Origin: Minisyncoccia bacterium
Lineage (GTDB): Bacteria > Patescibacteriota > Minisyncoccia > Phycocordibacterales > UBA9973
Assembly (NCBI GenBank): GCA_039809245.1
Contig: JBDHUP010000001.1
Coordinates: 100,137-164,136 of the forward strand
Direction of reading: 5' to 3'
DNA length: 64,000 nucleotides
The notes below the pieces were generated by a model. It made no database searches. It had not been told where the DNA came from and was given only the letters and a program-made list of their open reading frames with translations. This document shows positions 1-64,000 of this stretch, one piece after another (the first letter of the stretch is position 1; the number at the start of each line of letters is the position of its first letter). A program made the translations under genes and the position numbers.

Positions 1-742
1 CCCATTCTATTTCTGTTGATTTTGATGGAGACATTCCAGCTTCAATAAGGGCTTGATCTTCCTGTCGCTTCTTAAAAAGCTTCCCTTTGAGCATTTCTAT
101 CGCTTTCTCACGGTTTTGCTCTTGTGAACGTTCGGTTGTAACGTGAACTGAGATGTTAGTAGGAATATGGACAATTCGCACTGCCGTCTCACGCTTGTTT
201 ACATTCTGTCCACCAGGACCACCTGACTTTGAAAACTCAATTTTCATATCTTCTGGGCGAATTTCAATAGCACTATCATCTGCCGTAAACTTCGGCACGA
301 CTTCCACAAGCGAGAATGAAGTATGGCGAAGTGACTTAGCATTAAATGGCGATATGCGCACAAGTCGATGGACTCCAGATTCATTCTTTAGAGTCCCATA
401 TGCATTTTTACCTACTACTTCAATAGAGACATTACGGTAACCACCAACTTCATTCTTGTTCTCATGGATAAGCCCTACCTCCCAACCCATCTTCTCGATA
501 TATTTAAGATACATTCGAAGAAGCATAGAAGAGAAATCTTCAGCATCATCCCCTCCTGCACCAGAAACAATGGAAAGGATTGCATTTCCTTTGTCGTATT
601 TTGCAGCACCTAGGAGTTCGTTTTTAAGTTCGGCTATTTTTTTGATTACACTTTGAGCTTTTGCCTTATCTTTCCAGAAATCCACACTGTTCATATCGGC
701 TTCTAGAATTTCTATCTCTTTTTGTATCGCATCTTTATCCAT
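1..742 (-). CDS. prfB: Peptide chain release factor 2-like protein. The C-terminus runs off the window start. The reading frame is contiguous with no frameshift, and domain 1 is short.
   Basis: Minus-strand translation from the ATG at 740-742 reads MDKDAIQKEIEILEADMNSVDFWKDKAKAQ...SGAGGDDAEDF...GVHRLVRISPF...SGGPGGQNVNKRETAVRIVHIPT...STEIEW. It carries the GGQ motif and the RF2-type EIEWG motif after the coiled region. It is not in the ORF track because it has no stop codon inside the window. Confidence 0.8.
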   Translation of the reverse strand, partial: MDKDAIQKEIEILEADMNSVDFWKDKAKAQSVIKKIAELKNELLGAAKYDKGNAILSIVSGAGGDDAEDFSSMLLRMYLKYIEKMGWEVGLIHENKNEVGGYRNVSIEVVGKNAYGTLKNESGVHRLVRISPFNAKSLRHTSFSLVEVVPKFTADDSAIEIRPEDMKIEFSKSGGPGGQNVNKRETAVRIVHIPTNISVHVTTERSQEQNREKAIEMLKGKLFKKRQEDQALIEAGMSPSKSTEIEW

Positions 743-763
743 CGAAACATTATAACAAAAATG

Positions 764-836
764 AGCCGAAGGACAGAATTGAACTGTCGACCTACCCCTT
801 ACGAAGGGGTTGCTCTACCAACTGAGCTACTTCGGC
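764..836 (-). tRNA. tRNA-Thr (anticodon CGU)
   Basis: Reverse complement is GCCGAAGTAGCTCAGTTGGTAGAGCAACCCCTTCGTAAGGGGTAGGTCGACAGTTCAATTCTGTCCTTCGGCT. It folds as a cloverleaf with anticodon loop TTCGTAA. Confidence 0.8.
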
Positions 837-1002
837 AATATTTTACATATTACACTATTGCAATAGAAAATTGCATATGATACATTTGAAATATGAGTCG
901 CAAAATATATTTCAATACACCCTTTATCTGCCTCCCTTGGAATCCAAGTGAAGGGTTGTCTTTTGTAATGTAGCGAACTATCTCTCCGTTAAATTATAAA
1001 AA

Positions 1003-1035
1003 AGAGCCCTCCACTCGGGGCTCTTTTAAATTTTT
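1003..1035. terminator. Hairpin (AGAGCCC/GGGCTCT) followed by a T-run. It lies upstream of the proC-like gene and could be a terminator or attenuator.
   Basis: Inverted repeat at 1003-1009 and 1018-1024, then tttaaattttt. Confidence 0.35.
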
Positions 1036-1073
1036 GTACATTCACAATTTCATAACACTTAAAACTTAAACCC

Positions 1074-2042
1074 ATGAGTAAGAAAATTGGCATTGTTGGC
1101 CCAAAAGGAAATGTTGGTAATGCATTTATTAATGCATTTACTAATTACAGTAATGAATTTGGTGCAGAGGATATCTATCCTATTACCAGAGATTACTTTG
1201 ATAGCGATATACGTTCCGGCTTAAGAGATATCAATCTCAAAGAAATGGATATGGTTATCTTAGCGGTAAAACCAAAAGACGCTATCCAAGCGCTGAGCCT
1301 TATGAGAGGTGAAATTTCTCCTTATACTTTAATAATTTCGCCGGTCTCTGGCTTAAGTATTAATGTAATTGGAGATATGCTTCGTATTAAACAAGACCGT
1401 ATTGTGAAAATTACACTCAATACAAATATTGAGTACAGTAATGGTATTGTTATTTACAACACAGCCTCAAAAAGTGTAGGGAGGCAGGTTGAAGAAATTT
1501 TTTCATCATTTTGTAAAGCAGTAATTGAAAAACCAGGAAGAAAAATAACTCCTGCCATTACAACAGTTGGATCAGGAAATGCATTCTTCGCTAAGCTGAT
1601 TTTATTACGTTATGAGCAATTCTCAGATATTCCTTTTGTGGAGTTTATTAAAGGGATATCTATGAATGACATTTTCATTGAAAAATATATAGATGCGGTA
1701 GAAAAAGCATCTAGAAAATTATTCAATGATGATTCACTCATAAGGATAGGCTCAGAAAGCACCTTGCATGCACTTAGAAAATCTTGCACAAGCAAAGATG
1801 ATGTAAAATTACACATCGAGAAAGTAGCTACTAAGGGCGGATGTACAAGAGTAGGTATTGATGACTTTGATACCTTGGAAAAAGTTACTGAGGAATTTTT
1901 CACTCCAACCTTTGCAAAAGTTCACAAAAAGGCAAAATCATTTCAAAGACTTATTAATGGTGATTTTAAGAAATGGAAAGAATTTAATTCCATTAAAAGA
2001 ATTACTAAATCACCTGATGGTTATTGCCAGCCACTGTGGTAA
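1074..2042 (+). CDS. Pyrroline-5-carboxylate reductase-like NAD(P)-binding oxidoreductase (ProC family)
   Basis: N-terminal Rossmann motif IGIVGPKGNVGNAF, and a P5CR-like C-terminal dimerisation region. Confidence 0.45.
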   Translation: MSKKIGIVGPKGNVGNAFINAFTNYSNEFGAEDIYPITRDYFDSDIRSGLRDINLKEMDMVILAVKPKDAIQALSLMRGEISPYTLIISPVSGLSINVIGDMLRIKQDRIVKITLNTNIEYSNGIVIYNTASKSVGRQVEEIFSSFCKAVIEKPGRKITPAITTVGSGNAFFAKLILLRYEQFSDIPFVEFIKGISMNDIFIEKYIDAVEKASRKLFNDDSLIRIGSESTLHALRKSCTSKDDVKLHIEKVATKGGCTRVGIDDFDTLEKVTEEFFTPTFAKVHKKAKSFQRLINGDFKKWKEFNSIKRITKSPDGYCQPLW

Positions 2043-2094
2043 AGTTCAAAAAACAAGATTAATTCCCTTCTCTCTAGAGGGGAATTTTTTATTG

Positions 2095-2166
2095 AGCCGT
2101 CGGTGAGAATCGGACTCACGGTCTCTGTCTTACCAAGACAGTGCTTTACCACTAAGCTACGACGGC
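2095..2166 (-). tRNA. tRNA-Thr (anticodon GGU)
   Basis: Reverse complement is GCCGTCGTAGCTTAGTGGTAAAGCACTGTCTTGGTAAGACAGAGACCGTGAGTCCGATTCTCACCGACGGCT. Anticodon loop is TTGGTAA. Confidence 0.8.
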
Positions 2167-2261
2167 AAACTAATAGCGCTCATAGTACTATAATTGTGAC
2201 TTATTTTCAAACAAAAAAAGATCCTTCCTAAGAAAAATCTTTTTATTCTATTCTTTATTGT

Positions 2262-2483
2262 TTACTCCCATAACCATATTATGTCATGAAAAGGATCCGC
2301 CTTTTCTATTTTCATATGATATGTAATCCCATTAGCAATCAGAATTTCATCTTTAGGATTTAATCTGATTTCCATTAAAAGAGAGTAATCAAAGAAATGG
2401 ACTGTTTCAATTATTTTAGTTTCCCCAAATTCTTTCCATGCTTCTGCGTGTTGGGTCAATAAAACTGATACATATATATGCAT
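2262..2483 (-). CDS. Hypothetical small protein (73 aa)
   Basis: ORF only. No recognisable motif. Confidence 0.2.
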   Translation of the reverse strand: MHIYVSVLLTQHAEAWKEFGETKIIETVHFFDYSLLMEIRLNPKDEILIANGITYHMKIEKADPFHDIIWLWE

Positions 2484-2645
2484 AATAAATTTTTAGAAAT
2501 GAACAATGTTTTAAATATAACTGTAATATTAAACTATCTTGTATTTTTGTCAAAAAGATTTTAAATATAGTAATTGCAAAATTCCTAATTTTAAGTATAA
2601 TAACGAATAGGCTCTTAGGAGCGTTTTATTATAGTAAAATAACGC

Positions 2646-2651
2646 TATAAT
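2646..2651 (+). promoter_or_regulatory. Candidate -10 box (TATAAT) 10 nt upstream of the first tRNA of the cluster
   Basis: gctataatatggtaata sits immediately before the tRNA start at 2662. Confidence 0.3.
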
Positions 2652-2661
2652 ATGGTAATAT

Positions 2662-2732
2662 AGCGGGGTAGAGAAATGGTATCTCGCAAGGCTCATAACC
2701 TTGAGGCCCTAGTTCGATTCTAGGCCCCGCAA
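2662..2732 (+). tRNA. tRNA-Met (CAU), initiator-like. It has an A1:A72 mismatch and an A11:U24 pair.
   Basis: AGCGGGGTAGAGAAATGGTATCTCGCAAGGCTCATAACCTTGAGGCCCTAGTTCGATTCTAGGCCCCGCAA. T8, the CTCATAA loop and TTCGATT are all present. Confidence 0.7.
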
Positions 2733-2789
2733 CAAGCTAGGCATAGTGGCAGTGCCATAAATAACTAAGCCTTGGTGATTATGTTTTAT

Positions 2790-2866
2790 GTCGGCGTAGC
2801 TCAGCTGGTTAGAGCGTGGGACTCATAAGCCCAAGGTCGGTGGTTCGATCCCACCCGTCGACACCA
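2790..2866 (+). tRNA. tRNA with CAU anticodon (elongator Met or Ile2-type). CCA is encoded.
   Basis: GTCGGCGTAGCTCAGCTGGTTAGAGCGTGGGACTCATAAGCCCAAGGTCGGTGGTTCGATCCCACCCGTCGACACCA. Confidence 0.75.
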
Positions 2867-2896
2867 GTCGGAGATAAACCGACAAGTTTAAAAAAT

Positions 2897-2950
2897 GCAG
2901 TCGTAGCTCAACTCAATTAGAATACAGCGAGCACCCGCCTAGGCGGTCGC
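2897..2950 (+). pseudogene. tRNA-Asp fragment (disrupted partial copy of the downstream tRNA-Asp)
   Basis: Its first 17 nt (GCAGTCGTAGCTCAACT) and a later 12 nt (GAGCACCCGCCT) are identical to the intact tRNA-Asp at 2988. A 15-nt insertion interrupts it, and the sequence diverges after the anticodon stem 5' strand. The upstream aaaaatgcagtcg context is also duplicated. Confidence 0.5.
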
Positions 2951-2987
2951 TTAAAAAATTGATAAAGTTATAGTGCAATATAGAAAT

Positions 2988-3061
2988 GCAGTCGTAGCTC
3001 AACTGGTTAGAGCACCCGCCTGTCACGCGGGAGGTTGAGGGTTCAAGTCCCTTCGACTGCG
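2988..3061 (+). tRNA. tRNA-Asp (GUC)
   Basis: GCAGTCGTAGCTCAACTGGTTAGAGCACCCGCCTGTCACGCGGGAGGTTGAGGGTTCAAGTCCCTTCGACTGCG. Discriminator is G. Confidence 0.85.
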
Positions 3062-3065
3062 CAAT

Positions 3066-3098
3066 AACAAAACACCGCACTAGTGCGGTGTTTTGTTA
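3066..3098. terminator. Bidirectional rho-independent terminator between tRNA-Asp (+) and ORF206 (-)
   Basis: Perfect inverted repeat aacaaaacaccgcac/gtgcggtgttttgtt with loop tagt. Confidence 0.7.
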
Positions 3099-3716
3099 TA
3101 TCACCCCAGCTTCTTCAAAAAAGTTCTGGAACATCTTAATAACTCGACGTCCTTCAACTTGCGACAATGGGAAATCTGAGCCTTTATGAGCGATCTGGTT
3201 TCTTACAATATGAGCATCCCAAGCACTTTGAATAGTTTGGTAACCACTAGATCTAGCTCCCTCAAGTAGCTCATTAACAGTATCACCTGAAAATCCTTTT
3301 TCTCTTAGAACCTCCTCTAACATTGAATCAGCCTCAATCACTGCCACTCGCCAATCAGAATCATTAGAACTTTCAATTAAGGTAAGTATATAATGCCAAC
3401 GTGGATTTTCAGCTATTTCTTTTTCTCTGTCGTGCATTAGAGCTTCATGTATCTCATGGTCTATTTCTCTCTTTTCTTCTAACTGGATCTCTCTCATACG
3501 AACCAAAGAATATATTATGATTGCTATAGCGAGCAAAGATATTAATGAAGAAATAACTCCAAGCACAGTCCATGTATGCGGATTAGCAAAGAAAGCTATT
3601 ATCGGTTTGAGAAAAGCCAATATCTTATTGAAAACATATTCGATGTTCAAATATGTAGGGTCAAAAAGTGGTTGGTTTATTATAGGCTCAACTATGCCTT
3701 GCTGTTCCATATGCAA
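3096..3716 (-). CDS. Membrane-anchored hypothetical protein. The C-terminal region carries an HEPN-like Rx4H motif (RNQIAH).
   Basis: One predicted TM segment (LGVISSLISLLAIAIIIYSL). C-terminus reads SAWDAHIVRNQIAHKGSDFPL. The start overlaps the gatA stop region, so it is the last gene of the operon. Confidence 0.4.
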   Translation of the reverse strand: MHMEQQGIVEPIINQPLFDPTYLNIEYVFNKILAFLKPIIAFFANPHTWTVLGVISSLISLLAIAIIIYSLVRMREIQLEEKREIDHEIHEALMHDREKEIAENPRWHYILTLIESSNDSDWRVAVIEADSMLEEVLREKGFSGDTVNELLEGARSSGYQTIQSAWDAHIVRNQIAHKGSDFPLSQVEGRRVIKMFQNFFEEAGVI

Positions 3717-3724
3717 GTATTATA

Positions 3725-5146
3725 CTAGTTTTTTATTGTATTCTCAAAGGTTTTACCAACACTAAAGAGTATATCCTCTCGGAAACGTGGAGCGGTGATA
3801 TGGAATCCGAGTGGTAAACCATTTGAAGTTAATCCTGAAGGAATTGATATAGCAGGAAGTCCAGCAATACTTGCGGGCACTGTAAATAAATCAGACATAT
3901 ACATCGCGATAGGATCATTTGATTTCTCGCCAAATTTAAATGGTGGAAATGGTACGGTCGGAGTAATGATAGCGTCCACATCTTCAAAAACATTTGCAAG
4001 TTCAGCCTTTATGGATTCACGTACGTTAACGGCTTTGTTATAGTAAGCATCGTAGTATCCATGAGATAGAATATAAGTCCCTAAAAGAATTCGGCGTTTA
4101 ACCTCTTTACCGAACCCCTCTCCCCTAGTTTTAGCATAAACATCAAAAAGTTTATCAGCTTCTACTGAGAGTCCATACCTTATACCATCATAACGAGCAA
4201 GGTTACTTGAAACTTCAGCCGGCATAACAATGTAATACACCGCAAGGGAGTATTTAATAAGAGGGAGTGAGACATCTACAAGCTCATAACCTTCACTCTT
4301 TAGCTTCTCACAACTCTCTTCAAAATTTTTTAGAACTTCTTTATCTATACCATCACCAGAAAGAAAAGCTCGCGGAACTCCCAACTTCTTTTTCAAAGGG
4401 AGCGGTTTGGTTCGAAGTTCTTTAGGGATAGAAGTACTATCTTTATCATCATAGCCACTTACTGCATCATAAAGTATTTCAACATCGCGGACAGTCTTAC
4501 CAATAGGACCAACCTGATCAAGAGAACTTGCCATAGATATAATTCCAGATCGAGAGATATTGCCATATGTTGGCTTCATCCCTACTACTCCGCAAAATGA
4601 GGCTGGTTGTCTAACAGAACCACCAGTATCACTACCTAGTGACACAAGAGCTCCATCCATAGCCACCACGGCGACTGACCCTCCAGATGTACCACCAGGA
4701 ACATATTCACGATTCACTGGGTTACGAGTAATACCAAAAGCACTAGTCTCAGTTGAGCTTCCCATAGCGAATTCATCCATATTGGCACGACCCATGATAA
4801 CTGCACCCTCTTCTTTTAATTGCTTTACTACTCCGCAATCATAAGTCGCTTTATAATTCTCTAGTATCTTTGACCCGGCTGATGAAATCTGTCCTTCAAC
4901 TAACATATTATCTTTAAGAGCAACGGGTATACCTGTCATTAATACTGCCTTTCCATCTTTAAACATTTGCTCTGCTCTCTTTGCCTGATCTAGAATATCA
5001 TTAAAAACTTCTAGGTATCCATTGATATCTTCATTTTTCTCTTTTATAACTTCAAGATAAGCATTTACTAAGTCTGTTACAGTAAAATCGCCTTTCTTTA
5101 GGCTCTCGTGAGCTTTTTCAATTGTAAGGTTTTTGAGATCTATCAT
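3725..5146 (-). CDS. gatA: Glutamyl-tRNA(Gln) amidotransferase subunit A
   Basis: 473 aa. Amidase signature region (GGSSGGSVAAVAM...), typical GatA N- and C-termini. Confidence 0.9.
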   Translation of the reverse strand: MIDLKNLTIEKAHESLKKGDFTVTDLVNAYLEVIKEKNEDINGYLEVFNDILDQAKRAEQMFKDGKAVLMTGIPVALKDNMLVEGQISSAGSKILENYKATYDCGVVKQLKEEGAVIMGRANMDEFAMGSSTETSAFGITRNPVNREYVPGGTSGGSVAVVAMDGALVSLGSDTGGSVRQPASFCGVVGMKPTYGNISRSGIISMASSLDQVGPIGKTVRDVEILYDAVSGYDDKDSTSIPKELRTKPLPLKKKLGVPRAFLSGDGIDKEVLKNFEESCEKLKSEGYELVDVSLPLIKYSLAVYYIVMPAEVSSNLARYDGIRYGLSVEADKLFDVYAKTRGEGFGKEVKRRILLGTYILSHGYYDAYYNKAVNVRESIKAELANVFEDVDAIITPTVPFPPFKFGEKSNDPIAMYMSDLFTVPASIAGLPAISIPSGLTSNGLPLGFHITAPRFREDILFSVGKTFENTIKN

Positions 5147-5418
5147 AGTATTTGTTTAACTTTCAAAAAGCCGTCCTGTGAGTCTGGCATTTGTTCTATT
5201 ATCTTGTCGCTGCATTCACCAGACTTATTAGTCACTACATCTTCACGCATAACATTCTCTAATACATAGACTGGAGTTGTGTCAGACTGTTTTACCTCCT
5301 GGACTTGGCCAACATACGCTAAAATAGGGTCAAATTCATTGGCCATATTCTCAAGCTCCTCTTCACTCATATCGAGCCTGGCCATAGTAGCCAGCTTTTT
5401 AATATCGTCTAATTGCAT
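5143..5418 (-). CDS. gatC: Glutamyl-tRNA(Gln) amidotransferase subunit C
   Basis: 91 aa. Reads MQLDDIKKLATMARLDMSEEELENMANEF..., GatC-like. Overlaps the gatA start by 4 nt. Confidence 0.8.
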   Translation of the reverse strand: MQLDDIKKLATMARLDMSEEELENMANEFDPILAYVGQVQEVKQSDTTPVYVLENVMREDVVTNKSGECSDKIIEQMPDSQDGFLKVKQIL

Positions 5419-5436
5419 TTCCTCAGAATAGCATAT

Positions 5437-7437
5437 TTAAAGAATCTTTAAAAACTCTTTTTCATTTAGAATTTTTACTCCTAATTTCTGGGCATCATTA
5501 TATTTACTACCTGGTTCATCCCCTGCTACCACATAATTTGTAGCTTTAGAAACCGAACTTGATACTTTGCCACCTTGCGATGTGATTTTTGCTTTAGCTT
5601 CATTGCGCCCCATAGATGATAGAGTCCCAGTAAGAACAAAAGTCTGCCCCGTGAGCTTACCACCTTTTGTAACTTTTGCTTTTTCTACAATAACTCCATT
5701 CTCTAAAAGTTTTTTAATAAAATTAATATTTTCTTTCTGTCTAAAGAAATCATTTACACTCTTGGAAACCACAGGCCCAATATTTTCAATACTATTAATA
5801 TCATCAATGCTTGCTTTTGAGATTTTATCTAAAGTTCCAAAATGGTTGGCGATATCTTGAGCTGTTTGCTCCCCTACATGAAGTATTCCAAGGGCATATA
5901 TAAATCGCCAAAGTGGAACTTTCTTATGAGATTCAATTGAAGAAATAATATTCTCAGCAGACTTTTCTCCGAAACGCTCGAGTCCGGATAAATCGGCAGT
6001 CTCTAGAGTGAATAGATCAGCAGTGTCACTTATAAGACCTTCATCTTTTAGGCGATCGAGAATTTTAGGACCAATAGTATATATTTCAAAAATATTTACA
6101 AAGTGCTGCATCCCCCTTCTGTTCTTCGCTGGACAATTCCTATTTGTGCAATAATATGCGACACTTGTTTTCTCTGATTCTCTTTTTTCAACTAGAGAAT
6201 TACACACAGGGCATTTCTCTGGCATTTTAAATTTTTTCTCTTTACCTGTACGCATTTTTACTAAAGTTTCTACAACTTCAGGAATAACATCCCCAGCTTT
6301 TTGAATAACAACTGTATCACCGATACGAATATCGAGCCGATTAATCTGATCCATATTATGGAGTGTAGCTTTAGATATTGTAGATCCTGCAACAAATGTA
6401 GGTTTAAAATGAGCAAGAGGTGTAAGTACTCCTGTTCGCCCAACATTTACAGTTATATCGGTCACAGTGGTTGTAGCGCGTTCTGCTGGATACTTGAAAG
6501 CTACCATATAACGCGGAGCCTTACCGACAACTCCAATAATATCCTGGAGTTCTAATTCATCAACAGATACGACAATACCATCAGTACCATATGGTAATTT
6601 ATCTCGGATTAAACCGACCTCATCTATAAATGAAAATATACCTTCTAGATTCTTAGATTTCTTTTCATAAGGAGCAACTTGAAACCCTAATTCTCTTAAA
6701 TACTTGTGCTCTTCTGAATGTGTTTCAATTTTTAACTTCTCTTTATCAGATTGTAGTTGTTTTATATCCCAAGCAAAGAAATCTAAACCTCTTTCTAAAA
6801 CAATTTTGGGGTCAAGCTGGCGTAGCGACCCTGCGGCTGCATTTCGAGTGTTAGCAAAAGGTATTTTACCCTCACGTTCTTGGATTTTGTTTAATTTACG
6901 CCAAGCTCTTTTGGGCATCACAACCTCACCACGAACTTCTACATACTCGGGAGAGAATTTAAGTTTAAGTGGTATTGTATTTATCATTTTCAAATTCTCA
7001 GTTATATCTTCTCCTATAAATCCATCACCACGAGTTCCACCTTGGGCAAAAGTACCATTTTTATAAATAAGAGATACTGCAAGTCCATCAAGTTTTAATT
7101 CGCAAAAATATGTATGTGGTTTGTCTATTAACTTCTCTACTCTCTTCTCCCAATCTTTTACTTCATCTTTATTAAATGCATCGTTAAGAGATAGCATTCT
7201 TTTCTCATGTTTTAGTTTCTTGAATTTATCAAGAGGCTTCCCTGCCACACGATTAACGGCGCTGTTTATATCAGCATATTTTGGATATTCCTTCTCTAGT
7301 TGAGATAGTTCCCTTGTTAGAGATTCATATATATCATCTGTAGTTTTTGGGTCATTCTCCACATGATATTTAAAACGCAATCTAGAAATCTCTTCCCGAA
7401 GTTTTTGTATTCGGTTTTTAGCTTCGATATCTTTCAT
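5437..7437 (-). CDS. ligA: NAD-dependent DNA ligase
   Basis: 666 aa. Adenylation motif KLDGLAVSL, Zn-finger cysteines, and HhH and BRCT-like C-terminus. Confidence 0.9.
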   Translation of the reverse strand: MKDIEAKNRIQKLREEISRLRFKYHVENDPKTTDDIYESLTRELSQLEKEYPKYADINSAVNRVAGKPLDKFKKLKHEKRMLSLNDAFNKDEVKDWEKRVEKLIDKPHTYFCELKLDGLAVSLIYKNGTFAQGGTRGDGFIGEDITENLKMINTIPLKLKFSPEYVEVRGEVVMPKRAWRKLNKIQEREGKIPFANTRNAAAGSLRQLDPKIVLERGLDFFAWDIKQLQSDKEKLKIETHSEEHKYLRELGFQVAPYEKKSKNLEGIFSFIDEVGLIRDKLPYGTDGIVVSVDELELQDIIGVVGKAPRYMVAFKYPAERATTTVTDITVNVGRTGVLTPLAHFKPTFVAGSTISKATLHNMDQINRLDIRIGDTVVIQKAGDVIPEVVETLVKMRTGKEKKFKMPEKCPVCNSLVEKRESEKTSVAYYCTNRNCPAKNRRGMQHFVNIFEIYTIGPKILDRLKDEGLISDTADLFTLETADLSGLERFGEKSAENIISSIESHKKVPLWRFIYALGILHVGEQTAQDIANHFGTLDKISKASIDDINSIENIGPVVSKSVNDFFRQKENINFIKKLLENGVIVEKAKVTKGGKLTGQTFVLTGTLSSMGRNEAKAKITSQGGKVSSSVSKATNYVVAGDEPGSKYNDAQKLGVKILNEKEFLKIL

Positions 7438-7445
7438 AAATTTTA

Positions 7446-7943
7446 CTAATAGGTAACTTTAATCTCACGTTCAACAGTCTTAGGATTTAGTTTGTTGCAA
7501 CTATTATAACCTCGAGCAAATATATTAGTTTTTATTAAACCAGTTCCATCATCGGCTTTAACAACTTCGAAATCAAAACATGGTATGGATTGACCAGACA
7601 AACTAGAGAATGTAGTGTAATTATCTCCAGTTCCTGATATCGAAAATGACATATCATTACCATTTAAATCTTTTCCACAGCTCCAGCTTGGAGGAAGACT
7701 TGAAGACATATCTAAAACATTATCTGCATAGAGTGCACACTCTGTCGCTGTATCAGATTGGAAAAAAGATAATTGTGAATCATTAGCTAAAGATGACAGA
7801 ACCAACTGCTTATAAGTTGAGTTAGATAAACCTAAAGCTATCATAGATATGATACTAACAACTACTACTGCAAATAGTACAGCATATCCTTTATTATTAA
7901 ATTTTAGTGTTTTAATAATTTTCATAATTTTTATTGTTGCCAA
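7446..7943 (-). CDS. Pilin-like or pseudopilin-like secreted protein with a degenerate prepilin signal (KGYAVLFAVVVV, no Glu5)
   Basis: Lies in the minor-pilin run. It has a hydrophobic N-terminal helix and Cys pairs in the C-terminal region. Confidence 0.35.
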   Translation of the reverse strand: MATIKIMKIIKTLKFNNKGYAVLFAVVVVSIISMIALGLSNSTYKQLVLSSLANDSQLSFFQSDTATECALYADNVLDMSSSLPPSWSCGKDLNGNDMSFSISGTGDNYTTFSSLSGQSIPCFDFEVVKADDGTGLIKTNIFARGYNSCNKLNPKTVEREIKVTY

Positions 7944-8536
7944 TTCAATAGACTAACTCTAGATGATCTAGATTTCACAAGGTTACCATTACGCCATTCC
8001 ACTACAACCTTTATATCTAGCTCGTTTGAGTTATTAATAAGTGGGTTTATCGACATACTTACCATTCGTTTAAAACTACTAGGTTTACCAGCTTTGTATG
8101 TATAAAAATCTTTATTAGCAGCAGTTTCATCATAATTAAACAATTTACAATCTATAGTACCGAAATTATTTGTATGCGGTGTATTACAAACATTTATATT
8201 ATCAGAAGAAGTATTAGCCGGCTCTATTTCACATCCAGCAGCTGAGAAGCATGAACTAGAGGTAGAGTAACCGTACTTATTTAAGAAATTAAACCATCCT
8301 CCGTCTATATCTGCACTTTTTTGAAATGCATAAGTATCACGATCATTTCTTATATAATCTATAGCTTCTTGAATTAAATAGTTTGCGGTTATGTCATTTT
8401 TTGAATATCGAGCTGAAAACAAACTGCTAGATATAAGGCCGAGTAAACCATTCATAGCCACAGCAAGGATAAAAACTGCTATCATCGTCTCTATAAGAGT
8501 AAAACCTTTATTGTGTTTTTTATTAAAAATTTTCAT
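7931..8536 (-). CDS. Type IV minor pilin (prepilin N-terminal methylation motif)
   Basis: KGFTLIETMIAVFILAV class III signal. Confidence 0.75.
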   Translation of the reverse strand: MKIFNKKHNKGFTLIETMIAVFILAVAMNGLLGLISSSLFSARYSKNDITANYLIQEAIDYIRNDRDTYAFQKSADIDGGWFNFLNKYGYSTSSSCFSAAGCEIEPANTSSDNINVCNTPHTNNFGTIDCKLFNYDETAANKDFYTYKAGKPSSFKRMVSMSINPLINNSNELDIKVVVEWRNGNLVKSRSSRVSLLNWQQ

Positions 8537-8537
8537 A

Positions 8538-9143
8538 TTATTCAGTTGATCTTTGAGATGTCATTGTTTGAATAGCAAAAGCATTAGCCTCACCTTTAAT
8601 AGTTATCACCCCTTTCATAATTATATATACACTCGGCTGTATTTTATCTGTAGGACTAGATCCATTAACAAAGAAGTTAAGCGTCTGGACATCTACATTC
8701 TGTGCTACTAGATCAACACAAGCTGGACTACAACTTTGCAAACTAAACGTCCCATTAGTATCATAACCACCTGTTAAACGAGGAGTTATCTTATAAGCAG
8801 TGTCTCTAGGAGTTGGATGAAGTGGTGGTGTAAATAACAGAGCACCTCCCCCACTACCAGAGAGTGAACAATCTCTATTTGTAGTTGCTCCGAATGGAAT
8901 TATCCCTCCAGCATCTACACAATAATAATCTGTCCCCATTCTTATAGATCTAGTCATACTCTCCATAGCGAAATTTACGTTGTCCATAGCTATTCTTAAT
9001 GCTTGAGCTTTTTTAGCTGTATCAGAACTTGATATAAGAGCACCCATAGCTATTAACATTATAATCATGAAAATAGAAGTAGCCACCATTATCTCTACAA
9101 GAGTAAAACCTTTCATTCTAATTTTTTGATATTTTTGGTTCAT
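8538..9143 (-). CDS. Type IV minor pilin (PilV/PilW-like)
   Basis: KGFTLVEIMVATSIFMI class III signal. Confidence 0.75.
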   Translation of the reverse strand: MNQKYQKIRMKGFTLVEIMVATSIFMIIMLIAMGALISSSDTAKKAQALRIAMDNVNFAMESMTRSIRMGTDYYCVDAGGIIPFGATTNRDCSLSGSGGGALLFTPPLHPTPRDTAYKITPRLTGGYDTNGTFSLQSCSPACVDLVAQNVDVQTLNFFVNGSSPTDKIQPSVYIIMKGVITIKGEANAFAIQTMTSQRSTE

Positions 9144-9144
9144 A

Positions 9145-9807
9145 TTATTTTACACTAATCTGACCTACGCTTGATATTGAAATTGTTTTTGTTTCTCCAC
9201 TCTGATCATTTTTTATAATAACATCAACACTTGAAATTGGCCCAGAACATGACCCTCCTATAGAACCAGAACAAATATATGCATCAGGGTTCGGTCTAAG
9301 AAATGTTACATCTGCATAGCCAGATGTAGTACAATTTGCTCCATTTGGACAAATCTGATAAACACTATCGTTACTTGTAATGTTTAACATATCAATACAC
9401 TCATCATTAGCCTGGATCAAGATATTACTACCGCAAATTGTCGAAGTTGATACAGCATAATTATACTCCTTATTTGAATTCAAGTCATTAAATATAATAA
9501 AATTCTTTTTAGATCCTGCTCTGGCATCTAGTCCGTTATAATTAGCCGTTGAGAAATGTATTCCGTATCCATAGGAGAAATTAGATGCTTGGCTACTATG
9601 TACTCCAATAGCATAATTCTGAGCACGACGAATTGATAAAGCTATATCATCACCTAAATTTTGTAGTGACACATTTGAGCGGAAACGACTATAATCAAAA
9701 ATTGTAATCCCTGCAACAATTATAAAAATCGCAAGAACCACCATTAGTTCAACTAAAGTCATTCCATTTTGAGTATTTTTAAAATAACTTTTTTTGTAGA
9801 TTTTCAT
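9145..9807 (-). CDS. Type IV minor pilin (FimT/GspH-like)
   Basis: NGMTLVELMVVLAIFII class III signal. Confidence 0.7.
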   Translation of the reverse strand: MKIYKKSYFKNTQNGMTLVELMVVLAIFIIVAGITIFDYSRFRSNVSLQNLGDDIALSIRRAQNYAIGVHSSQASNFSYGYGIHFSTANYNGLDARAGSKKNFIIFNDLNSNKEYNYAVSTSTICGSNILIQANDECIDMLNITSNDSVYQICPNGANCTTSGYADVTFLRPNPDAYICSGSIGGSCSGPISSVDVIIKNDQSGETKTISISSVGQISVK

Positions 9808-9810
9808 TTT

Positions 9811-10623
9811 TTATATATGAAATAATGATACTAATGAAAAAATATCTAAATTACAAAGAAATACGATCAGAGCGCTTATAATTAAGAATGGAGCAAATGG
9901 TATTTCTGTTTTCATATTTATTTTCTTATGTGTAAATAAGATTACAGCTAGACTAACAACAGATCCTATCCAAAATGATATCATAATTACCGCAAGCCCC
10001 GAAAGAGTGCCGAGCATCCAACCTATACCGAGCATTAGCTTAGCATCACCTAGACCCATCCATCGTCCTTTTGAGACAAGCCACAGAAGTGCAAAAGGTA
10101 GTGCTAGAAGCGGGCCAGCAACAACATCAAGTAATGATGCTTTTACAAAGAGTGAACCAACACCGGTCTGATTTATAAATATAGATAAAAAGGAAATAGC
10201 AGCATATATATAAACTAATTTATCAGGTATAATTTTATGACGAATATCATAAACCGAAATAACAATAAGCAAAGAGAATATAAAAGAAAATATAGTTAAA
10301 AATAAAACATAGTGGCTTTGAGAAAACGATAAGACTGGTAAGAAATGTAATGCTATTAAAACAAAAACTAGCCCTGTACCAAACTCAACAATAGGATACT
10401 GGTGAGATATATTACTAGCGCATCTACGGCATTTGCCTGATTGAATTAGAAAAGAGAAGATTGGGATTAACTCATACCACCTAAGAGTGTGGTTACAAGT
10501 CATGCATATAGACCTTCCGGCGACTATTGATTTACCAGTATTAAACCTATAAATAACGACATTCAGAAAACTACCAATTAGTGTCCCTAGAAGAAAAATA
10601 AAGACGATAGCTAAAATATACAT
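9811..10623 (-). CDS. pilD: Prepilin peptidase (A24 family) with an N-terminal CxxC...CxxC zinc-binding domain
   Basis: Polytopic membrane protein. Contains CMTCNH...CRRCAS, and the catalytic Asp-containing regions are conserved. Confidence 0.85.
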   Translation of the reverse strand: MYILAIVFIFLLGTLIGSFLNVVIYRFNTGKSIVAGRSICMTCNHTLRWYELIPIFSFLIQSGKCRRCASNISHQYPIVEFGTGLVFVLIALHFLPVLSFSQSHYVLFLTIFSFIFSLLIVISVYDIRHKIIPDKLVYIYAAISFLSIFINQTGVGSLFVKASLLDVVAGPLLALPFALLWLVSKGRWMGLGDAKLMLGIGWMLGTLSGLAVIMISFWIGSVVSLAVILFTHKKINMKTEIPFAPFLIISALIVFLCNLDIFSLVSLFHI

Positions 10624-10651
10624 ACAAATATTATATCACTCTATTGTTAAA

Positions 10652-10681
10652 AACAAAAACACTCCTAAGAGTGTTTTTGTT
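10652..10681 (-). terminator. Rho-independent terminator downstream of pilA
   Basis: aacaaaaacactc/gagtgtttttgtt stem with loop ctaa, followed by a T-run on the minus strand. Confidence 0.6.
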
Positions 10682-10704
10682 AAATATAAGAAAAATATTT
10701 TCTT

Positions 10705-11151
10705 TTATCCGCAAACTGTATCCGCACTTGAGGCACCTGCTGTAATAGTTGAAGAAGCTTTAGCTCCTGAGAATCCTGTACTATCTACACAGTAGTAGTT
10801 TGTACCACCAGTAGGTAATAATGCTTCAAAAGCCCAACTAGCTGAAACTGCACCAGCAGCACCTGACATTGCACATTTTGTTGAAGTAGCACCTCCGTTA
10901 GTAACAGCAGTTATAAGTGCAGTTATACTTCCAGTTGTAGCGGCAGAACAAAGATCAGCTACATATTGTCCAGATGAGTTAACCCCTAATTCTGCTTGTG
11001 TTCGCATAGAACTCATAGTAGATATAACAGATGCATCTCTACCCTTGTTTCTTGCTGTACTCAAAGAAGCGAGGACAACTGAAGCTAGGATACCGATGAT
11101 TGCGATAACGACCAAAAGTTCGATAAGTGTAAAACCTTTATTTTTATTCAT
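10705..11151 (-). CDS. pilA: Type IV major pilin
   Basis: MNKNKGFTLIELLVVIAIIGILASVVLASL class III signal peptide. Ala/Ser/Thr/Gly-rich body with a C-terminal Cys pair. Confidence 0.9.
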   Translation of the reverse strand: MNKNKGFTLIELLVVIAIIGILASVVLASLSTARNKGRDASVISTMSSMRTQAELGVNSSGQYVADLCSAATTGSITALITAVTNGGATSTKCAMSGAAGAVSASWAFEALLPTGGTNYYCVDSTGFSGAKASSTITAGASSADTVCG

Positions 11152-11217
11152 ACTAAAATGTAAATCTATTAATTTGTATCTTTTATAAAAAGATGCGACC
11201 TTATTTTTAATACTCTT

Positions 11218-11226
11218 ATTATATCA
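11218..11226 (-). promoter_or_regulatory. Candidate extended -10 promoter (TGATATAAT) for pilA
   Basis: Minus-strand TGnTATAAT lies about 65 nt upstream of the pilA start codon. Confidence 0.3.
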
Positions 11227-11272
11227 TATAAAGCTTAAAAAAGCGCAACAACACAATAACTGTGGATATCTT

Positions 11273-12481
11273 TTAGTGTATTCCTCCGGCAATGTTGTAG
11301 ATAGGCATCAAAACAGAAGTCAGAAGAAGTCCTACTCCAAGACCAAGACCAACTATCATTAATGGCTCAATAAGACTAACGAGAGTATCTATAGCTTCAT
11401 TCACTTCACGAGCATAGAAGTGCCCTAGAGTTTTAAGTATGCTACCCATTGAACCAGTTTCTTCTCCAACTTTTACCATACCAGTCATAATGGAAGGAAT
11501 TTCTGGATGTGGTGCCAATGAATCAGAAAAAGAACTTCCACTCTTCACTTTCTCTGTGACATCCTTTAATATTCCTTCGTATACACTATTACCCACTACA
11601 CTTGAAGTAAGTTCTATGGCTCGAATAATAGGAATACCAGATGAAAGCATCGTGTCCATATTATCCGAAATGCGTGATAAATATAATTTAATATATATAT
11701 TCTTAAAAATTGGAACTGAAATTTTTACTCTATCTAGATATTGTTTACCAGACTTTGACTGAGTTAGTCTAACAAGATATATAACAAACAAAATAAATCC
11801 AATTAAAATAAATATTCCATAATTAACTAATAAGTCACTAATACCCATAACAATCTTAGTAGATAAAGGTATTTCTTGACCAGATTCCTTGATTATAACG
11901 GCTAGTCTAGGAACAATAAAAACAAACATTAATGTCATAACCGCAATAAAAACTCCAACTACGAACCCTGGATAAACCAGGGCGTTTTTAGTTTTTGAAG
12001 TTAATTGGTATTGGCGATCAAGATATTCTGCTAAATATGAAAATGTTTGAGTAAGCTTTCCAGATTCTTCACCAGCCTTTACCATATTTACATAAAAATC
12101 TGAAAAGGCTTCTGGATGTTTAGCGAGTGCTTGAGATATAGTGACACCTGAAGAAATATCGGCAGATACACTATTTAGAACTTTAACCAACGCTGCATTC
12201 TCAGTATTTGAAGCAAGAAGATTAAAAGCTTTAAGGGCTGAAACTTGAGCTTCAAAGAGCGTAGATATCTGTCGTGACATAATAACCACATCTTTCTGTG
12301 CAACACCTTTTTCAAAAAAAGACATTTGCAATAATCCTTTCTTCTCAGTTTCTTCATTTATTGAAAGAACTATAAGACCTCTACGCTGTACCGCAATAAC
12401 AGCCAAATCTTTGGAAGCAGCGTCTACCGTTCCTTTCTTTTTCTCACCTGTATTTGTAATAGCGTCATAAGTAAATAACAT
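11273..12481 (-). CDS. pilC: Type IV pilus assembly platform protein (GspF family)
   Basis: 402 aa polytopic protein with two GspF-type repeats. Confidence 0.85.
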   Translation of the reverse strand: MLFTYDAITNTGEKKKGTVDAASKDLAVIAVQRRGLIVLSINEETEKKGLLQMSFFEKGVAQKDVVIMSRQISTLFEAQVSALKAFNLLASNTENAALVKVLNSVSADISSGVTISQALAKHPEAFSDFYVNMVKAGEESGKLTQTFSYLAEYLDRQYQLTSKTKNALVYPGFVVGVFIAVMTLMFVFIVPRLAVIIKESGQEIPLSTKIVMGISDLLVNYGIFILIGFILFVIYLVRLTQSKSGKQYLDRVKISVPIFKNIYIKLYLSRISDNMDTMLSSGIPIIRAIELTSSVVGNSVYEGILKDVTEKVKSGSSFSDSLAPHPEIPSIMTGMVKVGEETGSMGSILKTLGHFYAREVNEAIDTLVSLIEPLMIVGLGLGVGLLLTSVLMPIYNIAGGIH

Positions 12482-12487
12482 AAGAAA

Positions 12488-13546
12488 TTATAACATTCGC
12501 TCTAGAGCTTTAGGATTAATTGAATATTGGTATGCGCTCTCCATACTTATTTCCCCTCTTTGTACAAGTTCAACAAGAGATCTATTCATATCAACCATTC
12601 CAGATTCTGAAGAAGTTTCTATAACATTATTTATCTCATGTGTACGCTTTTCTCGAATAAGATTTGATACTGCGTTATTATTTATCAAAAGTTCATATGC
12701 TGGAACACGTCCTCCAGCTATACGAGGAACAAGTCTTTGAGAAAAAACGGCAATTAAACTAGATGCGAGTTGTAAACGAATTTGATCTTGCTGAGATGCT
12801 GGGAATGAATCGATAATACGGTCTATTGTTTGTGATGCATTATTTGTATGAAGGGTTGAGAGAACTAAGTGTCCAGTTTCTGCGGCTGTTACAGCTGCAG
12901 AAATAGTAGCTGCGTCACGCATTTCACCTATAAAAATAACATTAACATCTTCACGAAAGACTGATTTTAAAGCCCCATTAAAACTCTCTGTATCAATACC
13001 AACTTCTCTTTGATCAATTATAGATTTATCAGGTTTATACACAAACTCTATAGGATCTTCAATAGTGACAATATGTGCTGCTCTTTCACTATTAATCATA
13101 TTTATCATAGTAGATAAAGTTGTTGATTTACCTTGACCAACTGGACCGACTACAAGAAAGAAACCTTGATTCTTCTGAGCAAAACTGGCAAGAATTGGAG
13201 GAAGGTTTAATTCTTCAAATGACTTTGCTTTCGGGATAAGACGAAGAGCAATACCAATAAGACCTCTCTGATAGAAAGCGTTGCCACGTAAATGTGTATC
13301 TTCTTCAAAAGAGTAAGAGAAATCGGCTTCTTTTTCTTCGGTAAATTTTTTAGTTTTTTCTGAGCCTAGAATTACAGTTAGTATTCCAATCATATCTTCA
13401 TTTGTTAAGACTTCTTGATTAGCTAGAAACAGAAGTTGCCCAGCAATACGCATAGCTGGCTTTCTACCTGCTCCTAAGTGTAGATCTGATCCATCTTCAC
13501 GCATAAGGCTGGTAAGTAATTCATTTAAAAATTTTTTATAATCCAT
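12488..13546 (-). CDS. pilT: Twitching-motility/retraction ATPase PilT
   Basis: 352 aa. Walker A GPVGQGKSTT, Asp box and His box of the PilT family. Confidence 0.85.
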   Translation of the reverse strand: MDYKKFLNELLTSLMREDGSDLHLGAGRKPAMRIAGQLLFLANQEVLTNEDMIGILTVILGSEKTKKFTEEKEADFSYSFEEDTHLRGNAFYQRGLIGIALRLIPKAKSFEELNLPPILASFAQKNQGFFLVVGPVGQGKSTTLSTMINMINSERAAHIVTIEDPIEFVYKPDKSIIDQREVGIDTESFNGALKSVFREDVNVIFIGEMRDAATISAAVTAAETGHLVLSTLHTNNASQTIDRIIDSFPASQQDQIRLQLASSLIAVFSQRLVPRIAGGRVPAYELLINNNAVSNLIREKRTHEINNVIETSSESGMVDMNRSLVELVQRGEISMESAYQYSINPKALERML

Positions 13547-13554
13547 AATAATTT

Positions 13555-13947
13555 TTATTTATTATTTACAGTACTAATAATACTATTAACTTTATCTATA
13601 ACTTCAGAAGGAGTGCTAGATGCTTTTACTATATAACCTGCTGCTCCTAATGATTCCCCTCTCGCTATATCTGATGGTTGACCTCGGTTAGATAAAACAA
13701 CGCGGATAGCTCCTGGTGCTAATTTTTCCTCATTCATTTTTTCCATAAGTTCAAATCCGTCCATAACAGGCATTACTATATCTAAGAGTATTATATCTGG
13801 ATTAAGACCTAAATGAAGTTTCTCTAAGGCTTGTTCAGAACCAAGTGAAGTAGTTACGTCAAAATTAGACTGATGGAATTTCAATGCATACATATCGAGA
13901 AGGAAGCTATCATCGTCAATAATCAAAATTTTTTTCTTTACTTCCAT
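13555..13947 (-). CDS. Stand-alone CheY-like response-regulator receiver domain (PilH-like), embedded in the pilus operon
   Basis: KILIIDDDSFLLDMY...DIILLDIVMPVMDGFEL... Confidence 0.8.
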   Translation of the reverse strand: MEVKKKILIIDDDSFLLDMYALKFHQSNFDVTTSLGSEQALEKLHLGLNPDIILLDIVMPVMDGFELMEKMNEEKLAPGAIRVVLSNRGQPSDIARGESLGAAGYIVKASSTPSEVIDKVNSIISTVNNK

Positions 13948-13984
13948 ATAAGGATATTATAATACAGTTACTATACTTTGCCTA

Positions 13985-15730
13985 CTAAAAGTTATAAACC
14001 TCCTGGAAAGGAATACTACCATTTAGACTCTTTACAATTGCATCTTCTCTTATAGAAAGCATTCCACGAGATCTAGCGAGTTTATAAATCTCTTGTTCTT
14101 GTGGTTTCTTAAGTATTATATTTTGCATTTCTTTATCAATTTCAAACATTTCAAACAAAGCAATACGACCTCTCATTCCAGATGGACATTCAGGTGAAGG
14201 AACAGCTTCGTACATTGACTTACCTATATTTAACTTACTCTTGTATTCTTCTGGTAAATCTTGGAATTGTTTTTCGAGCATTATCTTAGTAGCTTCATCT
14301 ATAGGAATTTCATGTTTTGAGGCTGGGAAAATACGGCGAGCTAGACGCTGAGCAACACATAATATAAGTGTAGGAGCGATAAGGTAAGGATCAATTCCCA
14401 TATCTATTAGACGTGGTATAGCTCCAACAGAAGAGTTAGTGTGGAGAGTAGAGAAAACTAAGTGACCAGTAAGAGCTGCTTGAATTGCAAGCTCGGCTGT
14501 TTCTTTATCTCTTATCTCTCCAACATATATTATATCTGGGTCCTGACGTAAAATTGACCTAAGTCCTGAAGCAAAAGTATAACCAATTTCAGGAGTAACT
14601 TGAGATTGATTTACTCCATCAATATGATATTCAACTGGATCTTCTAGAGAAACTATATTCTTTTCTTCATGATCAAGTTCATTTAGCATAGAATAAAGTG
14701 TTGTTGTCTTACCAGAACCAGTTGGACCTGTAAGGAGTATTAAGCCATAAGGTTTCGTGAGAGCGCTCCTAACCAGAGCTAAGTTTTCTTTAGACATATC
14801 TAGATTCCCTAGAGATTGAACTCCTTTATCAGAATCAAGGATACGCATAACAATTTTTTCTCCATAGTATGATGGCATTGTAGAAACACGAAAATCGATT
14901 TTTCGACCATCAATCTTGGCAGAGAATCCTCCATCTTGAGGTTTTCTTTTCTCATCAAGTCTTAACTTCGCTAATATTTTTATACGGGCAACTACTCCAT
15001 TATAGACATTTATAGGCAGTACAAGTGAAGTGTGTAAAACACCGTCAATACGAAATCTTACTCTGACTTTATCACCAACATTTTCAATATGTATATCAGA
15101 AGCAGAACCTTCTGTCGCATGTCTTAAAATAACTGCAACTATTTTAATGATTGGAGCATCTTCAACAATCCTTTCTTCTTCACCTGGTTTTAAAGAATCA
15201 GAAGTTTTTGTATTTTTCTCAATTGTAACACCCTCATCCCCCTCTCCTTTTGCTCCAGCTATTTCAGAATCAAGTTCTGAAAGAGCTTGGTCAACTTCGC
15301 TACCTAATCCTTCGTATGCTTGAATAAGTTGATTGTAAGTTGAAGTTTTAATCAAAAATAACTTGAACGGCTTATTCATTTTTGAAGTTATAAATGTAAG
15401 TGCATCTATAGCTTGAACGTTTTCTGGGTCTGTTATTCCTATTTCAAGAACACTATCAGAAACTCCTATAGGAACAAAGTGGTAAATCTTTGCCGATTCA
15501 GCTGGAATTAACTCTAGCGTTGATGGAACCACTCTCTTAGGATCAATATCTTTTATTGGAACATTGAAAATAGCTCCTTTTGCTTGAAGGATAGCATTCT
15601 CATCCAAATTAAAATCTAATAGGGCTTGGTCGACATTACCACTATATTTCTCATCAGCAATTTTTAAGACTTCAGGTATTTGTATTTCTTTTAGGATGCC
15701 TCTTTTTACTAATTCATCAAGAATTATCAT
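13985..15730 (-). CDS. pilB: Type IV pilus assembly ATPase PilB (GspE family)
   Basis: 581 aa. N-terminal GspII-like domain, Walker A LLTGPTGSGKTTTLYS, and a tetracysteine region. Confidence 0.9.
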   Translation of the reverse strand: MIILDELVKRGILKEIQIPEVLKIADEKYSGNVDQALLDFNLDENAILQAKGAIFNVPIKDIDPKRVVPSTLELIPAESAKIYHFVPIGVSDSVLEIGITDPENVQAIDALTFITSKMNKPFKLFLIKTSTYNQLIQAYEGLGSEVDQALSELDSEIAGAKGEGDEGVTIEKNTKTSDSLKPGEEERIVEDAPIIKIVAVILRHATEGSASDIHIENVGDKVRVRFRIDGVLHTSLVLPINVYNGVVARIKILAKLRLDEKRKPQDGGFSAKIDGRKIDFRVSTMPSYYGEKIVMRILDSDKGVQSLGNLDMSKENLALVRSALTKPYGLILLTGPTGSGKTTTLYSMLNELDHEEKNIVSLEDPVEYHIDGVNQSQVTPEIGYTFASGLRSILRQDPDIIYVGEIRDKETAELAIQAALTGHLVFSTLHTNSSVGAIPRLIDMGIDPYLIAPTLILCVAQRLARRIFPASKHEIPIDEATKIMLEKQFQDLPEEYKSKLNIGKSMYEAVPSPECPSGMRGRIALFEMFEIDKEMQNIILKKPQEQEIYKLARSRGMLSIREDAIVKSLNGSIPFQEVYNF

Positions 15731-15731
15731 A

Positions 15732-16412
15732 CTAATTTGTATTAAATGAAACTACATCACCATATATCGGTGCAGTTCCTACTTTTGCGACTGCCCTATA
15801 AAAGTAAGTAGTCTCTGGAGTTAATCCTTTAATACTTGTAACGAAAGTACCGACTAAAGATTGTTTTACTGGAGATGTGGATTGGCCTAGCTCTGGATCT
15901 GCTCCATATTCAAAGAAAACACTAGTAACTCCACTAAGATTATTTATTGTTCCATTTAAAATTGCACTCTTATCAGTAACCTGAGTTGGGTCATTTGTAA
16001 CAACAGGAGACAAAGCAGAGTTGCTAGAAGAAACTTCGGAAGAAAACGGAGCAAAAGGGTTAGGACGTCCAGGAACTGCAGCTTCTAAATTAACAGTATT
16101 ATCATTAAGCGATAAGAATTCTTGACTGTTAAATATAGTAGTATCAATTTTAATTTTTTTTAGAGATGTGAGTGTCGCAAGAAAAGCAGTATCTTCGGCA
16201 ATTTTATCTTCATTATTTATCCCTAAGACTGAAGAAGAACTACCATTTTGAGATACAAGAGAAGAATTTGCAGAGACAGGAGTATCTAAAGCTTGGACAT
16301 ACAAACTATTTGAAAAATAACTATAAACACCGCCTACTAATAGAGCGAGAGATGTTATTATTAAAAATTTGTTATATGATTTATTCATATTATTTAAGCC
16401 AGTAAGTTTCAA
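15732..16412 (-). CDS. Hypothetical secreted or membrane-anchored pilus-associated protein with a C-terminal beta-sandwich (FN3-like) domain
   Basis: N-terminal TM segment, a Ser-rich linker, and the C-terminal motif LNGTINNLSGVTSVFFEYGADPELGQ...TTYFYRAVAKVGT. Confidence 0.4.
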   Translation of the reverse strand: MKLTGLNNMNKSYNKFLIITSLALLVGGVYSYFSNSLYVQALDTPVSANSSLVSQNGSSSSVLGINNEDKIAEDTAFLATLTSLKKIKIDTTIFNSQEFLSLNDNTVNLEAAVPGRPNPFAPFSSEVSSSNSALSPVVTNDPTQVTDKSAILNGTINNLSGVTSVFFEYGADPELGQSTSPVKQSLVGTFVTSIKGLTPETTYFYRAVAKVGTAPIYGDVVSFNTN

Positions 16413-16980
16413 CTTTTAATGAAAATTCATAAATATTTGGGTCAACTCCATTTTGCTTAGAATCAGGAACTGTAAAACTAACAGATTTAATATCTACTAA
16501 TCGTAGATTATGCTCTACCTCAGATAAAAACTTCGCAAATGAATCATATGTTCCTTTTGTCGAAAACTCTACTGGGAAAACTCCATAAGGCAGAGCACTC
16601 GACGCTCCACTAGAGGCAACTACTGCACCATTATTATTCTTAGAAACTTCAGGGGCATTCTGCTGTGTTTGGAATTTAATATTTTCGACTGGCATGCCAT
16701 GAAGATTTGCTAATTGCTCTATCTCTAGTATAAACCTTATATTATTTACTGTGTTTGGTAAGAAATGAGCAAGGCGATCCTTATCAGCTTGGCTGATATT
16801 CTTATATGCATCAACTAATTTATCTCTAGTCTTTTGAAGATCAGTTGAATTATCTAATGCAACATTATAAACAAGAACATCAGCTTTTAATTGAGAAACT
16901 TCGGCTCGTATTGGATTTACAACTACAAAAAATAGTATGCCAGCGATTAGTATTAAAGATAGTGGAAATAGAAATCTCAT
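16390..16980 (-). CDS. pilO: PilO-like pilus assembly protein
   Basis: Single N-terminal TM segment plus a coiled-coil. Sits between the pilN-like gene and the ORF226/pilB genes. Confidence 0.55.
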   Translation of the reverse strand: MRFLFPLSLILIAGILFFVVVNPIRAEVSQLKADVLVYNVALDNSTDLQKTRDKLVDAYKNISQADKDRLAHFLPNTVNNIRFILEIEQLANLHGMPVENIKFQTQQNAPEVSKNNNGAVVASSGASSALPYGVFPVEFSTKGTYDSFAKFLSEVEHNLRLVDIKSVSFTVPDSKQNGVDPNIYEFSLKVETYWLK

Positions 16981-16982
16981 AT

Positions 16983-17717
16983 TTATTGGTTAGAGTTATT
17001 AGCCGGTAATGAAGTCTCTGGAGGATTAGAAACGGCAGGAGCAACTTGGTTGCTTTGTGTAGTAGAAGTGTCTTGGGTAGCAGGGCTATTATCTTCCGTG
17101 GTTGGTTGTAATTTTAACTGAGTTTGTTCTAGTAACAAATTCTTCTGATATGAAAGAAGCTCTGGGTCAACAATAAAATCTATATCAAAAGTAACATATC
17201 CATTCTTATTCCTCGTTAAGTTTGAAAAAACTACATTTTTAAAAGATCGTCCTTTAGCAGTATTAAAAACATCAGCTTGCAAGGCAATTGATCTATAATC
17301 ACGAGCAATTCCACTCATTTTTACAAAGAAACCTTTATCATTTGTTTGATGGTCAAATTTTGTATACTGAACTCCTGCTATGGTTAAATCACCGAGTAAT
17401 TTAAACAGCGGAGAAAGAACAATGTGACCGTTCAAAACTTGTTTAGCTGAAGATACACGCTTATCGTACAGTTCAAGTTCATCAATGGTGTCTTTCTCAA
17501 AACTATCTCTAACCTTCTCTAATGATGCAGATAGGATTTGCTTTTCTTTTATAAGATAGTTTTTATAAACATATAAACCTCCAGATGCTACCCCAGTAAC
17601 AATAAGAATTAATACGGAAAAAACCATAAAAAGATTCGTAGCTGGTTTACTTTTTGAAACACCAGAAGATGTAATGGGCTTTTTAGGTATAAATGATGTT
17701 TGAAATGAATTTTCCAT
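16983..17717 (-). CDS. pilN: PilN-like pilus assembly protein
   Basis: Single TM segment (LFMVFSVLILIVTGVASGGLYVY) followed by a coiled-coil. Immediately downstream of pilM. Confidence 0.55.
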   Translation of the reverse strand: MENSFQTSFIPKKPITSSGVSKSKPATNLFMVFSVLILIVTGVASGGLYVYKNYLIKEKQILSASLEKVRDSFEKDTIDELELYDKRVSSAKQVLNGHIVLSPLFKLLGDLTIAGVQYTKFDHQTNDKGFFVKMSGIARDYRSIALQADVFNTAKGRSFKNVVFSNLTRNKNGYVTFDIDFIVDPELLSYQKNLLLEQTQLKLQPTTEDNSPATQDTSTTQSNQVAPAVSNPPETSLPANNSNQ

Positions 17718-17725
17718 AATTATAG

Positions 17726-18895
17726 TTAAGATAGTTGGCGTAATGCAAGACCAACCGCCACAGCAAACTCAGGACCGCTTGTTTGTAGGACTGGTTCAAG
17801 AAAGGCTGGTGCCTCTGTTTTCGAAAATGGATTACCGTAGACTACTTCCATATTAAAATTTGCAATAGCATGCTCAAGTAATCCTTTAAGTAGAGAACCT
17901 CCTCCCGTCATAATAACCTTACTTATATTTTTATTATACTTCTTCTCGTAAGCAAGCACAACACTATTTGTCTCTGAGAATATATAATCTGTGGATAGAC
18001 GAACAATGTCAGATACTTGTGAATTCGCTAGTGCATCTAGTCCAATTGATCGCTTCAGTTTTTCAGCTTCATTAAAAGGAATAGTTAGAGATTGTGAAAT
18101 ATTTTTTGATATATCTTGTGAACCACGATTAACTATATGAAATACTCTCACAACACCAGCTTCTACAATAGAAAGCTTTGTTTTTGAAGCTCCAAAATCC
18201 ATCAAAAGTACGGGGGCAAGGTCGTTATTGAAAGTTGAACGAATATTACTAAATACTTCCATCTCAAAAGAATCAGAATGTATCTCAGTCTTTGTTAGAA
18301 TTTCTTGAAACCTAGATAGTGTATCATTGTGTATAGCTACAACTAAAATTTCTAATTTCGGTTCAGCAACTTTTTTATCTTTTTGTTCATTCATCGAATC
18401 TTCAAAATTATCAATTTCCTGTGGAATAACAAACCAGTCAAGCGATACTTCAGAAATAGGAACTGGAATATACTTTCTAGCTTCAATTGGAACTATAGAA
18501 GCGAGTTGATCTTCATTAACTTTAGCAGGAAGAGATATTGTAAAAATCAAACTTGCTGCTGAAGGAATAGCTATAACTCCTGACATGGTCGTGATATTAG
18601 ATTCCTTTATAACATCGGTTAGAGCTCTGGCAATATCATCTGTTGACAGATTTGTGACAACTCCTACATCTGTATTGCCATATGGACCCAATGAAAGAGC
18701 ACCATAAGTTTCAAGAACAGCTTTGCCACCTTTCTTTTTAAGTTGGACAACTTTTATTGCAGATGAACCTATATCTATGCCTAGTACACTTTCTGATGCT
18801 TTTTCAGATTTAAATATATTAGATAAACTAGATAGCCCCCCAGAAATTATTTTCTTTAGTGAATTGTCCATATATACTACTATGTAGTATACCAT
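17726..18895 (-). CDS. pilM: Type IV pilus assembly protein PilM (actin-like ATPase)
   Basis: IGIDIGSSAIKVVQL... actin/HSP70-like fold. Its start is probably the internal Met (MDNSLKK) near 18871. Confidence 0.8.
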   Translation of the reverse strand: MVYYIVVYMDNSLKKIISGGLSSLSNIFKSEKASESVLGIDIGSSAIKVVQLKKKGGKAVLETYGALSLGPYGNTDVGVVTNLSTDDIARALTDVIKESNITTMSGVIAIPSAASLIFTISLPAKVNEDQLASIVPIEARKYIPVPISEVSLDWFVIPQEIDNFEDSMNEQKDKKVAEPKLEILVVAIHNDTLSRFQEILTKTEIHSDSFEMEVFSNIRSTFNNDLAPVLLMDFGASKTKLSIVEAGVVRVFHIVNRGSQDISKNISQSLTIPFNEAEKLKRSIGLDALANSQVSDIVRLSTDYIFSETNSVVLAYEKKYNKNISKVIMTGGGSLLKGLLEHAIANFNMEVVYGNPFSKTEAPAFLEPVLQTSGPEFAVAVGLALRQLS

Positions 18896-18915
18896 AGCTA
18901 TAGTAAAATAAAGCT

Positions 18916-19590
18916 GTGGAATTAGGCCTTTCTTTTATTAAATCAATAACTAAATGGGTGCTTAACGTACTATTCCCTGATAAGTGCTTAGGGTGTCGTA
19001 TTAAAGGTGATATTCTATGTTTAAAATGTTCTTACAAGATAAGGAGAGCTGAAAGAGAAACAAAATCTGGTATTTTTGCAGCTTACGATTACAGAGACCC
19101 TATAATAAAGAAGGTCATCTGGAATTTGAAATACTATAAAAGAAAAGATCTTGGTGAAAAGCTTGGTAAAATGCTTTATGAGGCATTAATAGAAGAAGTC
19201 GCAGATATCGAAATTTTTACAAAAGGACAACCTATACTAGTACTACCTGTCCCCCTATCAAGAACCAGAAGGAAATTACGAGGTTATAATCAAGCAGAAA
19301 TAATAGCTGATGGATTCTGTAGTTTAGAGAAAGGTAATAAACTTCAATTAGCAAAAAAAGTTATAGCTAAAAAAATTGATACTCTACCTCAAGCCCGTAT
19401 AACAAACAGAGTAATAAGACTTAAAAATATTCATAATGCATTTCAGATTATTAATACAGATATCATAAAGGGCAGAACCATAATCATAATAGACGATGTG
19501 ACTACCACAGGTGGCACAATCTTAGAAATATCAAAACTACTAAAAAAACACGGGGCTAAAAAAGTAGTCGGTTTTGCGATTGCTCATTAA
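18916..19590 (+). CDS. comF: Competence protein ComF (ComFC-type phosphoribosyltransferase domain with N-terminal Zn-ribbon)
   Basis: CLGCRIKGDILCLKC zinc ribbon. C-terminal PRTase motif IIIDDVTTTGGT. Confidence 0.8.
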   Translation: MELGLSFIKSITKWVLNVLFPDKCLGCRIKGDILCLKCSYKIRRAERETKSGIFAAYDYRDPIIKKVIWNLKYYKRKDLGEKLGKMLYEALIEEVADIEIFTKGQPILVLPVPLSRTRRKLRGYNQAEIIADGFCSLEKGNKLQLAKKVIAKKIDTLPQARITNRVIRLKNIHNAFQIINTDIIKGRTIIIIDDVTTTGGTILEISKLLKKHGAKKVVGFAIAH

Positions 19591-20798
19591 TTATTCCAAA
19601 GGTCCCAAATCATACCAGCTATATTTCGTGGTTTTCCTTCTAAAGCATAATAATGTAAATCTATGAATGGCAGTGTATTACATTCTATTATTCCCCACCT
19701 CTGAGTACCTTGATCTTTTGTTGGATCTGGAATAATACAATCAAATCCAACAACCGAAAGTCCTACAACATTAGCTGCTTTTTCTAAGATTGGAATAAAG
19801 CTTGGATGTAGATCATCTATCATTTCTTTTGTTGTTCCTCCAAATAACCTTCCTATCCTATGAGATAGAGTGAGCAAGAATCCATCGGGTAAAATATCAT
19901 CGATTTTAAATCCAAATTTTGAAATGTGATTATATAATTCATCTCCTAAGCGTATAGCTTCAACTCTATCATTACGCAAAAAATCTTTCTCGTTTATTAA
20001 TTGTCTTATCGTTTTATTTCCATCACCAATCACAAACGGTGCTTGCCCTCTGTAAAAACCTGCTAATTTGCCCCCTACAACAGTTGCCCTACAAACATAT
20101 CCATACAAATTTTCTTCTACAACCAAGTGCGCAGATATTTGGCGTGCTATAGAAACTCCCTCTTTAAATTGTTCGAGTGTTTTTATATTAGTAATTGTAT
20201 GTCTAGCTCGAGAACCAATTTTTGGTTTTACTATAACAGGAGTTTTGAATTTTGAAAAAATACTACTCAAACTTTTGAATCTAATAAGGGGAATAAGTGC
20301 ATATTCAGGTACTGGTATGTCGTATTTTGACAATTCTTTCTTTAAAAGAATTTTATTATCCCAATCTTTTCTAAAGTCTAAAAACTCAGGTTGTATAGGT
20401 ATACTTTCAAAATAGATTGTTTTATTTTTTATTTTCGCTCTATACCAATCCAAGGGTTTCTTCCTTAAAATAATTTGGTCCATTTCTATTCCTCTTTTCC
20501 TTGCTTCATCCCATATTACACGAGATCTAAAAGAACTAGCTTTATCAATATCTGAAGAGAAACTTGCTAATCTAAAGACAATAAGTGCCTTAAAAAGAAA
20601 AGTAGGTATCCAACTTGCAAAATCTTTCAGAAACTTTGGTGCATAATTAGTAACTCTCACCATATGGGAATCACTAATTGATGACACGAAGTTTTCCACA
20701 AAAAAAACCTTGTGATTAACCTGAGCATCTCCACAGTAAGAGCATCTTCCGTTTTTTATAATAGTTGGTTCCAACATTGTACATTTAGTATTATACAC
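19587..20798 (-). CDS. ATP-grasp family ligase (cyanophycin-synthetase-like or RimK-like ATP-grasp domain)
   Basis: Central region reads VIVKPKIGSRARHT...YGYVCRATVVGGKLAGFY..., typical of the ATP-grasp fold. The first ATG is at 20777; the ORF track starts at GTG 20798. Confidence 0.5.
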   Translation of the reverse strand: MYNTKCTMLEPTIIKNGRCSYCGDAQVNHKVFFVENFVSSISDSHMVRVTNYAPKFLKDFASWIPTFLFKALIVFRLASFSSDIDKASSFRSRVIWDEARKRGIEMDQIILRKKPLDWYRAKIKNKTIYFESIPIQPEFLDFRKDWDNKILLKKELSKYDIPVPEYALIPLIRFKSLSSIFSKFKTPVIVKPKIGSRARHTITNIKTLEQFKEGVSIARQISAHLVVEENLYGYVCRATVVGGKLAGFYRGQAPFVIGDGNKTIRQLINEKDFLRNDRVEAIRLGDELYNHISKFGFKIDDILPDGFLLTLSHRIGRLFGGTTKEMIDDLHPSFIPILEKAANVVGLSVVGFDCIIPDPTKDQGTQRWGIIECNTLPFIDLHYYALEGKPRNIAGMIWDLWNN

Positions 20799-20944
20799 AA
20801 AGAGACAGCAATTGCTGTCTCTTTGTGGGCGAAATAAATCGCTTTTAATGGTCTCCTTTTACCATAAAAATAATTCATATTATTACGGTTAATAAACGAC
20901 CCATCTGCATATTGTATCACAGTAAAAATTTAATGTTAAATACT

Positions 20945-21457
20945 TTAAGTTATTTTATCTATGGTAATTTCTGATTCTGGAGCTGTCTGCATATCAGGTT
21001 TTAGGTGTGAAGTATATTTCTTTTTAACCATATATCCTTCCAGAAATTTTTCAAATTCATTTTTACGAGATTCTTCATCAACTTCAGTGAAGTGTGATAT
21101 TGGCTTACTCTCAGGAGTGTATTCATAATGACCACGTAATTCCCCGTCAGAAAATACTCTTATATGATACTGATGGTCAAAATCAACTAGCTTCCTCCAC
21201 GAAAGAACCTGACCGCTATCTACCCAAGCAATAAAATGATTACCAAAACCCCATTTAGTATGTAAATGATTTTCTAAATCTTTTAGTGTCTTACCAGGAG
21301 CAAGCCATCCTATGTGGAAATGTTGTCTTTTTTTATCATGCCAAACTATTCTCCATTCTATTAAATGTTTCTGCCACCAAGGGAATATTTTATATAAAGA
21401 ATGCCAAATGGCATTCTTTATCTTCTGGCTTCTTGTTAACTGTATCGTTTTCTTCAT
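20945..21457 (-). CDS. Hypothetical Trp/His-rich protein (170 aa)
   Basis: ORF with coding-like composition. No recognisable family. Confidence 0.35.
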   Translation of the reverse strand: MKKTIQLTRSQKIKNAIWHSLYKIFPWWQKHLIEWRIVWHDKKRQHFHIGWLAPGKTLKDLENHLHTKWGFGNHFIAWVDSGQVLSWRKLVDFDHQYHIRVFSDGELRGHYEYTPESKPISHFTEVDEESRKNEFEKFLEGYMVKKKYTSHLKPDMQTAPESEITIDKIT

Positions 21458-21498
21458 ATTATAGGCATATAATACAGTTTATTTACTATTTATCAAAT

Positions 21499-21651
21499 TT
21501 ATTTGGGCTGTATTAGGCTTTCTGCTTGCGCATCAACTGTATACGCGGTCACAAGGATTTCTAAACGTTTAGAAAAAAAGAAGAAAATACCGATATTTGC
21601 GATTATAATAAGAGATATTAGGACCCAGTATTTTCTAAATTTAAATGTCAT
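21499..21651 (-). CDS. Small single-TM protein (about 50 aa) immediately downstream of the DoxX-like gene
   Basis: Reads MTFKFRKYWVLISLIIIANIGIFFFF.... There is a 1-nt gap to the upstream gene. Confidence 0.25.
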   Translation of the reverse strand: MTFKFRKYWVLISLIIIANIGIFFFFSKRLEILVTAYTVDAQAESLIQPK

Positions 21652-21652
21652 A

Positions 21653-22099
21653 TTATTTTTTATATGGTACGGGGTGTAGATTTGCTGCAATACCAAAAGC
21701 TGCTGCGATTAATGCTAAATTTTTAATAATATACTGGCCCTCAAGTGTAGGTGTTAAGAATCCAGACCATGTCTCTCCTTTTAGTAAAAATAGTGGCATA
21801 AAAGTTGTGATCATATGCATAAGAAGTAGTGGAATAACAACTCTCTCTGCCCCCTTTATTAAGAATAACACACCTATCAACATTTCGAGTAACCCAAATA
21901 AAATAATAAATGCTGAGAAGGACATCCAGGGTATAGTGGTTTCAAAAAGTCTCTGTACGACACCACTTGCAGGTGAAAGACCTATAACCTTAAGAACCCC
22001 AAACCAGAAAAATATAACAAATAACCCAAAACGAGCAACAGGCACGGATATCTTTCTAAAAAAATGTATTACTTCTATATCAGTTTTTCTAAAGTTCAT
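21653..22099 (-). CDS. DoxX/DUF417-like small polytopic membrane protein
   Basis: Four predicted TM helices (FGLFVIFFWFGVLKV, FIILFGLLEMLIGVLFLI, etc.). Confidence 0.4.
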   Translation of the reverse strand: MNFRKTDIEVIHFFRKISVPVARFGLFVIFFWFGVLKVIGLSPASGVVQRLFETTIPWMSFSAFIILFGLLEMLIGVLFLIKGAERVVIPLLLMHMITTFMPLFLLKGETWSGFLTPTLEGQYIIKNLALIAAAFGIAANLHPVPYKK

Positions 22100-22113
22100 A
22101 CTTCGGTTAAGTT

Positions 22114-22398
22114 TTAATTTAAAGTTGAATTATTTATAGGTAGTTCTTTGGTTGAATTCTGTAATTTTTGAATCTCTTCTTTAGATAAAGGTTTACTATT
22201 TTTTGAAGTAAAATTGTATATTGATACAGCCATAAATATTACTATGATTACAAGTAATATGTTTGAGGCTTGTTTTTCAGTTTTTACTCGACCACCAGAG
22301 AGCTTCATAACCAAACTTACTGCCCATGACTTTTTAGGAGCGGAAGTTTGGACCTTAAAAGGTTTATATGTTTCAGCTTCAAATTCAATATTTTCCAT
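22114..22398 (-). CDS. Small membrane protein, paralog A (MENIEF...LVMKL...TM)
   Basis: Starts at the internal Met of ORF 22114..22458. Paralogous to the 22938..23201 protein. Confidence 0.45.
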   Translation of the reverse strand: MENIEFEAETYKPFKVQTSAPKKSWAVSLVMKLSGGRVKTEKQASNILLVIIVIFMAVSIYNFTSKNSKPLSKEEIQKLQNSTKELPINNSTLN

Positions 22399-22447
22399 AC
22401 ACTTATTATAACAGTAATTAAAATAATAATAAAATACAACTATGGGA

Positions 22448-22936
22448 TTAATTTCCATCTAAATAATTCAGATTTGGGTTCCCCCATCCATCATAAGTTG
22501 TATTAGAAGTAACTTCAAGACGCATCCCAAATATATAATCAGTATTATTACCAGTAAAAATGAATGAACTTGTTCCAGTTTTGCGATACCCTCTTGCATA
22601 ATAGTATGCATAACCGTTGTTATTTAAGGGATCATTCTTTATCTGTGGGATGTATGTAGGCACAATTCCAAGGGTATTTATTGGACTCAAAGCTCCAGAT
22701 CCCGTTGAATCACAAAGATCATCTCCTGAGCAAGTCGGGTAATAGTTATAAGTGTTTAAATATAACTCTAATGCTGTTTTAATCTGTCTTAAATCAGAAT
22801 ATCTAACCGCATCTCTGGCTTTTGACTTTGCAGTGCTAAGAGAAGCAAAAATAACACTAGACAAAATACTTATAATAGATATTACAACGAGTAGTTCTAT
22901 GAGGGTGAAGCCTTTTTGTGTATTTTTACTTCTCAT
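22448..22936 (-). CDS. Type IV pilin (second, unlinked pilin gene)
   Basis: QKGFTLIELLVVISIISILSSVIFASL class III signal. Cys pair in the C-terminal domain. Confidence 0.85.
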   Translation of the reverse strand: MRSKNTQKGFTLIELLVVISIISILSSVIFASLSTAKSKARDAVRYSDLRQIKTALELYLNTYNYYPTCSGDDLCDSTGSGALSPINTLGIVPTYIPQIKNDPLNNNGYAYYYARGYRKTGTSSFIFTGNNTDYIFGMRLEVTSNTTYDGWGNPNLNYLDGN

Positions 22937-22937
22937 A

Positions 22938-23201
22938 TTAATTACGATGTGATTGCATTTGCATTAAAATTGTATTTCTATCTAAAATAACAGGTTTTAG
23001 ATCAGTCTTTGAACTTCCTGGAAATATAAACAAGAACACAGATACGACAATCAGTGTAAATGATAGAACTAGTAATATATAGTTTGCTTTCATCGGATCT
23101 GAAATACCCAATTTCATTACAAGCCTAATCATAGTGGGCTGTCTTTCTTCTGTATATATTCTTTGAGGAGAAGCGTCATTATTAAATTCAATTCCTTCCA
23201 T
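22938..23201 (-). CDS. Small membrane protein, paralog B (MEGIEF...LVMKL...TM)
   Basis: Aligns with paralog A across the MExIEF, LVMKL and K.A..ILLV motifs plus the TM segment. It ends 2 nt before the pilin start. Confidence 0.45.
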   Translation of the reverse strand: MEGIEFNNDASPQRIYTEERQPTMIRLVMKLGISDPMKANYILLVLSFTLIVVSVFLFIFPGSSKTDLKPVILDRNTILMQMQSHRN

Positions 23202-23286
23202 ATTTAAATAGTATAACAAAACTTTAAAATAAGATATACAAATATAAAATAACTACTATTTTAATAGTAGTTATTTTTGTGAAAAT

Positions 23287-23445
23287 CTATATCCAGTGAG
23301 CTAGATATGCAATAAACAAACCGAGTGAGATAAGCCCTAGTATTGCATGAATCCTAAAAAGAATTGCAATAATTAAAACTGCAATTATTGATTTCATCCA
23401 ACCTAACACTAATATTGAGGCCCATAGTACCTGCAAGAATGCCAT
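23287..23445 (-). CDS. Candidate 52-aa two-TM micro-protein
   Basis: Reads MAFLQVLWASILVLGWMKSIIAVLIIAILFRIHAILGLISLGLFIAYLAHWI. It falls below the ORF-track size cutoff. Confidence 0.2.
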   Translation of the reverse strand: MAFLQVLWASILVLGWMKSIIAVLIIAILFRIHAILGLISLGLFIAYLAHWI

Positions 23446-23514
23446 ATAAGATTATTATATATTTAGTATAGTTAATAGTCAAAATTTCTAATACCAAAGT
23501 TTAGATGTTATAAT

Positions 23515-24150
23515 TTGTATACTAAAATCATATCAATGAACTTAACTGTACACATATTTCTACCGTATCTACTTCTCTATAAATATTGGGCTATATTCGG
23601 AATAACACTCATAGCAGCACTTGCTCTACCTATACCTCCAGGAGCACTTTTAATGGCTTCTGCCGCATTTGCTAGTCAAGGATATTTTTCCTTTCCTTTA
23701 GTTGTTATAGTTGGAATACTCGGTAATATCGCTGGTGATAATATTGGATATTGGATAGCCAGAAAATACGGTAAAAGGGTTTTATATAAAATGGGTTTTC
23801 GTAGAAAAATTGAATCTCAAAAATACAGAAACATAGAAACCCGTATTAAGCGACACCCAGGCGCTTTAATATTCTTTAGTAGATTCGAAGTTTTTTCAAA
23901 CTTAGCGGTTAACCTTATTTGTGGTTTAAGTAGATTAAATTATAGAAAATATTTATTTTTTGAAATAATTGGAGAAGCTCTACAGGTTTTTATATACTGC
24001 TCTATAGGTTACCTAGTTGGTGATAATTGGGTAACTATTAGTGGAATTATTACTAAATTCCTAATCTTTATAATTCTAGTAGCATCACTTTTGATAATAA
24101 TATATGGTAAAAAAATCTGGCGCTATATAACCAGAGATATTAAAAATTAA
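23515..24150 (+). CDS. dedA: DedA/SNARE-associated family membrane protein
   Basis: GILGNIAGDNIGYWIARKYGKR motif and the typical TM topology. Confidence 0.75.
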   Translation: MYTKIISMNLTVHIFLPYLLLYKYWAIFGITLIAALALPIPPGALLMASAAFASQGYFSFPLVVIVGILGNIAGDNIGYWIARKYGKRVLYKMGFRRKIESQKYRNIETRIKRHPGALIFFSRFEVFSNLAVNLICGLSRLNYRKYLFFEIIGEALQVFIYCSIGYLVGDNWVTISGIITKFLIFIILVASLLIIIYGKKIWRYITRDIKN

Positions 24151-24154
24151 TTTG

Positions 24155-24240
24155 CGGAGGCGGTGAGATTCGAACTCACGGTCCTTTAAAGGGACGACGG
24201 TTTAGTAAACCGTTGATTTAAACCACTCATCCACGCCTCC
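24155..24240 (-). tRNA. Type II (long variable arm) tRNA-Ser-like gene with anticodon loop TTACTAA (anticodon ACU, A34)
   Basis: Reverse complement is GGAGGCGTGGATGAGTGGTTTAAATCAACGGTTTACTAAACCGTCGTCCCTTTAAAGGACCGTGAGTTCGAATCTCACCGCCTCCG. 3-bp D-stem, discriminator G, long variable hairpin. Confidence 0.7.
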
Positions 24241-24362
24241 ATCGTTTCACTCAGTCGGCGTGTCTTCGTGTCCTCCCGGACCCTTCCCTCAAACGGTTCT
24301 CTGCACATCGCTTGTCGGCCTATCGACCGAACGGATGAAATATAAAGCAGTTTATATTTCAT

Positions 24363-24376
24363 ATCCACGCCTCCAT
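24363..24376 (-). repeat. 14-nt exact duplicate (ATGGAGGCGTGGAT on the minus strand) of the 5' end and leader of the tRNA-Ser-like gene, 134 nt upstream of it
   Basis: + strand atccacgcctccat occurs at 24229-24242 and 24363-24376. Confidence 0.6.
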
Positions 24377-24440
24377 ATTAGTGTTTGTCTAGCATAGCAA
24401 ATAGTCTGGTCTTTTTCCAGAGGTAAGGTAAACTAGGTAG

Positions 24441-25589
24441 ATGAACGACGATATATATAAAAAATCATTGGAACTCCATAGTAAACATCATGGTAAATTA
24501 GAAACGGTAAGTAAGATTAAATTAGACTCTAAGGAAGCTTTATCTCTTGCTTATAGTCCTGGAGTAGCGGAAGTTTCAAGAGAAATATTTCGTGATCCAT
24601 TTCTTGCTCGAGAATATACTCTTAAGAGAGACACAGTAGCTATAGTTAGTGACGGTTCAGCAATACTAGGTCTTGGTAATTTAGGAGCACTCGCTGCGAT
24701 TCCAGTGATGGAAGGTAAGGCTGCAATCTTTAAAGAGTTCGCGGGTTTAAATGCCTTCCCTATTTGTCTTGATACACAAGATACCGAAGAAATAATAAAA
24801 GCAGTAAAACAAATCGCTCCAGTTTTCGGAGGAATTAACTTAGAAGATATCTCTGGGCCAAAATGCTTCGAAATAGAATCAAGGTTAAGAAATGAATTAA
24901 CTATACCAGTAATGCACGATGATCAGTGGGGAGCAGCAACTGTTATACTTGCTGGAATTATTAATTCTCTAAAACTAAGCGGTAAATCAAAAGAAGGTGT
25001 TCGAGTAGTATTAAGTGGGATTGGAGCAGCAGGCGTAGCTACCGCTAGATTGCTTTTTATTTATGGAATAAAAAATATAATATTTTGTGACAGTAAAGGT
25101 ATTGTTTATCATGGACGCGAAGGTATAACAAAAGAGAAAAAAGAACTTCTTGATGGAAGTCTTATCGACGGTTGGCAAGGTTCTCTTCTAGATGCAATTA
25201 AGAACGCTGATATATTCATAGGATTATCAAAAGGTGGAACACTTACAAAAGATATGGTCTCATCTATGGCCGAGAAGCCTATAATATTTGCTCTTGCAAA
25301 TCCAACACCAGAAATTATGCCAGACGAAGCAAAGGAAGCAGGAGCTTACATTGTCGCCACTGGCCGCAGCGACTTTCCAAACCAAGTAAACAACTCATTA
25401 GTATTCCCTGGGGCATTTAAAGGGATGCTTGAGGCTAATATCCCTCAATTTAAAATAGATATGTTCTCTGGTATAGCAGAAGCTTTAGCGAACTATGTTA
25501 TAGACCTATCTACAGATAAAATACTGCCAACAATGTTCGATACTGGAGTTGTAGAAATAGTTTCTAAAACAATCCAAAAATATAAATAA
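24441..25589 (+). CDS. NAD(P)-dependent malic enzyme (short form)
   Basis: Signature regions AYSPGVAEVS..., VSDGSAILGLGNLG, and GIGAAGVA (NAD-binding). Confidence 0.85.
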   Translation: MNDDIYKKSLELHSKHHGKLETVSKIKLDSKEALSLAYSPGVAEVSREIFRDPFLAREYTLKRDTVAIVSDGSAILGLGNLGALAAIPVMEGKAAIFKEFAGLNAFPICLDTQDTEEIIKAVKQIAPVFGGINLEDISGPKCFEIESRLRNELTIPVMHDDQWGAATVILAGIINSLKLSGKSKEGVRVVLSGIGAAGVATARLLFIYGIKNIIFCDSKGIVYHGREGITKEKKELLDGSLIDGWQGSLLDAIKNADIFIGLSKGGTLTKDMVSSMAEKPIIFALANPTPEIMPDEAKEAGAYIVATGRSDFPNQVNNSLVFPGAFKGMLEANIPQFKIDMFSGIAEALANYVIDLSTDKILPTMFDTGVVEIVSKTIQKYK

Positions 25590-25630
25590 AACTTTTTGAG
25601 TAAAAGACTCAAATATGATAAGGTATCTAC

Positions 25631-25717
25631 GGAGACGTGTCAGAGTGGTCTAACGTACCTCCTTGCTAAGGAGGCAGGCTTTAATCGGCCTCGAGAGTTC
25701 GAATCTCTCCGTCTCCG
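25631..25717 (+). tRNA. tRNA-Ser (GCU), type II
   Basis: GGAGACGTGTCAGAGTGGTCTAACGTACCTCCTTGCTAAGGAGGCAGGCTTTAATCGGCCTCGAGAGTTCGAATCTCTCCGTCTCCG. Confidence 0.8.
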
Positions 25718-25727
25718 CACATAAAAA

Positions 25728-25759
25728 ATAAAAGCTTAGTGGGTAACTAAGCTTTTATT
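25728..25759. terminator. Bidirectional terminator hairpin between tRNA-Ser (+) and the arsR-like gene (-)
   Basis: ataaaagcttagt/actaagcttttat inverted repeat flanked by A/T runs. Confidence 0.6.
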
Positions 25760-26078
25760 TTTTATGTGCGAGTTTATGTAAAATGCGACAAGGTTCAACT
25801 ATACGAGGATCTATAATATTATAGTAACCATTTAAACCCTTACGATGAACAGTTACAAGTTTAGCATGGCGAAGCAAGGCTAAATGCTGAGAAACATTCG
25901 CTTTTGAAATACCTAGAGTTTTAACAAGGTCTTCAACTGGCATTTCTTGTTCACGTAATAGGTTTAATATTTCTAAACGTTTTGGATTAGAAAGAATCTT
26001 ATATATTTCAGCATTTCTCTGATATGCAATTCGTGGTAGAGGTTGTTTAATCTTCATAGTTTCTAAAGTATGCAACAA
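25755..26078 (-). CDS. ArsR/SmtB-family HTH transcriptional regulator
   Basis: ILSNPKRLEILNLL...VEDLVKTLGISKANVSQHLALLRHAKLV wHTH motif. Confidence 0.8.
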   Translation of the reverse strand: MLHTLETMKIKQPLPRIAYQRNAEIYKILSNPKRLEILNLLREQEMPVEDLVKTLGISKANVSQHLALLRHAKLVTVHRKGLNGYYNIIDPRIVEPCRILHKLAHKK

Positions 26079-26100
26079 TTAAACTTAAAAAGCAACCGAG

Positions 26101-28047
26101 CTATAACTTAATAAAATAAGATAAAATTATAACAATAAAAGCAAGTAAAGATGATAATGCAATAACATTATCTATATGGAAATTACTCGATATAGCAGCT
26201 GCTGGTAAATTCGCGAGCTCTGTGTTACCTATGCTTTTTTCTGGTTTATCTAAATTAACTGTATTTGATGATGCTAAATTTTTAGTATTTTTTGGTTTAT
26301 TTATTTTGGTTTCAATAATCGATTTATTTACTTCGACAGGAGTTTCAGTTAAATCGTTATTAACCTTTTCAATAGTTTCCACTTTGGGTTCTATAGCATT
26401 AGATGTTTCTTCTACTTTTTTAGATATTGTTGATTTTCCAACATGGTGAAAAACTAGGGGCCATGGCTTCTCAAGTGACCCTAAGATAGCATAGCTGGTA
26501 GCCCAAATTCTATTTGAGATTGATTCGTTTTCATCAAGTAAGCCGCTGTCTTGCATTTGGTTATTAGCTAAGTAATCAATTGTATTATTATTTACTGATA
26601 AACCTAAAGCACCTACGGACTGCAATACCCAACTAGTCGAGTAGACACTCCCCCAACCTCCAGTAACATTCTCTGTTGTCTTAATATATGAGCTAGCTAA
26701 ATCTAAAGATTGTGAAACATAAGTCAGAGATCGGAATTGAGATAATGCTTCAATGCTAGCAGCTGTCATATCAACACTTTCTTCCCAAGAACCATCTGCT
26801 TTTTGTTTTGAAATAATATATTGTAAATCTTTTAAAATTATAAGGTCATCAATTGTATAACCAGAGCCCTCAAGAACAATAATCGCAAATATATCATCAT
26901 TAATGAGCGAGTCATCACCAAATTGTGCACCATCAAATGCATTTACTATCGGTGAAATAAAATCCTTATCATTAAATGAATATGGATTTTCGTTTAAAGA
27001 AAGAAGTGCCATAGCATGACGTTCGTTATCTGTAATATTTTTACTAATACCATAATTTGATTTAAAATAACTTATAATTTTTTCTTTTACTTCGGTTTGG
27101 TTTGTAACCGAACCCAAAGCAATACCAGCCCAGTCAGTATACATTTCATTATTTTCAAAAGATCCATTATTATCTTGGTGTGAAATAATAAAATTAACTG
27201 CTCCTTGTAAATCAAAAATTTTTTTATTTATAGATCCACCTCCTCCCCCACCTTGGTTTGATATTTTCTCAACTATAAGCTCCTCAGTCGGGAAATAAAA
27301 ATCTTCTTTGACCCCGACATTATAAGTACCTGGTTCAATTTTTGTAAAAGTAGCTTGACCACTTTGATCTACCTTCTCTGTTTTTATTTCGATTGGATTC
27401 CAAGGATCATCGGGGTTATTTTGGGTTATACCTATTGTCACATCGTCCCTATCGAGCCATTGATTATTTTGATAATCATATTTATATGAAGTGACTGTTA
27501 AACTATCTTCGGTTGTTACTTTTTTTGAACTAAGAGAGATTTTATATTGTTGACCAAAATAAACATAGATATTTTCACCCCCAGATAATATACTTTTATC
27601 CATACCTACACTTCCGTACGCATTATCGACTGCAAATTGCCAATTGTCACATTGCTCAACCGACTTAGAAATATTGTTTATACATTTTATATACAGAGAA
27701 TCAAAAGATGTATAGTATTCTAAGTCTGAAATACTAAAATTTTGACTCTCTTCTGCTACTTTATTTATAACCGCAAGAATGCTTCTATTATCGACACTGT
27801 GTAAAACACCATCTTTATCGGTCAAATCTATATTTTTCTCTTCATCTAGAGTGACATCTCCAGAAAAAATAATATCTTCCCCATCTCTAATCGATAATTT
27901 TACAGTCTGTAAAATCACAGGTTCCTCTTCTGTTAAAGATATTTCAGGTGCGATAGTATCAATGGGTAGAACTTCGTCTTCAGCATGAATAACAAAAAAC
28001 GGTATGACTATAAGAAGAATGTATGTGAGGAGTTTAATTGGTTTCAT
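26101..28047 (-). CDS. Large secreted protein with prenyltransferase/squalene-cyclase-like alpha-alpha toroid repeats and a C-terminal membrane anchor
   Basis: N-terminal signal peptide. Repeats of Q..DG(S/G)W type (QDNNGSFE, QKADGSWEE, NVTGGWGS), a GGGGGGS linker, and a C-terminal hydrophobic segment. Confidence 0.45.
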   Translation of the reverse strand: MKPIKLLTYILLIVIPFFVIHAEDEVLPIDTIAPEISLTEEEPVILQTVKLSIRDGEDIIFSGDVTLDEEKNIDLTDKDGVLHSVDNRSILAVINKVAEESQNFSISDLEYYTSFDSLYIKCINNISKSVEQCDNWQFAVDNAYGSVGMDKSILSGGENIYVYFGQQYKISLSSKKVTTEDSLTVTSYKYDYQNNQWLDRDDVTIGITQNNPDDPWNPIEIKTEKVDQSGQATFTKIEPGTYNVGVKEDFYFPTEELIVEKISNQGGGGGGSINKKIFDLQGAVNFIISHQDNNGSFENNEMYTDWAGIALGSVTNQTEVKEKIISYFKSNYGISKNITDNERHAMALLSLNENPYSFNDKDFISPIVNAFDGAQFGDDSLINDDIFAIIVLEGSGYTIDDLIILKDLQYIISKQKADGSWEESVDMTAASIEALSQFRSLTYVSQSLDLASSYIKTTENVTGGWGSVYSTSWVLQSVGALGLSVNNNTIDYLANNQMQDSGLLDENESISNRIWATSYAILGSLEKPWPLVFHHVGKSTISKKVEETSNAIEPKVETIEKVNNDLTETPVEVNKSIIETKINKPKNTKNLASSNTVNLDKPEKSIGNTELANLPAAAISSNFHIDNVIALSSLLAFIVIILSYFIKL

Positions 28048-28050
28048 ATA

Positions 28051-28527
28051 TTATTTTAATTTCCATTCTATTAAATCGTTATTTTTAGGAACGTAATTTG
28101 AAATACCAGTTGAAGTTTCTTTTTGATTTACATAATACATTAGATATTTCCCGTCTTTTTGATGTAAATCACCTATATCTGTTACAAAAAAACCTAATCC
28201 TTGATAATCTTTACCATTAAAATTTATGTCGCCATTTTTTTTAGCTAACTTTAATAGATCGTATAAAGTTTCTCCCTCTATTAATGGTATTCTCATTTCT
28301 ACACCATTAATTATCAAAAATATTGAACTATTCCCTTTGCTTGTATTAACTGCTATATCTTTACTTAAATTATTATCTAGAGAACTTGTCTTTACGGGTT
28401 GCTGTGTATTTTGAAATTCATCTTCTCTTGTACTTTCTTCACTAATAGATGCTATAAATACAAGTGCTGTTATAAAAATAAAGACGCCAAGACCTATTAT
28501 GTATTTTTTATACAACTTTTTTTTCAT
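28051..28527 (-). CDS. DUF4430-like membrane-anchored protein (similar to the beta-domain of transcobalamin/intrinsic factor)
   Basis: N-terminal TM anchor. C-terminus reads GDINFNGKDYQGLGFFVTDIGDL...KYLMYYVNQKETSTGISNYVPKNNDLIEWK, the characteristic DUF4430 ending. Confidence 0.5.
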   Translation of the reverse strand: MKKKLYKKYIIGLGVFIFITALVFIASISEESTREDEFQNTQQPVKTSSLDNNLSKDIAVNTSKGNSSIFLIINGVEMRIPLIEGETLYDLLKLAKKNGDINFNGKDYQGLGFFVTDIGDLHQKDGKYLMYYVNQKETSTGISNYVPKNNDLIEWKLK

Positions 28528-28539
28528 ATATTTTATTTA

Positions 28540-29109
28540 TTAAATATAATTTGGCTTACTTTCAGAATAACCTTCTTGATAGTTTGCAAAGCGCGCTAGA
28601 GCGTACAGAGCGCTTGATAATCTGTTTAAATAAATAATACTTTCATTATTTATTTTGCGTTCGTTTTTATCTTTTAGAGACACTAGCTGTCTCTCAGTCC
28701 TTCTTGCGATAGTTCTACAGATATCAAGGTAAGCTGAACTTTCTCCGCCACCTGTGATAACAAATGATTTAATCGGTGGTAAGACTGTATCTACTTCATA
28801 AATAACTTTCTCAAGATATAAAATATGTTCTTTTTTTATATGGATGTCAGATCCAGCAAGTTCTGCTTGAATTGAAAATATGTTTTGTTGGAAAATTTCA
28901 ATTATGTCTTGATATTTTATATTTTTTAGATCAACACTTAGGTAATTTTTATATCTTGATGATAATGCTTTCGCATAACCCATAGAAGAATTAAGTTCAT
29001 CTAATGTGCCAAGTACCTCAAAAACAAAAGAACCTTTAGATAATCTAGTCCCTTCCGGGCAATTAAAGAGCTTGGTTGTTCCATTGTCTCCTTTTCTTGT
29101 ATACAACAT
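28540..29109 (-). CDS. PduO-type ATP:cob(I)alamin adenosyltransferase
   Basis: N-terminal YTRKGDNGTTKL motif and a helical-bundle C-terminus (RRTERQLV). Confidence 0.75.
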   Translation of the reverse strand: MLYTRKGDNGTTKLFNCPEGTRLSKGSFVFEVLGTLDELNSSMGYAKALSSRYKNYLSVDLKNIKYQDIIEIFQQNIFSIQAELAGSDIHIKKEHILYLEKVIYEVDTVLPPIKSFVITGGGESSAYLDICRTIARRTERQLVSLKDKNERKINNESIIYLNRLSSALYALARFANYQEGYSESKPNYI

Positions 29110-29114
29110 AAATT

Positions 29115-31397
29115 TTATATTTCACACAACCCCCCTACACATGCAAGTTCACGTTTTGCTTCAGTCTCATCTTCTTTTTCATAAGTGACAATTTTTGAGA
29201 AATCAAGGTGACCGAGACGTTTAATCATTTCCTCATACTTTTCTTTATTTATCGTTTCATATGGGGCAAGCTGATAGACATGATTTGACCTAGGTAAGAA
29301 TGATAACCCTCCAACTAGATCCCAATTTTCATATACCCAGTTCGCAACTTTTAACCATTCTTCATCACCGACTGAAATCGTAACTGAAGGATTATGCTCT
29401 GTATAATGTTCTTTAACTATTTTCCAATGTTCAAGCTGAGTAATAGCGTTAACATCATCTTTACAGATAGCACCTTCTGGAGCTTTCACAGGGAATTCAA
29501 ATACAAATGTTGTCGCGTTTTCAATTGTTTGACCAACTTCGGGAAAATATGGAACCCCTTGATCTTTTAACATTTTAAAAAGTGCATCAGTCGCTGAAAT
29601 TCTTATGCGACGAATATAATACGGAGCATGTCTTGGGTGCATACCAGAAGCACAATCAACAGTCTGGGAAACTGTACCTGATGGTTTTACGCAAGTTATA
29701 CATGTTGAAGTCCCAATACCAAAGCGCTTTGAGTACTTTTTATTAGTCTCTATGGCAACAGCTTTTATTTTCTCTAATACTTTCGGATCGCGAACTGTTT
29801 TACAATCCCACTGTCCAGTTATAGATACACCCAGTAACCTTTCTTGTTCGCAATTCTTTTTCCATTCTTTTGAGAGATAAGGAAAATAGGTCAGAGTTGA
29901 TTGGTAAGTACCTATAATAGTAGCAATGCGAGCTTTTTTTAGTAAAGTCTCCTCAGTGTCATCGGCACGAGCAACAACTTCAGATAAATTACAAAATTGT
30001 TTTGATTGTAAAATTATTTCTCCACAAGGATTTGTCCCCCATGATGGATGTTCATTTTCTTTCCATTGATCAAGTCTTCTTTTTGGCAGAGTTCCAGCAA
30101 GACCACCTCGATTAAATATTCCACGCTCACCACTTCCACTTTTCACTAAGGCAATCCATTCATCCATAAACTCTGTAGTTGATGGTTTTGATGTATAAAC
30201 AGCAGAGTTATTTGCGAGCATTCTCTGACCCTCTGTTACATAGAATTGTCCTTTCTTTGAATCACGAATAGCTTCATCGTCTAAATCAGACAACGATATC
30301 ATAGCACTTCTTCGCACTCCTCCAGCAACTACACATTCACCGATTTTACATATAATATCGTGTGCATCTAGGTTTGAAAGATGTCTTCCAGCTTTTCGTA
30401 TAATGCGTTCCCTCGTAAATGTGAGTAAAGATTCGAGCGGTGCTGGACCTGAACTTTTACCACCCATAGTTTTTAGCCTTGATCCGGCTGGACGAATTTT
30501 AGAATAATCGAAAGTTACATCTTCTCCTTCAAACCAAGTTTTCATCCCAAATGCAAACGCATCAGCCCAACCTTCTTTACTATCCTCAATAATGTAAACT
30601 GGTAACATTTTGCCTGTCTGTTTTAGAATTTGAGGAAGCGCTTGTATGTTCTCGCTCTCAACAGACCAGCCGACACCAGTCCCACACATAGATATATACA
30701 TAACCTCTGCAAAATCTTGGAAGGTTCTAGGGGCGATGAATGAACAGTTATAAGCACACACATTTGTCCTTCTAGCAGCCTTACCAGCAAATTGTAATAA
30801 TCGCATAGAAGGCATTGATTCTTGGTTTAAGATTGCTTCTCTAATGTCTTTGTATTCAACTTCAGTAAGCTTAGTGCCAAGATTATCACGCATGAAATTC
30901 ATATATCGATCGATTGTCTCTATCCATGTCTCCCTGCGTCCTTCTTCAATAATCCATTTAGCATATGTCCTATAATATACAAATTCAGCAAGTGGATTTC
31001 TAAAATATTTTTTACTTTCAGTAACCAATTCTTTTACTTTTTCAGGCACAAAGCCAATTTTTTCTCTCACTATTGAACGTTCTTTCCTGTATAGAATATA
31101 TGCTTTTGCTGTTTTTAGAAAATCCGCAATAATAAGTTCATTTTCAACTATATCTTGAATTGTCTCTACATTCGGAACAAAATCCTTTATGTTTTTTTCT
31201 TTTTTGTATTCAATTAATGCATCTAAAACTTTATACATCAGTTTTTCTGCGGTAATTTCGTCACCTTCTTTTACAGACTGCATAGCACGAAAAATAGCAC
31301 GAGTTATCCTCTTTCCATAAAACGGAACAATTGTACCATCACGTTTCTGAATTTTCTTAAGTACTGAATATTTTTTTGTATCTAATTTATTTTTCAT
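29115..31397 (-). CDS. nrdJ: Adenosylcobalamin-dependent (class II) ribonucleotide reductase
   Basis: 760 aa. NPCGEIIL active-site motif and a C-terminal Cys pair. It is long and has no radical-generating partner subunit nearby. Confidence 0.8.
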   Translation of the reverse strand: MKNKLDTKKYSVLKKIQKRDGTIVPFYGKRITRAIFRAMQSVKEGDEITAEKLMYKVLDALIEYKKEKNIKDFVPNVETIQDIVENELIIADFLKTAKAYILYRKERSIVREKIGFVPEKVKELVTESKKYFRNPLAEFVYYRTYAKWIIEEGRRETWIETIDRYMNFMRDNLGTKLTEVEYKDIREAILNQESMPSMRLLQFAGKAARRTNVCAYNCSFIAPRTFQDFAEVMYISMCGTGVGWSVESENIQALPQILKQTGKMLPVYIIEDSKEGWADAFAFGMKTWFEGEDVTFDYSKIRPAGSRLKTMGGKSSGPAPLESLLTFTRERIIRKAGRHLSNLDAHDIICKIGECVVAGGVRRSAMISLSDLDDEAIRDSKKGQFYVTEGQRMLANNSAVYTSKPSTTEFMDEWIALVKSGSGERGIFNRGGLAGTLPKRRLDQWKENEHPSWGTNPCGEIILQSKQFCNLSEVVARADDTEETLLKKARIATIIGTYQSTLTYFPYLSKEWKKNCEQERLLGVSITGQWDCKTVRDPKVLEKIKAVAIETNKKYSKRFGIGTSTCITCVKPSGTVSQTVDCASGMHPRHAPYYIRRIRISATDALFKMLKDQGVPYFPEVGQTIENATTFVFEFPVKAPEGAICKDDVNAITQLEHWKIVKEHYTEHNPSVTISVGDEEWLKVANWVYENWDLVGGLSFLPRSNHVYQLAPYETINKEKYEEMIKRLGHLDFSKIVTYEKEDETEAKRELACVGGLCEI

Positions 31398-31939
31398 GCT
31401 TGTTTTGGATTAAAAAATCTAATAATTGATTCATTTTCAAATCTTTTATTTTTAATAACAAAATTATAAATTAAAGGAGAGAGAATAAATGCAAATGATA
31501 CATTTCCAATTAAATGGAGAATCGTAAATGGAATCTGCCCTGTAACAGCTTCTATGAATGGTTGGTGAAAAAATAATGGACCAATTGATAGACCTGTTGC
31601 TATGTCATATGCAATTGTTCCGAAAATGGCAAATTTAGCATAATTCCATGAGTTGTTTTTTTTATTTTTAAAATAAATTGCCGCCCAAAAACCTAATAAA
31701 CCGTAAGCACTCGCAGTAATGAATGTCCACACTCCTATGCCTGAAGTAAAAAGATCAAAGAGAATAATTCCTATAAATGAGAATAAGAAGCCAGCTAGTT
31801 TTCCGTATGCTTTTGAGAAAGGCATCTGTGTTGCTAGAATCGGCTCAATGTTTGGCGGACGGAAAGGTATAATCCTAATTAGAAAACATGCAACAAAACC
31901 AATAAGATATTTAAACCAGTTTTTTTTATATGTTTCCAT
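31394..31939 (-). CDS. ECF-transporter S-component-like membrane protein, possibly cobalamin-specific (CbrT-like). The function assignment is inferred from context.
   Basis: 181 aa with 5-6 TM helices. Its stop overlaps the nrdJ start (ATGA). Confidence 0.35.
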   Translation of the reverse strand: METYKKNWFKYLIGFVACFLIRIIPFRPPNIEPILATQMPFSKAYGKLAGFLFSFIGIILFDLFTSGIGVWTFITASAYGLLGFWAAIYFKNKKNNSWNYAKFAIFGTIAYDIATGLSIGPLFFHQPFIEAVTGQIPFTILHLIGNVSFAFILSPLIYNFVIKNKRFENESIIRFFNPKQA

Positions 31940-32124
31940 AGTATTTATTTAATCCACTTGGCAACAATTCAAGTGAAGTGTATAATATTGATAGTTGCAT
32001 AGTTTCGAAACTACTAAATCAGTATACTCCAGTTTTGAAAACTTCTGCAACAGTGGATAACTTAATTAAAAGGATGGGGGGTCGACAAATTATTATAATT
32101 TATAAATTAATTAATATTTTATAT

Positions 32125-32487
32125 ATGAACAACAACAATCGCGCACTTTGGGCGTTAAAAATAGGAGTTGCAGGTGAATTTATAGGCCATGGGGCCTTAG
32201 CAATTGGAGGAAAGGCTGACTGGGTTGGATGGGTACAAAAGCTTTCTGGTTTAAATCAAACAACATCATTAAATATTATTATTGCAATAGGTATAGTAGA
32301 TGTATTACTTGCTCTTATCGTTTTACTCCGTCCAGTTAAACCATTGTTATTATGGATGGCATTTTGGGGATTTTTCACTGCTATTTTACGCCCAATAGTC
32401 GGGCAATCAATATGGGATTTCATAGAGAGATTTGCAAACTGGGGAGCACCACTTGCTTTATACTTCCTAGTAAGTAAAAACGATTAG
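32125..32487 (+). CDS. Small polytopic membrane protein. The likely start is the internal Met of ORF 31978..32487.
   Basis: Reads MNNNNRALWALKIGVAGEFIGHGALAIGG... with 3-4 TM helices. The upstream part of the ORF is low-complexity. Confidence 0.35.
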   Translation: MNNNNRALWALKIGVAGEFIGHGALAIGGKADWVGWVQKLSGLNQTTSLNIIIAIGIVDVLLALIVLLRPVKPLLLWMAFWGFFTAILRPIVGQSIWDFIERFANWGAPLALYFLVSKND

Positions 32488-32531
32488 TTAAAGAAATAAC
32501 TTCTTCGCATAAATTCTGATATACTATATTT

Positions 32532-33272
32532 ATGGAAGAAGTAGAAAATCTGAAAGCTGAAAATGAGAAGTTGAAACAGATGAATGCAGTTAAATCTGAC
32601 CTTATTTCAATTTCGGCACACCAGCTTCGTACTTCACTGTCTGCTCTAAAGTGGATTCTAAAAATGTTTATAGATGAGGATATTGGTAAACTCACAAACG
32701 AGCAGTCAAGTTTCGTTCAGAAAGCTTATAATAGTAATGAGAGGATGATCGCTCTTGTAAACAATCTACTTTTGCTAAATCACACAGAAGACACTGCTAT
32801 CCCTTTTAGTTTCAAGAAGGTTGATATTTTGAACTTAGTTGATCAAACTATGTTTGAATTCTCTGGAGAAACAAATAAAAAAAATATCGAGTTAATATTC
32901 CTAAAACCAGAATCTCCCCTGCCTTTAGTAAATTGTGACGAAGATATGATTAGAGTTGTTCTTCAAAATTTAATTGAAAATGCTATAAAATATAGTAACT
33001 CGAATGACAAAGTTTTTGTATCGCTAAAACAAGTTGATGATAATGTACAAATATCAGTCCATGATACTGGTATAGGTATCAGTGAAGATGATAAAAATAA
33101 TATCTTCAAAAAGTTCTTCCGAGCTTCAAATGCTAAAGAAAAAGACAGTGTAGGGTCAGGGTTAGGCCTGTTTACAACCCACAATATAGTGGAAAGGCAT
33201 AAAGGTAAGATATGGTTTGAGAATACAAATGGAGGTGGGACAACCTTCTTCGTCACATTGCCTATAATATAA
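32532..33272 (+). CDS. Cytoplasmic sensor histidine kinase (HisKA + HATPase_c), no TM segments
   Basis: H-box SAHQLRTSLSAL. N-box LIENAIKYS. G-boxes DTGIGI and GSGLGL. Confidence 0.85.
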   Translation: MEEVENLKAENEKLKQMNAVKSDLISISAHQLRTSLSALKWILKMFIDEDIGKLTNEQSSFVQKAYNSNERMIALVNNLLLLNHTEDTAIPFSFKKVDILNLVDQTMFEFSGETNKKNIELIFLKPESPLPLVNCDEDMIRVVLQNLIENAIKYSNSNDKVFVSLKQVDDNVQISVHDTGIGISEDDKNNIFKKFFRASNAKEKDSVGSGLGLFTTHNIVERHKGKIWFENTNGGGTTFFVTLPII

Positions 33273-33293
33273 TCGCTATGGTACAATAACCCA

Positions 33294-33659
33294 ATGAGAA
33301 AAATACTAATAATAGAAGATGATAGTTTCTTGCAAGGTCTTGAGGCTGGCAAATTAAAGAAAGATAACTATGATATCCTAACTGCTTCTACCGGAGATGA
33401 GGGAATGGAAAAAATTAACGAACCTGGTATTGATCTTATTCTTCTAGATCTTATTCTTCCTAAATTTGACGGATTCGAAATATTAAAAAAAGTTAGAGAA
33501 ACAGAATCATTGAAAAAAGTCCCGGTCATCGTATTCTCCAACCTTTCAGAAGATAAAGATATAAAAAGAGCTGAAGAATTAGGAGCTACAGATTTCATGG
33601 TTAAGTCAAATTTCACCCTAGACGAACTAGTAGAACATATAAACAAGATCTTGAAATAA
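33294..33659 (+). CDS. Stand-alone CheY-like response-regulator receiver
   Basis: KILIIEDDSFL...DLILLDLILPKFDGFEI... Confidence 0.85.
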   Translation: MRKILIIEDDSFLQGLEAGKLKKDNYDILTASTGDEGMEKINEPGIDLILLDLILPKFDGFEILKKVRETESLKKVPVIVFSNLSEDKDIKRAEELGATDFMVKSNFTLDELVEHINKILK

Positions 33660-33785
33660 CTCAGTAAAATCTGAGTTATTTCTTTGCGTGCTATAATCAA
33701 AGAATGGCAGAGATTACAAAACGAGAAAAAACTAGAGCGATAATTTTACTTTTAATATTAGTAGCCATAGGTGGTGTAATCCTAT

Positions 33786-35972
33786 ATGGAACTCCACGAT
33801 AGTATAGAGAAATGGTTTAGAATTGATCAAAACCAAAGAAGAGCTTTAGCTCGACTTGGGCTTTTTACGGTACAAGATCTACTCTACCACTTTCCAACTC
33901 GTTACACTGATATATCTAACATCAAATCAATAGGGGAATTAGAAGAAGGAGAAACAGCTACTGTCTTAGGAACAATATCTAAATTAAAAACAAAGAAGGG
34001 GTTCAAGAGTAAAATCCCTATGGGTCAGGCAACCTTATCTGACCTAACCGGTACCATAAACATAGTCTGGTTTCACCAGCCATACTTAGCAAAAATGCTA
34101 AAAGAAGGTAATACTGTTCGTGTAACTGGTAAAATTTCAAACAGTAAAACCTATGGCCTAACTCTTACGAATCCAGAAATACAAAAGGAGGATATATTAC
34201 CAATAGATATACATGATTCATTATTCGCTAAAGATAGCGAAAAGAAACAAAACTTTGGTTTCCCTGTATACAGAGAATCAAAAGGTATTACATCACTATG
34301 GATTCATCATTCAATTCAAAAGATATTAAAACAGGATTGTGTGAAAAAAGTAGAAGATTATATACCTAGTAATATTATAAAGAAATATGGTTTACCAGCC
34401 CTCCATACCGCTCTTATTTGGATTCATATGCCACAAAAGAAAGAGCATGCTGAATTTGCTCGTAAACGTTTTGCTTTTGAAGAAGTATTCTTCATCCAGC
34501 TCAAAAGACAACAAGAGCGTAAAGAATATGAGTCATTATTCTCATATAAACTAACAATTCCAGAGAAAGATATTAAAGATTTTATTTCTAGATTTCCTTT
34601 CACTCCTACAAAAGCACAGAGTGGTGCACTAAGAGCAATCCTAGATGATCTTAAACGAGATAAACCGATGTCGCGCCTTGTTGAAGGAGATGTAGGGAGT
34701 GGAAAAACCTTTGTCGCCGCAACTGTAGCATATGCAGTCATTAAAAATAGGCCAGTTGGTCAGAATTTCGGAAACTTGCAAGTCGCTTATATGGCACCAA
34801 CTGAAGTACTAGCTACTCAACTGTTTGAAAACTTTATTTCTTACTTTGAACATACTGGTATATCAATAGCTCTTATCACAGGCTCAGGTTGTCGTAAATA
34901 TCCAAGCAAAAGTGCCCACTGGGAAAATGGAAAGCAAGTCAAAACCTGGACTCCAATATCTCGTAATCAACTACTTAAATGGGTTAAGAATGGTGAGATT
35001 CCAATTGTTATTGGTACTCACGCTCTAATATCTAAAAATGTAGAGTTCGAAGATTTGGGATTGGTCGTAATAGATGAACAACACAGATTCGGAACAAATC
35101 AACGAATGAAATTAGCAAAGAAGGAAGGTCACGCTCCTCATTACCTTTCTATGACTGCAACACCTATTCCCCGTACACTTGCACTGACTATTTATGGAGA
35201 TCTAGATTTATCTATCATCGACCAAATGCCAGCTGGTAGGAAGGACGTTATCACAAAGATAGTCGCACCAGATAAACGCGAAGATGCATATGAAGCAATT
35301 CATAGTGAATTAGAACAAGGTCGCCAAGCCTATATTATCTGTCCAAGAATAGATGAACCAGATCCAGATCGCGAACAATCTGTGATTGCTAAGTCTGTCA
35401 TCGCTGAAGCAAAACGCCTAGCTAAAGATGTATTCCCTAAATATAGAATTGGGGTAATGCACTCTAAAATGACAAAACAGAAGAAGGAAGATATTATGCA
35501 AGAATTCAAAGACCATGAGCTCGATATACTAGTATCTACTTCTGTTATCGAAGTCGGAGTAAATGTGCCAAATGCTACATCTATAATCATAGAAGGTGCG
35601 GAGCGTTTTGGCCTTGCCCAACTTCATCAGTTACGCGGCCGAGTTATACGAAGCAACCATCAATCATACTGCTATCTATTTGCCGATGCGAAAACTGATA
35701 AGACAGTTGATAGACTAAAAGCCTTAGTAAAAGCTGCAAATGGATTTGAGCTCGCTGAGCTTGATCTTACTCTTCGCGGTGCAGGGCTTCTATCTGGCGA
35801 TAAACAATGGGGCATTACAGATCTAGGAATGGAAGCCATTAAAAATATCAAGATGGTAGAAGCTGCTCGAACAGAAGCTTTGGCTCTAATAGAAAAAGAC
35901 CAGGATCTTTCTGGCCTCCCTCTCCTTGCACAAGCACTCTCTTCTAAAAATCTAGATTTACATTTTGAGTAA
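33786..35972 (+). CDS. recG: ATP-dependent DNA helicase RecG
   Basis: 728 aa. Wedge domain, Walker A GDVGSGKT, DEQH box, helicase C-terminal motifs. Confidence 0.9.
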   Translation: MELHDSIEKWFRIDQNQRRALARLGLFTVQDLLYHFPTRYTDISNIKSIGELEEGETATVLGTISKLKTKKGFKSKIPMGQATLSDLTGTINIVWFHQPYLAKMLKEGNTVRVTGKISNSKTYGLTLTNPEIQKEDILPIDIHDSLFAKDSEKKQNFGFPVYRESKGITSLWIHHSIQKILKQDCVKKVEDYIPSNIIKKYGLPALHTALIWIHMPQKKEHAEFARKRFAFEEVFFIQLKRQQERKEYESLFSYKLTIPEKDIKDFISRFPFTPTKAQSGALRAILDDLKRDKPMSRLVEGDVGSGKTFVAATVAYAVIKNRPVGQNFGNLQVAYMAPTEVLATQLFENFISYFEHTGISIALITGSGCRKYPSKSAHWENGKQVKTWTPISRNQLLKWVKNGEIPIVIGTHALISKNVEFEDLGLVVIDEQHRFGTNQRMKLAKKEGHAPHYLSMTATPIPRTLALTIYGDLDLSIIDQMPAGRKDVITKIVAPDKREDAYEAIHSELEQGRQAYIICPRIDEPDPDREQSVIAKSVIAEAKRLAKDVFPKYRIGVMHSKMTKQKKEDIMQEFKDHELDILVSTSVIEVGVNVPNATSIIIEGAERFGLAQLHQLRGRVIRSNHQSYCYLFADAKTDKTVDRLKALVKAANGFELAELDLTLRGAGLLSGDKQWGITDLGMEAIKNIKMVEAARTEALALIEKDQDLSGLPLLAQALSSKNLDLHFE

Positions 35973-35973
35973 A

Positions 35974-35998
35974 AAAACTCCATTAAAATAATGGAGTT
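35974..35998. terminator. Bidirectional terminator hairpin between recG and the ORF92 gene
   Basis: actccatt/aatggagt inverted repeat with an AAAAT loop, flanked by A/T runs. Confidence 0.55.
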
Positions 35999-36015
35999 GT
36001 GTTGAATAAAAGATA

Positions 36016-36294
36016 TTATATAATTTTATAGATATTACTGAACGGTAGTGCTGTTACAAGCTTATTGGTTTTACGATTTTTAACTACTAAAACCCAATTA
36101 CGGTGGATAATTAATAGACCTATAAATGTATTCTCGGCATCTTTTTTTAATACTTTAACAGATTTTTTACATAATTCTATATATTTTTTATATGTAATAT
36201 TGATATCATATCTTTCATTGAGTCTTTCATTAAAGTGATAGTAAGAACTTTTCCACTCATTTTCTATGAGTTGTTCTTTTGTTAAAAAGATCAT
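36016..36294 (-). CDS. Hypothetical protein (92 aa)
   Basis: ORF only. Confidence 0.3.
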   Translation of the reverse strand: MIFLTKEQLIENEWKSSYYHFNERLNERYDINITYKKYIELCKKSVKVLKKDAENTFIGLLIIHRNWVLVVKNRKTNKLVTALPFSNIYKII

Positions 36295-36459
36295 TATTAT
36301 TAGTTTTAGATTTTAAAAATTAACCTTATTTTTAGACTATCTATTAAACAAGTTATTGTCAATCAAAATTGTCATCACAAATAATTCCGCACCGTCGTTA
36401 CGGAATTTTTGCGATCCCGGCTCGCAATTTTTCCTACTGGAAAAATAATGCTCCGCCCT

Positions 36460-36509
36460 GGACTACATAGAAAAAGGAGTACGCAGATACTCCTTTTTCT
36501 ATGTAGTCC
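36460..36509. repeat. 50-bp perfect palindrome (22-bp arms, 6-nt loop) abutting the 3' end of tRNA-Ile. A terminator or a MITE-like insertion.
   Basis: ggactacatagaaaaaggagta cgcaga tactcctttttctatgtagtcc. Flanked by tccgccct / tccaccct. Confidence 0.6.
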
Positions 36510-36580
36510 ACCCTCTTGGATTCGAACCAAGGACCCCAGAGGTATAAGCTCTGTGCTCTAACCAACTGAGCTAAGGGTGG
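36507..36580 (-). tRNA. tRNA-Ile (anticodon UAU, reads AUA)
   Basis: Reverse complement is CCACCCTTAGCTCAGTTGGTTAGAGCACAGAGCTTATACCTCTGGGGTCCTTGGTTCGAATCCAAGAGGGTGGA. Anticodon loop is CTTATAC. Confidence 0.75.
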
Positions 36581-36631
36581 AAATATGGTTAGCTATGAAC
36601 TTCTACATACTAACCAAATTTTGCTTATTTG

Positions 36632-38536
36632 TTAAGCTTTTGCTTCTTCTTTCTTTTTAGGCATTATGCCGTGAGTGGTTATTATCTGATTGTACTCATC
36701 TTGCTCGAGAGTTTCTACTTCTACTAATTTCTTAGCGATAGCTTCTAAAACTTTACGGTGCTCCGTAAGAGTTTGTTTGGCTACTTCAAGAGCCTTGTTC
36801 ATTATTTTAGAAACTTCACCATCAATGAGAGCACTAACTCTTTCAGAATATTCTTGTTCGTTCACACCGCGACCAAACATTGTTCTACCTCCATCACTCT
36901 CTAGTGCCATAGGACCTATCTCGTCACTCATACCCCATCGTGTCACCATAGCACGAGCAAGACCAGTTGCAACTTGCAAATCATTGGATGGGCCAGTAGT
37001 GATATCACCAAAGATCATTTGTTCAGCTGCATAGCCACCCATTGCCATCGCGATATCATCTAAGAATTCTTTTTTACTTTGCAGACGTCTCTCTTCAAGA
37101 GGTAGTTTAAGTGTATAACCTCCAGCAGATCCTCGAGATACAATAGAAACTTTGTGTACTGGATCTGCATAAGGAAGCACCGATGCCACAAGTGCATGAC
37201 CTGCTTCATGGTAAGCTGTAATCTCTTTCTCTTTCTTTGACAGTAAGTGACTCTTGCGCTCAGGACCCATCATGACTTTCTCTATTGAACGTATCAGGTC
37301 GAACTGTGCAACTTTCTTGCGATCTTCACGAGCTGCAAGAATCGCGCCTTCGTTCATAAGTGAATAAAGATCAGCTCCAGAGAATCCAGGAGTGCGCTCG
37401 GCAATGATTTTCAAATTTACATCTTCAGCAAATGGTTTTTTATGTGAGTGTATAGTAAGTATTTCTTCACGATCTGATCGATCTGGAAGATCTAGAAGAA
37501 CTCTTCGATCAAAACGTCCTGGACGTAGGAGCGCAGGGTCGAGCACATCGGAACGGTTCGTCGCAGCCATAACTATTACCTTTTCATTCGGCTCGAATCC
37601 ATCCATCTCGACTAGTATCTGGTTTAGAGTTTGTTCGCGTTCATCATTTCCTCCTCCAACACCAGAACCACGTACACGTCCAACTGCATCTATCTCATCG
37701 ATAAATATTATCGCTGGTGCTGCTTTCTTTGCCATCTTGAACAAGTCGCGAACACGAGAAGCTCCAACTCCGACGAACATTTCGACGAATTCAGAACCAG
37801 ACAAGTGGAAGAATGGCACACTCGCTTCCCCTGCTACCGCACGAGCAAGTAGAGTCTTTCCTGTTCCTGGAGCACCTGTTAAGATAACTCCTTTCGGAAT
37901 ACGAGCACCTATATCAAGAAACTTTTTCGGGTTCCTCAAGAAGTCTACGATCTCTTTCAATTCTTCTTTAGCTTCTTTTGCTCCGGCAACATCTTTGAAT
38001 GTCACACGATTATTCTTATCATTTGGGTCAGTGATACGAGCTTTTGATTGACCGAAAGTGAAGGCTTGCATACCTTGGCCTTTCACTTGCCTTGTCAGCA
38101 TCCAGATAAAGAATATAACAAGTACAACTGGTAGAAGGAATGGGAGTATATTGAGCAACCAATATCCGAAACCACCCTGATCTTTCACTTCTATTGGTGT
38201 CTCAGCTAGCTGAGCTGGAGTAACACCATAGTTATATAGAGTCTCAGAAAGTGAACTCTCTATTTCTTTTTTTGCTTTGCCTAGTGTATCGTCTTTGAAA
38301 GTAACATCAATCTCTTGTCCTATAACTTCTATCTTCTTTATTGTACCTTCGGTAACACTCTTGGCTACATCAGAAATAGTAAGATCTTTTATGGTCTCAG
38401 GGGTTTTAGCTAATAGTGAGTAAATAATCGTAATACTAATAAATATAAAGATAGCAATGACGATTTGACTGCCAATTTTAGGTATTTTCTGTTGGGGTTT
38501 CCTTTTGTTCTTATCCATAGTATGGCCATTATACAC
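36632..38536 (-). CDS. ftsH: ATP-dependent zinc metalloprotease FtsH
   Basis: Two N-terminal TM helices. AAA Walker A GAPGTGKT. Zinc motif HEAGHAL. Confidence 0.95.
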
Positions 38537-38606
38537 GAAAGAGGAGTAAATAAAAAACCGCTTGCAATTGCTTGCAAACGGTTCCTAAAAGACTAAATTA
38601 AAAAGT

Positions 38607-38945
38607 CTATGCAGTTTTCAAAAATGGCATATGATTGCCAAAGTTTGCTTTAAACTTACTCAGGATATCCTTTGCTTTTTCATAGTCATCTCCAGTAAAA
38701 ACCTGGCTATCCTTTAAAGTTTTCTTATAAAGGGATTCCAATTTGGAAAAATATGCCGGTTTTTTGTTTACTGGTATTGGATCACTTTTTTTGCCATCTT
38801 TTAAACCCATTTCAATATGTATGAAAGTTATGAGTTTAATAAGATTTTCTACAAATGAACTTTTCTGGTTCTTGATCACAAACTTACTTTTACCGAACCA
38901 GTTTGGCATTGAGCCACATTTCTTTAACTTTTTCATAACATTCAA
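38607..38945 (-). CDS. Hypothetical protein (112 aa)
   Basis: ORF only. Lys-rich. Confidence 0.3.
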   Translation of the reverse strand: MNVMKKLKKCGSMPNWFGKSKFVIKNQKSSFVENLIKLITFIHIEMGLKDGKKSDPIPVNKKPAYFSKLESLYKKTLKDSQVFTGDDYEKAKDILSKFKANFGNHMPFLKTA

Positions 38946-39146
38946 TTTTAGGGGTTAAATAAATATTTTTGTCCATACTGCCATAATAAGTGATATAAAT
39001 CAATATCTGTGGAGATGGGCTGGACCGTGAGTACACTTGTTGATCCTTACAGGATCTGTACACCTTTTCCATTCGCGATTACACTCATGAGGAAAAGGTC
39101 TTCACCTCCGCCACATAAGCAAAGCAGTTTGCTTGTTCACTCCACA

Positions 39147-39180
39147 ATATAAAAACTCCGCTTGCGCAGAGTTTTTATAT
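39147..39180 (-). terminator. Rho-independent terminator of ssrA
   Basis: aaaaactccgc...gcagagttttt inverted repeat directly downstream of the tmRNA 3' end. Confidence 0.55.
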
Positions 39181-39182
39181 TG

Positions 39183-39578
39183 TGGAGATGGGCGGAGTTG
39201 AACCGCCATGCAAAAGAAGTTCATAGGTGAATCTACATGTTTATCATGTTCGATTGGGTTTAAACGGGAAAGCTAGAGAACAGGCAATATACTTTCGCGC
39301 CGAGCTCTTCATTGTCGGAATTCTATGCAAGCGGTATAAAATTCGTAACCCGATTAATTATGCCTCCCCTATTTATCGGATGTCGATAAGAGAGACACCT
39401 GACCGGCTTAAGTTAAGCGAGTACAGGAGCAAAGTTTAAACCAAATGCGTTAGCAAATGGTGACTTTACTGAAGCGACTTTGTTTGCACTTAGTCTTTTC
39501 CAAGAAGTTTAGAAAGATTCCTGGGTACTTTACATGCACATCTATGAGTGACGTCCTTTGTCGAAGCCCGTCATCCCC
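39183..39578 (-). ncRNA. ssrA: tmRNA (SsrA), standard one-piece form. The tag reading frame at 39413..39487 encodes ANKVASVKSPFANAFGLNFAPVLA-stop.
   Basis: 5' end is GGGGATGACGGGCTTCGAC. 3' end is GGCGGTTCAACTCCGCCCATCTCCA, with acceptor GGGGATG/CATCTCC including the G3:U70 pair. Resume context GACUAAGU GCA AAC matches the E. coli UAGUC GCA AAC context. smpB is adjacent. Confidence 0.85.
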
Positions 39579-39597
39579 ATTATTCTTTTATCAAAGA

Positions 39598-40047
39598 TTA
39601 TCTTTTATATTCTCGATCGATTTCTCGATCTGTCTCGCGCTTCTTGATAGTCTCGCGTTTGTCATAGTTCTTCTTTCCTTTTACTACAGCAAGCTCTACC
39701 TTGATAAGGCGCCCCTTACTATACAACGAAAGTGGCACCAGCGTCAAACCTTTCATATTATCACTTGGAGCTATTTCCTTTATTTGCTTCTTACTAAGCA
39801 GGAGTTTGCGAGTCCGGGTTGGATCATAATCGAGTGGAGTGTTGCCAACTTGGTATGGTGGAATCTGCATATTCATAAGGTAGACTTCCCCACCACGAAC
39901 TATTGCGAATGCTCCGGCTAGTATCGCTCGGCCACTCTTTATAGACTTCACCTCAAATCCAAAAAGCTCAATACCGGCTTCGTATTTCTGTATAACTTCA
40001 TAATTAAAATGGGCCTTTCGGTTATCTATCAAGACTGTCATATCCAT
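39598..40047 (-). CDS. smpB: SsrA-binding protein SmpB
   Basis: 149 aa. Reads NRKAHFNYEV...GIELFGFEVKSIK.... Sits directly upstream of ssrA. Confidence 0.9.
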   Translation of the reverse strand: MDMTVLIDNRKAHFNYEVIQKYEAGIELFGFEVKSIKSGRAILAGAFAIVRGGEVYLMNMQIPPYQVGNTPLDYDPTRTRKLLLSKKQIKEIAPSDNMKGLTLVPLSLYSKGRLIKVELAVVKGKKNYDKRETIKKRETDREIDREYKR

Positions 40048-40140
40048 ATATTAGCATATTATCTATCCGTATTTAGGTAAAAAAATAACCGCACTCATTC
40101 CTGAGGTACGGTATTTTGTGTGGGTTGAGAAGTATTAATT

Positions 40141-40587
40141 TTAAACGAACTCTGCTTTCTTTAATTCTCTTTTTAGCATCATGGATCTTTTATCTTTTTT
40201 CGGGATATCAAACCATGGAGTACCAGTCTTTCTTGATTCATCAATCTGATCACGGTGCTTTTTATGGAGCTTATGCCAGTGTTTGTGAATATCTTGAAAG
40301 TAATACATGCCAGTTTCTTTATCTATTTTTACTGGGACATCTTTCCGGAGAATTGTTTCAGTTTCTGTATCCATTTCATCAATACGTCTACTAATATATC
40401 CAGTACAAAATAAATATTCATACTTTTGTTTTTTGGGTATACACTGATTCAAGATAACAAAAGTTATTACTAATATTGCAATAAAAATTGCAACAGGTAT
40501 GTAGTATTCGCTTAAAAATTTTCCAGTAGACTTTATCCAGCCAGCCCATTCAGTCGATAAAAGAGTTAGTGTGTTCATGATTTTCAA
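40141..40587 (-). CDS. Hypothetical membrane-anchored protein (148 aa)
   Basis: One TM segment (IPVAIFIAILVITFVIL), then a charged and His-rich C-terminal region. Confidence 0.35.
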   Translation of the reverse strand: MKIMNTLTLLSTEWAGWIKSTGKFLSEYYIPVAIFIAILVITFVILNQCIPKKQKYEYLFCTGYISRRIDEMDTETETILRKDVPVKIDKETGMYYFQDIHKHWHKLHKKHRDQIDESRKTGTPWFDIPKKDKRSMMLKRELKKAEFV

Positions 40588-40722
40588 TTTTAGTTTCTAT
40601 TTTTTATAACGCAATACTATATAAATTGCAAGTTACATAAAAACACCATCCGATTTTAAAGGATGGTGCTGTTCATGCTTGAAATTGAGGTAAGCATGCT
40701 TTGTGCTTGGTTGTAATATTTT

Positions 40723-40989
40723 TTATTCTGTCTGCTGGTTGCTTGGTCCAGCAATTTTTTTACATCCATTTATTAACCAATACAATGAGGTCAAAAATAC
40801 GAGCCCAGCTAAGAGAAATCCGAACCAGTCAGAATCTCCTGTATTTTTGTCATGTATTGATATTAAAAATATGATACAAAAAAGTGATCCAAACAACCCT
40901 GAAGCAGAAATATTTACTATTTGTTTAGGAGTTAACTCCTGTTCATTTTTTTTCATAAAACAATTTTTAATGGGTTTAGAATCCAACAA
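40723..40989 (-). CDS. Hypothetical small two-TM membrane protein (88 aa). The strand call against the overlapping + ORF is uncertain.
   Basis: Hydrophobic segments LFGSLFCIIFLISI and FGFLLAGLVFLTSLYWLI. Confidence 0.25.
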   Translation of the reverse strand: MLDSKPIKNCFMKKNEQELTPKQIVNISASGLFGSLFCIIFLISIHDKNTGDSDWFGFLLAGLVFLTSLYWLINGCKKIAGPSNQQTE

Positions 40990-41054
40990 TATGTTCTGAA
41001 AAATCTTGCTTGTATTATATCAGATACAAGCCGAAAAGTCAAGCGAATCAAGCC

Positions 41055-41897
41055 TTATTTTGTATAGTTCCCTACCTTTGTACGCTTTATGGAGTACGTC
41101 ACTAAAGGTAAGCCTATCTTGTCGCTTATATCTGAAACAAGCTGTCTGATATATGTGCCACTACTGCATTCGGCTACACAAGATACTATCGTATACTCTG
41201 CCTCAGCTGATTGTTTAAATACTTCGTTCCATTTAGCTTTTATATCTTCTTGTCTGAAGTCACCGTGCACTTTCGATAAACGCTCTAATATATCTTTCTG
41301 TAAATCATCTTTGGTCACAGTTCTTTGACTGATAAGTTCAAGTTTATGTATAGCAACTTCATGTTCTGGTAGGTCTTCCGGTAGTTCGTCATCCTTTGAA
41401 AGCTGGAAAAGTTGTTTCCCTCCGATAGTCTTGGATGAAAAGCTCGGGTACTTCTGTATAAAAGTCCCAACAAAAGATTCAAGTTCATATGCGAAGCTGG
41501 AGATGGATTTTGGAATGGTCTGGCCCCGCCCGTCAAATTCTTCGGTGGGGAGATCCGAGGACCTTCCAAAATCCATCTCCAGCGAAGCAGTTTTTTCCAA
41601 AGGACCAGAAATTTTATCTTCTGACGAAGCAACTTTTCCTAGTAAATCATAAGTATCAGTTTCAAATCCAACGAGGATTTCAAATTTGTATGTTTTATCT
41701 AAACCAAGATATTGATCTTTATTCTTACATTCTTCCCCGACAAGTAGAATCATCACCCCTTCAGCCATAGGGTCAAGCCGTCCAGCATAAGTCATAGGTA
41801 TATCAGCTGAAATAGAGTGCTCTTTTCGAACTTTTTCTAGAGATTCTAGGGGTGTCTCCCCTTGGTTTTTATAGGTTATGATGACATTCTCAGGCAT
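41055..41897 (-). CDS. truB: tRNA pseudouridine(55) synthase TruB, with an in-frame insertion of about 33 aa
   Basis: Catalytic motif YAGRLDPMAEGVMILLVG. The insertion (LEMDFGRSSDLPTEEFDGRGQTIPKSI...) coincides with a DNA palindrome. Confidence 0.75.
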   Translation of the reverse strand: MPENVIITYKNQGETPLESLEKVRKEHSISADIPMTYAGRLDPMAEGVMILLVGEECKNKDQYLGLDKTYKFEILVGFETDTYDLLGKVASSEDKISGPLEKTASLEMDFGRSSDLPTEEFDGRGQTIPKSISSFAYELESFVGTFIQKYPSFSSKTIGGKQLFQLSKDDELPEDLPEHEVAIHKLELISQRTVTKDDLQKDILERLSKVHGDFRQEDIKAKWNEVFKQSAEAEYTIVSCVAECSSGTYIRQLVSDISDKIGLPLVTYSIKRTKVGNYTK

Positions 41898-41948
41898 ATT
41901 GCCATACTAACATAGATATGCTAGTATTCTAGCTAGGTAGGCTTAGTC

Positions 41949-42527
41949 TTGCTTATAAGCAAGCAATCTATTTATACTATCGAGGGTAATTATAATTTGA
42001 GAGAAAGAACCAACAATCAAATAAGAGCTAATGAGATTCGTGTAATCTCAAGCACAGGCGAAAACCTTGGCGTTTTGAGTTTTAAGGAAGCATTCGCTTT
42101 AGCCCAAAAAGAAGGCCTTGATTTGATTGAAATTTCTCCAAATGCTAAACCACCAATAGTCAAAATAGCAAACTACGGCAAATACCAATATGAGCAGAAC
42201 AAGAAGCAGAAGAAAGCTAAAGCAGGAGCAAAAACAACAGAAACCAAATCTATCCAGATAAAGATAGGTACTGGCGACAATGATCTTGCTCTGAAAGCTC
42301 GCAAGGCTTCCGAATGGCTCAAGGAAGGTCACCGTATCAAAGTAGAACTTTTCTTATCAGGCCGTTCCAAGTTTATGCCAGACCCATTCCTAAAAGAACG
42401 ACTAGATAGAGTTCTCCACCTAATAACAGAGAATTTTAAAATAGCAGAAGATTATAAGAAGGGACCGAAAGGACCAACAATTACTATTGAAAGAGATAAA
42501 GGAACTACAACAACTCCAAAATCTTAA
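41949..42527 (+). CDS. infC: Translation initiation factor IF-3. The true start is probably the downstream TTG at 41997, preceded by GAGGG.
   Basis: NEIRVISSTGENLGVLSFKEAFALAQKEGLDLIEISPNAKPPIVKI matches the IF3 N-domain. Confidence 0.85.
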   Translation: MLISKQSIYTIEGNYNLRERTNNQIRANEIRVISSTGENLGVLSFKEAFALAQKEGLDLIEISPNAKPPIVKIANYGKYQYEQNKKQKKAKAGAKTTETKSIQIKIGTGDNDLALKARKASEWLKEGHRIKVELFLSGRSKFMPDPFLKERLDRVLHLITENFKIAEDYKKGPKGPTITIERDKGTTTTPKS

Positions 42528-42540
42528 GTAAAAATATTTT

Positions 42541-42735
42541 ATGAGTATAAAAACAAACAAATCATTAACAAAGCGTCTAAAGGTTACTAAGAACGGTAAG
42601 ATCCTAGCGAGAGCTCCAGGTTTCAACCACTTTAATGCTAGACAGACACGAAGAAAGCAGCTAAATGGTAAAAAGATGCAGGATTTTGCTATTTCAAATA
42701 AGAACGCTCGTACATATCTTGCTAATGCAAAATAA
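42541..42735 (+). CDS. rpmI: 50S ribosomal protein L35
   Basis: 64 aa basic protein with a KTNKSLTKRLKVTKNGKIL start. Sits in the infC-rpmI-rplT order. Confidence 0.85.
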   Translation: MSIKTNKSLTKRLKVTKNGKILARAPGFNHFNARQTRRKQLNGKKMQDFAISNKNARTYLANAK

Positions 42736-42762
42736 TTAATAATTACTATTTAATATAAATAT

Positions 42763-43104
42763 ATGACAAGAGTAAAAAGAGGAACAATGAAGAATAAGCG
42801 TCGCAAGAATATCCTAGCTCAGACAAAAGGATTTCGTTTCGGTCGCAGTACGAAAGTCGCTCAAGCAACAGAAGCACTTGCTCATGCAGGAGCTTACTCA
42901 TTTGCACATCGCAAAGACAAGAAAGCAGATGCTCGCAGTCTATGGACTACTCGTATAAATGCAGCTGTTAGACCTATGGGTCTCTCATACAGTAAACTAA
43001 TCGACGGACTAGCAAAGAAGAAAATCGGACTCGATCGTAAAATACTTTCAGACCTTGCACAAAACAATCCTGAAACATTCGAAAGAGTAGTAAAAAGTAT
43101 ATAA
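42763..43104 (+). CDS. rplT: 50S ribosomal protein L20
   Basis: Reads MTRVKRGTMKNKRRKNILAQTKGFRFGRS... Confidence 0.9.
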   Translation: MTRVKRGTMKNKRRKNILAQTKGFRFGRSTKVAQATEALAHAGAYSFAHRKDKKADARSLWTTRINAAVRPMGLSYSKLIDGLAKKKIGLDRKILSDLAQNNPETFERVVKSI

Positions 43105-43106
43105 AT

Positions 43107-43140
43107 AAAATCCTCGCTTTTGCGAGGATTTTATTTTTTC
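43107..43140. terminator. Bidirectional terminator after rplT
   Basis: aaaatcctcgc tttt gcgaggatttt hairpin followed by ttttttc. Confidence 0.65.
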
Positions 43141-43748
43141 TTATCTTTTAAAGCCATCTCTATGACTTTCTTAACTAGATTTTTTGGATCAGTATCGAAA
43201 ACTACATGATCACTGGGTTTATTACTTTTCTCAATCATATCTTTGATTGTATCTGCCATTGTCCAATCGCCTTCTAGTACTCCGACAGTCTTACCGTCTT
43301 CAAACGCAATAGTGAACTCATGTATAGTCCCCATGCGACCACATCCAATGATGACAGCATCACAGCTACGAGTAAACAATAGATCTCTTCCGGAAAATCC
43401 AAACCCTGTATAAATAATGAGATCCATATAATCGAGTGGTAATCGATAAGTACTGACATGCTCCTTTTCATTAGCAGCTGGGGAGATTCCTATACTCAAA
43501 CCTTTCTCTTCTTTTGCTCCCATAGCGCTCCATAATGGAAAGCCAGTGCTAGCACCAGTGACTACTACCCCACCTTGGCGAATTATTTCACGTCCAAGCT
43601 CTTTAGATTGGTCAAAAGCATTCATACCACAAGTCCCAGTCTCGGCAGCTCCTGATACACCAATCTTTAACTTTAGATGATTATGCTTGTCACCATTACC
43701 CATCTGACCGTTGTAGCAAATATATTCTGTTTTACCATTTAAATCCAT
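43131..43748 (-). CDS. LOG/TIGR00725-like Rossmann-fold protein
   Basis: Reads KIGVSGAAETGTCG...VVVTGASTGFPLWSAMGA...AVIIGCGRMGTIHEF. Confidence 0.4.
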   Translation of the reverse strand: MDLNGKTEYICYNGQMGNGDKHNHLKLKIGVSGAAETGTCGMNAFDQSKELGREIIRQGGVVVTGASTGFPLWSAMGAKEEKGLSIGISPAANEKEHVSTYRLPLDYMDLIIYTGFGFSGRDLLFTRSCDAVIIGCGRMGTIHEFTIAFEDGKTVGVLEGDWTMADTIKDMIEKSNKPSDHVVFDTDPKNLVKKVIEMALKDKKK

Positions 43749-43757
43749 AAATATTTT

Positions 43758-45146
43758 TTAGCACTCTAATATTACTTTCTCTCCAGCTTCTGGAGCGTAA
43801 GTCTTTATACCAAAGTTATCTCTTAATTTCTGAGCTAGGAAAAGTGAAGATTTTGGTTCACCCATAACAACAAAAATCTTTTTTACTGTATCTGCTGTAT
43901 TATGTACAAATTCTACCAAATTATCAGAATCTTTGTGTCCAGAATATCCACTTATCATTTCTAGGTGCGCCCGGACTGGTATTTCCTGACCTTGAATATG
44001 GACTGTACTAGCACCTTCTTGAATACGACGCCCAAGTGTACCTACTGATTGATATCCAGTTAGGAGGATGGTGTTGTTTGGATCTGGGAGATAGTTTTTC
44101 TCGTGGTGTATAATTCTACCCCCATTAGACATTCCACTTCCAGCAATAATAATTTTAGGATTTGGAGCGTGTAGTATAGCTTTGGATTCTTCTGTATCTG
44201 GAGTTTCTTTCAAACCTTCGAATTCAAATATATTATCACCCGAAGCTATTATTTTCTGTGTTGCTTCATTAAAATATTTCCCGTACTTCATATATACATC
44301 TGTTAGTTTAATAGCAAGTGGTGAATCGAGAAACATTGTCATTCTTGGGATTCTTTTCCCTTCGACAAATGAATCTATCTCATAGAGTAGCTCTTGGGTT
44401 CGCTCTAGTGAAAACGTAGGGATGATGAGTGTACCATTTCGCTTATAGTTATCTTCTATAACTTGTTCTAATTTTTTCTTTCGTTCATCTCTATGTTCGT
44501 GATTACGATCACCATATACAGATTCCATTATTAGGTAATCTGCATCAGAAACTACTTCAGTATCGCGAAGAAGTGGTGATGGAGAATTACCAAGATCTCC
44601 AGTGAAAATGATTTTCTTCCCATTATAAACTACCTCAAGCATTCCAGAGCCGAGTATATGACCTGCATCTTTATATGAAAACTGGAATCCATGATCAACA
44701 TTCAGCTTCTGACCATACTCTAGAGTCTCCCAAGAATCCATAGCTTTCTTTATATTCTCGACGCTATATATCTCTGGTAGATTATGTTCTTTGTCATGTG
44801 AAAGCAGGTGCGCAGTATCAGCAAGCATTATCTCTGTAATGTCTTTGGTTGGGATAGTAGATATGATTTTACCTTTAAATCCTTCGCTTATGAGCTTCGG
44901 AATACGCCCTATGTGATCTATATGACCATGGGTTATAAAAAGTATGTCTATTTGTGAAGCTTCATAAGGAAATTTATCCCAGTTTAGATCGTCAGCGAGC
45001 TTTTCGCCTTGGATTAAACCACAATCAATAAGAAATTTCTTACCATTACCTTCTAAAAGAAAATTTGCTCCTGTGACTGTCCCTGCTCCCGAACAAAACG
45101 TAACTGAAAGATTTGAATCGTTTGCCATATATGCTCTATTATACAC
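43758..45146 (-). CDS. Metallo-beta-lactamase fold beta-CASP-type ribonuclease/hydrolase
   Basis: HxHxDH motif (ITHGHIDHIG). 462 aa with beta-CASP-like length. Confidence 0.65.
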   Translation of the reverse strand: MYNRAYMANDSNLSVTFCSGAGTVTGANFLLEGNGKKFLIDCGLIQGEKLADDLNWDKFPYEASQIDILFITHGHIDHIGRIPKLISEGFKGKIISTIPTKDITEIMLADTAHLLSHDKEHNLPEIYSVENIKKAMDSWETLEYGQKLNVDHGFQFSYKDAGHILGSGMLEVVYNGKKIIFTGDLGNSPSPLLRDTEVVSDADYLIMESVYGDRNHEHRDERKKKLEQVIEDNYKRNGTLIIPTFSLERTQELLYEIDSFVEGKRIPRMTMFLDSPLAIKLTDVYMKYGKYFNEATQKIIASGDNIFEFEGLKETPDTEESKAILHAPNPKIIIAGSGMSNGGRIIHHEKNYLPDPNNTILLTGYQSVGTLGRRIQEGASTVHIQGQEIPVRAHLEMISGYSGHKDSDNLVEFVHNTADTVKKIFVVMGEPKSSLFLAQKLRDNFGIKTYAPEAGEKVILEC

Positions 45147-45458
45147 GAGATTATTAAAATAAACGAAAATTTAAGACTCAAAAATAAAAAATCCTTCCGA
45201 AAAATAGGAAGAATCTCTTATTAGGACTATCTGATAGATATTACCATAGCCATTAAGCTACGTGGGACTATGAATAATGCAGATTTGTTCACATTAATAA
45301 CGTTACAGCACTGTATTAAAACAATTTGTCCCCTAAAATTTTGATCTAGGTAATACAAATCAAATAACCCTACCTTAATTATACGCCTCTCTCTCATCTA
45401 CGCAAGTTTTTTGGTCAAAGGGGCACATATTTGACAATATTTCAAATAAAGTCTCTAT

Positions 45459-46097
45459 CTAGATTTCAAAATTTTTCAATTCTTCAATGATTTCCGCCAC
45501 CGATTCATCATTTATGTCTTCTGGTTTAATATTTGAGTGTGAAAAAATTTGTTTTTCGATTTCTCTACCACAGTTTATTAACCTATCTCGCTCTTCTTCA
45601 TGGAAACTTGTAGTTTTATATCTTTTGTTTGCATCATTCATTCTTTCATTAAACGAAAGAACTCCATGAGGCCCTACTCTACCATCAACATAGTGGATTA
45701 ATTTCTGAATAAAATTTTCCCCTTCTTTGTGTTTACACATATAAGGAAATCTATTCTCACCTGCATAGTTTATAACCTCACTAGATTGATTAAGTTCTTT
45801 TATAATCTTGATAGTTGCTTCATGTTCATCATTTCCATACTTTTCAATAAATCCATCTTTGACGTTTTGCCAATATTCTATACCTTCTGGCTGAACAAAC
45901 TCTGGAAAATAATCTAACTTTGATTTAATAATATTACCCATATCGTGAAGCAAACAAACTCTAATAACGATATCTTTGTCTATATCAAGACTGAGTGATT
46001 CACAAATTTGTTTAGCTACTGCCGCCACTCGCAATTGGTGTAATTGTAGATTTGGCATTATTTTATACTCTTCGTATATATCTTTGATTTTCCGCAT
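45459..46097 (-). CDS. HD-domain phosphohydrolase
   Basis: His...HD signature: LHQLRVAAVAKQI ... LLHDMGN. Confidence 0.6.
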   Translation of the reverse strand: MRKIKDIYEEYKIMPNLQLHQLRVAAVAKQICESLSLDIDKDIVIRVCLLHDMGNIIKSKLDYFPEFVQPEGIEYWQNVKDGFIEKYGNDEHEATIKIIKELNQSSEVINYAGENRFPYMCKHKEGENFIQKLIHYVDGRVGPHGVLSFNERMNDANKRYKTTSFHEEERDRLINCGREIEKQIFSHSNIKPEDINDESVAEIIEELKNFEI

Positions 46098-46143
46098 ATG
46101 GCTATATTAGCATAAAATCCCCTTTCGGGGATTTTATTGCGAT

Positions 46144-46665
46144 CTATTTTTTATGATGTTCTTTTGTTTGAGTAAACTTATCATGAGCAGTTTCATAATC
46201 AAAAAGTTCACTTTCTGAGAACCAGTGCTTTATTTCTTCTTCAGCTTCTTTCGAATCACCAGAGGCGTGCAAGATATTTGGTAGGCCGATACCCATCTTA
46301 TCTGCATGACCATAACTCATATGAGAATAATCTCCTCGAATAGTACCTGGAAGTGCACTTTTTGATTCAGTCGCTCCAACCATTTTACGTATTACAGTCA
46401 CTGCATCAACACCTTCAAGAACGAAAGCGATAACTGGACCATTTTGCATCATTTTGACTGTTGTATCGAAAATCTTCTGACCATGACGAGTAATCATAGT
46501 TCCTATTTTTTCATAGTGGTGATGATAAAACTCTGTGTCAGGTTTTAACATTTTAGAGCCAACAATTTTTAGACCAACTTTTTCAAACCTTGCAAGAATT
46601 TCGCCGACAATTCCACGCTGTACAGCATCAGGTTTAAAAACTATAAGAGAACGTTCTGTAATCAT
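46144..46665 (-). CDS. ndk: Nucleoside diphosphate kinase
   Basis: Reads RSLIVFKPDAVQRGIVGEIL... with active-site region NILHASGD. Confidence 0.85.
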   Translation of the reverse strand: MITERSLIVFKPDAVQRGIVGEILARFEKVGLKIVGSKMLKPDTEFYHHHYEKIGTMITRHGQKIFDTTVKMMQNGPVIAFVLEGVDAVTVIRKMVGATESKSALPGTIRGDYSHMSYGHADKMGIGLPNILHASGDSKEAEEEIKHWFSESELFDYETAHDKFTQTKEHHKK

Positions 46666-46738
46666 ATTTTAATATAAATAAATAATAAAGTAGGTATAGT
46701 ATACCAGAAAAACCTTAAATCGCAAGCTATTTTCTATA

Positions 46739-49480
46739 TTATCCTTGCTGTCTATACTTATCCATAATCTCGGCTTCGACTTCTTCGCGCTCACGGCCAA
46801 ACTTCAAATATGAAAGCTCTTTAATCTTCTCGACTATCTCTGGTGTCCCTTGTGGTGGTGGAAATGTGGCAATATTGAATGGCTTTGTCGGCTGGCCATT
46901 TATGAGCATCGATATATATGCATTACGATTCTCAATTTTCATAATATCAGCTGCAGAGAATACAGGCTTGAATTTGTTTTCGAGGAATTGCGCATCTTCG
47001 CCACCGACTCGGAACACAGCCATAGAACCAACGTTGCCGAAAACAGCATCTCGAATATTCTCTTCAAGTTGAGCTATATACTGGTGAGCAACAGTTAGAG
47101 ATAAGCGGTACTTACGAGCTTCAGATAGAATAGATTCTATGGAGTCAGTAGTCACGTTTTGGAACTCGTCTATATACAAGAAGAAGTCTTCCATTTTTTT
47201 ACCATACATATCTACACGAGAAAGCGCGGCCATTTGTATCTTGTTTACAATTAAAAGACCTATTAGATTCGCATTTATATCGCCAAGGCGTCCTTTCGAA
47301 AGGTTCACAAGCAAAATCTTTTTATTATCCATGATATCTCGGAAGTTGAACACTGATTTCTCTTGAAGGACCACAGGGCGCATGATGTCATTCGAAATAA
47401 AATTATCGAATTTTGAAGTGATATATGGCACGAAGTTGGCAATAGATTGATCACCTGTTGTTTGCTCTGCACTCCTCCAGAACTGAGTTATTATTGGGTT
47501 CTTACAGTGTGAAAGCTTCATATCACGGAATTCTTTATCCGCAAGAACGCGACCAATCTCAAGTAAAGTTGCTCCAGATTCAGGATGCTCCATCACAAGG
47601 AAAGCTGAGTTTTTGAAATACTGTTCGAACATTGGACCTCCAGATGTCTTCATATCAAAAAGCTTGTTAAAGATATTCATTAATTCGTTAACTACAAAAG
47701 TCTTCTGCTCTGGATACTTTGGATCATACTCAAGCATATTGAGCCCCATAGGTCGCGCTGTGTAAGCCGGATCGAAATAAATAACGTCGTCAATTCGCTC
47801 TTTTGGAATGTAGCTAAGAATATCTTGGATATCTGTACCATGCGGATCAATATAACAAACTCCGTGACCGGCTTTGATATCCTGAGCGATCATATTCTTC
47901 ATAATTGTAGTCTTTCCTGTACCTGTTTGACCTATAACATACAAATGGCGCATTCGATCTTCATCAGCAAAGTGTACTTCGGTATCTTTCCCTCTATAAC
48001 TATTTATACCGAGCTTAATACCTTCTGATCCCATCTCTATTGGAGCAGGGGCTATGCCAGCACGAGCTTGTTTGAGCTGAGGAGAGACGATGCCATATGG
48101 GAAGTGAAAGATTGTAGCAAGCTCTTTGAGATTTAGTGGCATAGAATACTTCTGTGAAAACATACGATATGAGAAATCGTGAACCAGTGCATTCAAGTCA
48201 GAACCTTGTGGGTGATTAAAATTAAAACTATTACGGTGTGATTCAGTGAATTGATTAAAAGAAGATTCAATATCAGCTAGAATCTGATCCGCGCGAGTTT
48301 TGCTTTCCGCCGAAGCAACGATACGAATATTGGCAGCCATTATAGTACTCTTCATTTTCTCTGTAATGCTTTCTATCGCTTTGTCGTTGATCTTTTTCTC
48401 TTCTTTTTCTTTTGATTCACCGAAAATCATGCCTTTTGCTAACTTACCGAACTCTTTACCGAATTGACGAACAACACTAGAAGCTGTTTTAACTGACATT
48501 CCCTCTTTGACATCACCTAATATAGTGTGGAATTTTTTTATTATTTCATCATCCTCTGGACATATTGTGAATTGTATTGAGGCTCCTTCACCAGACTTCT
48601 TAAGTTTAGTGAAAACATTAAGAATTATATTTAGTGGATCGTGGTCTATGGCGTCATATAATTTGATAGGATAGACCTCGTAAGAATCAAGGGTGGCATA
48701 AGAAGCTGAGATGGCTCCCCCTTCGGAGAAAATATTATAATCATCAGGCACTTCGACAATCTTGGCATGAGAATGGACTCCGAGTAACTGTTTCTCAAAT
48801 AGATCAGCTTTATGAGTAGGGACAGCTGTGTAGAATATAAAATGGTCAGTATCTTCTGCTAGAGCAATCTCGAGAGTAAAGTGATTACGGTTATAATTCT
48901 CACGACCTTCACCGACTGAATGCATACCGGCATAGAACTGCTCCATAGCTGAAAGTAACTCCTTTAAACTTTTCTTATTCTTCTCATCATCTTCTGGGTC
49001 AGGTAGAGTGATCTCGAAAAGCTTCATATCTAGAGATTTAAACAGTGGTGTTCCCTCCTTGAGTCCTGGAATCTTATGTGTACTATATAAATACTGGACT
49101 AAGAAACGATGGAAATCATCATCTAGATGGGGATTATTCATCTTACTTATTACAGAAAGAGCGCTAGATATACCTTTACTTAGAAGGACTCCTAGCATTT
49201 CCTCCATTTTATTATCATGTGACTCTGGGTGAAGACGAAGAACAAGCTTTTCTTCTTCTCCTTCTTTCATTACCACATTCTTATGCATTACTTCGTGTGG
49301 TTCAAGCTTTTTGTACTCTTGGATTACATCGTGAGCGAGTGCTTCCTTCGAATATTCTTGACCTTGTTCGCTTAGAGATCTTTCTTTCTCGGCGAGATGC
49401 GCACGTAAAAATTCAAGCTCCTCTTGTGGAGTTTTGAACTTTGGAGCATTGTTTAAATTAAAACCTTCCATTGTATTCAT
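46739..49480 (-). CDS. Large P-loop NTPase of the VirD4/TraG/HerA-FtsK-like superfamily, preceded by a roughly 470-aa N-terminal region of unknown function
   Basis: Walker A VIGQTGTGKTT. Walker B FFLYIDEF. Arginine-finger-like YRLSLTVAHQ. 913 aa. Confidence 0.45.
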   Translation of the reverse strand: MNTMEGFNLNNAPKFKTPQEELEFLRAHLAEKERSLSEQGQEYSKEALAHDVIQEYKKLEPHEVMHKNVVMKEGEEEKLVLRLHPESHDNKMEEMLGVLLSKGISSALSVISKMNNPHLDDDFHRFLVQYLYSTHKIPGLKEGTPLFKSLDMKLFEITLPDPEDDEKNKKSLKELLSAMEQFYAGMHSVGEGRENYNRNHFTLEIALAEDTDHFIFYTAVPTHKADLFEKQLLGVHSHAKIVEVPDDYNIFSEGGAISASYATLDSYEVYPIKLYDAIDHDPLNIILNVFTKLKKSGEGASIQFTICPEDDEIIKKFHTILGDVKEGMSVKTASSVVRQFGKEFGKLAKGMIFGESKEKEEKKINDKAIESITEKMKSTIMAANIRIVASAESKTRADQILADIESSFNQFTESHRNSFNFNHPQGSDLNALVHDFSYRMFSQKYSMPLNLKELATIFHFPYGIVSPQLKQARAGIAPAPIEMGSEGIKLGINSYRGKDTEVHFADEDRMRHLYVIGQTGTGKTTIMKNMIAQDIKAGHGVCYIDPHGTDIQDILSYIPKERIDDVIYFDPAYTARPMGLNMLEYDPKYPEQKTFVVNELMNIFNKLFDMKTSGGPMFEQYFKNSAFLVMEHPESGATLLEIGRVLADKEFRDMKLSHCKNPIITQFWRSAEQTTGDQSIANFVPYITSKFDNFISNDIMRPVVLQEKSVFNFRDIMDNKKILLVNLSKGRLGDINANLIGLLIVNKIQMAALSRVDMYGKKMEDFFLYIDEFQNVTTDSIESILSEARKYRLSLTVAHQYIAQLEENIRDAVFGNVGSMAVFRVGGEDAQFLENKFKPVFSAADIMKIENRNAYISMLINGQPTKPFNIATFPPPQGTPEIVEKIKELSYLKFGREREEVEAEIMDKYRQQG

Positions 49481-49602
49481 TATATCATAACGAAAAAAAC
49501 TACATACTTTTAAATAAGCTCGAGAGCGCGACGGCGCGAACGATTGAGTAAATTTTAAGCTTCAAAATTTACGTGTCATTTAAAAATATGTAGTTTTAGA
49601 AC

Positions 49603-50370
49603 CTAAGCGATAGTTAAAATCTCCGCTTCACCTTCTGTTATTAGAACCGTGTGCTCAAAGTGAGCACTGCGAGAACCATCGGCAGTTTTAATAGTGTATC
49701 CATCAGACATACTTATAATCCCAGCTTTACCTATATTGAGCATTGGTTCTATAGCTACTACCATACCAGGAATAAGTTTCTGCCCTTTGCCTTTTTTACC
49801 AAAGTTTGGAATATATGGATCTTCGTGGATTTTCTTCCCTACTCCATGACCAGATAGCTCACGAACGATACCATACTTCTTCCCAACAAACTTCTCTATC
49901 GCATAGCCTATATCTCCTACTGTATTACCGCCTTTCGCTTGCTCTATTCCCACTAGGAGTGCTTCGTGTGTAATCTCGAGGAGCTTTTGTGAATCTTTAT
50001 TTATCTTACCGACTGGGACAGTCATGGCGTGGTCAGTAAATAGGCCTTTGTGCTTTAGTCCGAGATCAATAGAAATAATATCTCCTTCTTTAAGAATTCT
50101 ACTTTCTTTTGGAATACCGTGAACTATCTCGTTATTTACTGACGTACAGAGCGAGGCAGGATAAGCTTTCGGATGGCCTTCAGGTTTATAGTTTAAGAAA
50201 GCTGGCTCATCTCCACCCTCTTTTATGAGTTTATAAGCATAATCATCGAGCTCCTTTGTAGTCACTCCTGGAGCCACTTTCTTCGCCACCTGCGCCAAAA
50301 TAGAAGCAAGCCTATGCCCCCCTTCCCTTATAATCTCTATTTCTTCAGGCGTTTTAATGATAACTGCCAT
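49603..50370 (-). CDS. map: Methionine aminopeptidase type I
   Basis: Pita-bread fold metal ligands (D...D...H...E...E) in the canonical order. 255 aa. Confidence 0.9.
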   Translation of the reverse strand: MAVIIKTPEEIEIIREGGHRLASILAQVAKKVAPGVTTKELDDYAYKLIKEGGDEPAFLNYKPEGHPKAYPASLCTSVNNEIVHGIPKESRILKEGDIISIDLGLKHKGLFTDHAMTVPVGKINKDSQKLLEITHEALLVGIEQAKGGNTVGDIGYAIEKFVGKKYGIVRELSGHGVGKKIHEDPYIPNFGKKGKGQKLIPGMVVAIEPMLNIGKAGIISMSDGYTIKTADGSRSAHFEHTVLITEGEAEILTIA

Positions 50371-50399
50371 ATAAGGCTTATACTACCAGAACCACCGTT

Positions 50400-51014
50400 T
50401 TATACAACTTCCTGCTGATAGCAGGATTCACAATACAAAATAGGAGCAGTTTCTTTGCTTAAATTAGTAGTTACTTCTTTATTACAATTTGAACACTCTC
50501 TTGTAAAGAATTTGAATTCACCACGACGAGTGAGGCGATCCTTATGGCGACAGAAGAAACATTTACGTGGTAATGGTAAGTACATCTTCTTGTAGAAAAG
50601 TAATTCTTGCTCAGTAATTTTATAATTACGTTCGCAGTCCTTACAAACTAAAATTTCATTTGTAATACTATCTAATACCTCATCTATATGGTCAGGGATT
50701 TGTTCAGGTTTAAGTGTTTCTTTACCTTTTGTCATCTGAATATCATCTTCCCATCGAAAACCTAAAGACAAAGCTTCTTCTTTAGTTAAAGGAAAATTAT
50801 CTTGACCAATTGTTTCATTGTAAGCAAAAGGTGCAATATGTGCTGGCATCATCAGACCATGTACTCCTTTGTCTGTAAGCTCTCTTACAATATGATCTTT
50901 CAGTTTTAAATATTCTTCTTTCGAATACTCTTTATTAAAAATTGAATACTTACCATTTTTAAGAGCATCACAACCAATACATTCTTGGCAGTTCCTAATA
51001 TCAAAAGAATACAT
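50400..51014 (-). CDS. Cys-rich zinc-ribbon protein with a C-terminal CxxC...FYKKM.LP.P..C..CR module
   Basis: Reads CKDCERNYKITEQELLFYKKMYLPLPRKCFFCRHKDRL...CSNCNKEV...CESC. Confidence 0.5.
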   Translation of the reverse strand: MYSFDIRNCQECIGCDALKNGKYSIFNKEYSKEEYLKLKDHIVRELTDKGVHGLMMPAHIAPFAYNETIGQDNFPLTKEEALSLGFRWEDDIQMTKGKETLKPEQIPDHIDEVLDSITNEILVCKDCERNYKITEQELLFYKKMYLPLPRKCFFCRHKDRLTRRGEFKFFTRECSNCNKEVTTNLSKETAPILYCESCYQQEVV

Positions 51015-51133
51015 AATATCACTTGAATTTTCAGCCCAATATGAGCCAATAATATTACTAGAATAACCTGTAGCTACAACTTCAAGTAGTCGCTCAGATT
51101 TTGTACCATAGCCTATAGTTCCAAGAGAATCTT

Positions 51134-52066
51134 TTATTTTGTTTTAGATGAAAATAAATAACGACAATCTTCAGCCTTTGCGGCCTCAAAAGAATTAAAA
51201 ACATTTTTGCATTCATTTAAATAATCCCCAATTGAATTTGTTGTTTTTAAATTATTATTTTCCCTTCTTGGCAAAGTTTTACAAAATTCTTTAAACTTTT
51301 CTTTAGCTTCTTCAAATTTTTGATAGCTTCCTTTTATCTCCTTAAGCTTATTTAAATATTCTTCAGAACTTAATTGTTCATTAAACCAACAATGACTCTT
51401 ATTTCTTAAGTTAACACAACCAAAACAATTAGTTAGTCCACTACCATTTAATATGAAATATGAATCCACGCAACCATTAACATTTTGACCCCATATAGTG
51501 CTTGCTGATTCTTGAACGTTAACACACTCATAACAACGTTCAAAACTGACTCCAAAATAAATATCTGATGAATCAAGACCATTTTTAACACCTCGAGAAT
51601 AGAGTAATTCGTCAGCGGGACTTGTATTAAAAACAAGATAGCAATTTTTACAACCACCAGCCATATTTACATATTCACTATTTATATTTTGACCATCTCC
51701 AGTAGAAATACCCAAGTTTATTTTTGGTACTTTTATTAAAAATTCTTTCATTTGATCGAAGAATGGGCGTGATATATCATAATCTATAGAATAATCTTTT
51801 GGGTCCCATTTCTCAGAATAAAAACAATCATAACAATAAATTGTATATGGTGATTTAGGGTTATACATAGACATTACACTTTTTTCGCATAATCCGCATT
51901 TTCTTCCTGAATATAATGTCAGCTCATTACGCCAAACAGCTCTCATCTTAAAACGACATTCGGGGCAAACATGTGGAACAGGAACTTTCATCTTCTTATA
52001 GAAAGAAAAGTCGTCGGATTCGATATTGAAGGAGTTTTTGCAGTTTTGGCAGACACGAGTTTCCAT
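51134..52066 (-). CDS. Cys-rich zinc-ribbon protein with an N-terminal CxxC...FYKKM.VP.P..C..CR module
   Basis: Reads CQNCKNSFNIESDDFSFYKKMKVPVPHVCPECRFKMRAVWRNELTLYSGRKCGLCEKSV, plus further CxxC pairs. Confidence 0.5.
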   Translation of the reverse strand: METRVCQNCKNSFNIESDDFSFYKKMKVPVPHVCPECRFKMRAVWRNELTLYSGRKCGLCEKSVMSMYNPKSPYTIYCYDCFYSEKWDPKDYSIDYDISRPFFDQMKEFLIKVPKINLGISTGDGQNINSEYVNMAGGCKNCYLVFNTSPADELLYSRGVKNGLDSSDIYFGVSFERCYECVNVQESASTIWGQNVNGCVDSYFILNGSGLTNCFGCVNLRNKSHCWFNEQLSSEEYLNKLKEIKGSYQKFEEAKEKFKEFCKTLPRRENNNLKTTNSIGDYLNECKNVFNSFEAAKAEDCRYLFSSKTK

Positions 52067-52089
52067 ATATTGTATTGTACACGAGGAGC

Positions 52090-52776
52090 TTAATGTATCA
52101 CAGTACCCAAGAATTTGTCTCCATTTAAGTAATTTTTAAGATTATCTATATTCTTACCATTCATTATGACTACTTCGAGCTCTAGTTCTTCCGCTTTCTC
52201 TGCGGCTATTGGGTCAAATGGTGCGTTGAGTCCTGGGTTCCATTCTGAAGGAAGAATTTTACGGAAGTCTGCCCATGAAGATTGCTCTATCTTTACTGCA
52301 TCTGGGAACTTTTTCGGATCTTTATCATAAGCATAATCAATATTTGAAAGATTAATCACAACTTTGGCTTTAACGCTATTTGCAGCGTGAACAGCAGCAA
52401 GGTCACTAGAGTTCCCTGGTTTCCAGCCACCACCAAGAATAACACCTTTATCGGTTTGTGGGACAGCATCTGGATCCATCACTATAGAACTATGAGCTAT
52501 ATCACCGAAGCTGACTCGCAAGAGTTCAGCATTGAGTCTAGTAGAAGCAATTCCTATCCAATCTAAATCAATATCATTTGAATCTGATATTTTTTTTAAT
52601 GATTCTATGTAGTTGCGCGCAGTATGTCCGCCACCAGTAATGACGACAAATCTAAAACCTTTATCTATATATTCTTTTATAGTGTTAACAAACTCTTTAA
52701 TGAAAACTACATCTATCTCATTAGGAACAATGAGTGACCCACCAAGTGAGATGATAATGTAATCTTCTTTATTCAT
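52090..52776 (-). CDS. pyrH: Uridylate (UMP) kinase, amino-acid-kinase fold
   Basis: Reads IIISLGGSLIV...FVVITGGGHTARNYI.... 228 aa. Confidence 0.6.
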   Translation of the reverse strand: MNKEDYIIISLGGSLIVPNEIDVVFIKEFVNTIKEYIDKGFRFVVITGGGHTARNYIESLKKISDSNDIDLDWIGIASTRLNAELLRVSFGDIAHSSIVMDPDAVPQTDKGVILGGGWKPGNSSDLAAVHAANSVKAKVVINLSNIDYAYDKDPKKFPDAVKIEQSSWADFRKILPSEWNPGLNAPFDPIAAEKAEELELEVVIMNGKNIDNLKNYLNGDKFLGTVIH

Positions 52777-52777
52777 A

Positions 52778-53371
52778 CTAGAGGCCCAAAGTCTTAATTA
52801 ATTCATTGTGAACATCTTCTATGCTCTGCTCACCATTTACTGTATATATTGTGTATCCACCTTTATCTTTGAAGTAGAGCATCGCTGGTACGACATTGTT
52901 CACATATTCATCGAAACGCTTTGCTATACCTTCATCTGTATCGTCTGAGCGTCCACGGAGTTTCATTCTTTTAACTGCTTCTTCTTTCTCAACTTTAATA
53001 TAAACTATCTTTATATCTTCTCTTTTATAGAAATCCATCGCAGCTTCAAGAACTTCTGACTGAGTAGTAGTACGTGGAAAACCATCAACTATAAGGTTAG
53101 TCTCCGGTTCAAGTGAAGAGATGAGAATGTTAGTGAAAACTCCAATTGTAAGGAAGTTCGGTTGTAGCCAACCTTGTTCTAGTGTCTCTTTTACAAGTTG
53201 ACCTGTGTAGTTACCACTCTCTACGATCTTCCTGAATTCAGATCCTGGGTAGATAGAGGCAATGTTTAGATTTGAGTTTTTTTCTTTTAAATACTTTTTT
53301 AGTAATTCTATTTGAGTTCCTTTTCCAGAACCAACGATACCAAAGAATATAAATGTTTGTGGTTTTTGCAT
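52778..53371 (-). CDS. adk: Adenylate kinase (short type)
   Basis: P-loop FFGIVGSGKGTQ. DGFPRT motif. Follows secY as in the canonical operon. Confidence 0.85.
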   Translation of the reverse strand: MQKPQTFIFFGIVGSGKGTQIELLKKYLKEKNSNLNIASIYPGSEFRKIVESGNYTGQLVKETLEQGWLQPNFLTIGVFTNILISSLEPETNLIVDGFPRTTTQSEVLEAAMDFYKREDIKIVYIKVEKEEAVKRMKLRGRSDDTDEGIAKRFDEYVNNVVPAMLYFKDKGGYTIYTVNGEQSIEDVHNELIKTLGL

Positions 53372-53429
53372 ATGTTTTTATTATATACTAAAAATTTGGG
53401 ATTAAAAAATCCCATAATAATGGGATTTT

Positions 53430-54701
53430 TTAATACTCTCTCATTGATAGTTGAGCTTCAACTTTCTTGATTAGATCAAGAACAACAGAAACAACAATCA
53501 GAAGAGCTGTACCCCCGATAGCGAAAGCTGTAATACCTGTGACTGCTCGAACAATAAGAGGAAGTACAGCAATTAATCCAAGAAATACAGCGCCCATCAT
53601 AGTGATACGATTCAAAATCTTCGCAATGTAATCACGAGTAGCCGGACCTGGACGGATACCTGGGATAAACGCACCGTTTTTCTGAAGATTAGTAGAGAGT
53701 TGGTCAGGATCAAAAGTAACAGCAGTATAGAAATATGTAAACAAAAATACAAAGATAAAGTAGAAGAGTGAATACAACCAAGTATTACCAACGAACCATA
53801 GAAGTCCCTTTGAGATACTTAGTAATATATGATTACTACTAGCGGCAAGGAAGTTACCAATCAGCTGAGGAAATAGCATTATAGAAAGAGCGAAGATTAT
53901 CGGGATAACTCCTGCTTGGTTCACACGTAGTGGTAGATATGTCTGAGTACCACCGGCAACCTTGTCCCCTCTGACTTGCTTAGCATAAGTTACAGGGATT
54001 GGTCTTTCAGCTTCAGAAACAACAACAACACCAGCAACAATAAGAAATCCTACAGCAAGGAAAAGGATATAGACTGGAAGGTTAGACATATCGAAAGTAA
54101 ATAGGAATTGAGAAACTTCCTTTGGAATGTTCGCTACTATACCAGCAAAGATTATAAGTGAGACACCATTACCAATACCGAACTCAGACATTAACTCTCC
54201 GATCCACATTATAAGAATTGAACCAGCTACAACAACTGAAAGGTTAGCAAACATCGCAAATGGTGTTAGGTCTACAAGGATACCTTGACGCTTTAGAACT
54301 ATAAGCAAACTCAAGCCTTGAATAACTGCAAGCGGGATAGTTATCATTCTACTTAGCTGTGTAAACTTCTTGCGTCCAATCTCCCCATCTTCCTGATATA
54401 AAGCTTTAAGTCTTGGAGACATTATAGTTAGAAGTTGCATTATGATTGATGAAGTAATGTATGGACCTACTCCAAGCATAAGAATAGATAAGTGAGATAG
54501 CCCACCACCAGAGAAAAGGTTTAGCACTCCAAGGAACTGATTATTAGCTATAAAAGACTGAAGTTTTACTGAATCGATTCCAGGAATAGGAATGACTGAA
54601 AGTAGTCGGAACACAATAAATGCACCTAACACGAATAAGACACGAAATCTCAGTGCCTTATCGGTGAATATCATTTTTATTTTGTTCCAAACAGTTTCCA
54701 T
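53430..54701 (-). CDS. secY: Preprotein translocase subunit SecY
   Basis: 423 aa with 10 TM helices and canonical SecY motifs. Confidence 0.95.
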   Translation of the reverse strand: METVWNKIKMIFTDKALRFRVLFVLGAFIVFRLLSVIPIPGIDSVKLQSFIANNQFLGVLNLFSGGGLSHLSILMLGVGPYITSSIIMQLLTIMSPRLKALYQEDGEIGRKKFTQLSRMITIPLAVIQGLSLLIVLKRQGILVDLTPFAMFANLSVVVAGSILIMWIGELMSEFGIGNGVSLIIFAGIVANIPKEVSQFLFTFDMSNLPVYILFLAVGFLIVAGVVVVSEAERPIPVTYAKQVRGDKVAGGTQTYLPLRVNQAGVIPIIFALSIMLFPQLIGNFLAASSNHILLSISKGLLWFVGNTWLYSLFYFIFVFLFTYFYTAVTFDPDQLSTNLQKNGAFIPGIRPGPATRDYIAKILNRITMMGAVFLGLIAVLPLIVRAVTGITAFAIGGTALLIVVSVVLDLIKKVEAQLSMREY

Positions 54702-54703
54702 AT

Positions 54704-55132
54704 TTATTTAACGCTCCCTCCTGCTTTTTCGATTTTAGTACGAGCAGAAGCTGAGACTGTACATCCTTCGATAGATAACTTCACATTTATCTCTCCGTTG
54801 CCGAGTATCTTTACACTAGAAGCTGTTCCACCTGATCGTCGGATAAGGTTCTTCTCAAGTAGTGTTTTAGGATTTACAACTGATCCTGAAGCAAAAACGT
54901 TAAGTTCTCCTACATTCACTGGAGTTGCTTTCTCTGTGTGAGAAGCAAATCTATATCCTCGAAGTTTCGGGATCTTCTTTATTATATCACGCATCTGTGG
55001 GCGACGTTTATTACCTGCGCGAGCTGTCTGACCCTTACCTCCACGGCCTGAAGTCTTACCACGAGTACCTCCACGACCTACTTGTCGTGCTTTCTTATTT
55101 GGATGTTCTCTTTTTAGTGTGTTTAATTGCAT
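54704..55132 (-). CDS. rplO: 50S ribosomal protein L15
   Basis: GRGGTRGKTSGRGGKGQ motif. Confidence 0.9.
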   Translation of the reverse strand: MQLNTLKREHPNKKARQVGRGGTRGKTSGRGGKGQTARAGNKRRPQMRDIIKKIPKLRGYRFASHTEKATPVNVGELNVFASGSVVNPKTLLEKNLIRRSGGTASSVKILGNGEINVKLSIEGCTVSASARTKIEKAGGSVK

Positions 55133-55138
55133 AAAATA

Positions 55139-55744
55139 TTATTTAACTTCTTCTTTATCTTCAGCTATAGCATCAGTTACTACTGGAGCCACTTTCGGAA
55201 GTGAAGATTTAGCACGAAGCTGATAAAGTGTCGCATATGCTACACGGGCATTGTTAAGTTTATTCTTACTACCTGAGTTAAGCTTAGCTGTAACGTTCTT
55301 TAGTCCTGCAAGAATCAGCATATCGCGAACAGTACTACCAGCTACAAGACCTTTGCCTCGATTAGGCATCATTGTGAGTTTTGAACTTGAGAATTTATCA
55401 GATACTTCATGAGGGATAGACATATCCTTTGTTGTCTTTATCTTGAACATATTCTTCTTTGCTTGGCGAAGAGCCTTTGCAATAGCAAGAGCAGTATCTC
55501 CACCCTTACCTGTTCCAAGTCCAATTGAACCTTTCTTATCACCAATAGCAAGAGCAACAGCAAATGTCATACGGCGTCCTCCAGCAACCACACGAGTCAC
55601 ACGGCGGATAGAAACCATCTTCTGGTCAAATTCTGGCTTTGGTCTCTCGAAGAAAGCACGTGGCTTGCGCTCACCTCCTTCTCTACGTGGACCATTTGAA
55701 GATCTTGTACCTGCTGTATTATGATTTTTCTTTGTTGTATCCAT
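55139..55744 (-). CDS. rpsE: 30S ribosomal protein S5, with an N-terminal basic extension
   Basis: IRRVTRVVAGGRRMTFAVALAIGDKKGSIGLGTGK. Confidence 0.9.
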   Translation of the reverse strand: MDTTKKNHNTAGTRSSNGPRREGGERKPRAFFERPKPEFDQKMVSIRRVTRVVAGGRRMTFAVALAIGDKKGSIGLGTGKGGDTALAIAKALRQAKKNMFKIKTTKDMSIPHEVSDKFSSSKLTMMPNRGKGLVAGSTVRDMLILAGLKNVTAKLNSGSKNKLNNARVAYATLYQLRAKSSLPKVAPVVTDAIAEDKEEVK

Positions 55745-55753
55745 ATATTTATA

Positions 55754-56095
55754 TTAAAACTTAAGACCAGCTTCACGAGCTCCATCTGCTAGGGCTTTCA
55801 CACGACCAGTGTATTTAAAACCATTACGATCAAATACGACTGCTTTGATTCCCTTCTCTATAGCAAGTTTTGCAACTGTAGCACCAGTAGCTTGAGCTCT
55901 CTCTGTCTTTGTGCCTTTCTTAGTAGCCATATCAGAAGCAGATACTAATGTAAGTCCTTTTGCATCATCGATAACCTGCGCATAGATAAACTGATTTGAT
56001 CGGAAAACAGAAAGGCGAGGCTGTGTAGAAGTACCGTTTATCTTGTTGCGGATTTTTTTCTTTAATCTTATTCTTTTTTCTAATTTTTTGTTCAT
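55754..56095 (-). CDS. rplR: 50S ribosomal protein L18
   Basis: Reads [18 protein letters not shown]... Confidence 0.9.
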
Positions 56096-56112
56096 AATAG
56101 AAATTTAAATAA

Positions 56113-56649
56113 TTATGCAGCCTTCTTACCTTGCTTGCGACGGATAACTTCATCAGAGTATCGGAATCCTTTACCTTTGTATGGTTCTGGTTTCTTCATT
56201 CCACGGACTGAAGCAGTAAATGAGCCAACTAATTCTTTATTCATCCCTGAAACAGTAATAATATTCTTATCAGCAGTGACAGTAAGACCTTCTGGGATTG
56301 GGACTTTCACAGGGTGTGAAAATCCTAATGCAAGGTTTAGAACTGAACCTGCGACATCTGACTTGAATCCAACTCCTTCTAGAATAAGCTTCTTAGTGAA
56401 ACCATTATTTACTCCTTCAATCATATTCTTCACGTGTGAAGCGTATGTGCCCCATAGTGCGTTTACTGTTCTGTCTCCTACTTTATTTGGAGTGAAAGTT
56501 ATCTCACTTCCATTGATATTTATAGTTATATCACCAGGAAAATCGCGAGTAAGTGTACCCTTTGGTCCTTTCACAGAGAAAGTAACACCAGATAGATTTA
56601 CTTCTGTACCTGTGGGAACTATTACTGTTTGTTTTCCTATACGTGACAT
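56113..56649 (-). CDS. rplF: 50S ribosomal protein L6. The start is the internal Met of the ORF-track entry.
   Basis: Reads MSRIGKQTVIVPTGTEVNLSG.... Both L6 repeat domains are present. Confidence 0.9.
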   Translation of the reverse strand: MSRIGKQTVIVPTGTEVNLSGVTFSVKGPKGTLTRDFPGDITININGSEITFTPNKVGDRTVNALWGTYASHVKNMIEGVNNGFTKKLILEGVGFKSDVAGSVLNLALGFSHPVKVPIPEGLTVTADKNIITVSGMNKELVGSFTASVRGMKKPEPYKGKGFRYSDEVIRRKQGKKAA

Positions 56650-56653
56650 ATAA

Positions 56654-57040
56654 TTACCAAAGTTTAAATAAAACTTCACCGCCGACCATTTCTTTGCGAG
56701 CTTGTTTGTCTGTTAAAATTCCTTTTGGTGTTGTAAGAACCATTAATCCGAAACCATTGCGTGTAGGCTTAATAGCTTTTACTCCTTTGTAGACTCTGCG
56801 TGATGATTTTGAAACGCGTTCTACTCCATTAACTCTAGGTTTACCATCTGCATAAGCAAGGCCAAGTTCAAGAATTGGAAAGCCTTTCTTTGTCTTTTTT
56901 GATACTGAAGTAAGGAATCCTTCTTTTACTAGGCATTCTGCTATAGCAAATTTAATCTTTGAATATGGAACAGTAACAAACTCGTGTTCAGCACGAGAGC
57001 CATTCTTTATCATATTCACCATGTTTGCGATTTGATCCAT
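56654..57040 (-). CDS. rpsH: 30S ribosomal protein S8
   Basis: Reads MDQIANMVNMIKNGSRAEHEFVTVPYSK... Confidence 0.9.
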   Translation of the reverse strand: MDQIANMVNMIKNGSRAEHEFVTVPYSKIKFAIAECLVKEGFLTSVSKKTKKGFPILELGLAYADGKPRVNGVERVSKSSRRVYKGVKAIKPTRNGFGLMVLTTPKGILTDKQARKEMVGGEVLFKLW

Positions 57041-57052
57041 ATAGTTTAATTA

Positions 57053-57238
57053 TTACCAACTTGATTTACGAACACCTGGAAGCATACCTTCGTTTGCCAT
57101 TTCACGGAAACAGATACGGCAAAGTCCGAAATCTCTCATATATGCATGACCGCGTCCACAGCGAAAACAACGATTTGTTTCTCGTGTTGAAAATTTTGAT
57201 TTCTTATGATGTCTTGCTAATACTGATGTTTTTGCCAT
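57053..57238 (-). CDS. rpsN: 30S ribosomal protein S14, type Z (zinc-binding)
   Basis: 61 aa with [20 protein letters not shown]. Confidence 0.9.
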
Positions 57239-57382
57239 AAATAATGAAAGGGATTTTGTTCCCCTAGTGATTTCGAGATATCTCGTTCTTTTTCTTAAAA
57301 GCTTTGGCCCTTAAGGAGAAGCACGGATCTACGACTCACGTTCCCCTATACTAGCAGATAGGGTTATCTATGTCAAACTATT

Positions 57383-57805
57383 CTATTTACAGTTAATACC
57401 AGCTCTATATCCTGGTTCTTCTAGTTCAGTAGTATAGAAACCTTTACTGTCAGCACAATAGTACTTACCTGCTGGGACCTTGATACGAGCTGTGAATGTA
57501 TGGACATTGGCAACACATTCGACAGGGTTATCTATCACCTTCTTTAAGGCATCGAACTTAGATTGCATACTTACACAGATGTTGTTGTACTTAGAAATAA
57601 AGTAGTTATTGTGATCGTAGAAGAACTTTTGAGCTTGGATTTGAAGCTGATTTGAGACAACGTCTTTAATTATAGCTTCAGCAGAAGCTGTATCCTTTGC
57701 TTTTAGAGATCTTTGGAATTCAGCATTCTGATCGAGTTTGAAATATTTATATCCAGCGAATATTAGTATCGCAAATCCTATAATAAACAATATTAGCTTA
57801 GTCAT
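57383..57805 (-). CDS. Hypothetical membrane-anchored protein inserted between rplE and rpsN
   Basis: N-terminal TM segment (LILFIIGFAILIFAGY). C-terminal domain has 4 Cys. Sits between rplE and rpsN. Confidence 0.45.
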   Translation of the reverse strand: MTKLILFIIGFAILIFAGYKYFKLDQNAEFQRSLKAKDTASAEAIIKDVVSNQLQIQAQKFFYDHNNYFISKYNNICVSMQSKFDALKKVIDNPVECVANVHTFTARIKVPAGKYYCADSKGFYTTELEEPGYRAGINCK

Positions 57806-57836
57806 ATTTTCATTATACCATCTACCTCCAAATCAA

Positions 57837-57858
57837 AAAGCCCTTTGCGGGGCTTTTA
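57837..57858 (-). terminator. Strong rho-independent terminator immediately downstream of rplE, inside the spc block
   Basis: aaaagccc tttgcg gggctttt hairpin, followed by a T-run on the minus strand. Confidence 0.65.
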
Positions 57859-57865
57859 TGGAAAC

Positions 57866-58405
57866 CTACTTTTTGAATGGGAACCCGATGAGTTCGAAGA
57901 ATTCGGTTGCTTCAGGCTTTGTTTTAGCTGTTGTAACGATTGTTACGGCCAGTCCGAATATATCTTTGATATCTTCATCACCTGTCTCAGGGAAAATAGT
58001 GTGCTCCTTGATACTCATAGTTAGGTTTCCTATATTATCCACGATCTTTCGATCAACTCCACGGAAGTCTTTTGTTCGAGGGATAGCTACATTAATTAGC
58101 TTATCTAAGAATCCATACATGCGTGCTCCACGAAGAGTAACCATAACACCGATTGGGTCACCTTGGCGCATCTTGAAGCTTGCGATAGATTTCTTTGCTC
58201 CACGAGTTGCAGGCTTCTGACCTGTAATCTTTGCTAGACGCTCCATGATGAACTTATTGCGATCTTTATCACGCTTGATACCACTTCCAGTACCTGAAGC
58301 CACAACAACTTTTACAAGATGAGGCGCGGCCATAGAACTCTTATATCCATACTTAGATTTTAGAGTCGTATATGCTTTCTTTTCTTTTTGTTTTACTGTT
58401 TCCAT
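57866..58405 (-). CDS. rplE: 50S ribosomal protein L5
   Basis: 179 aa with canonical L5 sequence. Confidence 0.9.
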   Translation of the reverse strand: METVKQKEKKAYTTLKSKYGYKSSMAAPHLVKVVVASGTGSGIKRDKDRNKFIMERLAKITGQKPATRGAKKSIASFKMRQGDPIGVMVTLRGARMYGFLDKLINVAIPRTKDFRGVDRKIVDNIGNLTMSIKEHTIFPETGDEDIKDIFGLAVTIVTTAKTKPEATEFFELIGFPFKK

Positions 58406-58423
58406 AATATTTAAATTCTTACG

Positions 58424-58642
58424 TTACTTTTGTAGAGCTACATTTGATACGTGTATAGGCATTGCGATCTCAAGTATTTGACCTTGCTCACCACGCTTTG
58501 TAGCCTTGCGAGACTTCTTTCTCACGTTTACACCTTCAACTACCACCTTATTCTCGGCTGGAATTGCTTTGATAACTTTGCCTTTCTTTCCTTTGTTTGC
58601 TCCGGCAATTACTATTACATTGTCTCCTTTCTTGATTTTCAT
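58424..58642 (-). CDS. rplX: 50S ribosomal protein L24. The start is the internal Met MKIKKGD.
   Basis: KOW motif [20 protein letters not shown]. Confidence 0.85.
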
Positions 58643-58652
58643 ATAAATGTAT

Positions 58653-59024
58653 TTAAATAACTTCTTGTGCAAGTGAAATAATCTTCTGGTATCCTCGCTC
58701 TGCAAGCTCGCGTGGAATAGGACCGAATACACGACCACCTCTTGGATCTTGCTTATCTTTTTCTAAAATAACAACCGCATTGTCGTCAAAGCGAATATAT
58801 GATCCATCCTTTCGGCGGAAAGCCTTCACTGTACGAACAACAACGGCCTGACATACATCCTTTTTCTTCACTCCTTTACGAGGTTCAGCAATCTTCACTG
58901 AGATGATAACTTTATCACCTATACCAGCATAGCGACGCTTAGAAGATCCAAGCACCTTGAAAACTTTTCCCACCTTTCCACCGGCGTTATCTGTTATATT
59001 TACTACTGTTCCATCTTGTATCAT
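58653..59024 (-). CDS. rplN: 50S ribosomal protein L14
   Basis: [17 protein letters not shown]. Confidence 0.9.
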
Positions 59025-59031
59025 ATAATTT

Positions 59032-59277
59032 TTATGCTACTACTTTAAACTTCTTATCTTTAGAAATTGGACGAGTTTCCTCTATTTCAACCATATCACC
59101 AATCTTCTTCGTATTATCCTCATCATGAGCTTTGTATTTCTTTGACTTCTTAATGCGCTTGCCGTACTTACTGTGCTCCACGAAACGTGTAACTTCTACG
59201 ACAATTGTCTTATTCATCTTGTCTGAAACGACAACACCTTTAAGAATTTTATTTGGTTTTATATCTTTTTTATCCAT
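59032..59277 (-). CDS. rpsQ: 30S ribosomal protein S17. The start is probably the internal Met MDKKDIK.
   Basis: Reads [29 protein letters not shown]... Confidence 0.85.
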
Positions 59278-59281
59278 ATAA

Positions 59282-59698
59282 TTATCGTGCAACTACGCGA
59301 GTGGTAACTGGTAATTTTGTACCGGCTTTGCGAAGAGCTTCTTTAGCAACAGCTTCAGATACTCCATCAACTTCAAATAGTACTCGGCCTGGGCGAACGT
59401 CTAGGCAGTAACCTTGTGGATCACCTTTACCCTTTCCCATTCCTACTTCTGCCGGCTTTGCTGTAAAAGGTCTGTCAGGGAAAACTCGAATCCACATACG
59501 GCCAGTCTTGCCGATAGTACGTGAAGTAACTTTACGTGCTGATTCTATCTGATTTGCACGGATACGTCCACCTGCAGTAGCTTTCAAGCCATATGATCCG
59601 AAGGCAACAGTAATACCACGAGTGTCAGGAGTGACCTTTGTCATGTCGGTACGGCTTGTTTGCCATTTTCTAAATTTTACTTTTTTTGGTGTTAACAT
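59282..59698 (-). CDS. rplP: 50S ribosomal protein L16
   Basis: Reads [16 protein letters not shown]... Confidence 0.9.
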
Positions 59699-59712
59699 AA
59701 AATTATTTATTA

Positions 59713-60375
59713 CTATTTTTTATCTGCATTAAAAACTTCTCCACGGTAAATCCATACTTTAATACCGATATCTCCATAACTCATATGAGCTTTCTCGCGA
59801 GCGAAATCAACATCAGCACGGAAAGTCTGAAGTGGGATTGAACCACGTTTGATCTGTTCAGAACGAGCAATTTCAGATCCAGCTAGACGGCCTCCAATGT
59901 AAATACGTGCCCCTTTTACTCCTCGAGCAGACATTATCTTCTCGATACTCTGCTTCATCACACGTCGGTAAGGAAGACGCTTCTCTAAACCTTCAGCAAT
60001 CATGCAAGCAACAATAGCAGCATCAGCATCAGGATTTGTAACTTCAACAATGTCGAATTTAAAGTCTTCAGCCATAACAATACCTTTCTTTTGCATTGCT
60101 TTTAGAAGATCAGCTTTTAACTTAGCAGCCCCCTCACCAGAACGGCCAATAATCATACCAGGGCGTGATGTGTGGACCATAACCTTTGTCGCTTTAACGT
60201 TTCTTTCGATCTCAACTCGAGATACATAGAATCCACGTAGTTTCTTTAGAAGAAATTCACGGATAACAACATCACTCTTTAGAAGATCTTTATATTTCTT
60301 ATCAGCAAACCAGCGTGATTTCCAATCACGAAGGGTTACAAGTCTATGTGCATATGGGTGTACTACTTTTGACAT
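59713..60375 (-). CDS. rpsC: 30S ribosomal protein S3
   Basis: 220 aa with KH domain and S3 C-terminal domain. Confidence 0.9.
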   Translation of the reverse strand: MSKVVHPYAHRLVTLRDWKSRWFADKKYKDLLKSDVVIREFLLKKLRGFYVSRVEIERNVKATKVMVHTSRPGMIIGRSGEGAAKLKADLLKAMQKKGIVMAEDFKFDIVEVTNPDADAAIVACMIAEGLEKRLPYRRVMKQSIEKIMSARGVKGARIYIGGRLAGSEIARSEQIKRGSIPLQTFRADVDFAREKAHMSYGDIGIKVWIYRGEVFNADKK

Positions 60376-60377
60376 AA

Positions 60378-60809
60378 TTATTTATCCTCTTTTATAACTT
60401 TCTTTTTAGCGACTTTTTTAACTTTTGGTGTCTTTTCTTTCATTTCTGCTTTTTCTTCCTTTGTAGCCTTTACCTTCTTAGCCACTGTCTTCTCTACAAG
60501 AGTAAGAGCCACGTGGCTAGTACGCTTGTTGATACGTGAAGCAGATCCTTGAGCACGAGGCATAGAACGCTTCAAGACAATACCTTTATTTACTGTAACA
60601 TTTTCAACATATAAATCAGTATCTGAGATACCAGCTTGGCGAGCATTAGCAACAGCTGACTTCAAAAGGTCTTCTATCGGCTTTGAAGCTCTCTTTGGCA
60701 TTGCGTGCAAATGAACAAAAGCATCAGCAACCCTTTTGCCTTTTAGTAAGTCTGCTACAAGGCGAACCTTGCGTGGAGACTGTCTATAGTTTTTCAAAAA
60801 TGCTTTCAT
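60378..60809 (-). CDS. rplV: 50S ribosomal protein L22, with a Lys-rich C-terminal extension
   Basis: Reads MKAFLKNYRQSPRKVRLVADLLKGK... Confidence 0.9.
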   Translation of the reverse strand: MKAFLKNYRQSPRKVRLVADLLKGKRVADAFVHLHAMPKRASKPIEDLLKSAVANARQAGISDTDLYVENVTVNKGIVLKRSMPRAQGSASRINKRTSHVALTLVEKTVAKKVKATKEEKAEMKEKTPKVKKVAKKKVIKEDK

Positions 60810-60818
60810 AGTTTAATG

Positions 60819-61160
60819 TTATTTCTTTGAGTCAGTCGAAGCTTTCGCGGCTTTGGAAGCGGATATTTCGGCTTCTTTCTTCTTAATCTCTAATTCTTTC
60901 TGCATCTTACCTCCGTGTCTGACGAACTTACGAGTTAGGGAGAATTCACCGAGTCGGTGACCTACCATATCTTCACTCACCAGGACTTCTACGTGTGTCT
61001 TACCATTATGAACTCCGAACACGAATCCTACCATTTCTGGAGAAATTACGCATGCGCGAGACCAGGTTTTAATCATACCTGTTTCAATAGGTTTCTTGCC
61101 GGCAATCTTTTTCAAGAGCCTTTCGTCTACGTATGGACCTTTTTTGAGTGACCTTGTCAT
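60819..61160 (-). CDS. rpsS: 30S ribosomal protein S19, with a Lys/Ala-rich C-terminal tail
   Basis: Reads [19 protein letters not shown]...GHRLGEF. Confidence 0.9.
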
Positions 61161-61336
61161 ATACAATATAAATAAGCTCTTCTGAGCTCGTCCGTCTATA
61201 CTAGCAAATATAGAAATAAAGTCAAATTACTTCCCCTCCCCTATATCATATACATAACCCTTATTTGACAAAACCCACAATAAAGGTAGGATTAAGAAAA
61301 ATTCACAATATTTCAAAACAAACAAAATAATAGAGT

Positions 61337-62098
61337 ATGAACAAGTCACAAACTCAAGATTTGATTAACCAATATGGTTATGACAATCTTAAACTTCTTG
61401 AAGCTGTTGGTGGTTTTTATGAAGTTGCAAAAAATGCCGAGGGTAAACGTTTAACACCTTTAGTTGGCTATGCTGGTAAATACCCAAAAAATGGCCAGGA
61501 ATTTCAATACGTTGGGGAAGTTTATGTGAACTTTGCGAAAGCAGAGGAGCATCCCCACATAATGTACAACTTCGCCAAAAAGCTTTGGGACAAGTTAAAA
61601 ATCCATGAGCCTATAGTATTTATTGGGCCAGCAATGGGTGGCATTTCGGTGGCACAACTCTTAACACTACATGCTTCACAAGACACCAAAGCCAGGTATG
61701 CTTGTGCTGAGAAAATTGTTACGGTAGCAAAAACTGCAACCACTGAAGAACAATCTTCTTTTTCTATCTTAAGGCACAGCCTCTACCCCGGAGAAACAGT
61801 TGGAATTGTTGAAGATGTATTGAACAATTTTTCTACAACGGATAAATTAATCCGGCTTGTAGAATCGTACGGGGCAAAGGTTGGTATTATTGTTGGACTT
61901 TTAAACCGTTCAACAAAAATTGATTCAGTATACATGCACAGAGGTCAACCAATCCCTGTTGTTTCTTTAATAAGAAAATTATTTGAAAGTTACGAGCAGG
62001 AAGATCTGTATGTAATTGAAGATGTGGCAACCGACAATGTAGTTTGGAAGCCAAAGAATGACTGGGATAAATTAAAAAAGGCTGCTGAGAAAAAATAA
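61337..62098 (+). CDS. pyrE: Orotate phosphoribosyltransferase-like type I PRTase
   Basis: PRPP-binding motif VGIVEDVLNNFSTTDKLI. pyrF is adjacent. Confidence 0.5.
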   Translation: MNKSQTQDLINQYGYDNLKLLEAVGGFYEVAKNAEGKRLTPLVGYAGKYPKNGQEFQYVGEVYVNFAKAEEHPHIMYNFAKKLWDKLKIHEPIVFIGPAMGGISVAQLLTLHASQDTKARYACAEKIVTVAKTATTEEQSSFSILRHSLYPGETVGIVEDVLNNFSTTDKLIRLVESYGAKVGIIVGLLNRSTKIDSVYMHRGQPIPVVSLIRKLFESYEQEDLYVIEDVATDNVVWKPKNDWDKLKKAAEKK

Positions 62099-62118
62099 CT
62101 CAACAGCAAGGCAAAAAT

Positions 62119-62150
62119 AAAAAGCAGAATTTAATAATTCTGCTTTTTAA
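62119..62150. terminator. Bidirectional terminator between pyrE (+) and pyrF (-)
   Basis: aaagcagaatta/taattctgcttt palindrome flanked by A/T runs. Confidence 0.6.
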
Positions 62151-62165
62151 ATTTATTCTCTTTTT

Positions 62166-63110
62166 TTATGCAAACTCGCCATATTTTTTACGGCGGAATG
62201 CCATGATCTTACCATTCAAATCCACAATATAATTGTTACACACCTCGGCATAATCTTCATTTTTGGAACCATACAACGCTGCCCGGGAAACATTAAGGAC
62301 AATTCGTCCTCTTCTCGTCATGCCGGCATCAAGCGATGCTTCAAGATCACCTTCCTGTGTACCGTGACCAGGAATTAGTAAGTAGCGATCGTCACCAATT
62401 ATTCGGCGAACAGCTGCCATGTTTTCAGGATACGTTGCCCCGGTAACAAGGCCTACATTAGGTGACCAGGTAATAGCTTTCTTTGCCACGTTTTGATAAA
62501 GCGGTAAAATTTCACCGTTCAAATTAGCTGTAACAATTTTATCCCACCAATCCATCTTGCCAACTCCATCTGGTATGGCAGCAGGATTAAAAGGAAGAGT
62601 CCATAAACCTTGGATTTCATCAGCTTTTTCATTCGATGTCTGGCAAAGGACAAAAACTAACTTATCTCTTAATACTTCTTTTTCATCAACCATCTTAAAA
62701 AAGAACGGCTTATTAGCTTCGCCACCTAAATAAGGAGCAATTGTAAAGGCATCAAATATTTCCAGCATTTCCATATAAGCCATGTTTGTATTGCCAATGT
62801 CTCCACGTTTTCCATCTCCAATTAAAAAAACATCTGGAAATTTTTTTCTGATATACCTTACAATTTCCTCAAGCATTGATATGCCCTCGCCACCAAACCG
62901 TTCGAAAAAAGCCAGGTTGGGTTTATATGATTGTACATTACCACCGGTGGCAACAATGATATTAAGAAGAAAATCATAACAAGCAGTTATTTTTTCCTTT
63001 AAACCATCGCCTTTTACACTTTTTGGTAGTTTATCATAGTCTACATCGAGACCAAGACAACTGTAGCGCCCTAAGGCAGCTAAATTAGAGAGAATCTTGT
63101 TGTAATTCAT
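62166..63110 (-). CDS. pyrF: Orotidine-5'-phosphate decarboxylase, long type-2 form
   Basis: DxKxxDIxxT motif (IGDGKRGDIGNT). 314 aa. Confidence 0.7.
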   Translation of the reverse strand: MNYNKILSNLAALGRYSCLGLDVDYDKLPKSVKGDGLKEKITACYDFLLNIIVATGGNVQSYKPNLAFFERFGGEGISMLEEIVRYIRKKFPDVFLIGDGKRGDIGNTNMAYMEMLEIFDAFTIAPYLGGEANKPFFFKMVDEKEVLRDKLVFVLCQTSNEKADEIQGLWTLPFNPAAIPDGVGKMDWWDKIVTANLNGEILPLYQNVAKKAITWSPNVGLVTGATYPENMAAVRRIIGDDRYLLIPGHGTQEGDLEASLDAGMTRRGRIVLNVSRAALYGSKNEDYAEVCNNYIVDLNGKIMAFRRKKYGEFA

Positions 63111-63240
63111 CGTATTTAGTTTTAAGTGAAAATTATTGTTTGATTCAAAAGCCCAGAAAAGGCGCTTAAATCAAACAATAATAACCATCACAATTTCGTG
63201 AAATTCTACTGTAAATATAATAATTAGTCAAACAGAGGTT

Positions 63241-63627
63241 TTAGAAGATAAAAATTTTCGGGAGGAAAATTATCAGTCCGACTAGGCCGGCGATGGCGAC
63301 GGTTATGAGAACTGCACCAGCGGCGACATCTTTTGTATCGCGAGCATATGGATGATAGTTCGGACTAGTAAGGTCAACTTCAATTTCAATAGCAGTATTT
63401 ATCGTCTCAGCGAGAATAACGAGGCCGATTGCGAAAATTATAGCGATCCACTCCAAAGATGATATATGTAAGATAATACCAAGATATATAGCTAAAACTG
63501 AAAAGAAAACGTGGACCCATGCATTGTGAGTAGTCCTGATGAAAACTCCTATGCCACGAAATGCATGAGTAGTACTCTTTATCCTTTTGACTATTGAGAA
63601 TCTTTTCTTTTCTGATAGCTTTTCCAT
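63241..63627 (-). CDS. dgkA: Diacylglycerol/undecaprenol kinase (DgkA family). The start is the internal Met MEKLSEKK.
   Basis: Three TM helices and the motif ETINTAIEIEVD. Confidence 0.7.
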   Translation of the reverse strand: MEKLSEKKRFSIVKRIKSTTHAFRGIGVFIRTTHNAWVHVFFSVLAIYLGIILHISSLEWIAIIFAIGLVILAETINTAIEIEVDLTSPNYHPYARDTKDVAAGAVLITVAIAGLVGLIIFLPKIFIF

Positions 63628-63642
63628 TGCTTTAGTATACAA

Positions 63643-63670
63643 CAAAAATACCCCTTTCGGGGTATTTTTG
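63643..63670 (-). terminator. Rho-independent terminator immediately after rplB
   Basis: caaaaatacccc tttc ggggtatttttg hairpin flanked by T-runs. Confidence 0.6.
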
Positions 63671-63675
63671 TTTTT

Positions 63676-64000
63676 TATCCTTTCTTTGATTTTCCTACCT
63701 TTCGGCGAGAAACAATCCACATATTTGAGTACTTCTTTGGAGTGCGAGTCTTCTGACCTTTTCCAGATGGCTTACCCCACTTAGTCTTAGCACGGCGTAG
63801 ACCTCGTCCTTGTGCTCCTTCACCTCCTCCGTATGGGTGATCAACTGGGTTCATAGCACTTCCTCGAACTGTAGGTCGGATACCCTTCCAGCGAGAACGT
63901 CCTGCTTTACCAAAGTTTTGAAGTTTATATTCAGAGTTTGAAACTTCACCAATTGAAGCGTAACAATTTTCAGAAACTTTTCGAACTTCTGTTGATGGCA
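63676..64000 (-). CDS. rplB: 50S ribosomal protein L2. C-terminal part only; the N-terminus lies beyond the window end.
   Basis: Translation reads ...[62 protein letters not shown]-stop. Confidence 0.9.

Follow-up and report, generated by a model that had tools for sequence, protein, structure and literature searches.

The tmRNA locus and its downstream block

The window, the 64-kb stretch of DNA analysed here, carries a tmRNA gene (ssrA) on the minus strand, with smpB (39598-40047) directly upstream of it. The original prediction had drawn attention to a 13-mer, TGTGGAGATGGGC, and this sequence is indeed found at exactly two places in the window, each on the plus strand (39008-39020 and 39181-39193). 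The longer 17/18 match reported with it was also recovered, with ATATCTGTGGAGATGGGC (39003-39020) aligning to ATATTGTGGAGATGGGC (39177-39193) across a single 1-nt indel. Chance expectation in 64 kb is ~0.03 matches and none of 100 shuffles held two copies, so the repeat is not a chance occurrence. Read on the tmRNA strand it is GCCCATCTCCACA, in which the acceptor 3′ strand with its discriminator is preceded by the final 3 nt of the T-stem and followed by 2 flanking nucleotides; ARAGORN and Rfam both place the tmRNA gene on the minus strand, and the identification of copy 1 as the ssrA 3′ end holds. No third copy of the 13-mer exists in the window, even with one mismatch allowed. The features of the locus are as follows.

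39180..39578, minus strand: tmRNA gene (ssrA); Rfam RF00023, 108.7 bits; ARAGORN 39182-39578; its 3′ end is copy 1 (39181-39193).
39140..39187, minus strand: T1 hairpin, with an A-tract, a GC stem (CTCTGC/GCGGAG), loop GCAA and a T-tract.
39117..39134, minus strand: hairpin a (AAGCAAA-CTGC-TTTGCTT), read from the sequence, between the antisense acceptor and antisense T-arm segments.
39101..39112, minus strand: X′, an antisense T-loop and T-stem 3′ strand (GGCGGAGGTGAA), 11/12 complementary to tmRNA TTCAACTCCGCC.
39063..39098, minus strand: hairpin b (CCTTTTCC...GGAAAAGG), whose homologous helix covaries in alignment A1.
39047..39068, minus strand: conserved core motif AAAAGGTGTACAGATCCTGTAA, spanning the hairpin b 3′ strand, the junction GUGUAC, and the hairpin c 5′ strand and loop.
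39042..39056, minus strand: hairpin c (GATCC-TGTAA-GGATC), with Watson-Crick variable pairs and double-sided changes.
39027..39036, minus strand: hairpin d (GTG-TACT-CAC), belonging to a ‘long form’ of the module with a recurrent AAGYGTACTCRCGG block.
39008..39026, minus strand: X and copy 2, the sense copy GGTCCAGCCCATCTCCACA, containing the exact 13-mer at 39008-39020.
38553..39007, minus strand: segment outside the module, with a 112-aa ORF (ORF112, 38607-38945) and a terminator (38553-38586, terminator scan).

The ~160-nt block was said to include the ssrA terminator, and a hairpin is present 3′ of ssrA, with arms at 39140-39161 and 39166-39187. This hairpin, T1, is an inverted repeat (I2) with 22-nt arms that are 95% complementary, in which the tmRNA 3′ end itself (CTCCACAA) forms the outer arm and pairs with an antisense acceptor segment, GTGGAG, at 39140-39145. 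It was missed by a simple terminator scan because its T-tract sits inside the stem. The minimum free energy (MFE) fold of 38990-39215 on the minus strand gave a z-score of -8.1. In L001, the closest relative, T1 is retained through compensatory changes, and the antisense segment tracks that genome’s own acceptor (GTGGAACTG).

Copy 2 is the final part of a longer sense copy, in which a degenerate T-loop and T-stem 3′ strand precede the exact acceptor 3′ strand with its discriminator and CA. The equivalent segment in L001 copies its own tmRNA (TCCGCCCAGTT) and not that of the window. The segment at 38553..39007 is absent in L001, where copy 2 ends after CAGTT and ftsH follows directly (alignment A2). 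ORF112 has no Pfam or PHROG match, and an island lying farther downstream, bounded by a third repeat, was ruled out on the lack of any other 13-mer and of a phage or Pfam match for ORF112. No ORF lies inside the ~160-nt block, and none of the window’s 45 large ORFs was found to correspond to an integrase or other recombinase, a transposase, a phage gene or a reverse transcriptase. The core motif occurs as a single copy in the window.

Further candidates in the window were considered and set aside. A weak match to covariance model R1 at 852-971 on the minus strand (E 0.53) lacks both arms and a host RNA gene, and was not accepted as a second module. A tRNA-like gene closed by GGAGGUG/CAUCUCC was rejected, as the stem is lost in L001 and neither ARAGORN nor Rfam calls it.

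A family of modules behind tRNA and tmRNA genes

Modules of the same architecture lie behind the tmRNA gene in no fewer than eight further Patescibacteria genomes. A direct repeat of 10-22 nt lies 134-262 nt downstream of the tmRNA in L001, L003, L007, L028, L034, L047 and L066, and an inverted repeat of 8-12 nt was found in L001, L003, L025, L028, L034, L047 and L066, but not in L007; upstream controls gave repeats of at most 10 nt. The inverted repeat of L001 is the acceptor complement beside T1, and those of the other tmRNA loci lie 47-75 nt downstream. In relatives the direct repeat begins in the T-loop and is 18-25 nt long. Between the repeats, where the original prediction proposed looking for an island in related genomes, these loci contain instead an ORF-less module of the same architecture and size as in the window.

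Beyond tmRNA, the core motif was found at no fewer than 120 metagenome loci, at least 74 of which have a tRNA or tmRNA gene on the same strand within 320 nt upstream, covering 17 tRNA types and tmRNA among the matches listed. At these host-linked loci, among the matches listed, the exact direct repeat has a median of 11 nt (maximum 25) and the inverted repeat a median of 11 nt (maximum 17), with 0 in the upstream controls for both. Two apparent exceptions were resolved, one as a tRNA with a group I intron and the other as a tmRNA. Covariance model R1 added modules behind tRNA-Ile(UAU) in L015 and L005. These elements, which we term tail modules, are uncatalogued ORF-less elements of ~130-170 nt that lie directly 3′ of Patescibacteria tRNA and tmRNA genes, in gene orientation. 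None of the modules inspected contains an ORF.

The distribution of the modules is patchy. Only one of the nine tRNA-type genes in the window is followed by one, and the tmRNA of L002 has none, on a contig that stops 113 nt past the gene. Tandem arrays exist, with a terminator-like hairpin after each unit, as do orphan and truncated copies. The sense arm comprises the T-loop and T-stem 3′ strand, joined by the acceptor 3′ strand in about half of the copies listed; the acceptor copy is missing in 27 of 57 modules among the matches listed, and copy 2 often stops right after the T-stem strand.

Searches of Rfam 15 returned no match to the module at gathering threshold, the region yielding tmRNA alone; at E up to 10, only noise and a sub-threshold tmRNA_permuted match appeared. 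That match (E 0.0056) arises because a real T-arm is combined with a fortuitous or antisense segment. The permuted two-piece tmRNA (RF04321) does resemble the module in having a T-arm and acceptor 3′ strand, a spacer hairpin and an acceptor-pairing segment, and weak matches (E ~0.006) were obtained in the window and in L100, at 23-29 bits against a gathering threshold of 47. Unlike RF04321, however, the upstream tmRNA here is a complete one-piece gene, and the arrangement is also found behind ordinary tRNAs. The hammerhead and other known ribozymes, T-box, SRP and Y RNA were excluded by the lack of Rfam matches, and the junction order, judged from the sequence, does not fit a hammerhead. We found no description of such an element in the literature.

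Fold, covariation and divergence of the module

Read from the host gene, the parts of a module run from the host 3′ end through T1, the antisense acceptor 3′ strand, hairpin a, X′ and the core (hairpins b and c) to X and copy 2. The antisense acceptor copy extends T1 into a long palindrome. In most family members position a is occupied by a hairpin, whose stem varies and whose loop is often CUGC-like. Where hairpins b and c join, the conserved nucleotides are GAA, GUGUAC and the loop UGUAA, and GC-NNN-GC mini-hairpins recur in hairpin b. X′ pairs with X, which closes a three-way junction.

This fold was assessed in alignment A1, in which 83.1% of cells were paired compared with 67.3% in shuffles, and 22 of 31 pairs showed double-sided changes. 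The covariation score of 0.392 (0.141 in shuffles) was reached by none of 500 shuffles, and slid-register controls gave 58% paired at most. For hairpin c, the three variable pairs were Watson-Crick in 329 of 336 cases (112 modules among the matches listed), and each of the three showed double-sided changes. Hairpins a, b and c are also kept, through compensatory changes, in two diverged tandem units behind a single tRNA-Asp. The module has the covariation-backed secondary structure that is looked for in a structured non-coding RNA.

Which strand folds is less clear-cut. By raw energy the sense strand is more stably folded in 99 of 110 cores among the matches listed, but composition-controlled z-scores are equal on both strands (-4.55 vs -4.89). 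The raw difference thus vanishes under composition control and was discarded as proof of a sense-strand RNA, leaving just a modest excess of G·U over A·C pairs in the defined helices (42 vs 24); in MFE helices the counts were 207 vs 10.

The arms of the module match the local host gene. The window has CATCTCC and L001 has CAGTT(CC), each mirrored in its own antisense and sense arms, and X′ homologues complement the T-arm of the genome to which they belong, as do GGGGGAATCGAA in L034 and GCGGAATCGAAC in L028. Among the matches listed, in modules whose two copies differ from each other, the antisense arm fits copy 1 in 12, copy 2 in one and neither in two. The cores follow a different pattern, clustering by lineage and not by tRNA type, with a core common to different tRNA types within a lineage; among the matches listed, just 13 of 73 cores have a nearest neighbour of the same amino-acid type. 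In L185, two different tRNA-Leu genes 2 kb apart have cores with one difference in ~72 nt, whereas the T-arm arms of both modules, and the entire sense copy of one, follow their own tRNA.

The same division is seen between the window and L001. The modules are 96.8% identical (120/124), with the core at 98.7%, T1 at 86% and the tmRNA at 78-81%, while identity at third codon positions is 52% in smpB and 47% in ftsH, at which synonymous sites are saturated. T1 and the acceptor segment adjoining copy 1 diverge at the rate of host DNA. This pair is anomalous because in most other tmRNA-linked pairs core identity is about that of the tmRNA, and the 96.8% figure could in principle reflect an assembly mosaic. 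Two samples besides the window carry a locus 100% identical to it, on which grounds an empty site at strain level was set aside; an empty site with precise boundaries was not seen.

Proposed nature of the tail modules

We do not read the ~160-nt block as a decayed scar left by a genomic island. Of the proposed integration scar, the insertion-type geometry stands, in the form of a direct repeat of a gene 3′ end; the reading as an excised or decayed element, or a minimal att remnant, does not, as the sequence lying between the repeats is conserved better than any other DNA at the locus and has a fold with covariation.

On the best explanation, for which we judge the case to be evenly balanced, the flagged repeat forms the 3′ arm of a tail element that is tied to tRNA-type genes, non-autonomous and dependent on its structure. 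Such an element would be a semi-mobile passenger, which may spread or be exchanged via recombination at the universally conserved T-loop and 3′-end sequence that flanks it on both sides; because recombination would take place in host-gene sequence on either side, the host gene would stay intact. The arms may be held matched to the host gene through hairpin-templated correction, through selection for pairing, or both. A trans-acting factor would recognise the conserved single-strand fold; neither a trans-acting recombinase nor another protein associated with the modules was identified. Given the weak lean of the fold towards the tmRNA-sense strand, the module may be RNA from read-through transcripts, although it may also be single-stranded DNA. 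Should T1 terminate efficiently, the module would rarely be transcribed. We know of no recombination mechanism that accounts for the gain of an antisense arm at a new insertion. Vertical inheritance under very strong constraint, together with gene conversion, could also mimic mobility.

As with repetitive extragenic sequences of the REP/BIME, ERIC, Correia, BOX and MITE-like kinds, the modules are short, ORF-less and structured, lie after gene 3′ ends or terminators, and are patchy and multi-copy with lineage-specific variants. Those elements, however, carry the same ends everywhere, whereas the arms of tail modules copy the adjoining tRNA or tmRNA in sense and antisense, and the modules lie mostly behind tRNA-type genes. 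Instead of many dispersed copies with identical terminal repeats, the window holds one copy with locus-specific arms. Derivation from an IS end was rejected, since the transposase genes of L171 have inserted into a module beside infC and form no part of it.

That the module is a functional non-coding RNA serving just its upstream tRNA or tmRNA, and read through or co-transcribed with it, is in our estimation unlikely. The antisense arm would alternate between the 3′ half of the host RNA and the sense arm X, and an aptamer-like three-way-junction core would bind a ligand or protein that chooses the pairing and so acts as a gate on upstream RNA maturation or decay; in another version, the module might be released as a mimic of a tRNA top half. 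The covarying helices, with conserved junction and loop nucleotides as in riboswitch aptamers, are consistent with this, as are the very high sequence conservation, the fold kept in diverged tandem paralogues, the invariable gene orientation, the terminator-like hairpin after each array unit and the weak G·U excess on the sense strand. The arms are tuned to one specific tRNA in the manner of T-box specifiers, and T-box riboswitches likewise join a conserved structured core to short segments tuned to one tRNA. T-boxes, however, are mRNA 5′ leaders that read the anticodon and the free NCCA end; the tail module follows the tRNA gene on its 3′ side, corresponds to base-paired sequence (the T-arm and the acceptor 3′ strand), and shows no preference in downstream orientation. 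It is not a 5′ leader, with downstream genes co-oriented in 48 cases and opposed in 44 among the matches listed; the same counts, and the intervening ORF112 and terminator in the window, dismissed a leader of ftsH or another downstream gene. A dedicated RNA is also hard to reconcile with the patchy distribution, with truncated and orphaned copies and the modules that lack the acceptor copy (27 of 57, as above), with core grouping by lineage instead of tRNA type, with T1 standing between gene and module, and with the lack of strand preference under composition-controlled folding. Finally, the antisense acceptor segment pairs blindly. It places A-U at the site of the tmRNA G3·U70 identity pair and reaches into the flank, and is therefore no mimic of aminoacylation identity.

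We consider improbable a classical integrase-made att duplication at the ssrA T-loop or 3′ end, in which the block would represent attP arms, belonging either to a tiny cis-mobilisable element or to the fused ends of a deleted island, with a tyrosine or serine recombinase encoded elsewhere. Known ssrA islands have a 20-bp repeat and T-loop insertion (PMC3146451), and the tail modules share with ssrA and tRNA islands and CIMEs (such as the Dehalococcoides ssrA-GIs, PMC3146451) a position at the 3′ end of a tRNA-type gene, gene orientation, a directly repeated gene 3′ end, an intact gene and tandem arrays. The direct repeat is 13 nt in the window and 10-25 nt in relatives, where it can extend over 18-25 nt from the T-loop to the 3′ end, in some cases with a second terminator after it. 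The repeat of many members begins in the T-loop, a feature shared with T-loop-integrating phages such as Ms6, and T-loop integration in tRNA genes is established (PMC1762012). Arrays also occur at the Dehalococcoides ssrA (PMC3146451), and the element provides a hairpin right after the restored gene. Unlike ssrA-GIs and CIMEs, however, the modules are ~150 nt and constant in size, contain no ORF, integrase or cargo, fold into a covarying three-way junction and share one core behind tmRNA and 17 tRNA types (among the matches listed). A constant size of ~150 nt at 74 or more loci, together with a covarying fold, is unexpected of deletion remnants; instead of a foreign or decaying insert, we found conserved sequence of constant size and architecture. 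Neither integrase nor cargo was seen in the window or within any module inspected. No viral contig contained the core motif, for which reason a phage attP was rejected, and no circular or viral form of the module was found. Att sites have no use for the extra antisense copy of the gene end, and att scars lack one; in addition, copy 2 often ends right after the T-stem strand. Integration further predicts that T1 and the acceptor segment are element-borne and conserved like the core, whereas the sequence adjoining copy 1 evolves like host DNA.

Likewise improbable is a folded single-stranded-DNA recombination site, by analogy with the integron attC or the CTX-phage attP(+) hairpin. The palindrome formed by the host 3′ end, T1 and the antisense arm would fold into a duplex that mimics the double-stranded target, and recombination followed by replication would leave, in order, a target copy, loop, inverted copy, body and target copy. 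The order of parts in the module matches this outcome. Like attC and attP(+), the modules contain an imperfect palindrome whose structure is conserved over sequence, the stems being free to change, with a variable apex (T1), extrahelical elements such as hairpin a, and arrays; the recurrent GC-NNN-GC mini-hairpins of hairpin b also fit. attC sites have been picked up as ‘structured RNAs’ by motif-discovery pipelines (PMC5737381). Against this, the modules have no linked recombinase of the integron or Xer type, none was found in the window, and cassettes and ORFs are absent. The apex hairpins resemble intrinsic terminators, bearing the A-tract and T-tract of RNA terminators, and the arms copy the local tRNA end, differing for each tRNA, which a single attC-like site with one conserved core would not need.

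A chance repeat or simple local duplication of no further meaning is practically untenable; the repeat in the window is just 13 nt, but shuffling never reproduced it and the arrangement is seen again at dozens of loci, the arms at each following its own host gene.

We put forward a bolder reading only tentatively, namely that tail modules are a new class of programmable element linked with tRNA-type genes, either an RNA device or a self-propagating element. As an RNA device, the three-way junction would act as a ‘sensor’ that toggles the arms between two states, in one of which they invade the upstream tRNA or tmRNA 3′ half and in the other release it, giving riboswitch-like control of tRNA and tmRNA maturation from the 3′ side. 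In the self-propagating form, a copy and an anti-copy of the target 3′ end would be written into the arms by hairpin-templated synthesis, which, if true, would be a new mode of target-site capture.

Direct repeats of tRNA and tmRNA 3′ ends are routinely taken as island boundaries, and here such a repeat belongs to a compact, conserved, ORF-less structured element. Tail modules are widespread in Patescibacteria (at least 120 loci) and absent from Rfam, which bears on island-calling software and on tRNA and tmRNA annotation in candidate-phyla-radiation genomes, as well as on hunts for new ribo-regulators and recombination systems in these reduced genomes. If mobile, the module would be a minimal tRNA-gene passenger with target-matched sense and antisense arms, a combination undescribed for MITEs, CIMEs or attC sites. 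If it functions as RNA, it would act from the 3′ flank as a structured RNA with tRNA specificity.

The tmRNA locus and its tail module

Just two copies of the 13-mer TGTGGAGATGGGC are present in the window, at 39181-39193 (copy 1) and 39008-39020 (copy 2); about 0.03 matches are expected by chance, and none of 100 shuffles gave a pair. With one indel allowed the match extends to 17 of 18 positions, as the original prediction held. Its assignment of copy 1 to the 3′ end of ssrA is borne out by ARAGORN and Rfam, which both call a tmRNA gene there, in one piece and on the minus strand. Read on that strand, the repeat is GCCCATCTCCACA; it spans the last part of the T-stem together with the acceptor 3′ strand and the discriminator, plus two bases of flank.

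Features of the locus, in the direction of the tmRNA gene
39598-40047: smpB, just upstream of the tmRNA gene
39182-39578, minus: tmRNA gene (ARAGORN)
39180-39578, minus: tmRNA gene (Rfam, 108.7 bits)
minus: tmRNA end CTCCACAA, then terminator-like hairpin T1 (A-tract, stem CTCTGC/GCGGAG, T-tract)
minus: T1's outer arm GTGGAG, complementary to the acceptor 3′ strand
39140-39187, minus: inverted repeat of the tmRNA end and T1, 22-nt arms
39117-39134, minus: hairpin a
39101-39112, minus: antisense T-arm segment X′, GGCGGAGGTGAA, complementary at 11 of 12 positions to the T-loop of the tmRNA and the 3′ strand of its T-stem
39063-39098, minus: hairpin b, followed by the junction GUGUAC
39042-39056, minus: hairpin c, loop UGUAA
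minus: hairpin d, small, between hairpin c and the sense copy
39008-39026, minus: sense copy GGTCCAGCCCATCTCCACA
38607-38945, minus: ORF112 (112 aa), within 38553-39007, between copy 2 and ftsH
38553-38586, minus: ORF112's own terminator
36632-38536: ftsH, downstream of the tmRNA gene

The tmRNA 3′ end is thus present in two further copies, one antisense and one sense, that enclose a set of hairpins, so the region between the repeats is not an anonymous spacer. We call this folded element a tail module, the repeat being its 3′ arm.

Acceptor-reaching terminator palindromes also exist without a module: within 36459-36580 (minus), tRNA-Ile(UAU) is followed by a perfect hairpin with 23-nt arms (36459-36510), whose outer arm TAGTCCA complements that tRNA's 3′ end, and tRNA-Ser(GCU) (25631-25718) has a shorter form. 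Sub-threshold Rfam tmRNA_permuted matches (E ~0.006, 23-29 bits; gathering 47) cover 39101-39207 (minus) and positions 581-659 of another module locus, L100. A spacer hairpin standing between the T-arm with its acceptor 3′ strand and an acceptor-5′-like strand recalls the junction found in circularly permuted tmRNA genes.

An SmpB scan of GTDB genomes places the organism in the Paceibacterota, within the candidate phyla radiation. In the closest relative that it found (L001; SmpB 92% identical), the tmRNA acceptor stem is GGGACTG/CAGTTCC, versus GGGGATG/CATCTCC in the window. The antisense segment after T1 (GTGGAACTG) and the downstream sense copy (TCCGCCCAGTT) both mirror these differences, so each copy follows L001's own tmRNA. 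Between the two genomes, identity is 52% at third codon positions of smpB and 47% in ftsH, 78-81% in the tmRNA and 86% in T1, where changes are compensatory, but 96.8% (120/124) across the module from antisense arm to X, the sense T-arm segment, and 98.7% in its 77-nt core. The module is therefore the most conserved DNA of the locus, where a decaying scar should be the least conserved. Since core and tmRNA identity are mostly near-equal in other tmRNA-linked pairs (for example 75% versus 76% for window and L100), the pair of window and L001, with 98.7% against 81%, looks like a case of recent exchange. L001 lacks ORF112 and its terminator; its copy 2 ends after CAGTT and ftsH follows directly, with GTT/TT microhomology at the junction. 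ORF112 has no Pfam or PHROG match. In the 113 nt that can be read beyond the tmRNA of a further relative (L002, SmpB 89% identical) there is neither hairpin nor module. Two further samples are identical to the window at this locus, so no empty site was seen.

Distribution and arms of the module family

The same arrangement follows other tmRNA genes, with direct repeats of 18 nt (L003), 13 nt (L034, L028), 11 nt (L047) and 10 nt (L007), and of 22 nt in L066, a MAG labelled Clostridia; upstream controls gave at most 10 nt. An inverted copy of the gene's own T-loop and T-stem lies 47-75 nt past the tmRNA in L003, L034, L028, L047, L066 and L025, but not in L007.

The core motif AAAAGGTGTACNGANNNTGTAA has at least 120 matches in metagenome contigs. 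Among the 120 listed, at least 74 lie no more than 320 nt downstream of a tRNA or tmRNA on the same strand. The hosts are tRNAs of 17 types (Glu, Gly, Leu, Asp, Arg, Ser, Lys, Gln, Pro, Tyr, Val, Ile, Trp, Met, Thr, Cys and Ala) and tmRNA; ARAGORN called a tmRNA beside only one of the 120. In these matches the tRNA tail is repeated exactly 3′ of the motif (median 11 nt, maximum 25) and inverted 5′ of it (median 11, maximum 17), against 0 in upstream controls; longer direct repeats begin in the T-loop and extend through the discriminator and ‘CAA’. For loci lacking a called tRNA, Rfam placed one behind a tRNA split by a group I intron and another behind a tmRNA; some others have only degenerate tRNA-3′-like sequence before the module. 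The intron-split tRNA, missed by ARAGORN, precedes a tail module in L090 (original coordinates 9839-10101, minus; group I intron at 65.5 bits in Rfam).

The distribution is patchy, arrayed and lineage-wise, with tandem arrays both identical and diverged. The window has one module to nine tRNA-type genes. R1, a covariance model made from 42 cores, matches modules behind tRNA-Ile(UAU) in L015 and L005. Its match at 852-971 (minus) in the window, upstream of tRNA-Thr(CGU), has neither arms nor a host RNA gene and is probably noise (17.3 bits, E 0.53). A tRNA-Ser(ACU), a type present in the window at 24154-24240 (minus), carries a module in metagenome locus L180.

The arms are matched to the host gene. 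Where the two copies differ, the antisense arm sides 12 times with the real gene (copy 1), once with copy 2 and twice with neither. Of 57 modules, 30 have the acceptor part of copy 2 and 27 lack it, the usual cut falling just past the T-stem strand. What stays constant is therefore the palindrome formed by gene 3′ end, T1 and antisense arm, together with a three-way junction closed by X′ and X. On comparison, core sequence does not track the identity of the host tRNA: the nearest-neighbour core shares the amino-acid type in 13 of 73 cases (8% by chance). On contig L185, cores that differ at one position in ~72 nt stand behind two distinct tRNA-Leu genes lying 2 kb apart, and both antisense T-arm segments match their own tRNA, as does one sense copy. 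Of the downstream genes, 48 share the module's orientation and 44 oppose it, so this is no 5′ leader.

The module superfamily appears larger than the searched motif. In L066 (7324-7560) the architecture extends beyond Patescibacteria labels: behind a terminator come an antisense T-arm segment, a pair of hairpins and a sense copy of 22 nt that includes CCA, with a second similar terminator after them. The core there differs in sequence, and R1 does not detect it. Core variants also stand behind an antisense T-arm segment in L025, L028, L047 and the second units of L100 and L168. One example reads ...GAATCGAAC(A/G)GACGGAAGCG...; another, of the ‘GGTGAG...CGCAAGACC’ type, has an extra local hairpin in place of X′ and may represent the junction in circularly permuted form. 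The module matches no family in Rfam 15, and we found no description of such a module in the literature. One module-bearing contig also has a LOOT RNA (L162, 3062-3184, minus; RF03000, 72.9 bits).

Fold and competing readings

Three helices were proposed on a module alignment: P1 (X′ with X), hairpin b and hairpin c. Paired cells amount to 83.1% (67.3% in shuffles; at most 58% in slid registers), 22 of 31 pairs change on both sides, and the covariation score is 0.392 versus 0.141, reached by none of 500 shuffles. In hairpin c three pairs vary, and 329 of their 336 instances are Watson-Crick. Two diverged tandem units behind one tRNA-Asp (L084, L119) keep hairpins a, b and c by compensatory changes. 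A single-strand fold, be it of RNA or of ssDNA and on one strand or the other, is therefore under selection. The tmRNA-sense strand gives the more stable fold in 99 of 110 cores and has 207 helix-internal G.U pairs versus 73 in the antisense-strand fold; shuffle-controlled z-scores are the same on the two strands (-4.55 versus -4.89), and within the defined helices the excess of G.U over A.C is small (42 to 24).

The foremost rival, which we consider unlikely, is a dedicated RNA acting on the upstream tRNA or tmRNA, X′ pairing alternatively with the gene's 3′ half or with X. Like the module, T-boxes combine a core with tRNA-specific segments.

A classical integrase-made mini-element is improbable. 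The att-like direct-repeat geometry of the original prediction is real: site and repeat are those of CIMEs and ssrA islands (20-bp repeat, T-loop insertion, tandem arrays; PMC3146451), and phages integrating at the T-loop (PMC1762012) are similar too. An excised or decayed island is nevertheless not supported, in view of constant size, conserved fold, the antisense arm and a lack of cargo genes. T1 and the acceptor segment adjoining copy 1 diverge like host DNA, whereas integration would make them element-borne and give them the core's conservation. Coding capacity is absent, with no ORF inside any module examined; the window's 45 large ORFs include no integrase, transposase, reverse transcriptase or phage gene, and the core motif has no match in viral contigs. 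Three large minus-strand ORFs lack a Pfam match at E ≤ 1e-6 (46739-49480, 913 aa; 26101-28047, 648 aa; 19587-20777, 396 aa). IS256-like and other transposase genes lie in or beside a module upstream of infC-rpmI-rplT (L171, 574-3929); being unrelated to the core, they were rejected as its source.

Slightly more improbable is a folded-ssDNA recombination site of attC or CTX type, which shares the palindrome with variable apex and the order of parts; ssDNA attC sites can be mistaken for RNAs by motif pipelines (PMC5737381). REP/BIME-like repeats are similarly ORF-less, structured and post-terminator. The module lacks a defining feature of each of these systems, T-boxes and CIMEs/ssrA islands included. 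Chance is negligible.

Proposed nature of the module

We file the module with insertions bearing a 3′-end duplication at tRNA-type genes, and give roughly even credence to its being a non-autonomous, semi-mobile element of such genes. Recombination within the conserved T-loop-to-3′-end sequence would insert, duplicate or exchange it and leave the host gene undamaged, because both sides resemble that universally conserved stretch. The arm-gene match may be kept by hairpin-templated (quasi-palindrome) correction via T1, by selection on X′/X pairing, or by both, and the conserved junction could be the handle for a putative trans-acting factor.

The window encodes a type IV pilus or competence-like cluster (7931-18895, minus), with three prepilin-type proteins, a prepilin peptidase, a PilC-like T2SSF protein, two T2SSE ATPases, PilO and PilM, which would be relevant if DNA uptake helps to spread the module. 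More tentatively, the tail module may embody a new principle, either an RNA switch that acts on tRNA maturation from the 3′ side or a novel way of capturing target sites.

Follow-up and report, generated by a model that had tools for sequence, protein, structure and literature searches.

Patescibacteria have tiny genomes that are thought to hold little repetitive DNA, and a repeat family found mainly inside their essential genes bears on how selfish or structured DNA persists under extreme streamlining. The attC sites of integrons are used as a folded single strand with extrahelical bases; their stem sequence is free, one strand is active and their length is variable. Their outer R boxes are conserved and their centre is variable, and they are located at cassette boundaries and require the integron integrase.

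The RPEs of Rickettsia are small non-coding palindromes, scattered through a reduced genome and found in-frame in unrelated housekeeping genes, where they encode a tolerated peptide segment (Ogata et al. 2000, summarised in PMC10969869). The class of REPs tagged with CGTC includes the Rickettsia elements RPE-4 and RPE-6 (Di Nocera et al. 2013, PMC3733652). REPs and REPINs are hairpins thought to be handled as ssDNA; they lie between genes and are sometimes intragenic, in which case they encode 20–30 aa (PMC3733652). Bacterial MITEs, such as Correia, ERIC and BOX, are short, non-autonomous elements with inverted repeats that occasionally form in-frame ORF fusions; their terminal inverted repeats are conserved and bind the transposase, and target-site duplications lie at their borders (PMC10969869). 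Finally, intragenic invertons and the coding palindromes of Nematomorpha mitochondria place inverted repeats within functional coding sequence, where the frame stays open despite the hairpin (PMC6649704).

The palindrome analysed here lies within truB in a 64-kb stretch of Patescibacteria DNA, referred to below as the window. In its behaviour the element resembles RPEs and intragenic REPs, yet it lacks defining features of RPEs, of REPs and of MITEs. The hairpin repeat family is apparently undescribed so far: a literature search that included the core sequence itself found no description of it in Patescibacteria.

The palindrome in truB

The host gene truB (positions 41055–41897 of the window, minus strand) encodes a tRNA pseudouridine-55 synthase of 280 aa without a PUA domain, as identified from its ORF, Pfam, PDB and homologues. 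Its product matches Pfam TruB_N (E = 9e-22) as well as TruB entries in PDB, and the nearest of its 3077 homologues come from Patescibacteria and Paceibacterota MAGs. Within the gene, two arms of 20 nt each, GCTGGAGATGGATTTTGGAA (41496–41515) and TTCCAAAATCCATCTCCAGC (41564–41583), are 100% complementary and enclose a 48-nt spacer. The truB frame is open through the palindrome, which corresponds to residues 105–134 (...S LEMDFG RSSDLPTEEFDGRGQT IPKSIS S...). Neither arm has a match at up to 3 mismatches elsewhere in the 64-kb window, and 100 shuffles gave 0 matches. The region forms a G+C-rich island (54% vs roughly 30–45% in the flanks); its predicted folding energy is −57.3 kcal/mol as RNA of the truB sense strand (z = −7.7 vs shuffled controls) and −32.4 kcal/mol as DNA (z = −6.3). 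The preliminary description of an in-frame truB palindrome with 20-nt arms and a 48-nt spacer thus stands, borne out by the exact complementarity, the single occurrence in the window and the fold z-scores.

In two Logan assemblies from separate runs (SRR23083766 and SRR19427084), truB and 1,993 nt of its surroundings show zero differences, so the palindrome is not an artefact of a single assembly, and its reality is confirmed. A chance palindrome or an assembly artefact, in favour of which only the general caution over metagenome assemblies can be cited, is excluded by the shuffles (0 of 100), the identical independent assemblies and the homologous elements in orthologues.

The complete hairpin element (88 bp, 41496–41583, plus strand) is recognized by covariance model R1 with 76.9 bits (E = 2e-17), and its plus strand, antisense to truB, is the strand that pairs better across the hairpin family. 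The outer part of the left arm (41496–41515), about 12 bp, is locus-specific, and the inner part, about 8 bp (TTTTGGAA), is semi-conserved family-wide. The conserved core segment GGTCTGGCC (41517–41525, plus strand), the reverse complement of GGCCAGACC, precedes a variable inner hairpin of 23 nt (41526–41548), a subfamily marker that is near-identical in the closest truB orthologues (P0002 and P0008). The second conserved core segment, GGAGATCCGAGGACC (41549–41563, plus strand), is the reverse complement of GGTCCTCGGATCTCC and adjoins the right arm (41564–41583), the exact reverse complement of the left arm. A direct repeat, GCGAAGC (GCTTCGC on the truB strand), flanks the element, with copy 1 at 41491–41497, overlapping the arm by 2 nt, and copy 2 at 41582–41588; at 7 nt, and with the copies 91 nt apart, it is among the best examples of boundary repeats in the family.

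Directly upstream of the complete copy in truB lies an older, truncated copy (41601–41629, minus strand) that belongs to the short size class and reads CTTCG-TCAGAAGATAAAATTTCT-GGTCCT on the truB strand. It consists of a left arm and the start of a core, encodes TruB residues ~92–100, and its arm also borders complete short copies in three orthologues (P0017, P0023 and P0029). Compared with the TruB of T. maritima, the protein has ~33 additional residues between query positions 92 and 139. The insertion size given in the preliminary description, about 33 aa, therefore holds, but the insertion is composite: ~30 aa derive from the palindrome and ~13 aa (residues 92–104) from the truncated copy. 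No second true copy was found in the window, either with the arms and core halves at up to 3 mismatches or with model R1 run with filters off. The weaker matches in the window are ordinary terminator-like hairpins.

An AlphaFold2 model of TruB built from a 50-sequence alignment has a confident fold (mean pLDDT 86.8), in which residues 93–131 show pLDDT values of 41–52 and no secondary structure. This predicted disorder supports the view that TruB tolerates the encoded segment as a loop. In the same set of 50 aligned TruB homologues, the insertion loop is hypervariable and distant orthologues lack the element. Two loop peptides recur, RSSDL...GQT and VWP...RRSEDL, the second being what the opposite strand of the window palindrome would encode.

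Distribution and anatomy of the hairpin family

Further copies of the 20-bp arms, the search for which had been proposed in the preliminary description, are absent from the window; the shared part is instead a core dispersed in Patescibacteria. This core is bipartite, A-GGTCCTCGGATCTCC-[variable hairpin, 12–40 nt]-GGCCAGACC-AT, and the arms flanking it differ among copies and stay complementary. A scan of one genome per species matched the core in at least 118 genomic stretches. All but one of the matches listed were labelled Patescibacteria-type or unclassified, with labels that include Paceibacterota, Nomurabacteria, Adlerbacteria, Kaiserbacteria and Minisyncoccia. Many automated "Saccharibacteria" labels on core-bearing contigs look doubtful, since both TruB and the gene order around it are common to those contigs and Paceibacteria. 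Exact-core copies number up to six per genome among the matches listed, and the density is about one canonical copy per 45–64 kb. The covariance model added 11 further variant copies in the same loci, including a short class with a ~28-nt core; the minimal consensus is AGGTCCTCGG...CCAGACC. No match turned up in viral contigs, whether the core pattern was exact or relaxed, so nothing points to a phage vector. In Rfam 15 (E up to 10), the best hit, a plant miRNA hairpin model, reached 18.5 bits vs a gathering score of 117.

Alignment of 93 copies shows that the element is one long irregular hairpin. Its layers, from the outside in, are an outer stem, most often 20–21 bp long, a GGUC:GACC helix, a CUC bulge, GG:CC, an AUCU bulge, CC:GG and a variable inner hairpin; the 3' side carries a single bulged A. 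In these copies, 79.7% of the cells are paired, vs 58% in shuffles and 33–48% in controls with slid partners, and all 22 of the 22 variable outer pairs have changes on both sides. Beyond the core, only 8–9 nt are shared (TTTnnTCA / ATTCnnAAA). In 68 non-orthologous pairs with near-identical inner hairpins, flank identity is at background past 8–9 nt from the core, so the outer ~12 bp of every stem is locus-specific.

The layout differs from those described for RPEs, REPs and MITEs. RPEs are ~100–150 bp long and conserved over their full length, whereas the Patescibacteria element shares only the ~24-nt bipartite core and the 8–9-nt flanks. REP stems measure 5–13 bp, compared with 20–21 bp plus a bulged core here. 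MITEs have conserved termini, while here the termini are variable and the centre is conserved; putative duplications at the borders are also inconsistent, and no parent IS was found in the fetched loci (~0.9 Mb). The resemblance to attC sites is an analogy of logic only; the Patescibacteria element lies mostly inside ORFs and its centre is conserved.

The outer boundaries are enriched for a CTTC(G) motif, which occurs at both ends as a direct repeat (41 and 32 of 124 copies, vs ~5 expected). It takes the place of the tag that characterizes REPs: of the 124 left boundaries, 3 have GTAG and 13 have CGTC. The neighbourhoods of two intergenic copies (L066 and L068) contain no gene for a RAYT (Y1 transposase). 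Exact boundary repeats of at least 5 nt are present in 10 of 73 copies, with spacings of 81–104 nt that are not always a multiple of 3, and are too rare and too irregularly spaced to decide on target-site duplication. Concerted evolution of the inner hairpins within a genome was rejected as a general rule: no two of the six copies in DATKGV01 are alike, nor are any two of the four in JAPLXP01. Also discarded was the idea that the arms are overwritten host sequence: the whole hairpin is extra DNA in UvrD (filled vs empty site) and in PheS (L076 vs canonical spacing), although the orthologues compared are too diverged to define junctions.

Host genes, turnover and strand asymmetry

Most copies are genic: of the 124 distinct copies, 94 are located in an ORF of 100 codons or more that continues through them. 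In-frame insertion into unrelated protein-coding genes, as in RPEs, is seen here in ~29 gene families, and the genic share of ~75% differs from REPs, which are mostly extragenic. The hosts related to DNA replication and repair are PolA, DnaE, LigA, UvrA, UvrB, UvrC, UvrD, RecG, RecJ, a HhH-GPD glycosylase and ComM; those related to tRNA or rRNA modification are TruB, Dus, TGT, TrmD, TsaD, MnmA, the CCA-adding enzyme and a RsmI-like methylase; and those related to aminoacylation are PheS, PheT, LeuRS, IleRS and GatA. The remaining hosts are YchF, a class-V aminotransferase, a TrwB-like protein, an M50 peptidase and an FAD oxidase, so that about 24–27 of the ~29 host families act on DNA or on tRNA/rRNA. 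The same bias was described for intragenic REPs in other phyla, whose hosts include uvrABCD, polA and tRNA pseudouridine synthase genes, as do those of the Patescibacteria element (PMC3733652). The question behind this old observation can thus be tested in a second, independent system. Among the intergenic copies, those in L066 and L068 occupy the gaps between ftsK, a small gene and recA.

The GGTCC strand of the element is the coding strand in 72 genic copies and the reverse in 22 (p = 2e-7), and reading frames are distributed 31/23/16 in the sense and 11/6/5 in the antisense orientation. All six frames are therefore represented, and no peptide is conserved. In this respect the element departs from RPEs, in which a family is defined by a conserved peptide in one frame (PMC10969869), whereas here it is the nucleotides that are conserved across six frames; RPEs belong to a different phylum, and the two were compared by description. 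Stop codons are absent from the conserved core in every frame, and the core together with the inner hairpin can be read in all six frames without a stop in 41% of copies vs 8% of shuffles. In the window palindrome, 5 of 6 frames are open, including the plus-strand frame KLEMDFGMVWPRPSNSSVGRSEDLPKSISSE, which has no stop, so that the segment between the inverted repeats can be translated both ways, as in an inverton. The Nematomorpha palindromes differ in that their arms encode conserved protein regions and they do not form a dispersed family with a common core (PMC6649704).

The truB site is a hotspot of the hairpin family. About 40 orthologues carry a family member there, and more distant orthologues are empty. 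Long-class copies occupy the site in four states (frames S0, S1, S2 and A2), and short-class copies are found there in either orientation. Element orientation varies (L003, L055, L060 and L115), that of L003 being opposite to the window. Other genes show comparable turnover. Site 1 of UvrD is filled in L116, with a CTTCG-to-CTTCG spacing of 81 nt (27 codons), and empty in L041, and site 2 is reversed; one LeuRS site is occupied in opposite orientations; and at the PolA site the same arms surround different central units (L010 vs L051, L056 and L059). L125 mirrors the window: there the long copy is the truncated one, and a complete short copy comes after it. The nested copies in the window and in L125 suggest that new copies seem to insert into, or partly replace, resident ones.

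The preliminary description held that the same segment without palindromic symmetry in close relatives would speak against an inserted palindrome. Close orthologues instead keep the symmetry through paired changes in both arms: the truB arms do not vary in length, and at the roughly one third of positions where they differ the opposite arm has changed to match. Among these orthologous copies, the inner hairpin varies less than the arms do. The core is intact across orthologues with 57–67% protein identity and in different frames, and adjacent codons vary freely, which indicates that conservation acts on nucleotides.

The clearest rearrangement concerns two TruB homologues, P0023 and P0029, which are 87% identical in protein and 97% identical over the first 270 nt of truB. 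Between identical 18-nt arms, a 26-nt loop is inverted: once one of the two loops is reverse-complemented, 21 of 26 positions agree. This suggests that the sequence enclosed by the arms inverts in situ over short periods. In both genes the core has decayed, with no visible consequence. This recent flip, the two orientations at orthologous sites, a spacer of 48 nt that is a multiple of 3 and the five open frames across the hairpin would all suit an intragenic inverton, in which the 20-bp inverted repeats serve to flip the 48-bp segment on purpose (phase variation) and recode the TruB loop. We consider such a programmed switch improbable. Three independent assemblies of the organism have a single orientation, and the protein collection holds no flipped variant of the window TruB, the next match after the identical P0001 having 67% identity. 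Moreover, the loop that would be recoded is predicted by AlphaFold2 to be disordered, and the same architecture in ~30 housekeeping gene families and in intergenic DNA argues for passive repeat-mediated flipping instead.

The two strands of the element are not equivalent. Isolated arm mismatches in well-paired copies are A.C in 40 cases and G.T in 5 when read on the GGTCC strand (p = 8e-8), an excess that corresponds to wobble pairs on the complementary strand. That strand, GGTCTGGCC...GGAGATCCGAGGACC, has the more stable fold in 115 of 124 copies (63 of 72 sense-genic, 22 of 22 antisense-genic and 29 of 29 intergenic), and the asymmetry tracks the element rather than the host gene or the local GC skew. 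A palindrome that exists only as duplex would show no such asymmetry, which suggests that the state under selection is one particular strand in single-stranded form, either ssDNA or RNA. The idea of RNA-level selection acting on the mRNA strand was considered and rejected, the G.U-type mismatches sitting on the opposite strand. Orientation relative to the replication strand gave no support for coupling in a GC skew test with 8-kb windows, which are dominated by coding-strand skew, the local GC skew following the host gene.

These data also bear on the suggestion, made in the preliminary description, that the palindrome is an RNA-level regulatory structure of truB. A cis-regulatory hairpin specific to this gene, e.g. 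a translational pause or processing site, would be in keeping with the high stability of the fold in truB mRNA reported above, but we regard it as very improbable. The element occurs in many other genes, distant TruB orthologues lack it, either orientation is found in truB (L003, L055, L060 and L115), no Rfam family matches it and, family-wide, the strand in mRNA sense pairs worse; of the 94 genic copies, 72 have their better-pairing strand on the antisense side.

Probable spread and persistence of the element

The palindrome is a copy of a dispersed, non-coding hairpin repeat of Patescibacteria (Paceibacteria/Parcubacteria), and on the whole it appears rather likely that this repeat behaves as a selfish, non-autonomous element surviving in genes. 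The element, or at least its central unit of 55–75 nt, would spread or be exchanged between loci through a single-stranded hairpin of one strand, an intermediate that may be handled by an enzyme supplied in trans. Copies would last only where an in-frame loop is tolerated, mainly in low-abundance enzymes that act on DNA and tRNA. Survival inside genes would be possible because the core is free of stops and the element sits in tolerant loops. The complementarity of the arms could be maintained by selection on the hairpin, by intramolecular template switching or by both, and the inverted arms would allow the central segment to flip in place, giving rise to the orientation differences among orthologues.

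The evidence for a selfish element comprises its dispersion, the read-through in six frames, presence/absence sites, near-identical inner hairpins at non-orthologous loci, nested copies, the loop flip, the strand asymmetry and the predicted disorder. Much of it equally bears out the proposal in the preliminary description of a small palindromic element tolerated in-frame, which is now backed by a core in at least 118 loci; from these patterns, we infer that the element is mobile. There is precedent in the intragenic RPE and REP elements (PMC10969869, PMC3733652), among whose hosts are uvrABCD, polA and genes for tRNA pseudouridine synthases. Against a selfish element stand the internal position of the conserved part and the locus-specific ends, the opposite of a classical MITE, together with the rarity of exact flanking direct repeats. 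No transposase or autonomous relative was found, and no split halves enclosing an ORF, in ~0.9 Mb of fetched loci, and the searches of viral contigs likewise came up empty. The truB core that stays intact across diverged orthologues would require frequent replacement if the element were a decaying parasite, and otherwise points to function; the host bias towards DNA and tRNA enzymes could likewise reflect function instead of tolerance.

A function for the host is the alternative that deserves most attention, although we think it unlikely. The bulged core would then be a recognition site for a host protein, on ssDNA or (antisense) RNA, that marks or regulates genes for DNA repair, replication, tRNA modification and aminoacylation, and read-through would be a side effect. 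A conserved internal loop between covarying helices is the usual signature of functional structure, and the retention of the truB core in different frames, the strand-specific wobble tolerance that follows the element and not the host gene, and the concentration on hosts acting on DNA, tRNA or rRNA all agree with a signal. Such a signal is harder to reconcile with copies in both orientations and in intergenic gaps, with sites gained, lost and truncated among relatives, with the decay of the core in P0023 and P0029 and with the low density of copies. Nor does any Rfam family match, and in most genic copies it is the antisense strand that pairs better. The host bias is shared by unrelated intragenic REPs, and tolerance explains it equally well (PMC3733652).

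Beyond the selfish, non-autonomous repeat that we favour, the data leave some room, which we judge to be small, for a strand-specific hairpin system of a different kind. In such a system, a 55–75-nt cassette formed by the core and the inner hairpin would be exchanged into locus-specific stems by an enzyme acting on ssDNA or RNA; or the hairpin may have been adopted by the host as an ssDNA or antisense-RNA signal, carried in the coding part of most Paceibacteria genes for DNA repair and tRNA handling. A strand-specific structure with locus-specific stems offers a lead to the machinery of mobilization or recognition.

For the annotation of CPR proteins, the core and covariance model R1 provide a short marker with which such segments can be annotated or masked. 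The element generates lineage-specific protein loops that can be mistaken for adaptive features. The flipping loops amount to a natural experiment on the insertion tolerance of TruB, PolA, LigA and PheT. For the TruB of the window, the peptides expected from a translated insert include LEMDFGR and SSDLPTEEFDGR.

A second, truncated copy at truB

Directly upstream of the complete 88-bp hairpin repeat in truB (41496-41583), a truncated, older copy belonging to the short size class of the repeat family, the variant with a core of about 28 nt, lies on the minus strand at 41601-41629. It is made up of CTTCG, the left arm TCAGAAGATAAAATTTCT and GGTCCT. The mirror image of this pair of truncated and complete copies is found in L125, the genomic stretch whose truB encodes the homologue P0017.

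The C-terminal PUA domain is absent from the window's TruB (41055-41897) and from its relatives. These proteins also carry a second insertion, at residues ~187-237 in the window's TruB, consisting of two helices (196-209 and 216-229) and well folded (pLDDT >90). This two-helix insertion is conserved in all 50 homologues, and it is a protein feature, not a repeat element.

Host genes and intergenic copies

Among the listed loci (L005-L122), enzymes acting on DNA or on tRNA/rRNA account for ~24-27 of ~29 distinct host gene families. The same bias towards DNA and tRNA/rRNA enzymes has been reported for the hosts of intragenic REPs in other phyla (PMC3733652). The LeuRS of L008 (1990-5037) has a NUDIX domain (PF00293, E = 7e-13) embedded at residues 407-537.

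Copies also occupy intergenic gaps in two Nomurabacteria stretches, L066 (3047-3137 and 3614-3704) and L068 (3624-3714, 4776-4875 and 5231-5330), where they fill the successive gaps that separate ftsK, a 114-aa gene and recA, and all of them share the orientation of the genes. This arrangement hints at a REP-like role or, alternatively, at tolerance at gene ends.

Other hairpins and palindromes

In the UvrC gene of L007 (ORF 5935-7296), the segment encoding NRENFSVFTPKGHYADKNFHGS forms a hairpin with the architecture of the repeat family and 19-bp arms, and its core, GTCTTTACCCCAAAGGGGCACTACGCCGAT, is unrelated to that of the family. The hairpin occupies the same site as the canonical unit, with the conserved bipartite core, in the UvrC orthologue of L093. 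More hairpin families of this kind may exist.

In the window, the gap separating two minus-strand genes (46739-49480 and 49603-50370) is filled exactly by a palindromic element of 102 bp (49496-49597), whose 20-nt arms are 95% complementary and whose 62-nt spacer is G+C-rich. This element has a core unlike that of the repeat family and reaches just 18 bits with R1, the family's covariance model. Three unusually long, perfect or near-perfect hairpins (25716-25770, 36459-36510 and 39140-39187), with stems of 22-25 bp and loops of 4-6 nt, are read through by no long ORF; they are probably terminators, though far longer than usual. Finally, a spacer-free perfect palindrome of 32 bp at 20796-20827, CACAAAGAGACAGCAA|TTGCTGTCTCTTTGTG, covers the start codon of the minus-strand ORF 19587-20798.

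Follow-up and report, generated by a model that had tools for sequence, protein, structure and literature searches.

Two adjacent cysteine-rich reading frames as the parts of one frameshifted gene from a Patescibacteria protein family linked to VirD4/TraD-like ATPases

Two cysteine-rich open reading frames lie one behind the other on the minus strand of the stretch of DNA analysed here (64 kb in all, hereafter called the window), and the question they raise is whether they represent two genes or one. The first-pass annotation had described them as a tandem pair of zinc-ribbon proteins, two differently permuted copies of a duplicated gene carrying a FYKKM-type module at opposite ends, with the fallback that they may once have been a single gene. 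Its coordinates and lengths for the two frames were reproduced, the FYKKM-type motifs it quoted occur in both, and the pair is indeed located between map and pyrH, with a Peptidase_M24 (map) gene 29 nt downstream and an AA_kinase (pyrH-like) gene 23 nt upstream, at the tail of the rplR-rpsE-rplO-secY-adk cluster. The exact product of the downstream frame is present in public collections on one NCBI contig and one Logan contig. The features discussed below are collected in Table 1, in which ORF1 and ORF2 denote the upstream and downstream frames and F the family to which they belong; the window contains no second F paralog, so that the copy number of F within its 64 kb is one.

Table 1 Features of the disrupted F gene and of the linked ATPase gene in the window (residue numbers are those of the conceptual fusion)
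Feature	Position	Strand	Basis or remark
Upstream ORF (ORF1), 310 aa	51134..52066	minus	5' part; ends ...FSSKTK + TAA, matches orthologs up to FSSK
Downstream ORF (ORF2), 204 aa	50400..51014	minus	3' part; fused aa 352-555 + stop
One disrupted F family gene, conceptual product 555 aa	50400..52066	minus	Full-length homologs
Inter-ORF 'gap' as first described	51015..51133	minus	
41 codons, fused aa 311-351, IKDSLGTIGYGTKSERLLEVVATGYSSNIIGSYWAENSSDI	51015..51137	minus	Stop-free in the ORF2 frame
Frameshift site ACAAA, 5 nt	51138..51142	minus	DNA comparison with L002, L004, L005 and alignment A1
Premature TAA stop from the frameshift	51134..51136	minus	
N-terminal double Cys4 finger unit, aa 1-86	51809..52066	minus	Homologous to the C-terminal unit
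Repeat unit S1, aa 102-246	51329..51763	minus	Helix + Cys-containing beta-solenoid-like rungs + NCFGCVNLRNKS..FNEQLS.EEY
Repeat unit S2, aa 254-395	50883..51307	minus	Profile comparison; frameshift at aa 310
Conserved C-terminal region, aa 396-470	50658..50882	minus	Invariant columns of alignments A2, A4
C-terminal double Cys4 finger unit, aa 471-555	50403..50657	minus	Duplicate of the N-terminal unit
Soluble VirD4/TraD/TrwB-like (T4CP-like) P-loop ATPase, 913 aa	46739..49480	minus	One gene (map) downstream

Three-frame translation showed that the frame of ORF2 is open for 41 codons 5' of its ATG, up to the stop codon of ORF1. The conceptual fusion obtained by joining the two frames at that stop gave 4,466 protein matches in a collection of 5.8 billion proteins, of which the best 120 were 64-80% identical to it at 100% query coverage, colinear and almost all 553-558 amino acids in length. 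These 120 carry the name 'hypothetical protein' and originate from Paceibacteria, Nomurabacteria and further members of the Patescibacteria. A single fused frame is therefore what relatives have, and the fallback of one original gene is borne out both by them and by the open ORF2 frame. The junction reads FSSK-x-IKDSLGT in every homolog of protein alignment A1, and the fusion keeps 159 of the 161 columns that are at least 95% conserved among 73 orthologs, and 85 of 86 such columns among 147 homologs. The 41 untranslated codons have a mean identity of 77% to the orthologs (maximum 93%), which is no less than that between intact orthologs.

As judged from the sequence, the two ORFs are the front and back parts of a single gene of about 555 residues, broken by a small frameshift, and the apparent start of the second ORF, 41 codons downstream, is merely the first methionine after the frameshift. 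The description as two differently permuted tandem copies did not hold, the two modules being the N- and C-terminal ends of one internally duplicated protein. Compared with the rest of the family, the window copy lacks a single uninterrupted ORF of about 545-600 amino acids, but its fusion aligns colinearly over the full length and has the invariant residues (the 16 finger cysteines, Y-N-E and others).

The break could be placed within a few nucleotides. The window DNA reads TCT AAA [ACAAA] ATA AAA GAT, whereas three orthologs compared at the DNA level have one codon at the bracketed position (ATG in L002, AGT in L005 and GAA in L004), corresponding to an indel of +2 nt or -1 nt in an A-rich context. 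The frameshift occurs at residue 310 of the fusion, inside repeat unit S2, and leads to a TAA two codons later. The suspected split between the ORFs was thus a real break of frame, but the lesion is at the very end of ORF1, outside the gap in which it had been sought. No decay following the first lesion, as additional substitutions or stops, was found; the lesion is the only one, and the sequence is as conserved as in intact orthologs. Such complete retention of the conserved residues implies either that the lesion is very recent or that it is absent from the real population.

Over 7,421 nt, frameshift included, the window matches a Logan contig of SRR19427084 at 100% identity, and since that contig was assembled independently, the frameshift is not a quirk of one assembler. 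The NCBI and Logan assemblies with the frameshift may both come from run SRR19427084.

Somewhat better than even confidence is given here to the reading that the gene, as part of a multigene family evolving by birth and death, has undergone a genuine inactivating mutation only very recently; if the window copy is a pseudogene, its sequence marks it as a very young one. The principal alternative, considered rather unlikely, is that the frameshift stems from an error in sequencing or assembly or represents a minority allele, in which case the organism would have an intact functional gene for 554-555 amino acids. An error would be equally expected to leave both halves and the 41 gap codons without any decay, the indel is situated in an A-rich stretch of a gene with 47 A/T runs of four or more, and the possibility that both assemblies share one run weakens their agreement. 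That agreement is nevertheless between two different assemblers and is 100% over 7.4 kb, the A run at the site is just 4 nt, an atypical error context for short reads, and an intact near-identical protein is absent from the 5.8-billion-protein collection, in which the best match is 80% identical.

Genuine inactivation has parallels elsewhere in the family. In species-representative genomes, 212 of 220 internal family copies were full length, two were interrupted elsewhere by in-frame TAA nonsense codons, and a further one was a partial copy truncated at the N-terminus; occasional inactivation is therefore normal for F. A conserved position of the split was also considered, the C-terminal fragments in loci L077 and L027 likewise starting near residue 350, and was rejected: those fragments result from in-frame nonsense or truncation events instead, and the common start is explained by the first methionine after the break.

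Two other readings would keep both parts of the gene in use. Programmed -1 ribosomal frameshifting at A_AAA_TAA would require a slip of tRNA-Lys between the two overlapping AAA codons while the stop codon is in the A site, giving a 555-amino-acid protein with the predicted junction peptide YLFSSKTKIKDSLGTIGY. tRNA-Lys is fully cognate to the P-site codon of the -1 frame, and the product (…SSKTK-IKDSLG…) would be colinear with the orthologs but for one extra residue, both gene parts being fully conserved. There is, however, no canonical X_XXY_YYZ heptamer, just a P-site-slippery A_AAA before the stop, and the downstream RNA fold is no better than that of shuffles (z=0.31). In addition, the three orthologs checked at the DNA level have an in-frame codon at the site, the shift is common to no other surveyed copy (212 of 220 are uninterrupted) and in the two other split copies the cause is a nonsense mutation located elsewhere. 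With neither a heptamer nor a stimulatory structure at the site, and with the shift not conserved, programmed frameshifting was rejected as highly improbable. Hardly more probable is a functional split, in which the 310- and 204-amino-acid products would both be made and act as two subunits. The position of the break inside S2 argues against it, 41 conserved residues would be lost, the same split is conserved in no relative found and a Shine-Dalgarno-like sequence before the internal ATG is not obvious by eye, even though a complete double-finger unit is left in each part and public data list the 204-amino-acid ORF as a protein.

With the locus read as one frameshifted gene, the predicted layout of the intact F protein is a double finger, repeat units S1 and S2, a conserved C-terminal region and a second double finger. 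In the N-terminal unit, finger 1 comprises C6, C9, C34 and C37 with FYKKM-VPVP, and finger 2 comprises C57, C60, C78 and C81; all eight cysteines are invariant in alignment A1. The corresponding cysteines of the C-terminal unit (C475, C478, C503, C506 and C525, C528, C546, C549 in fused numbering) do not vary in alignments A1 and A4, and in A2 C546 is nearly invariant. The first ~85 residues of ORF1 and the last ~85 of ORF2 are 33% identical (BLASTP, E=1e-16), and profile-profile comparison of the two units based on 147 homologs gave a probability of 99.4% (E=2.5e-21), so that their homology, as first proposed, is far beyond chance. The FYKKM module shared by the two ends is real, but its extent had been given as too short, the shared unit consisting of two consecutive Cys4 fingers.

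The module had been presented as one of no assigned function, and it turned out in part to be a known annotated domain, represented by PF13451 (zf_Tbcl), PF23477 (zf_Tbcl_2) and the related TIGR04272, for all of which function is unassigned. With PF13451, ORF2 scored 18.3 bits and the fusion 16.3 bits, below the gathering cut-off of 24, whereas the orthologs P0093 (26.8 bits) and P0100 (28.7 bits) were above it; the window protein is probably related to this domain despite its sub-threshold score. With PF23477 and TIGR04272 (cut-offs of 27 and 36 bits), the window protein had no match, and family member P0120 scored 24 bits, below the gathering cut-off. When 80 family members were scanned against Pfam, 27 matched PF13451 and 18 matched PF23477 at E<=1e-3. 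The terminal units of F resemble these domains in being pairs of Cys4 fingers of the form CxxC...FY..M..P.P..CxxCR followed by CxxC...YCxxCY, and the four fingers are probably treble clefs (zf_Tbcl + zf_Tbcl_2); the domains cover, however, only about 170 of the 555 residues of F. Small CxxC-x17-CxxC proteins of Methanosarcina mazei, distant relatives, have been found experimentally to bind zinc (PMC12704099). The four fingers of F probably do so too. Finger 1 of F differs from the TIGR04272 CxxC-x17-CxxC pattern in having a spacing of 24 residues rather than 17.

Between the fingers, S1 and S2 matched each other in profile-profile comparison (hhalign) with a probability of 99.7% (E=3.7e-27) and are duplicated, Cys-containing beta-solenoid-like units. 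The conserved C-terminal region contains family-invariant G, Y-N-E (PFAYNE) and T residues and had no match in Pfam or the PDB. An AlphaFold2 model of P0001, an ortholog 80% identical to the window protein, was built from a 147-sequence alignment and had a pLDDT of 84.9 and a pTM of 0.87, with high confidence at the termini and in the C-terminal region (pLDDT >90 in aa 396-470) and values of 57-78 in the S units. The fused protein has 30 cysteines (5.4%, versus a median of 0.6% in neighbouring proteins). It contains no hydrophobic segment and is therefore predicted to be cytoplasmic.

Searches with the remainder of the protein gave little. In the central ~380 residues no credible Pfam match was found in 80 members, two matches in single members being at chance level, and among NCBIfam models there was no significant match to the F protein (LysW at E=0.8). 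The PADLOC models of anti-phage defence did not match it, nor did PHROGs match P0001, and the paralog P0122 had a marginal hit (E=0.0014) to a PHROGs entry of unknown function. A sequence-profile search of the PDB returned only chance matches to coiled coils. Cys-rich beta-solenoids, such as the spruce budworm and Tenebrio antifreeze proteins (PF02420) and curli CsgA, are among the closest known systems.

A profile search covering 1.84 billion representatives at 50% identity recovered 2,177, 3,666 and 5,372 clusters of the family at E<=1e-30, 1e-10 and 1e-3, respectively. The best 150 clusters were mostly of 540-600 amino acids (range 497-602), and nearly all members sampled came from Patescibacteria-labelled genomes. 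F is a large family specific to Patescibacteria, which are ultra-small bacteria, and is catalogued as hypothetical proteins; no whole-protein Pfam or NCBIfam model for it was found, and the literature searched by Pfam names and accessions and for cysteine-rich or zinc-ribbon families of CPR contained nothing on it.

The family is frequently found as arrays. Locus L002 has two tandem F paralogs with 36% identity between them, and L005 and L004 have three and five, respectively. Across 77 loci from GTDB species representatives, among which the genome of the window is not included, co-directional arrays reached 12 copies in 21.6 kb (L059), followed by 10 copies in L057 and eight each in L058 and L054. 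One of the F loci recovered is from a chromosome of 888 kb.

Clustering of all ORFs in the 77 loci identified soluble VirD4/TraD/TrwB-like P-loop ATPases (T4CP-like) as the outstanding neighbours of F. There were 61 of them in 37 of the loci, all 37 having at least one within 10 kb; in 29 loci an F gene had one as its direct neighbour, and they filled 38 of the 220 non-F neighbour slots. A recurrent cassette consists of dnaK, an ATPase of ~700 amino acids, one to four copies of F, an ATPase of ~500 amino acids and dnaJ. The ~700-amino-acid type has a C-terminal zf_Tbcl_2/TIGR04272 finger (50-59 bits), which is carried by about half of the flanking ATPases. The order ATPase-F-ATPase was also found in distant lineages, including Peribacteria and Harrisonbacteria.

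Reciprocally, metagenome contigs were scanned from the short ATPase outwards, and F was located within about 1 kb of nearly all ATPase homologs that were at least 63% identical and had enough flanking sequence, whereas homologs at 44-50% identity had no F nearby, so that the link is specific to a sub-group of the ATPases. Strong as this linkage is, it has exceptions: around the nearest orthologs of the window gene, which are 74-80% identical to it, Mur-ligase genes take the flanking positions and no ATPase is adjacent. Part of it is inherited synteny, the order dnaK-ATPase-F-ATPase-dnaJ recurring in related Nomurabacteria.

The window itself has an ATPase of this kind one gene away from F. It matched the Pfam models T4SS-DNA_transf, TrwB_AAD_bind, TraG-D_C and DUF87 above their gathering cut-offs, is ~44% identical to the long ATPases that flank F and belongs to the group of ATPases recurrently found beside F genes. 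It was considered as a canonical type IV coupling protein and rejected as such, having no transmembrane segment and no T4SS genes seen among its immediate neighbours; it is T4CP-like only. The same distinction applies to the flanking ATPases in general. Like the coupling proteins VirD4, TraD and TrwB, these ATPases, and not F, pass the thresholds of T4SS-DNA_transf, TrwB_AAD_bind and TraG-D_C, but they are without an N-terminal membrane anchor (maximum 19-aa hydropathy <=1.54) and their NCBIfam scores are far below the equivalog cut-offs. A 2025 survey counted 5,713 VirD4-like genes in 2,918 Patescibacteria genomes, or about two per genome, of which only 148 were near virB4, and considered that they may have been exapted for other functions (PMC12102498).

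Taken as a whole, the observations are likely to be best explained by one frameshifted F gene whose intact protein acts in partnership with the flanking ATPases. Intact F would be a zinc-stabilised cytoplasmic protein, and it is plausible that its terminal fingers bind nucleic acid or protein and mediate the contacts of the molecule. It would probably work with the flanking soluble VirD4/TraD-like ATPases, presumed to be hexameric, as adaptor, client or cargo, a partnership suggested by the neighbourhood association and by the shared zf_Tbcl_2 finger. The divergent F paralogs may constitute a repertoire of specificities. A more far-reaching and quite tentative proposal is that F and the anchor-less ATPases form an undescribed Patescibacteria-specific system, in which orphan homologues of coupling proteins have been exapted for zinc-finger/solenoid clients, adaptors or exported cargo. 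If this is true, the shared zf_Tbcl_2 finger would be a common docking or nucleic-acid-binding element, and the window would contain one recently broken member close to such an ATPase.

For annotation, the two permuted zinc-ribbon proteins are to be replaced by a disrupted member of a catalogued family of hypothetical proteins. The local feature, a frameshifted gene, is an ordinary one; what merits follow-up is the uncharacterised family behind it and the link of that family to the ATPases. The F family has no structural or functional precedent, and its arrays can fill a whole 21-kb locus where the genomes of complete relatives are <1 Mb. The linkage described here offers a concrete candidate partner for the VirD4-like ATPases of epibiotic Patescibacteria (PMC12102498).

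Genes of the F family, the approximately 555-amino-acid cysteine-rich proteins of Patescibacteria with terminal double Cys4 fingers and solenoid-like repeat units, also occur in other genomes as tandem arrays of co-directional, divergent paralogs (L059 1-21659, L057, L058 and L054, also L004 and L005), which have 31-37% amino acid identity with the conceptual fusion protein of the window. The largest array, of 12 copies, occupies a whole 21.6-kb locus (Patescibacteria genome AH-259-L05). Further disrupted F copies were found in species-representative genomes (L036 11605-13392, L077 9938-11659, L027 16950-17642); in two of the three, in-frame TAA nonsense codons divide the gene, and the third is a partial, N-terminally truncated copy adjoining a full one. 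In paralog type 2, represented at L002, the second N-terminal finger is without its four cysteines (…RPSDKSGKMIVSMYNSD…WWADDW), the solenoid units have many more cysteines, and some members have precomputed matches to PF02420 (insect antifreeze repeat).

Typical F members are also present on two contigs titled Burkholderiales and Gammaproteobacteria (L019, JAMPXW010000002.1, and L074, CAYJLM010000036.1); both contigs probably belong to Patescibacteria and were mis-binned or mislabelled.

The T4CP-like (VirD4/TraD-like) ATPase of the window has an N-terminal extension of approximately 480 amino acids (precomputed PF26449, DUF8128), and the phage family phrog_5156, of unknown function, matches it near full-length (E=4e-81). 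A homolog of its N-terminal part is found downstream of the F array at L065. In the cassette found at L042 (7801-13231) and about 20 similar loci, the order is dnaK, a VirD4/TraD-like ATPase of approximately 700 amino acids with a C-terminal CxxC-x17-CxxC finger, one or more F genes, a second such ATPase of approximately 500 amino acids and dnaJ; membrane anchors are absent from both ATPase types. The dnaK and dnaJ genes normally form a pair, and the ATPase-F-ATPase block thus lies within it.

The window also encodes a tRNA-Ser with A at position 34, its anticodon ACU being unusual in bacteria, and a tRNA-Ile that reads AUA directly with UAU, an anticodon uncommon in bacteria, where lysidine-modified CAU is the usual solution.

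Coordinates of the type 2 paralog, the window ATPase and selected tRNA genes
Feature	Location	Strand	Remarks
Paralog type 2	L002 5246-6907		553 aa
T4CP-like ATPase	window 46739-49480	(-)	913 aa; grouped with cassette ATPases of L042-type loci
tRNA-Ser(ACU)	window 24154-24240	(-)	anticodon loop UUACUAA read directly from sequence
tRNA-Ser(GCU)	window 25631-25718		normal; 1.4 kb from tRNA-Ser(ACU)
tRNA-Ile(UAU)	window 36506-36580	(-)	
tRNA(CAU), two genes	window 2662-2733 and 2790-2866		

In the window (region 50371-52089), the F gene is squeezed in where the ribosomal-protein/secY cluster ends, with adk/AA_kinase on one side and map on the other, whereas its closest orthologs, with 74-80% identity (L002, L007, L012, L018, L040, L062 and L067), are flanked by two Mur-ligase-family genes. 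Since the flanks differ, the F gene has been relocated, or its surroundings rearranged, relative to these orthologs.

Follow-up and report, generated by a model that had tools for sequence, protein, structure and literature searches.

In a Paceibacteria bacterium ('Ca. Nomurabacteria'-like, CPR), the S10-spc ribosomal-protein operon has no L29 gene (rpmC, uL29) in its usual place between rplP and rpsQ. This gap is an old deletion, which the genome analysed here shares with at least 33 other species-level genomes of its clade. The L30 gene rpmD (uL30) is missing from the same operon. Both genes were probably deleted in evolution, and the ribosome probably lacks uL29 as well as uL30, two small proteins at the surface of the large subunit.

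We analysed a stretch of 64 kb (the window), in which the ribosomal genes discussed here lie on the minus strand. Table 1 lists the genes and spacers from rplP to secY. All genes flanking the two junctions were confirmed by Pfam. The operon is rearranged, with three non-ribosomal genes between rplB and rpsS and one between rplE and rpsN. The window contains no rRNA genes.

Table 1. Features of the S10-spc operon around the two junctions (positions in the window).
Feature	Position	Strand	Basis
rplP (uL16), 138 aa	59282..59698	-	PF00252, 1.7e-42; stop TAA 59284-59282
4-nt spacer 'ttat', usual place of rpmC (uL29)	59278..59281	-	sequence read
rpsQ (uS17), 81 aa, ATG start	59032..59277	-	PF00366, 2.3e-30
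rplN (uL14)	58653..59024	-	PF00238, 1e-44
rplX (uL24), short 72-aa form without C-terminal ~29 aa	58424..58642	-	KOW domain and ribosomal_L24 positions 1-33 of 65
rplE (uL5)	57866..58405	-	PF00281 and PF00673
inserted 140-aa ORF outside the ribosomal protein families, N-terminus hydrophobic	57383..57805	-	no Pfam/NCBIfam match
rpsN (uS14), 61-aa form, two Cys pairs (CxxC)	57053..57238	-	PF00253, 1e-23
rpsH (uS8)	56654..57040	-	PF00410 in gene calls of identical contig L001
rplF (uL6)	56113..56649	-	PF00347 in L001
rplR (uL18)	55754..56095	-	PF00861, 1.9e-39
rpsE (uS5)	55139..55744	-	PF00333 and PF03719 (N- and C-terminal domains); stop TAA 55141-55139
6-nt spacer 'tatttt', usual place of rpmD (uL30)	55133..55138	-	sequence read
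rplO (uL15), 142 aa, ATG start 55132	54704..55132	-	PF00828, 4.8e-16
secY, next operon gene	53430..54701	-	PF00344 in L001

The preliminary description had placed this DNA in the CPR, and the comparison of L16 agrees with that assignment. The window L16 is 68-95% identical to the L16 of 80 genomes, which form our set of related species. Nearly all of these are recorded as Paceibacterota, Nomurabacteria, Patescibacteria, Parcubacteria, Minisyncoccia or Saccharibacteria; a few are recorded only as 'bacterium', and one (L043) as Burkholderiales. The closest relatives, with L16 identity up to 95%, are Paceibacterota / 'Ca. Nomurabacteria' MAGs, and the window organism clusters with these genomes in the tree described below. 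About 12 kb of DNA was read per related genome, 6 kb on each side of the operon locus. Together with two contigs of the same organism, the 80 relatives gave 82 loci.

The stop codon of rplP and the ATG of rpsQ at 59277 are only 4 nt apart. This start is backed by independent gene calls of 81 aa and by the N-termini of S17 in the relatives. A second possible start, TTG at 59292, is unsupported, as S17 in the relatives (81 aa) starts at the position that corresponds to the ATG. Both flanking proteins match their Pfam models nearly end to end (L16, model positions 1-132 of 132; S17, 1-67 of 68); therefore no L29 domain is fused to either of them. We built an L29 profile from the L29 of 43 relatives and three canonical L29s, and the profile seed sequences were validated as PF00831 (L29) and PF00327 (L30). 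Stop-to-stop ORFs of at least 25 aa in all six frames of the whole window were then searched with hmmsearch. L29 was not found anywhere in the 64 kb (best E-value 0.27), and the same six-frame search returned no L29-like ORF in another frame at the rplP/rpsQ junction. The preliminary description had seen no room for rpmC here and had named a small overlapping ORF as what could overturn this; the 4-nt spacer and the Pfam-confirmed neighbours bear out the first point, and such an ORF was not found. A complete L16 adjoins S17 also in the Logan assemblies SRR19427084 and SRR23083762 of the same organism, so the junction is not an assembly artefact. In the assembly SRR15221268, S17 adjoins a gene that is cut off at the contig end. 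The assembly SRR23083766 starts at L14, and its downstream gene order is the same as in the window.

At the second junction, 6 nt lie between the stop of rpsE and the ATG of rplO, which leaves no space for a gene of ~60 aa. The six-frame search of the 64 kb window did not find L30 (best E-value 3.5). None of the 82 loci gave an HMM match to L30, so that 0 of the 80 relatives have the gene in the ~12 kb read from each. The missing rpmD and its reading as a CPR hallmark, both stated in the preliminary description, thus hold: uL30 was undetected in all CPR genomes examined by Tsurumaki et al. 2022 (PMC9297842), who describe the adjacency of S5 and L15 as general for CPR. The window has the same S5 to L15 order without rpmD and no notable difference from those operons; this is the textbook CPR state. 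The Ala/Lys-rich C-terminal tail of uS19 described for Parcubacteria in the same paper is also present in the window translation.

We compared the L29 slot among the relatives. In 37 of the 80 genomes L16 adjoins S17, with no L29 within ~6 kb on either side. The other 43, which are more distant, keep a PF00831 L29 in the usual slot, and L29-bearing relatives have 212-403 nt between L16 and S17. In a neighbor-joining tree of 11 concatenated ribosomal proteins, 33 L29-less genomes and the window are monophyletic in 100/100 bootstraps. L16 adjoins S17 in all 33 (median spacer 5 nt; no L29 within 6 kb). The clade includes RAAC4_OD1_1 and GW2011_GWD2_36_14. Three near-complete genomes belong to it, on contigs CBFHKH010000001.1 (840 kb), LBRL01000001.1 (704 kb) and AWSN01000001.1 (693 kb, RAAC4_OD1_1). 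One further L29-less genome, L056, groups with the L29-bearing L038, L040 and L041 (100/100), which shows that L29 loss is recurrent. There are at least two independent rpmC deletions among these lineages. The other L29-less genomes outside the clade are L035, L037 and L044; L035/L037 and L044 may represent further losses of their own.

Some L29-less genomes have longer spacers, and these were inspected for L29 remnants. In L019 the gap by tblastn is 132 nt; a 50-aa ORF inside it continues in frame into S17 and does not resemble L29, and another choice of S17 start reduces the spacer to 54 nt. L004 has 62 nt, and L012 and L013 have GC-rich palindromes. No L29 match was obtained in any of them.

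These results suggest that rpmC was cleanly excised in the ancestor of the clade of at least 34 species-level genomes, an event that would have left rplP and rpsQ 4 nt apart. rpmD would be missing through evolutionary deletion, as in CPR generally, and the most likely outcome is that ribosomes form with neither uL29 nor uL30. From the 4- and 6-nt spacers, S17 and L15 are predicted to be translated by coupling to the upstream gene. We infer that the genome has no rpmC copy elsewhere and that its ribosome works without uL29.

The main alternative is that rpmC was moved rather than lost, with a functional L29 gene outside the window and uL29 still in the ribosome. We consider this unlikely, and the evidence favours loss. 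The sequence read comprises 64 kb of the window genome and ~12 kb per relative, and the operon is already rearranged at rplB/rpsS and rplE/rpsN. There is also a short and ambiguous metagenomic contig from another CPR lineage (L127), in which the L29 gene is preceded by non-ribosomal genes. It indicates that, in some CPR lineage, the L29 gene can become separated from the genes that normally adjoin it. This contig came from a metagenome scan with four sister-type sequences as query. Of 80 sister-type L29 loci in that scan, 77 either were canonical or ended too early at a contig edge to judge, and two more were canonical with a wider L29-S17 spacer. Against relocation, neither the 64 kb window nor the 6 kb on either side of the operon in the 37 L29-less genomes contains L29. 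Two L29 profile searches of 5.8 billion proteins placed no L29 on the long contigs of L29-less genomes among the best 120 of 2555 and 422 matches, although proteins of these contigs are in the database; the contigs were recognised by their length, a weak proxy, and divergent copies could rank lower. Finally, at least two clean excisions occurred in neighbouring lineages, and for a protein reported to be lost frequently, several losses are a more parsimonious account than several relocations.

Two further readings concern the peptide exit. uL29 lies on its rim, beside uL23. In the first, the ring of exit proteins has been repeatedly dismantled in one Paceibacteria group: uL29 would have disappeared on at least two occasions, perhaps on four, uL24 would have been cut to 72 aa in many lineages, and a Lys-rich uL23 tail might take the rRNA contacts of uL29. 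This is a doubtful proposal; if true, these lineages would form a natural series of minimal exit sites at which SRP, trigger factor or SecY dock in altered ways. The 72-aa and 101-aa forms of uL24 both occur among the relatives, and since L29-bearing relatives include both, we rejected the idea that a shortened uL24 goes together with the loss of L29.

In the second, uL29 was lost and a Lys-rich N-terminal extension of uL23, or an unrelated small protein, now fills its site at the tunnel exit. In the main L29-less clade uL23 measures 104-113 aa, and 24-31 of its residues precede the PRITEK motif. In most L29-bearing relatives it measures 89-95 aa, of which 7-14 precede the motif, and a longer form is excluded there by a stop codon upstream. 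However, extensions are already present in the L29-bearing sisters L046, L054 and L070, and uL23 in 7 of 9 metagenomic L29-bearing loci has 34-68 residues before the motif. The extension is therefore not specific to L29 loss, and the even longer N-terminal regions weaken it as compensation. Extra N-terminal regions of uL23 in some CPR have also been reported before (PMC9297842). The inserted 140-aa ORF was rejected as a substitute ribosomal protein; it is hydrophobic over a long N-terminal stretch, has no family match and is confined to the closest relatives. Replacement of uL29 in either way is very unlikely.

The chance that the L29 and L30 gaps are assembly, binning or sequencing artefacts is practically negligible: PMC9723686 states that ribosomal-protein genes can drop out of MAGs through assembly or binning errors, but both junctions lie inside contiguous sequence with intact flanking ORFs, and they are seen again when the same organism is assembled independently and in the 33 other species of the clade.

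The clade-wide deletion of rpmC from the operon is real and adds modestly to the known losses of this kind. With 34 species-level genomes and their L29-bearing sisters, it adds a well-delimited, phylogenetically nested case to natural ribosome reduction. uL29 commonly serves as a universal marker. If its absence is genuine, genomes of this clade would score lower in completeness and show gaps in phylogenies built from concatenated ribosomal proteins. The paired relatives with and without L29 would be a handy set for changes in 23S rRNA and in uL23/uL24 that accompany the loss of an exit-site protein. The L29/L30 result opens no new biological question.

The preliminary description had called the absence of L29 less commonly reported, and the literature agrees: among CPR, the searchable literature names only 'some Peregrinibacteria', which 'also lacked uL29' as a lineage-specific loss (Tsurumaki et al. 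2022, PMC9297842). No paper in that literature was found to pair Nomurabacteria with L29 or to name the present clade for its loss. There, Parcubacteria and L29 occur together only in the preprint of Tsurumaki et al., where the loss is ascribed to Peregrinibacteria alone. Ribosomal proteins go unmentioned in the paper on the RAAC4 genome (PMC3812714). As in Peregrinibacteria, rpmC is missing here from a taxonomically restricted set of CPR. However, the window clade is a different lineage, a 'Ca. Nomurabacteria'/Paceibacteria subclade, and its loss is nested among L29-bearing relatives and recurrent. L29 is listed among the ribosomal proteins that can be lost or deleted and is among those most often lost in small genomes (bioRxiv 10.1101/2021.01.31.429008). 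The same source reports its loss in the symbionts 'Ca. Uzinura' and 'Ca. Walczuchella', and that of both L29 and L30 in 'Ca. Fokinia solitaria'. These tiny-genome symbionts belong to unrelated phyla (Bacteroidota, Alphaproteobacteria), and their losses are events independent of that in the window clade. Nevertheless, the same small surface protein has been lost from a reduced genome in each case, and the combination of L29 and L30 loss in 'Ca. Fokinia' is the same as in the window organism.

The ribosomal block is encoded on the minus strand, and rplB, at one end, extends past the window edge. Its order is rplB, dgkA, pyrF, a pyrE-like gene (opposite strand), rpsS, rplV, rpsC, rplP, rpsQ, rplN, rplX, rplE, a 140-aa ORF, rpsN, rpsH, rplF, rplR, rpsE, rplO, secY and adk. 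Read in the sequence, the two tight junctions described in the preliminary description measure 4 nt (rplP/rpsQ) and 6 nt (rpsE/rplO). The proposed alternative rpsQ start, a TTG at 59292, was not upheld: the ATG agrees with independent gene calls and with the N-termini of related proteins. Every gene flanking the junctions matched its Pfam family. L16 (138 aa) and S17 (81 aa) matched their models over essentially the full length, and neither therefore carries a fused L29 domain. Given the few-base spacers typical all along this tightly packed polycistron, both junctions would most likely work through translational coupling.

Features of the window and their coordinates
Feature	Coordinates	Strand	Remark
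tmRNA gene	39180-39578	-	
913-aa protein	46739-49480	-	weak matches to VirD4/TraG/TrwB-type coupling ATPases
rplO start	55132	-	directly after 6-nt spacer
rpsE stop TAA	55141-55139	-	followed by 6-nt spacer
140-aa ORF	57383-57805	-	between rplE and rpsN; hydrophobic N-terminus, four cysteines
uL24 gene	58424-58642	-	72-aa form, without C-terminal ~29 residues
rpsQ start ATG	59277	-	directly after spacer 'ttat'
rplP stop TAA	59284-59282	-	followed by 4-nt spacer 'ttat'
pyrE-like phosphoribosyltransferase	61337-62098	+	strand opposite to operon
type-2 pyrF	62166-63110	-	between rplB and rpsS
dgkA	63241-63627	-	between rplB and rpsS

The same gene order was found in independent short-read assemblies of the window organism. 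Three of them have L16 next to S17, one with the upstream gene cut at the contig end; the fourth starts at L14. Repetition of the junction in independent assemblies excludes an assembly artefact.

Stop-to-stop pieces of at least 25 aa from all six frames of the 64-kb window were searched with two profiles. The L29 profile combined the genes lying between rplP and rpsQ in 43 relatives with three canonical L29s; the L30 profile was made from three canonical L30s. All six canonical seeds and the 21 relatives' L29s tested matched PF00831 or PF00327. Neither L29 (best E-value 0.27) nor L30 (best E-value 3.5) was found in the window, and this six-frame result also answers the suggestion that an L29 ORF might overlap the rplP/rpsQ junction. 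In every relative with room for the gene, the L29 profile recovered it, with E-values between 1e-19 and 1e-29.

A search with L16 retrieved 80 species-representative genomes, whose L16 proteins share 68-95% identity with that of the window. Almost all have records titled Paceibacterota, "Ca. Nomurabacteria", Patescibacteria or Parcubacteria; a Saccharibacteria label is carried by several from third-party assemblies. L16 abuts S17 in 37 of the 80 (spacer 1-62 nt, median 5), and these have no L29 within ~6 kb on either side. An L29 of 59-74 aa occupies the slot in the other 43. No L30 was found in the loci of the 80 relatives. In two loci (L012 and L013) the rplP-rpsQ spacer is 32-35 nt and holds a GC-rich palindrome (e.g. 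acctgcctgccggcaggcaggt) within AT-rich DNA, perhaps a hairpin or a small inserted repeat.

From 11 concatenated ribosomal proteins (1372 columns, 80 taxa) we built a neighbour-joining tree with 100 bootstraps. All 100 replicates united the window in a single clade with 33 L29-less genomes, among them RAAC4_OD1_1 and GW2011_GWD2_36_14. Another L29-less genome, L056, grouped with the L29-bearing L038, L040 and L041 in 100/100 replicates, which implies at least two independent deletions. L035/L037 and L044, all without L29, were placed beside the L29-bearing L054 and L046 and may represent further events.

Indirect evidence favours loss of rpmC over relocation. The sequence covered was the window and ~12 kb per relative, and no L29 lay anywhere in it. 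Dispensability of the gene also accounts better for repeated clean excision in neighbouring lineages than recurrent relocation does. Of 80 loci obtained in a metagenome scan with sister-type L29s, 77 were canonical or truncated at a contig end, two were canonical but had a wider spacer, and one, on the short contig L127, had non-ribosomal genes ahead of L29. In L127 (1821-1991), L29 is preceded, where rplP would be, by two putatively non-ribosomal ORFs of 208 aa and 235 aa, the latter with hydrophobic segments; the contig stops just past L29. A collection of 5.8 billion proteins was searched twice with L29 profiles. Among the best 120 matches of each search, none lay on a contig sized like the long L29-less contigs compared (840184, 704521, 693530, 350459, 327635, 211995 and 150384 nt); for all but the 704,521-nt one, proteins were confirmed to be in the collection. 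rpmC has probably been lost from the genome, and its relocation elsewhere is unlikely. We confirm the preliminary observation and support its interpretation.

The large subunit would be expected to lack both uL30 and uL29. A protein of two helices, uL29 sits at the exit-tunnel rim beside uL23. The uL23 gene falls upstream, beyond the end of the window, and its sequence was taken from relatives. A conserved Lys-rich N-terminal extension of ~18-20 residues (e.g. MATTKTKKNTKE...KTHPLIKGPRITEK) marks uL23 in the main clade lacking L29 (loci L003-L032), where the protein measures 104-113 aa, versus 89-95 aa in most L29-bearing relatives; in these an upstream stop codon bars the extension. That the extension compensates for the loss of uL29 is a weak proposal, however, as partial extensions already occur in L29-bearing sisters, N-terminal regions are even longer in 7 of 9 uL23 genes from L29-bearing metagenomic loci, and such extra regions in some CPR are already published. 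For uL24, the 72-aa and 101-aa forms alternate among closely related Paceibacteria (window and loci L003-L082), and the C-terminal ~29 residues were therefore lost more than once. Both forms are present among L29-bearing relatives, and a link between this shortening and L29 loss was rejected.

Other features of the region were also noted. Between rplB and rpsS (61337-63720), dgkA, pyrF and the pyrE-like gene interrupt the S10 operon; in the main clade, 26 loci have a dgkA homologue upstream, on the operon strand. The 140-aa ORF has no Pfam or NCBIfam family and is limited to the closest relatives (L003, L006, L007, L010) and same-organism assemblies. On the minus strand at 50400-52776, adk is followed by an archaeal-type UMP kinase (TIGR02076, 187.8 bits vs 54.7 for the bacterial type), two Cys-rich ORFs and map. 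The Cys-rich ORFs (204 and 310 aa) carry many CxxC pairs and matched no family above threshold. The 913-aa protein lies directly downstream of map, the usual place of infA, rpmJ and rpsM.

Absence of L30 had been called a CPR hallmark, and the literature agrees: CPR generally lack uL30 and have uS5 next to uL15 (PMC9297842). That study also found uL29 missing from some Peregrinibacteria. In searchable literature, we found no paper pairing Nomurabacteria with L29, and for Parcubacteria only the preprint of PMC9297842; the RAAC4_OD1_1 genome paper does not discuss ribosomal proteins. In a COG-based survey of ribosomal proteins that are non-essential, L29, L9, L25, L30 and S21 count as surface proteins that are often lost, and symbiont genomes are reported without L29 alone or without both L29 and L30; L29 is an early-binding protein, yet it can be lost or deleted (bioRxiv 10.1101/2021.01.31.429008). 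The L29 loss described here is a fresh, well-delimited case of a type of event already known.
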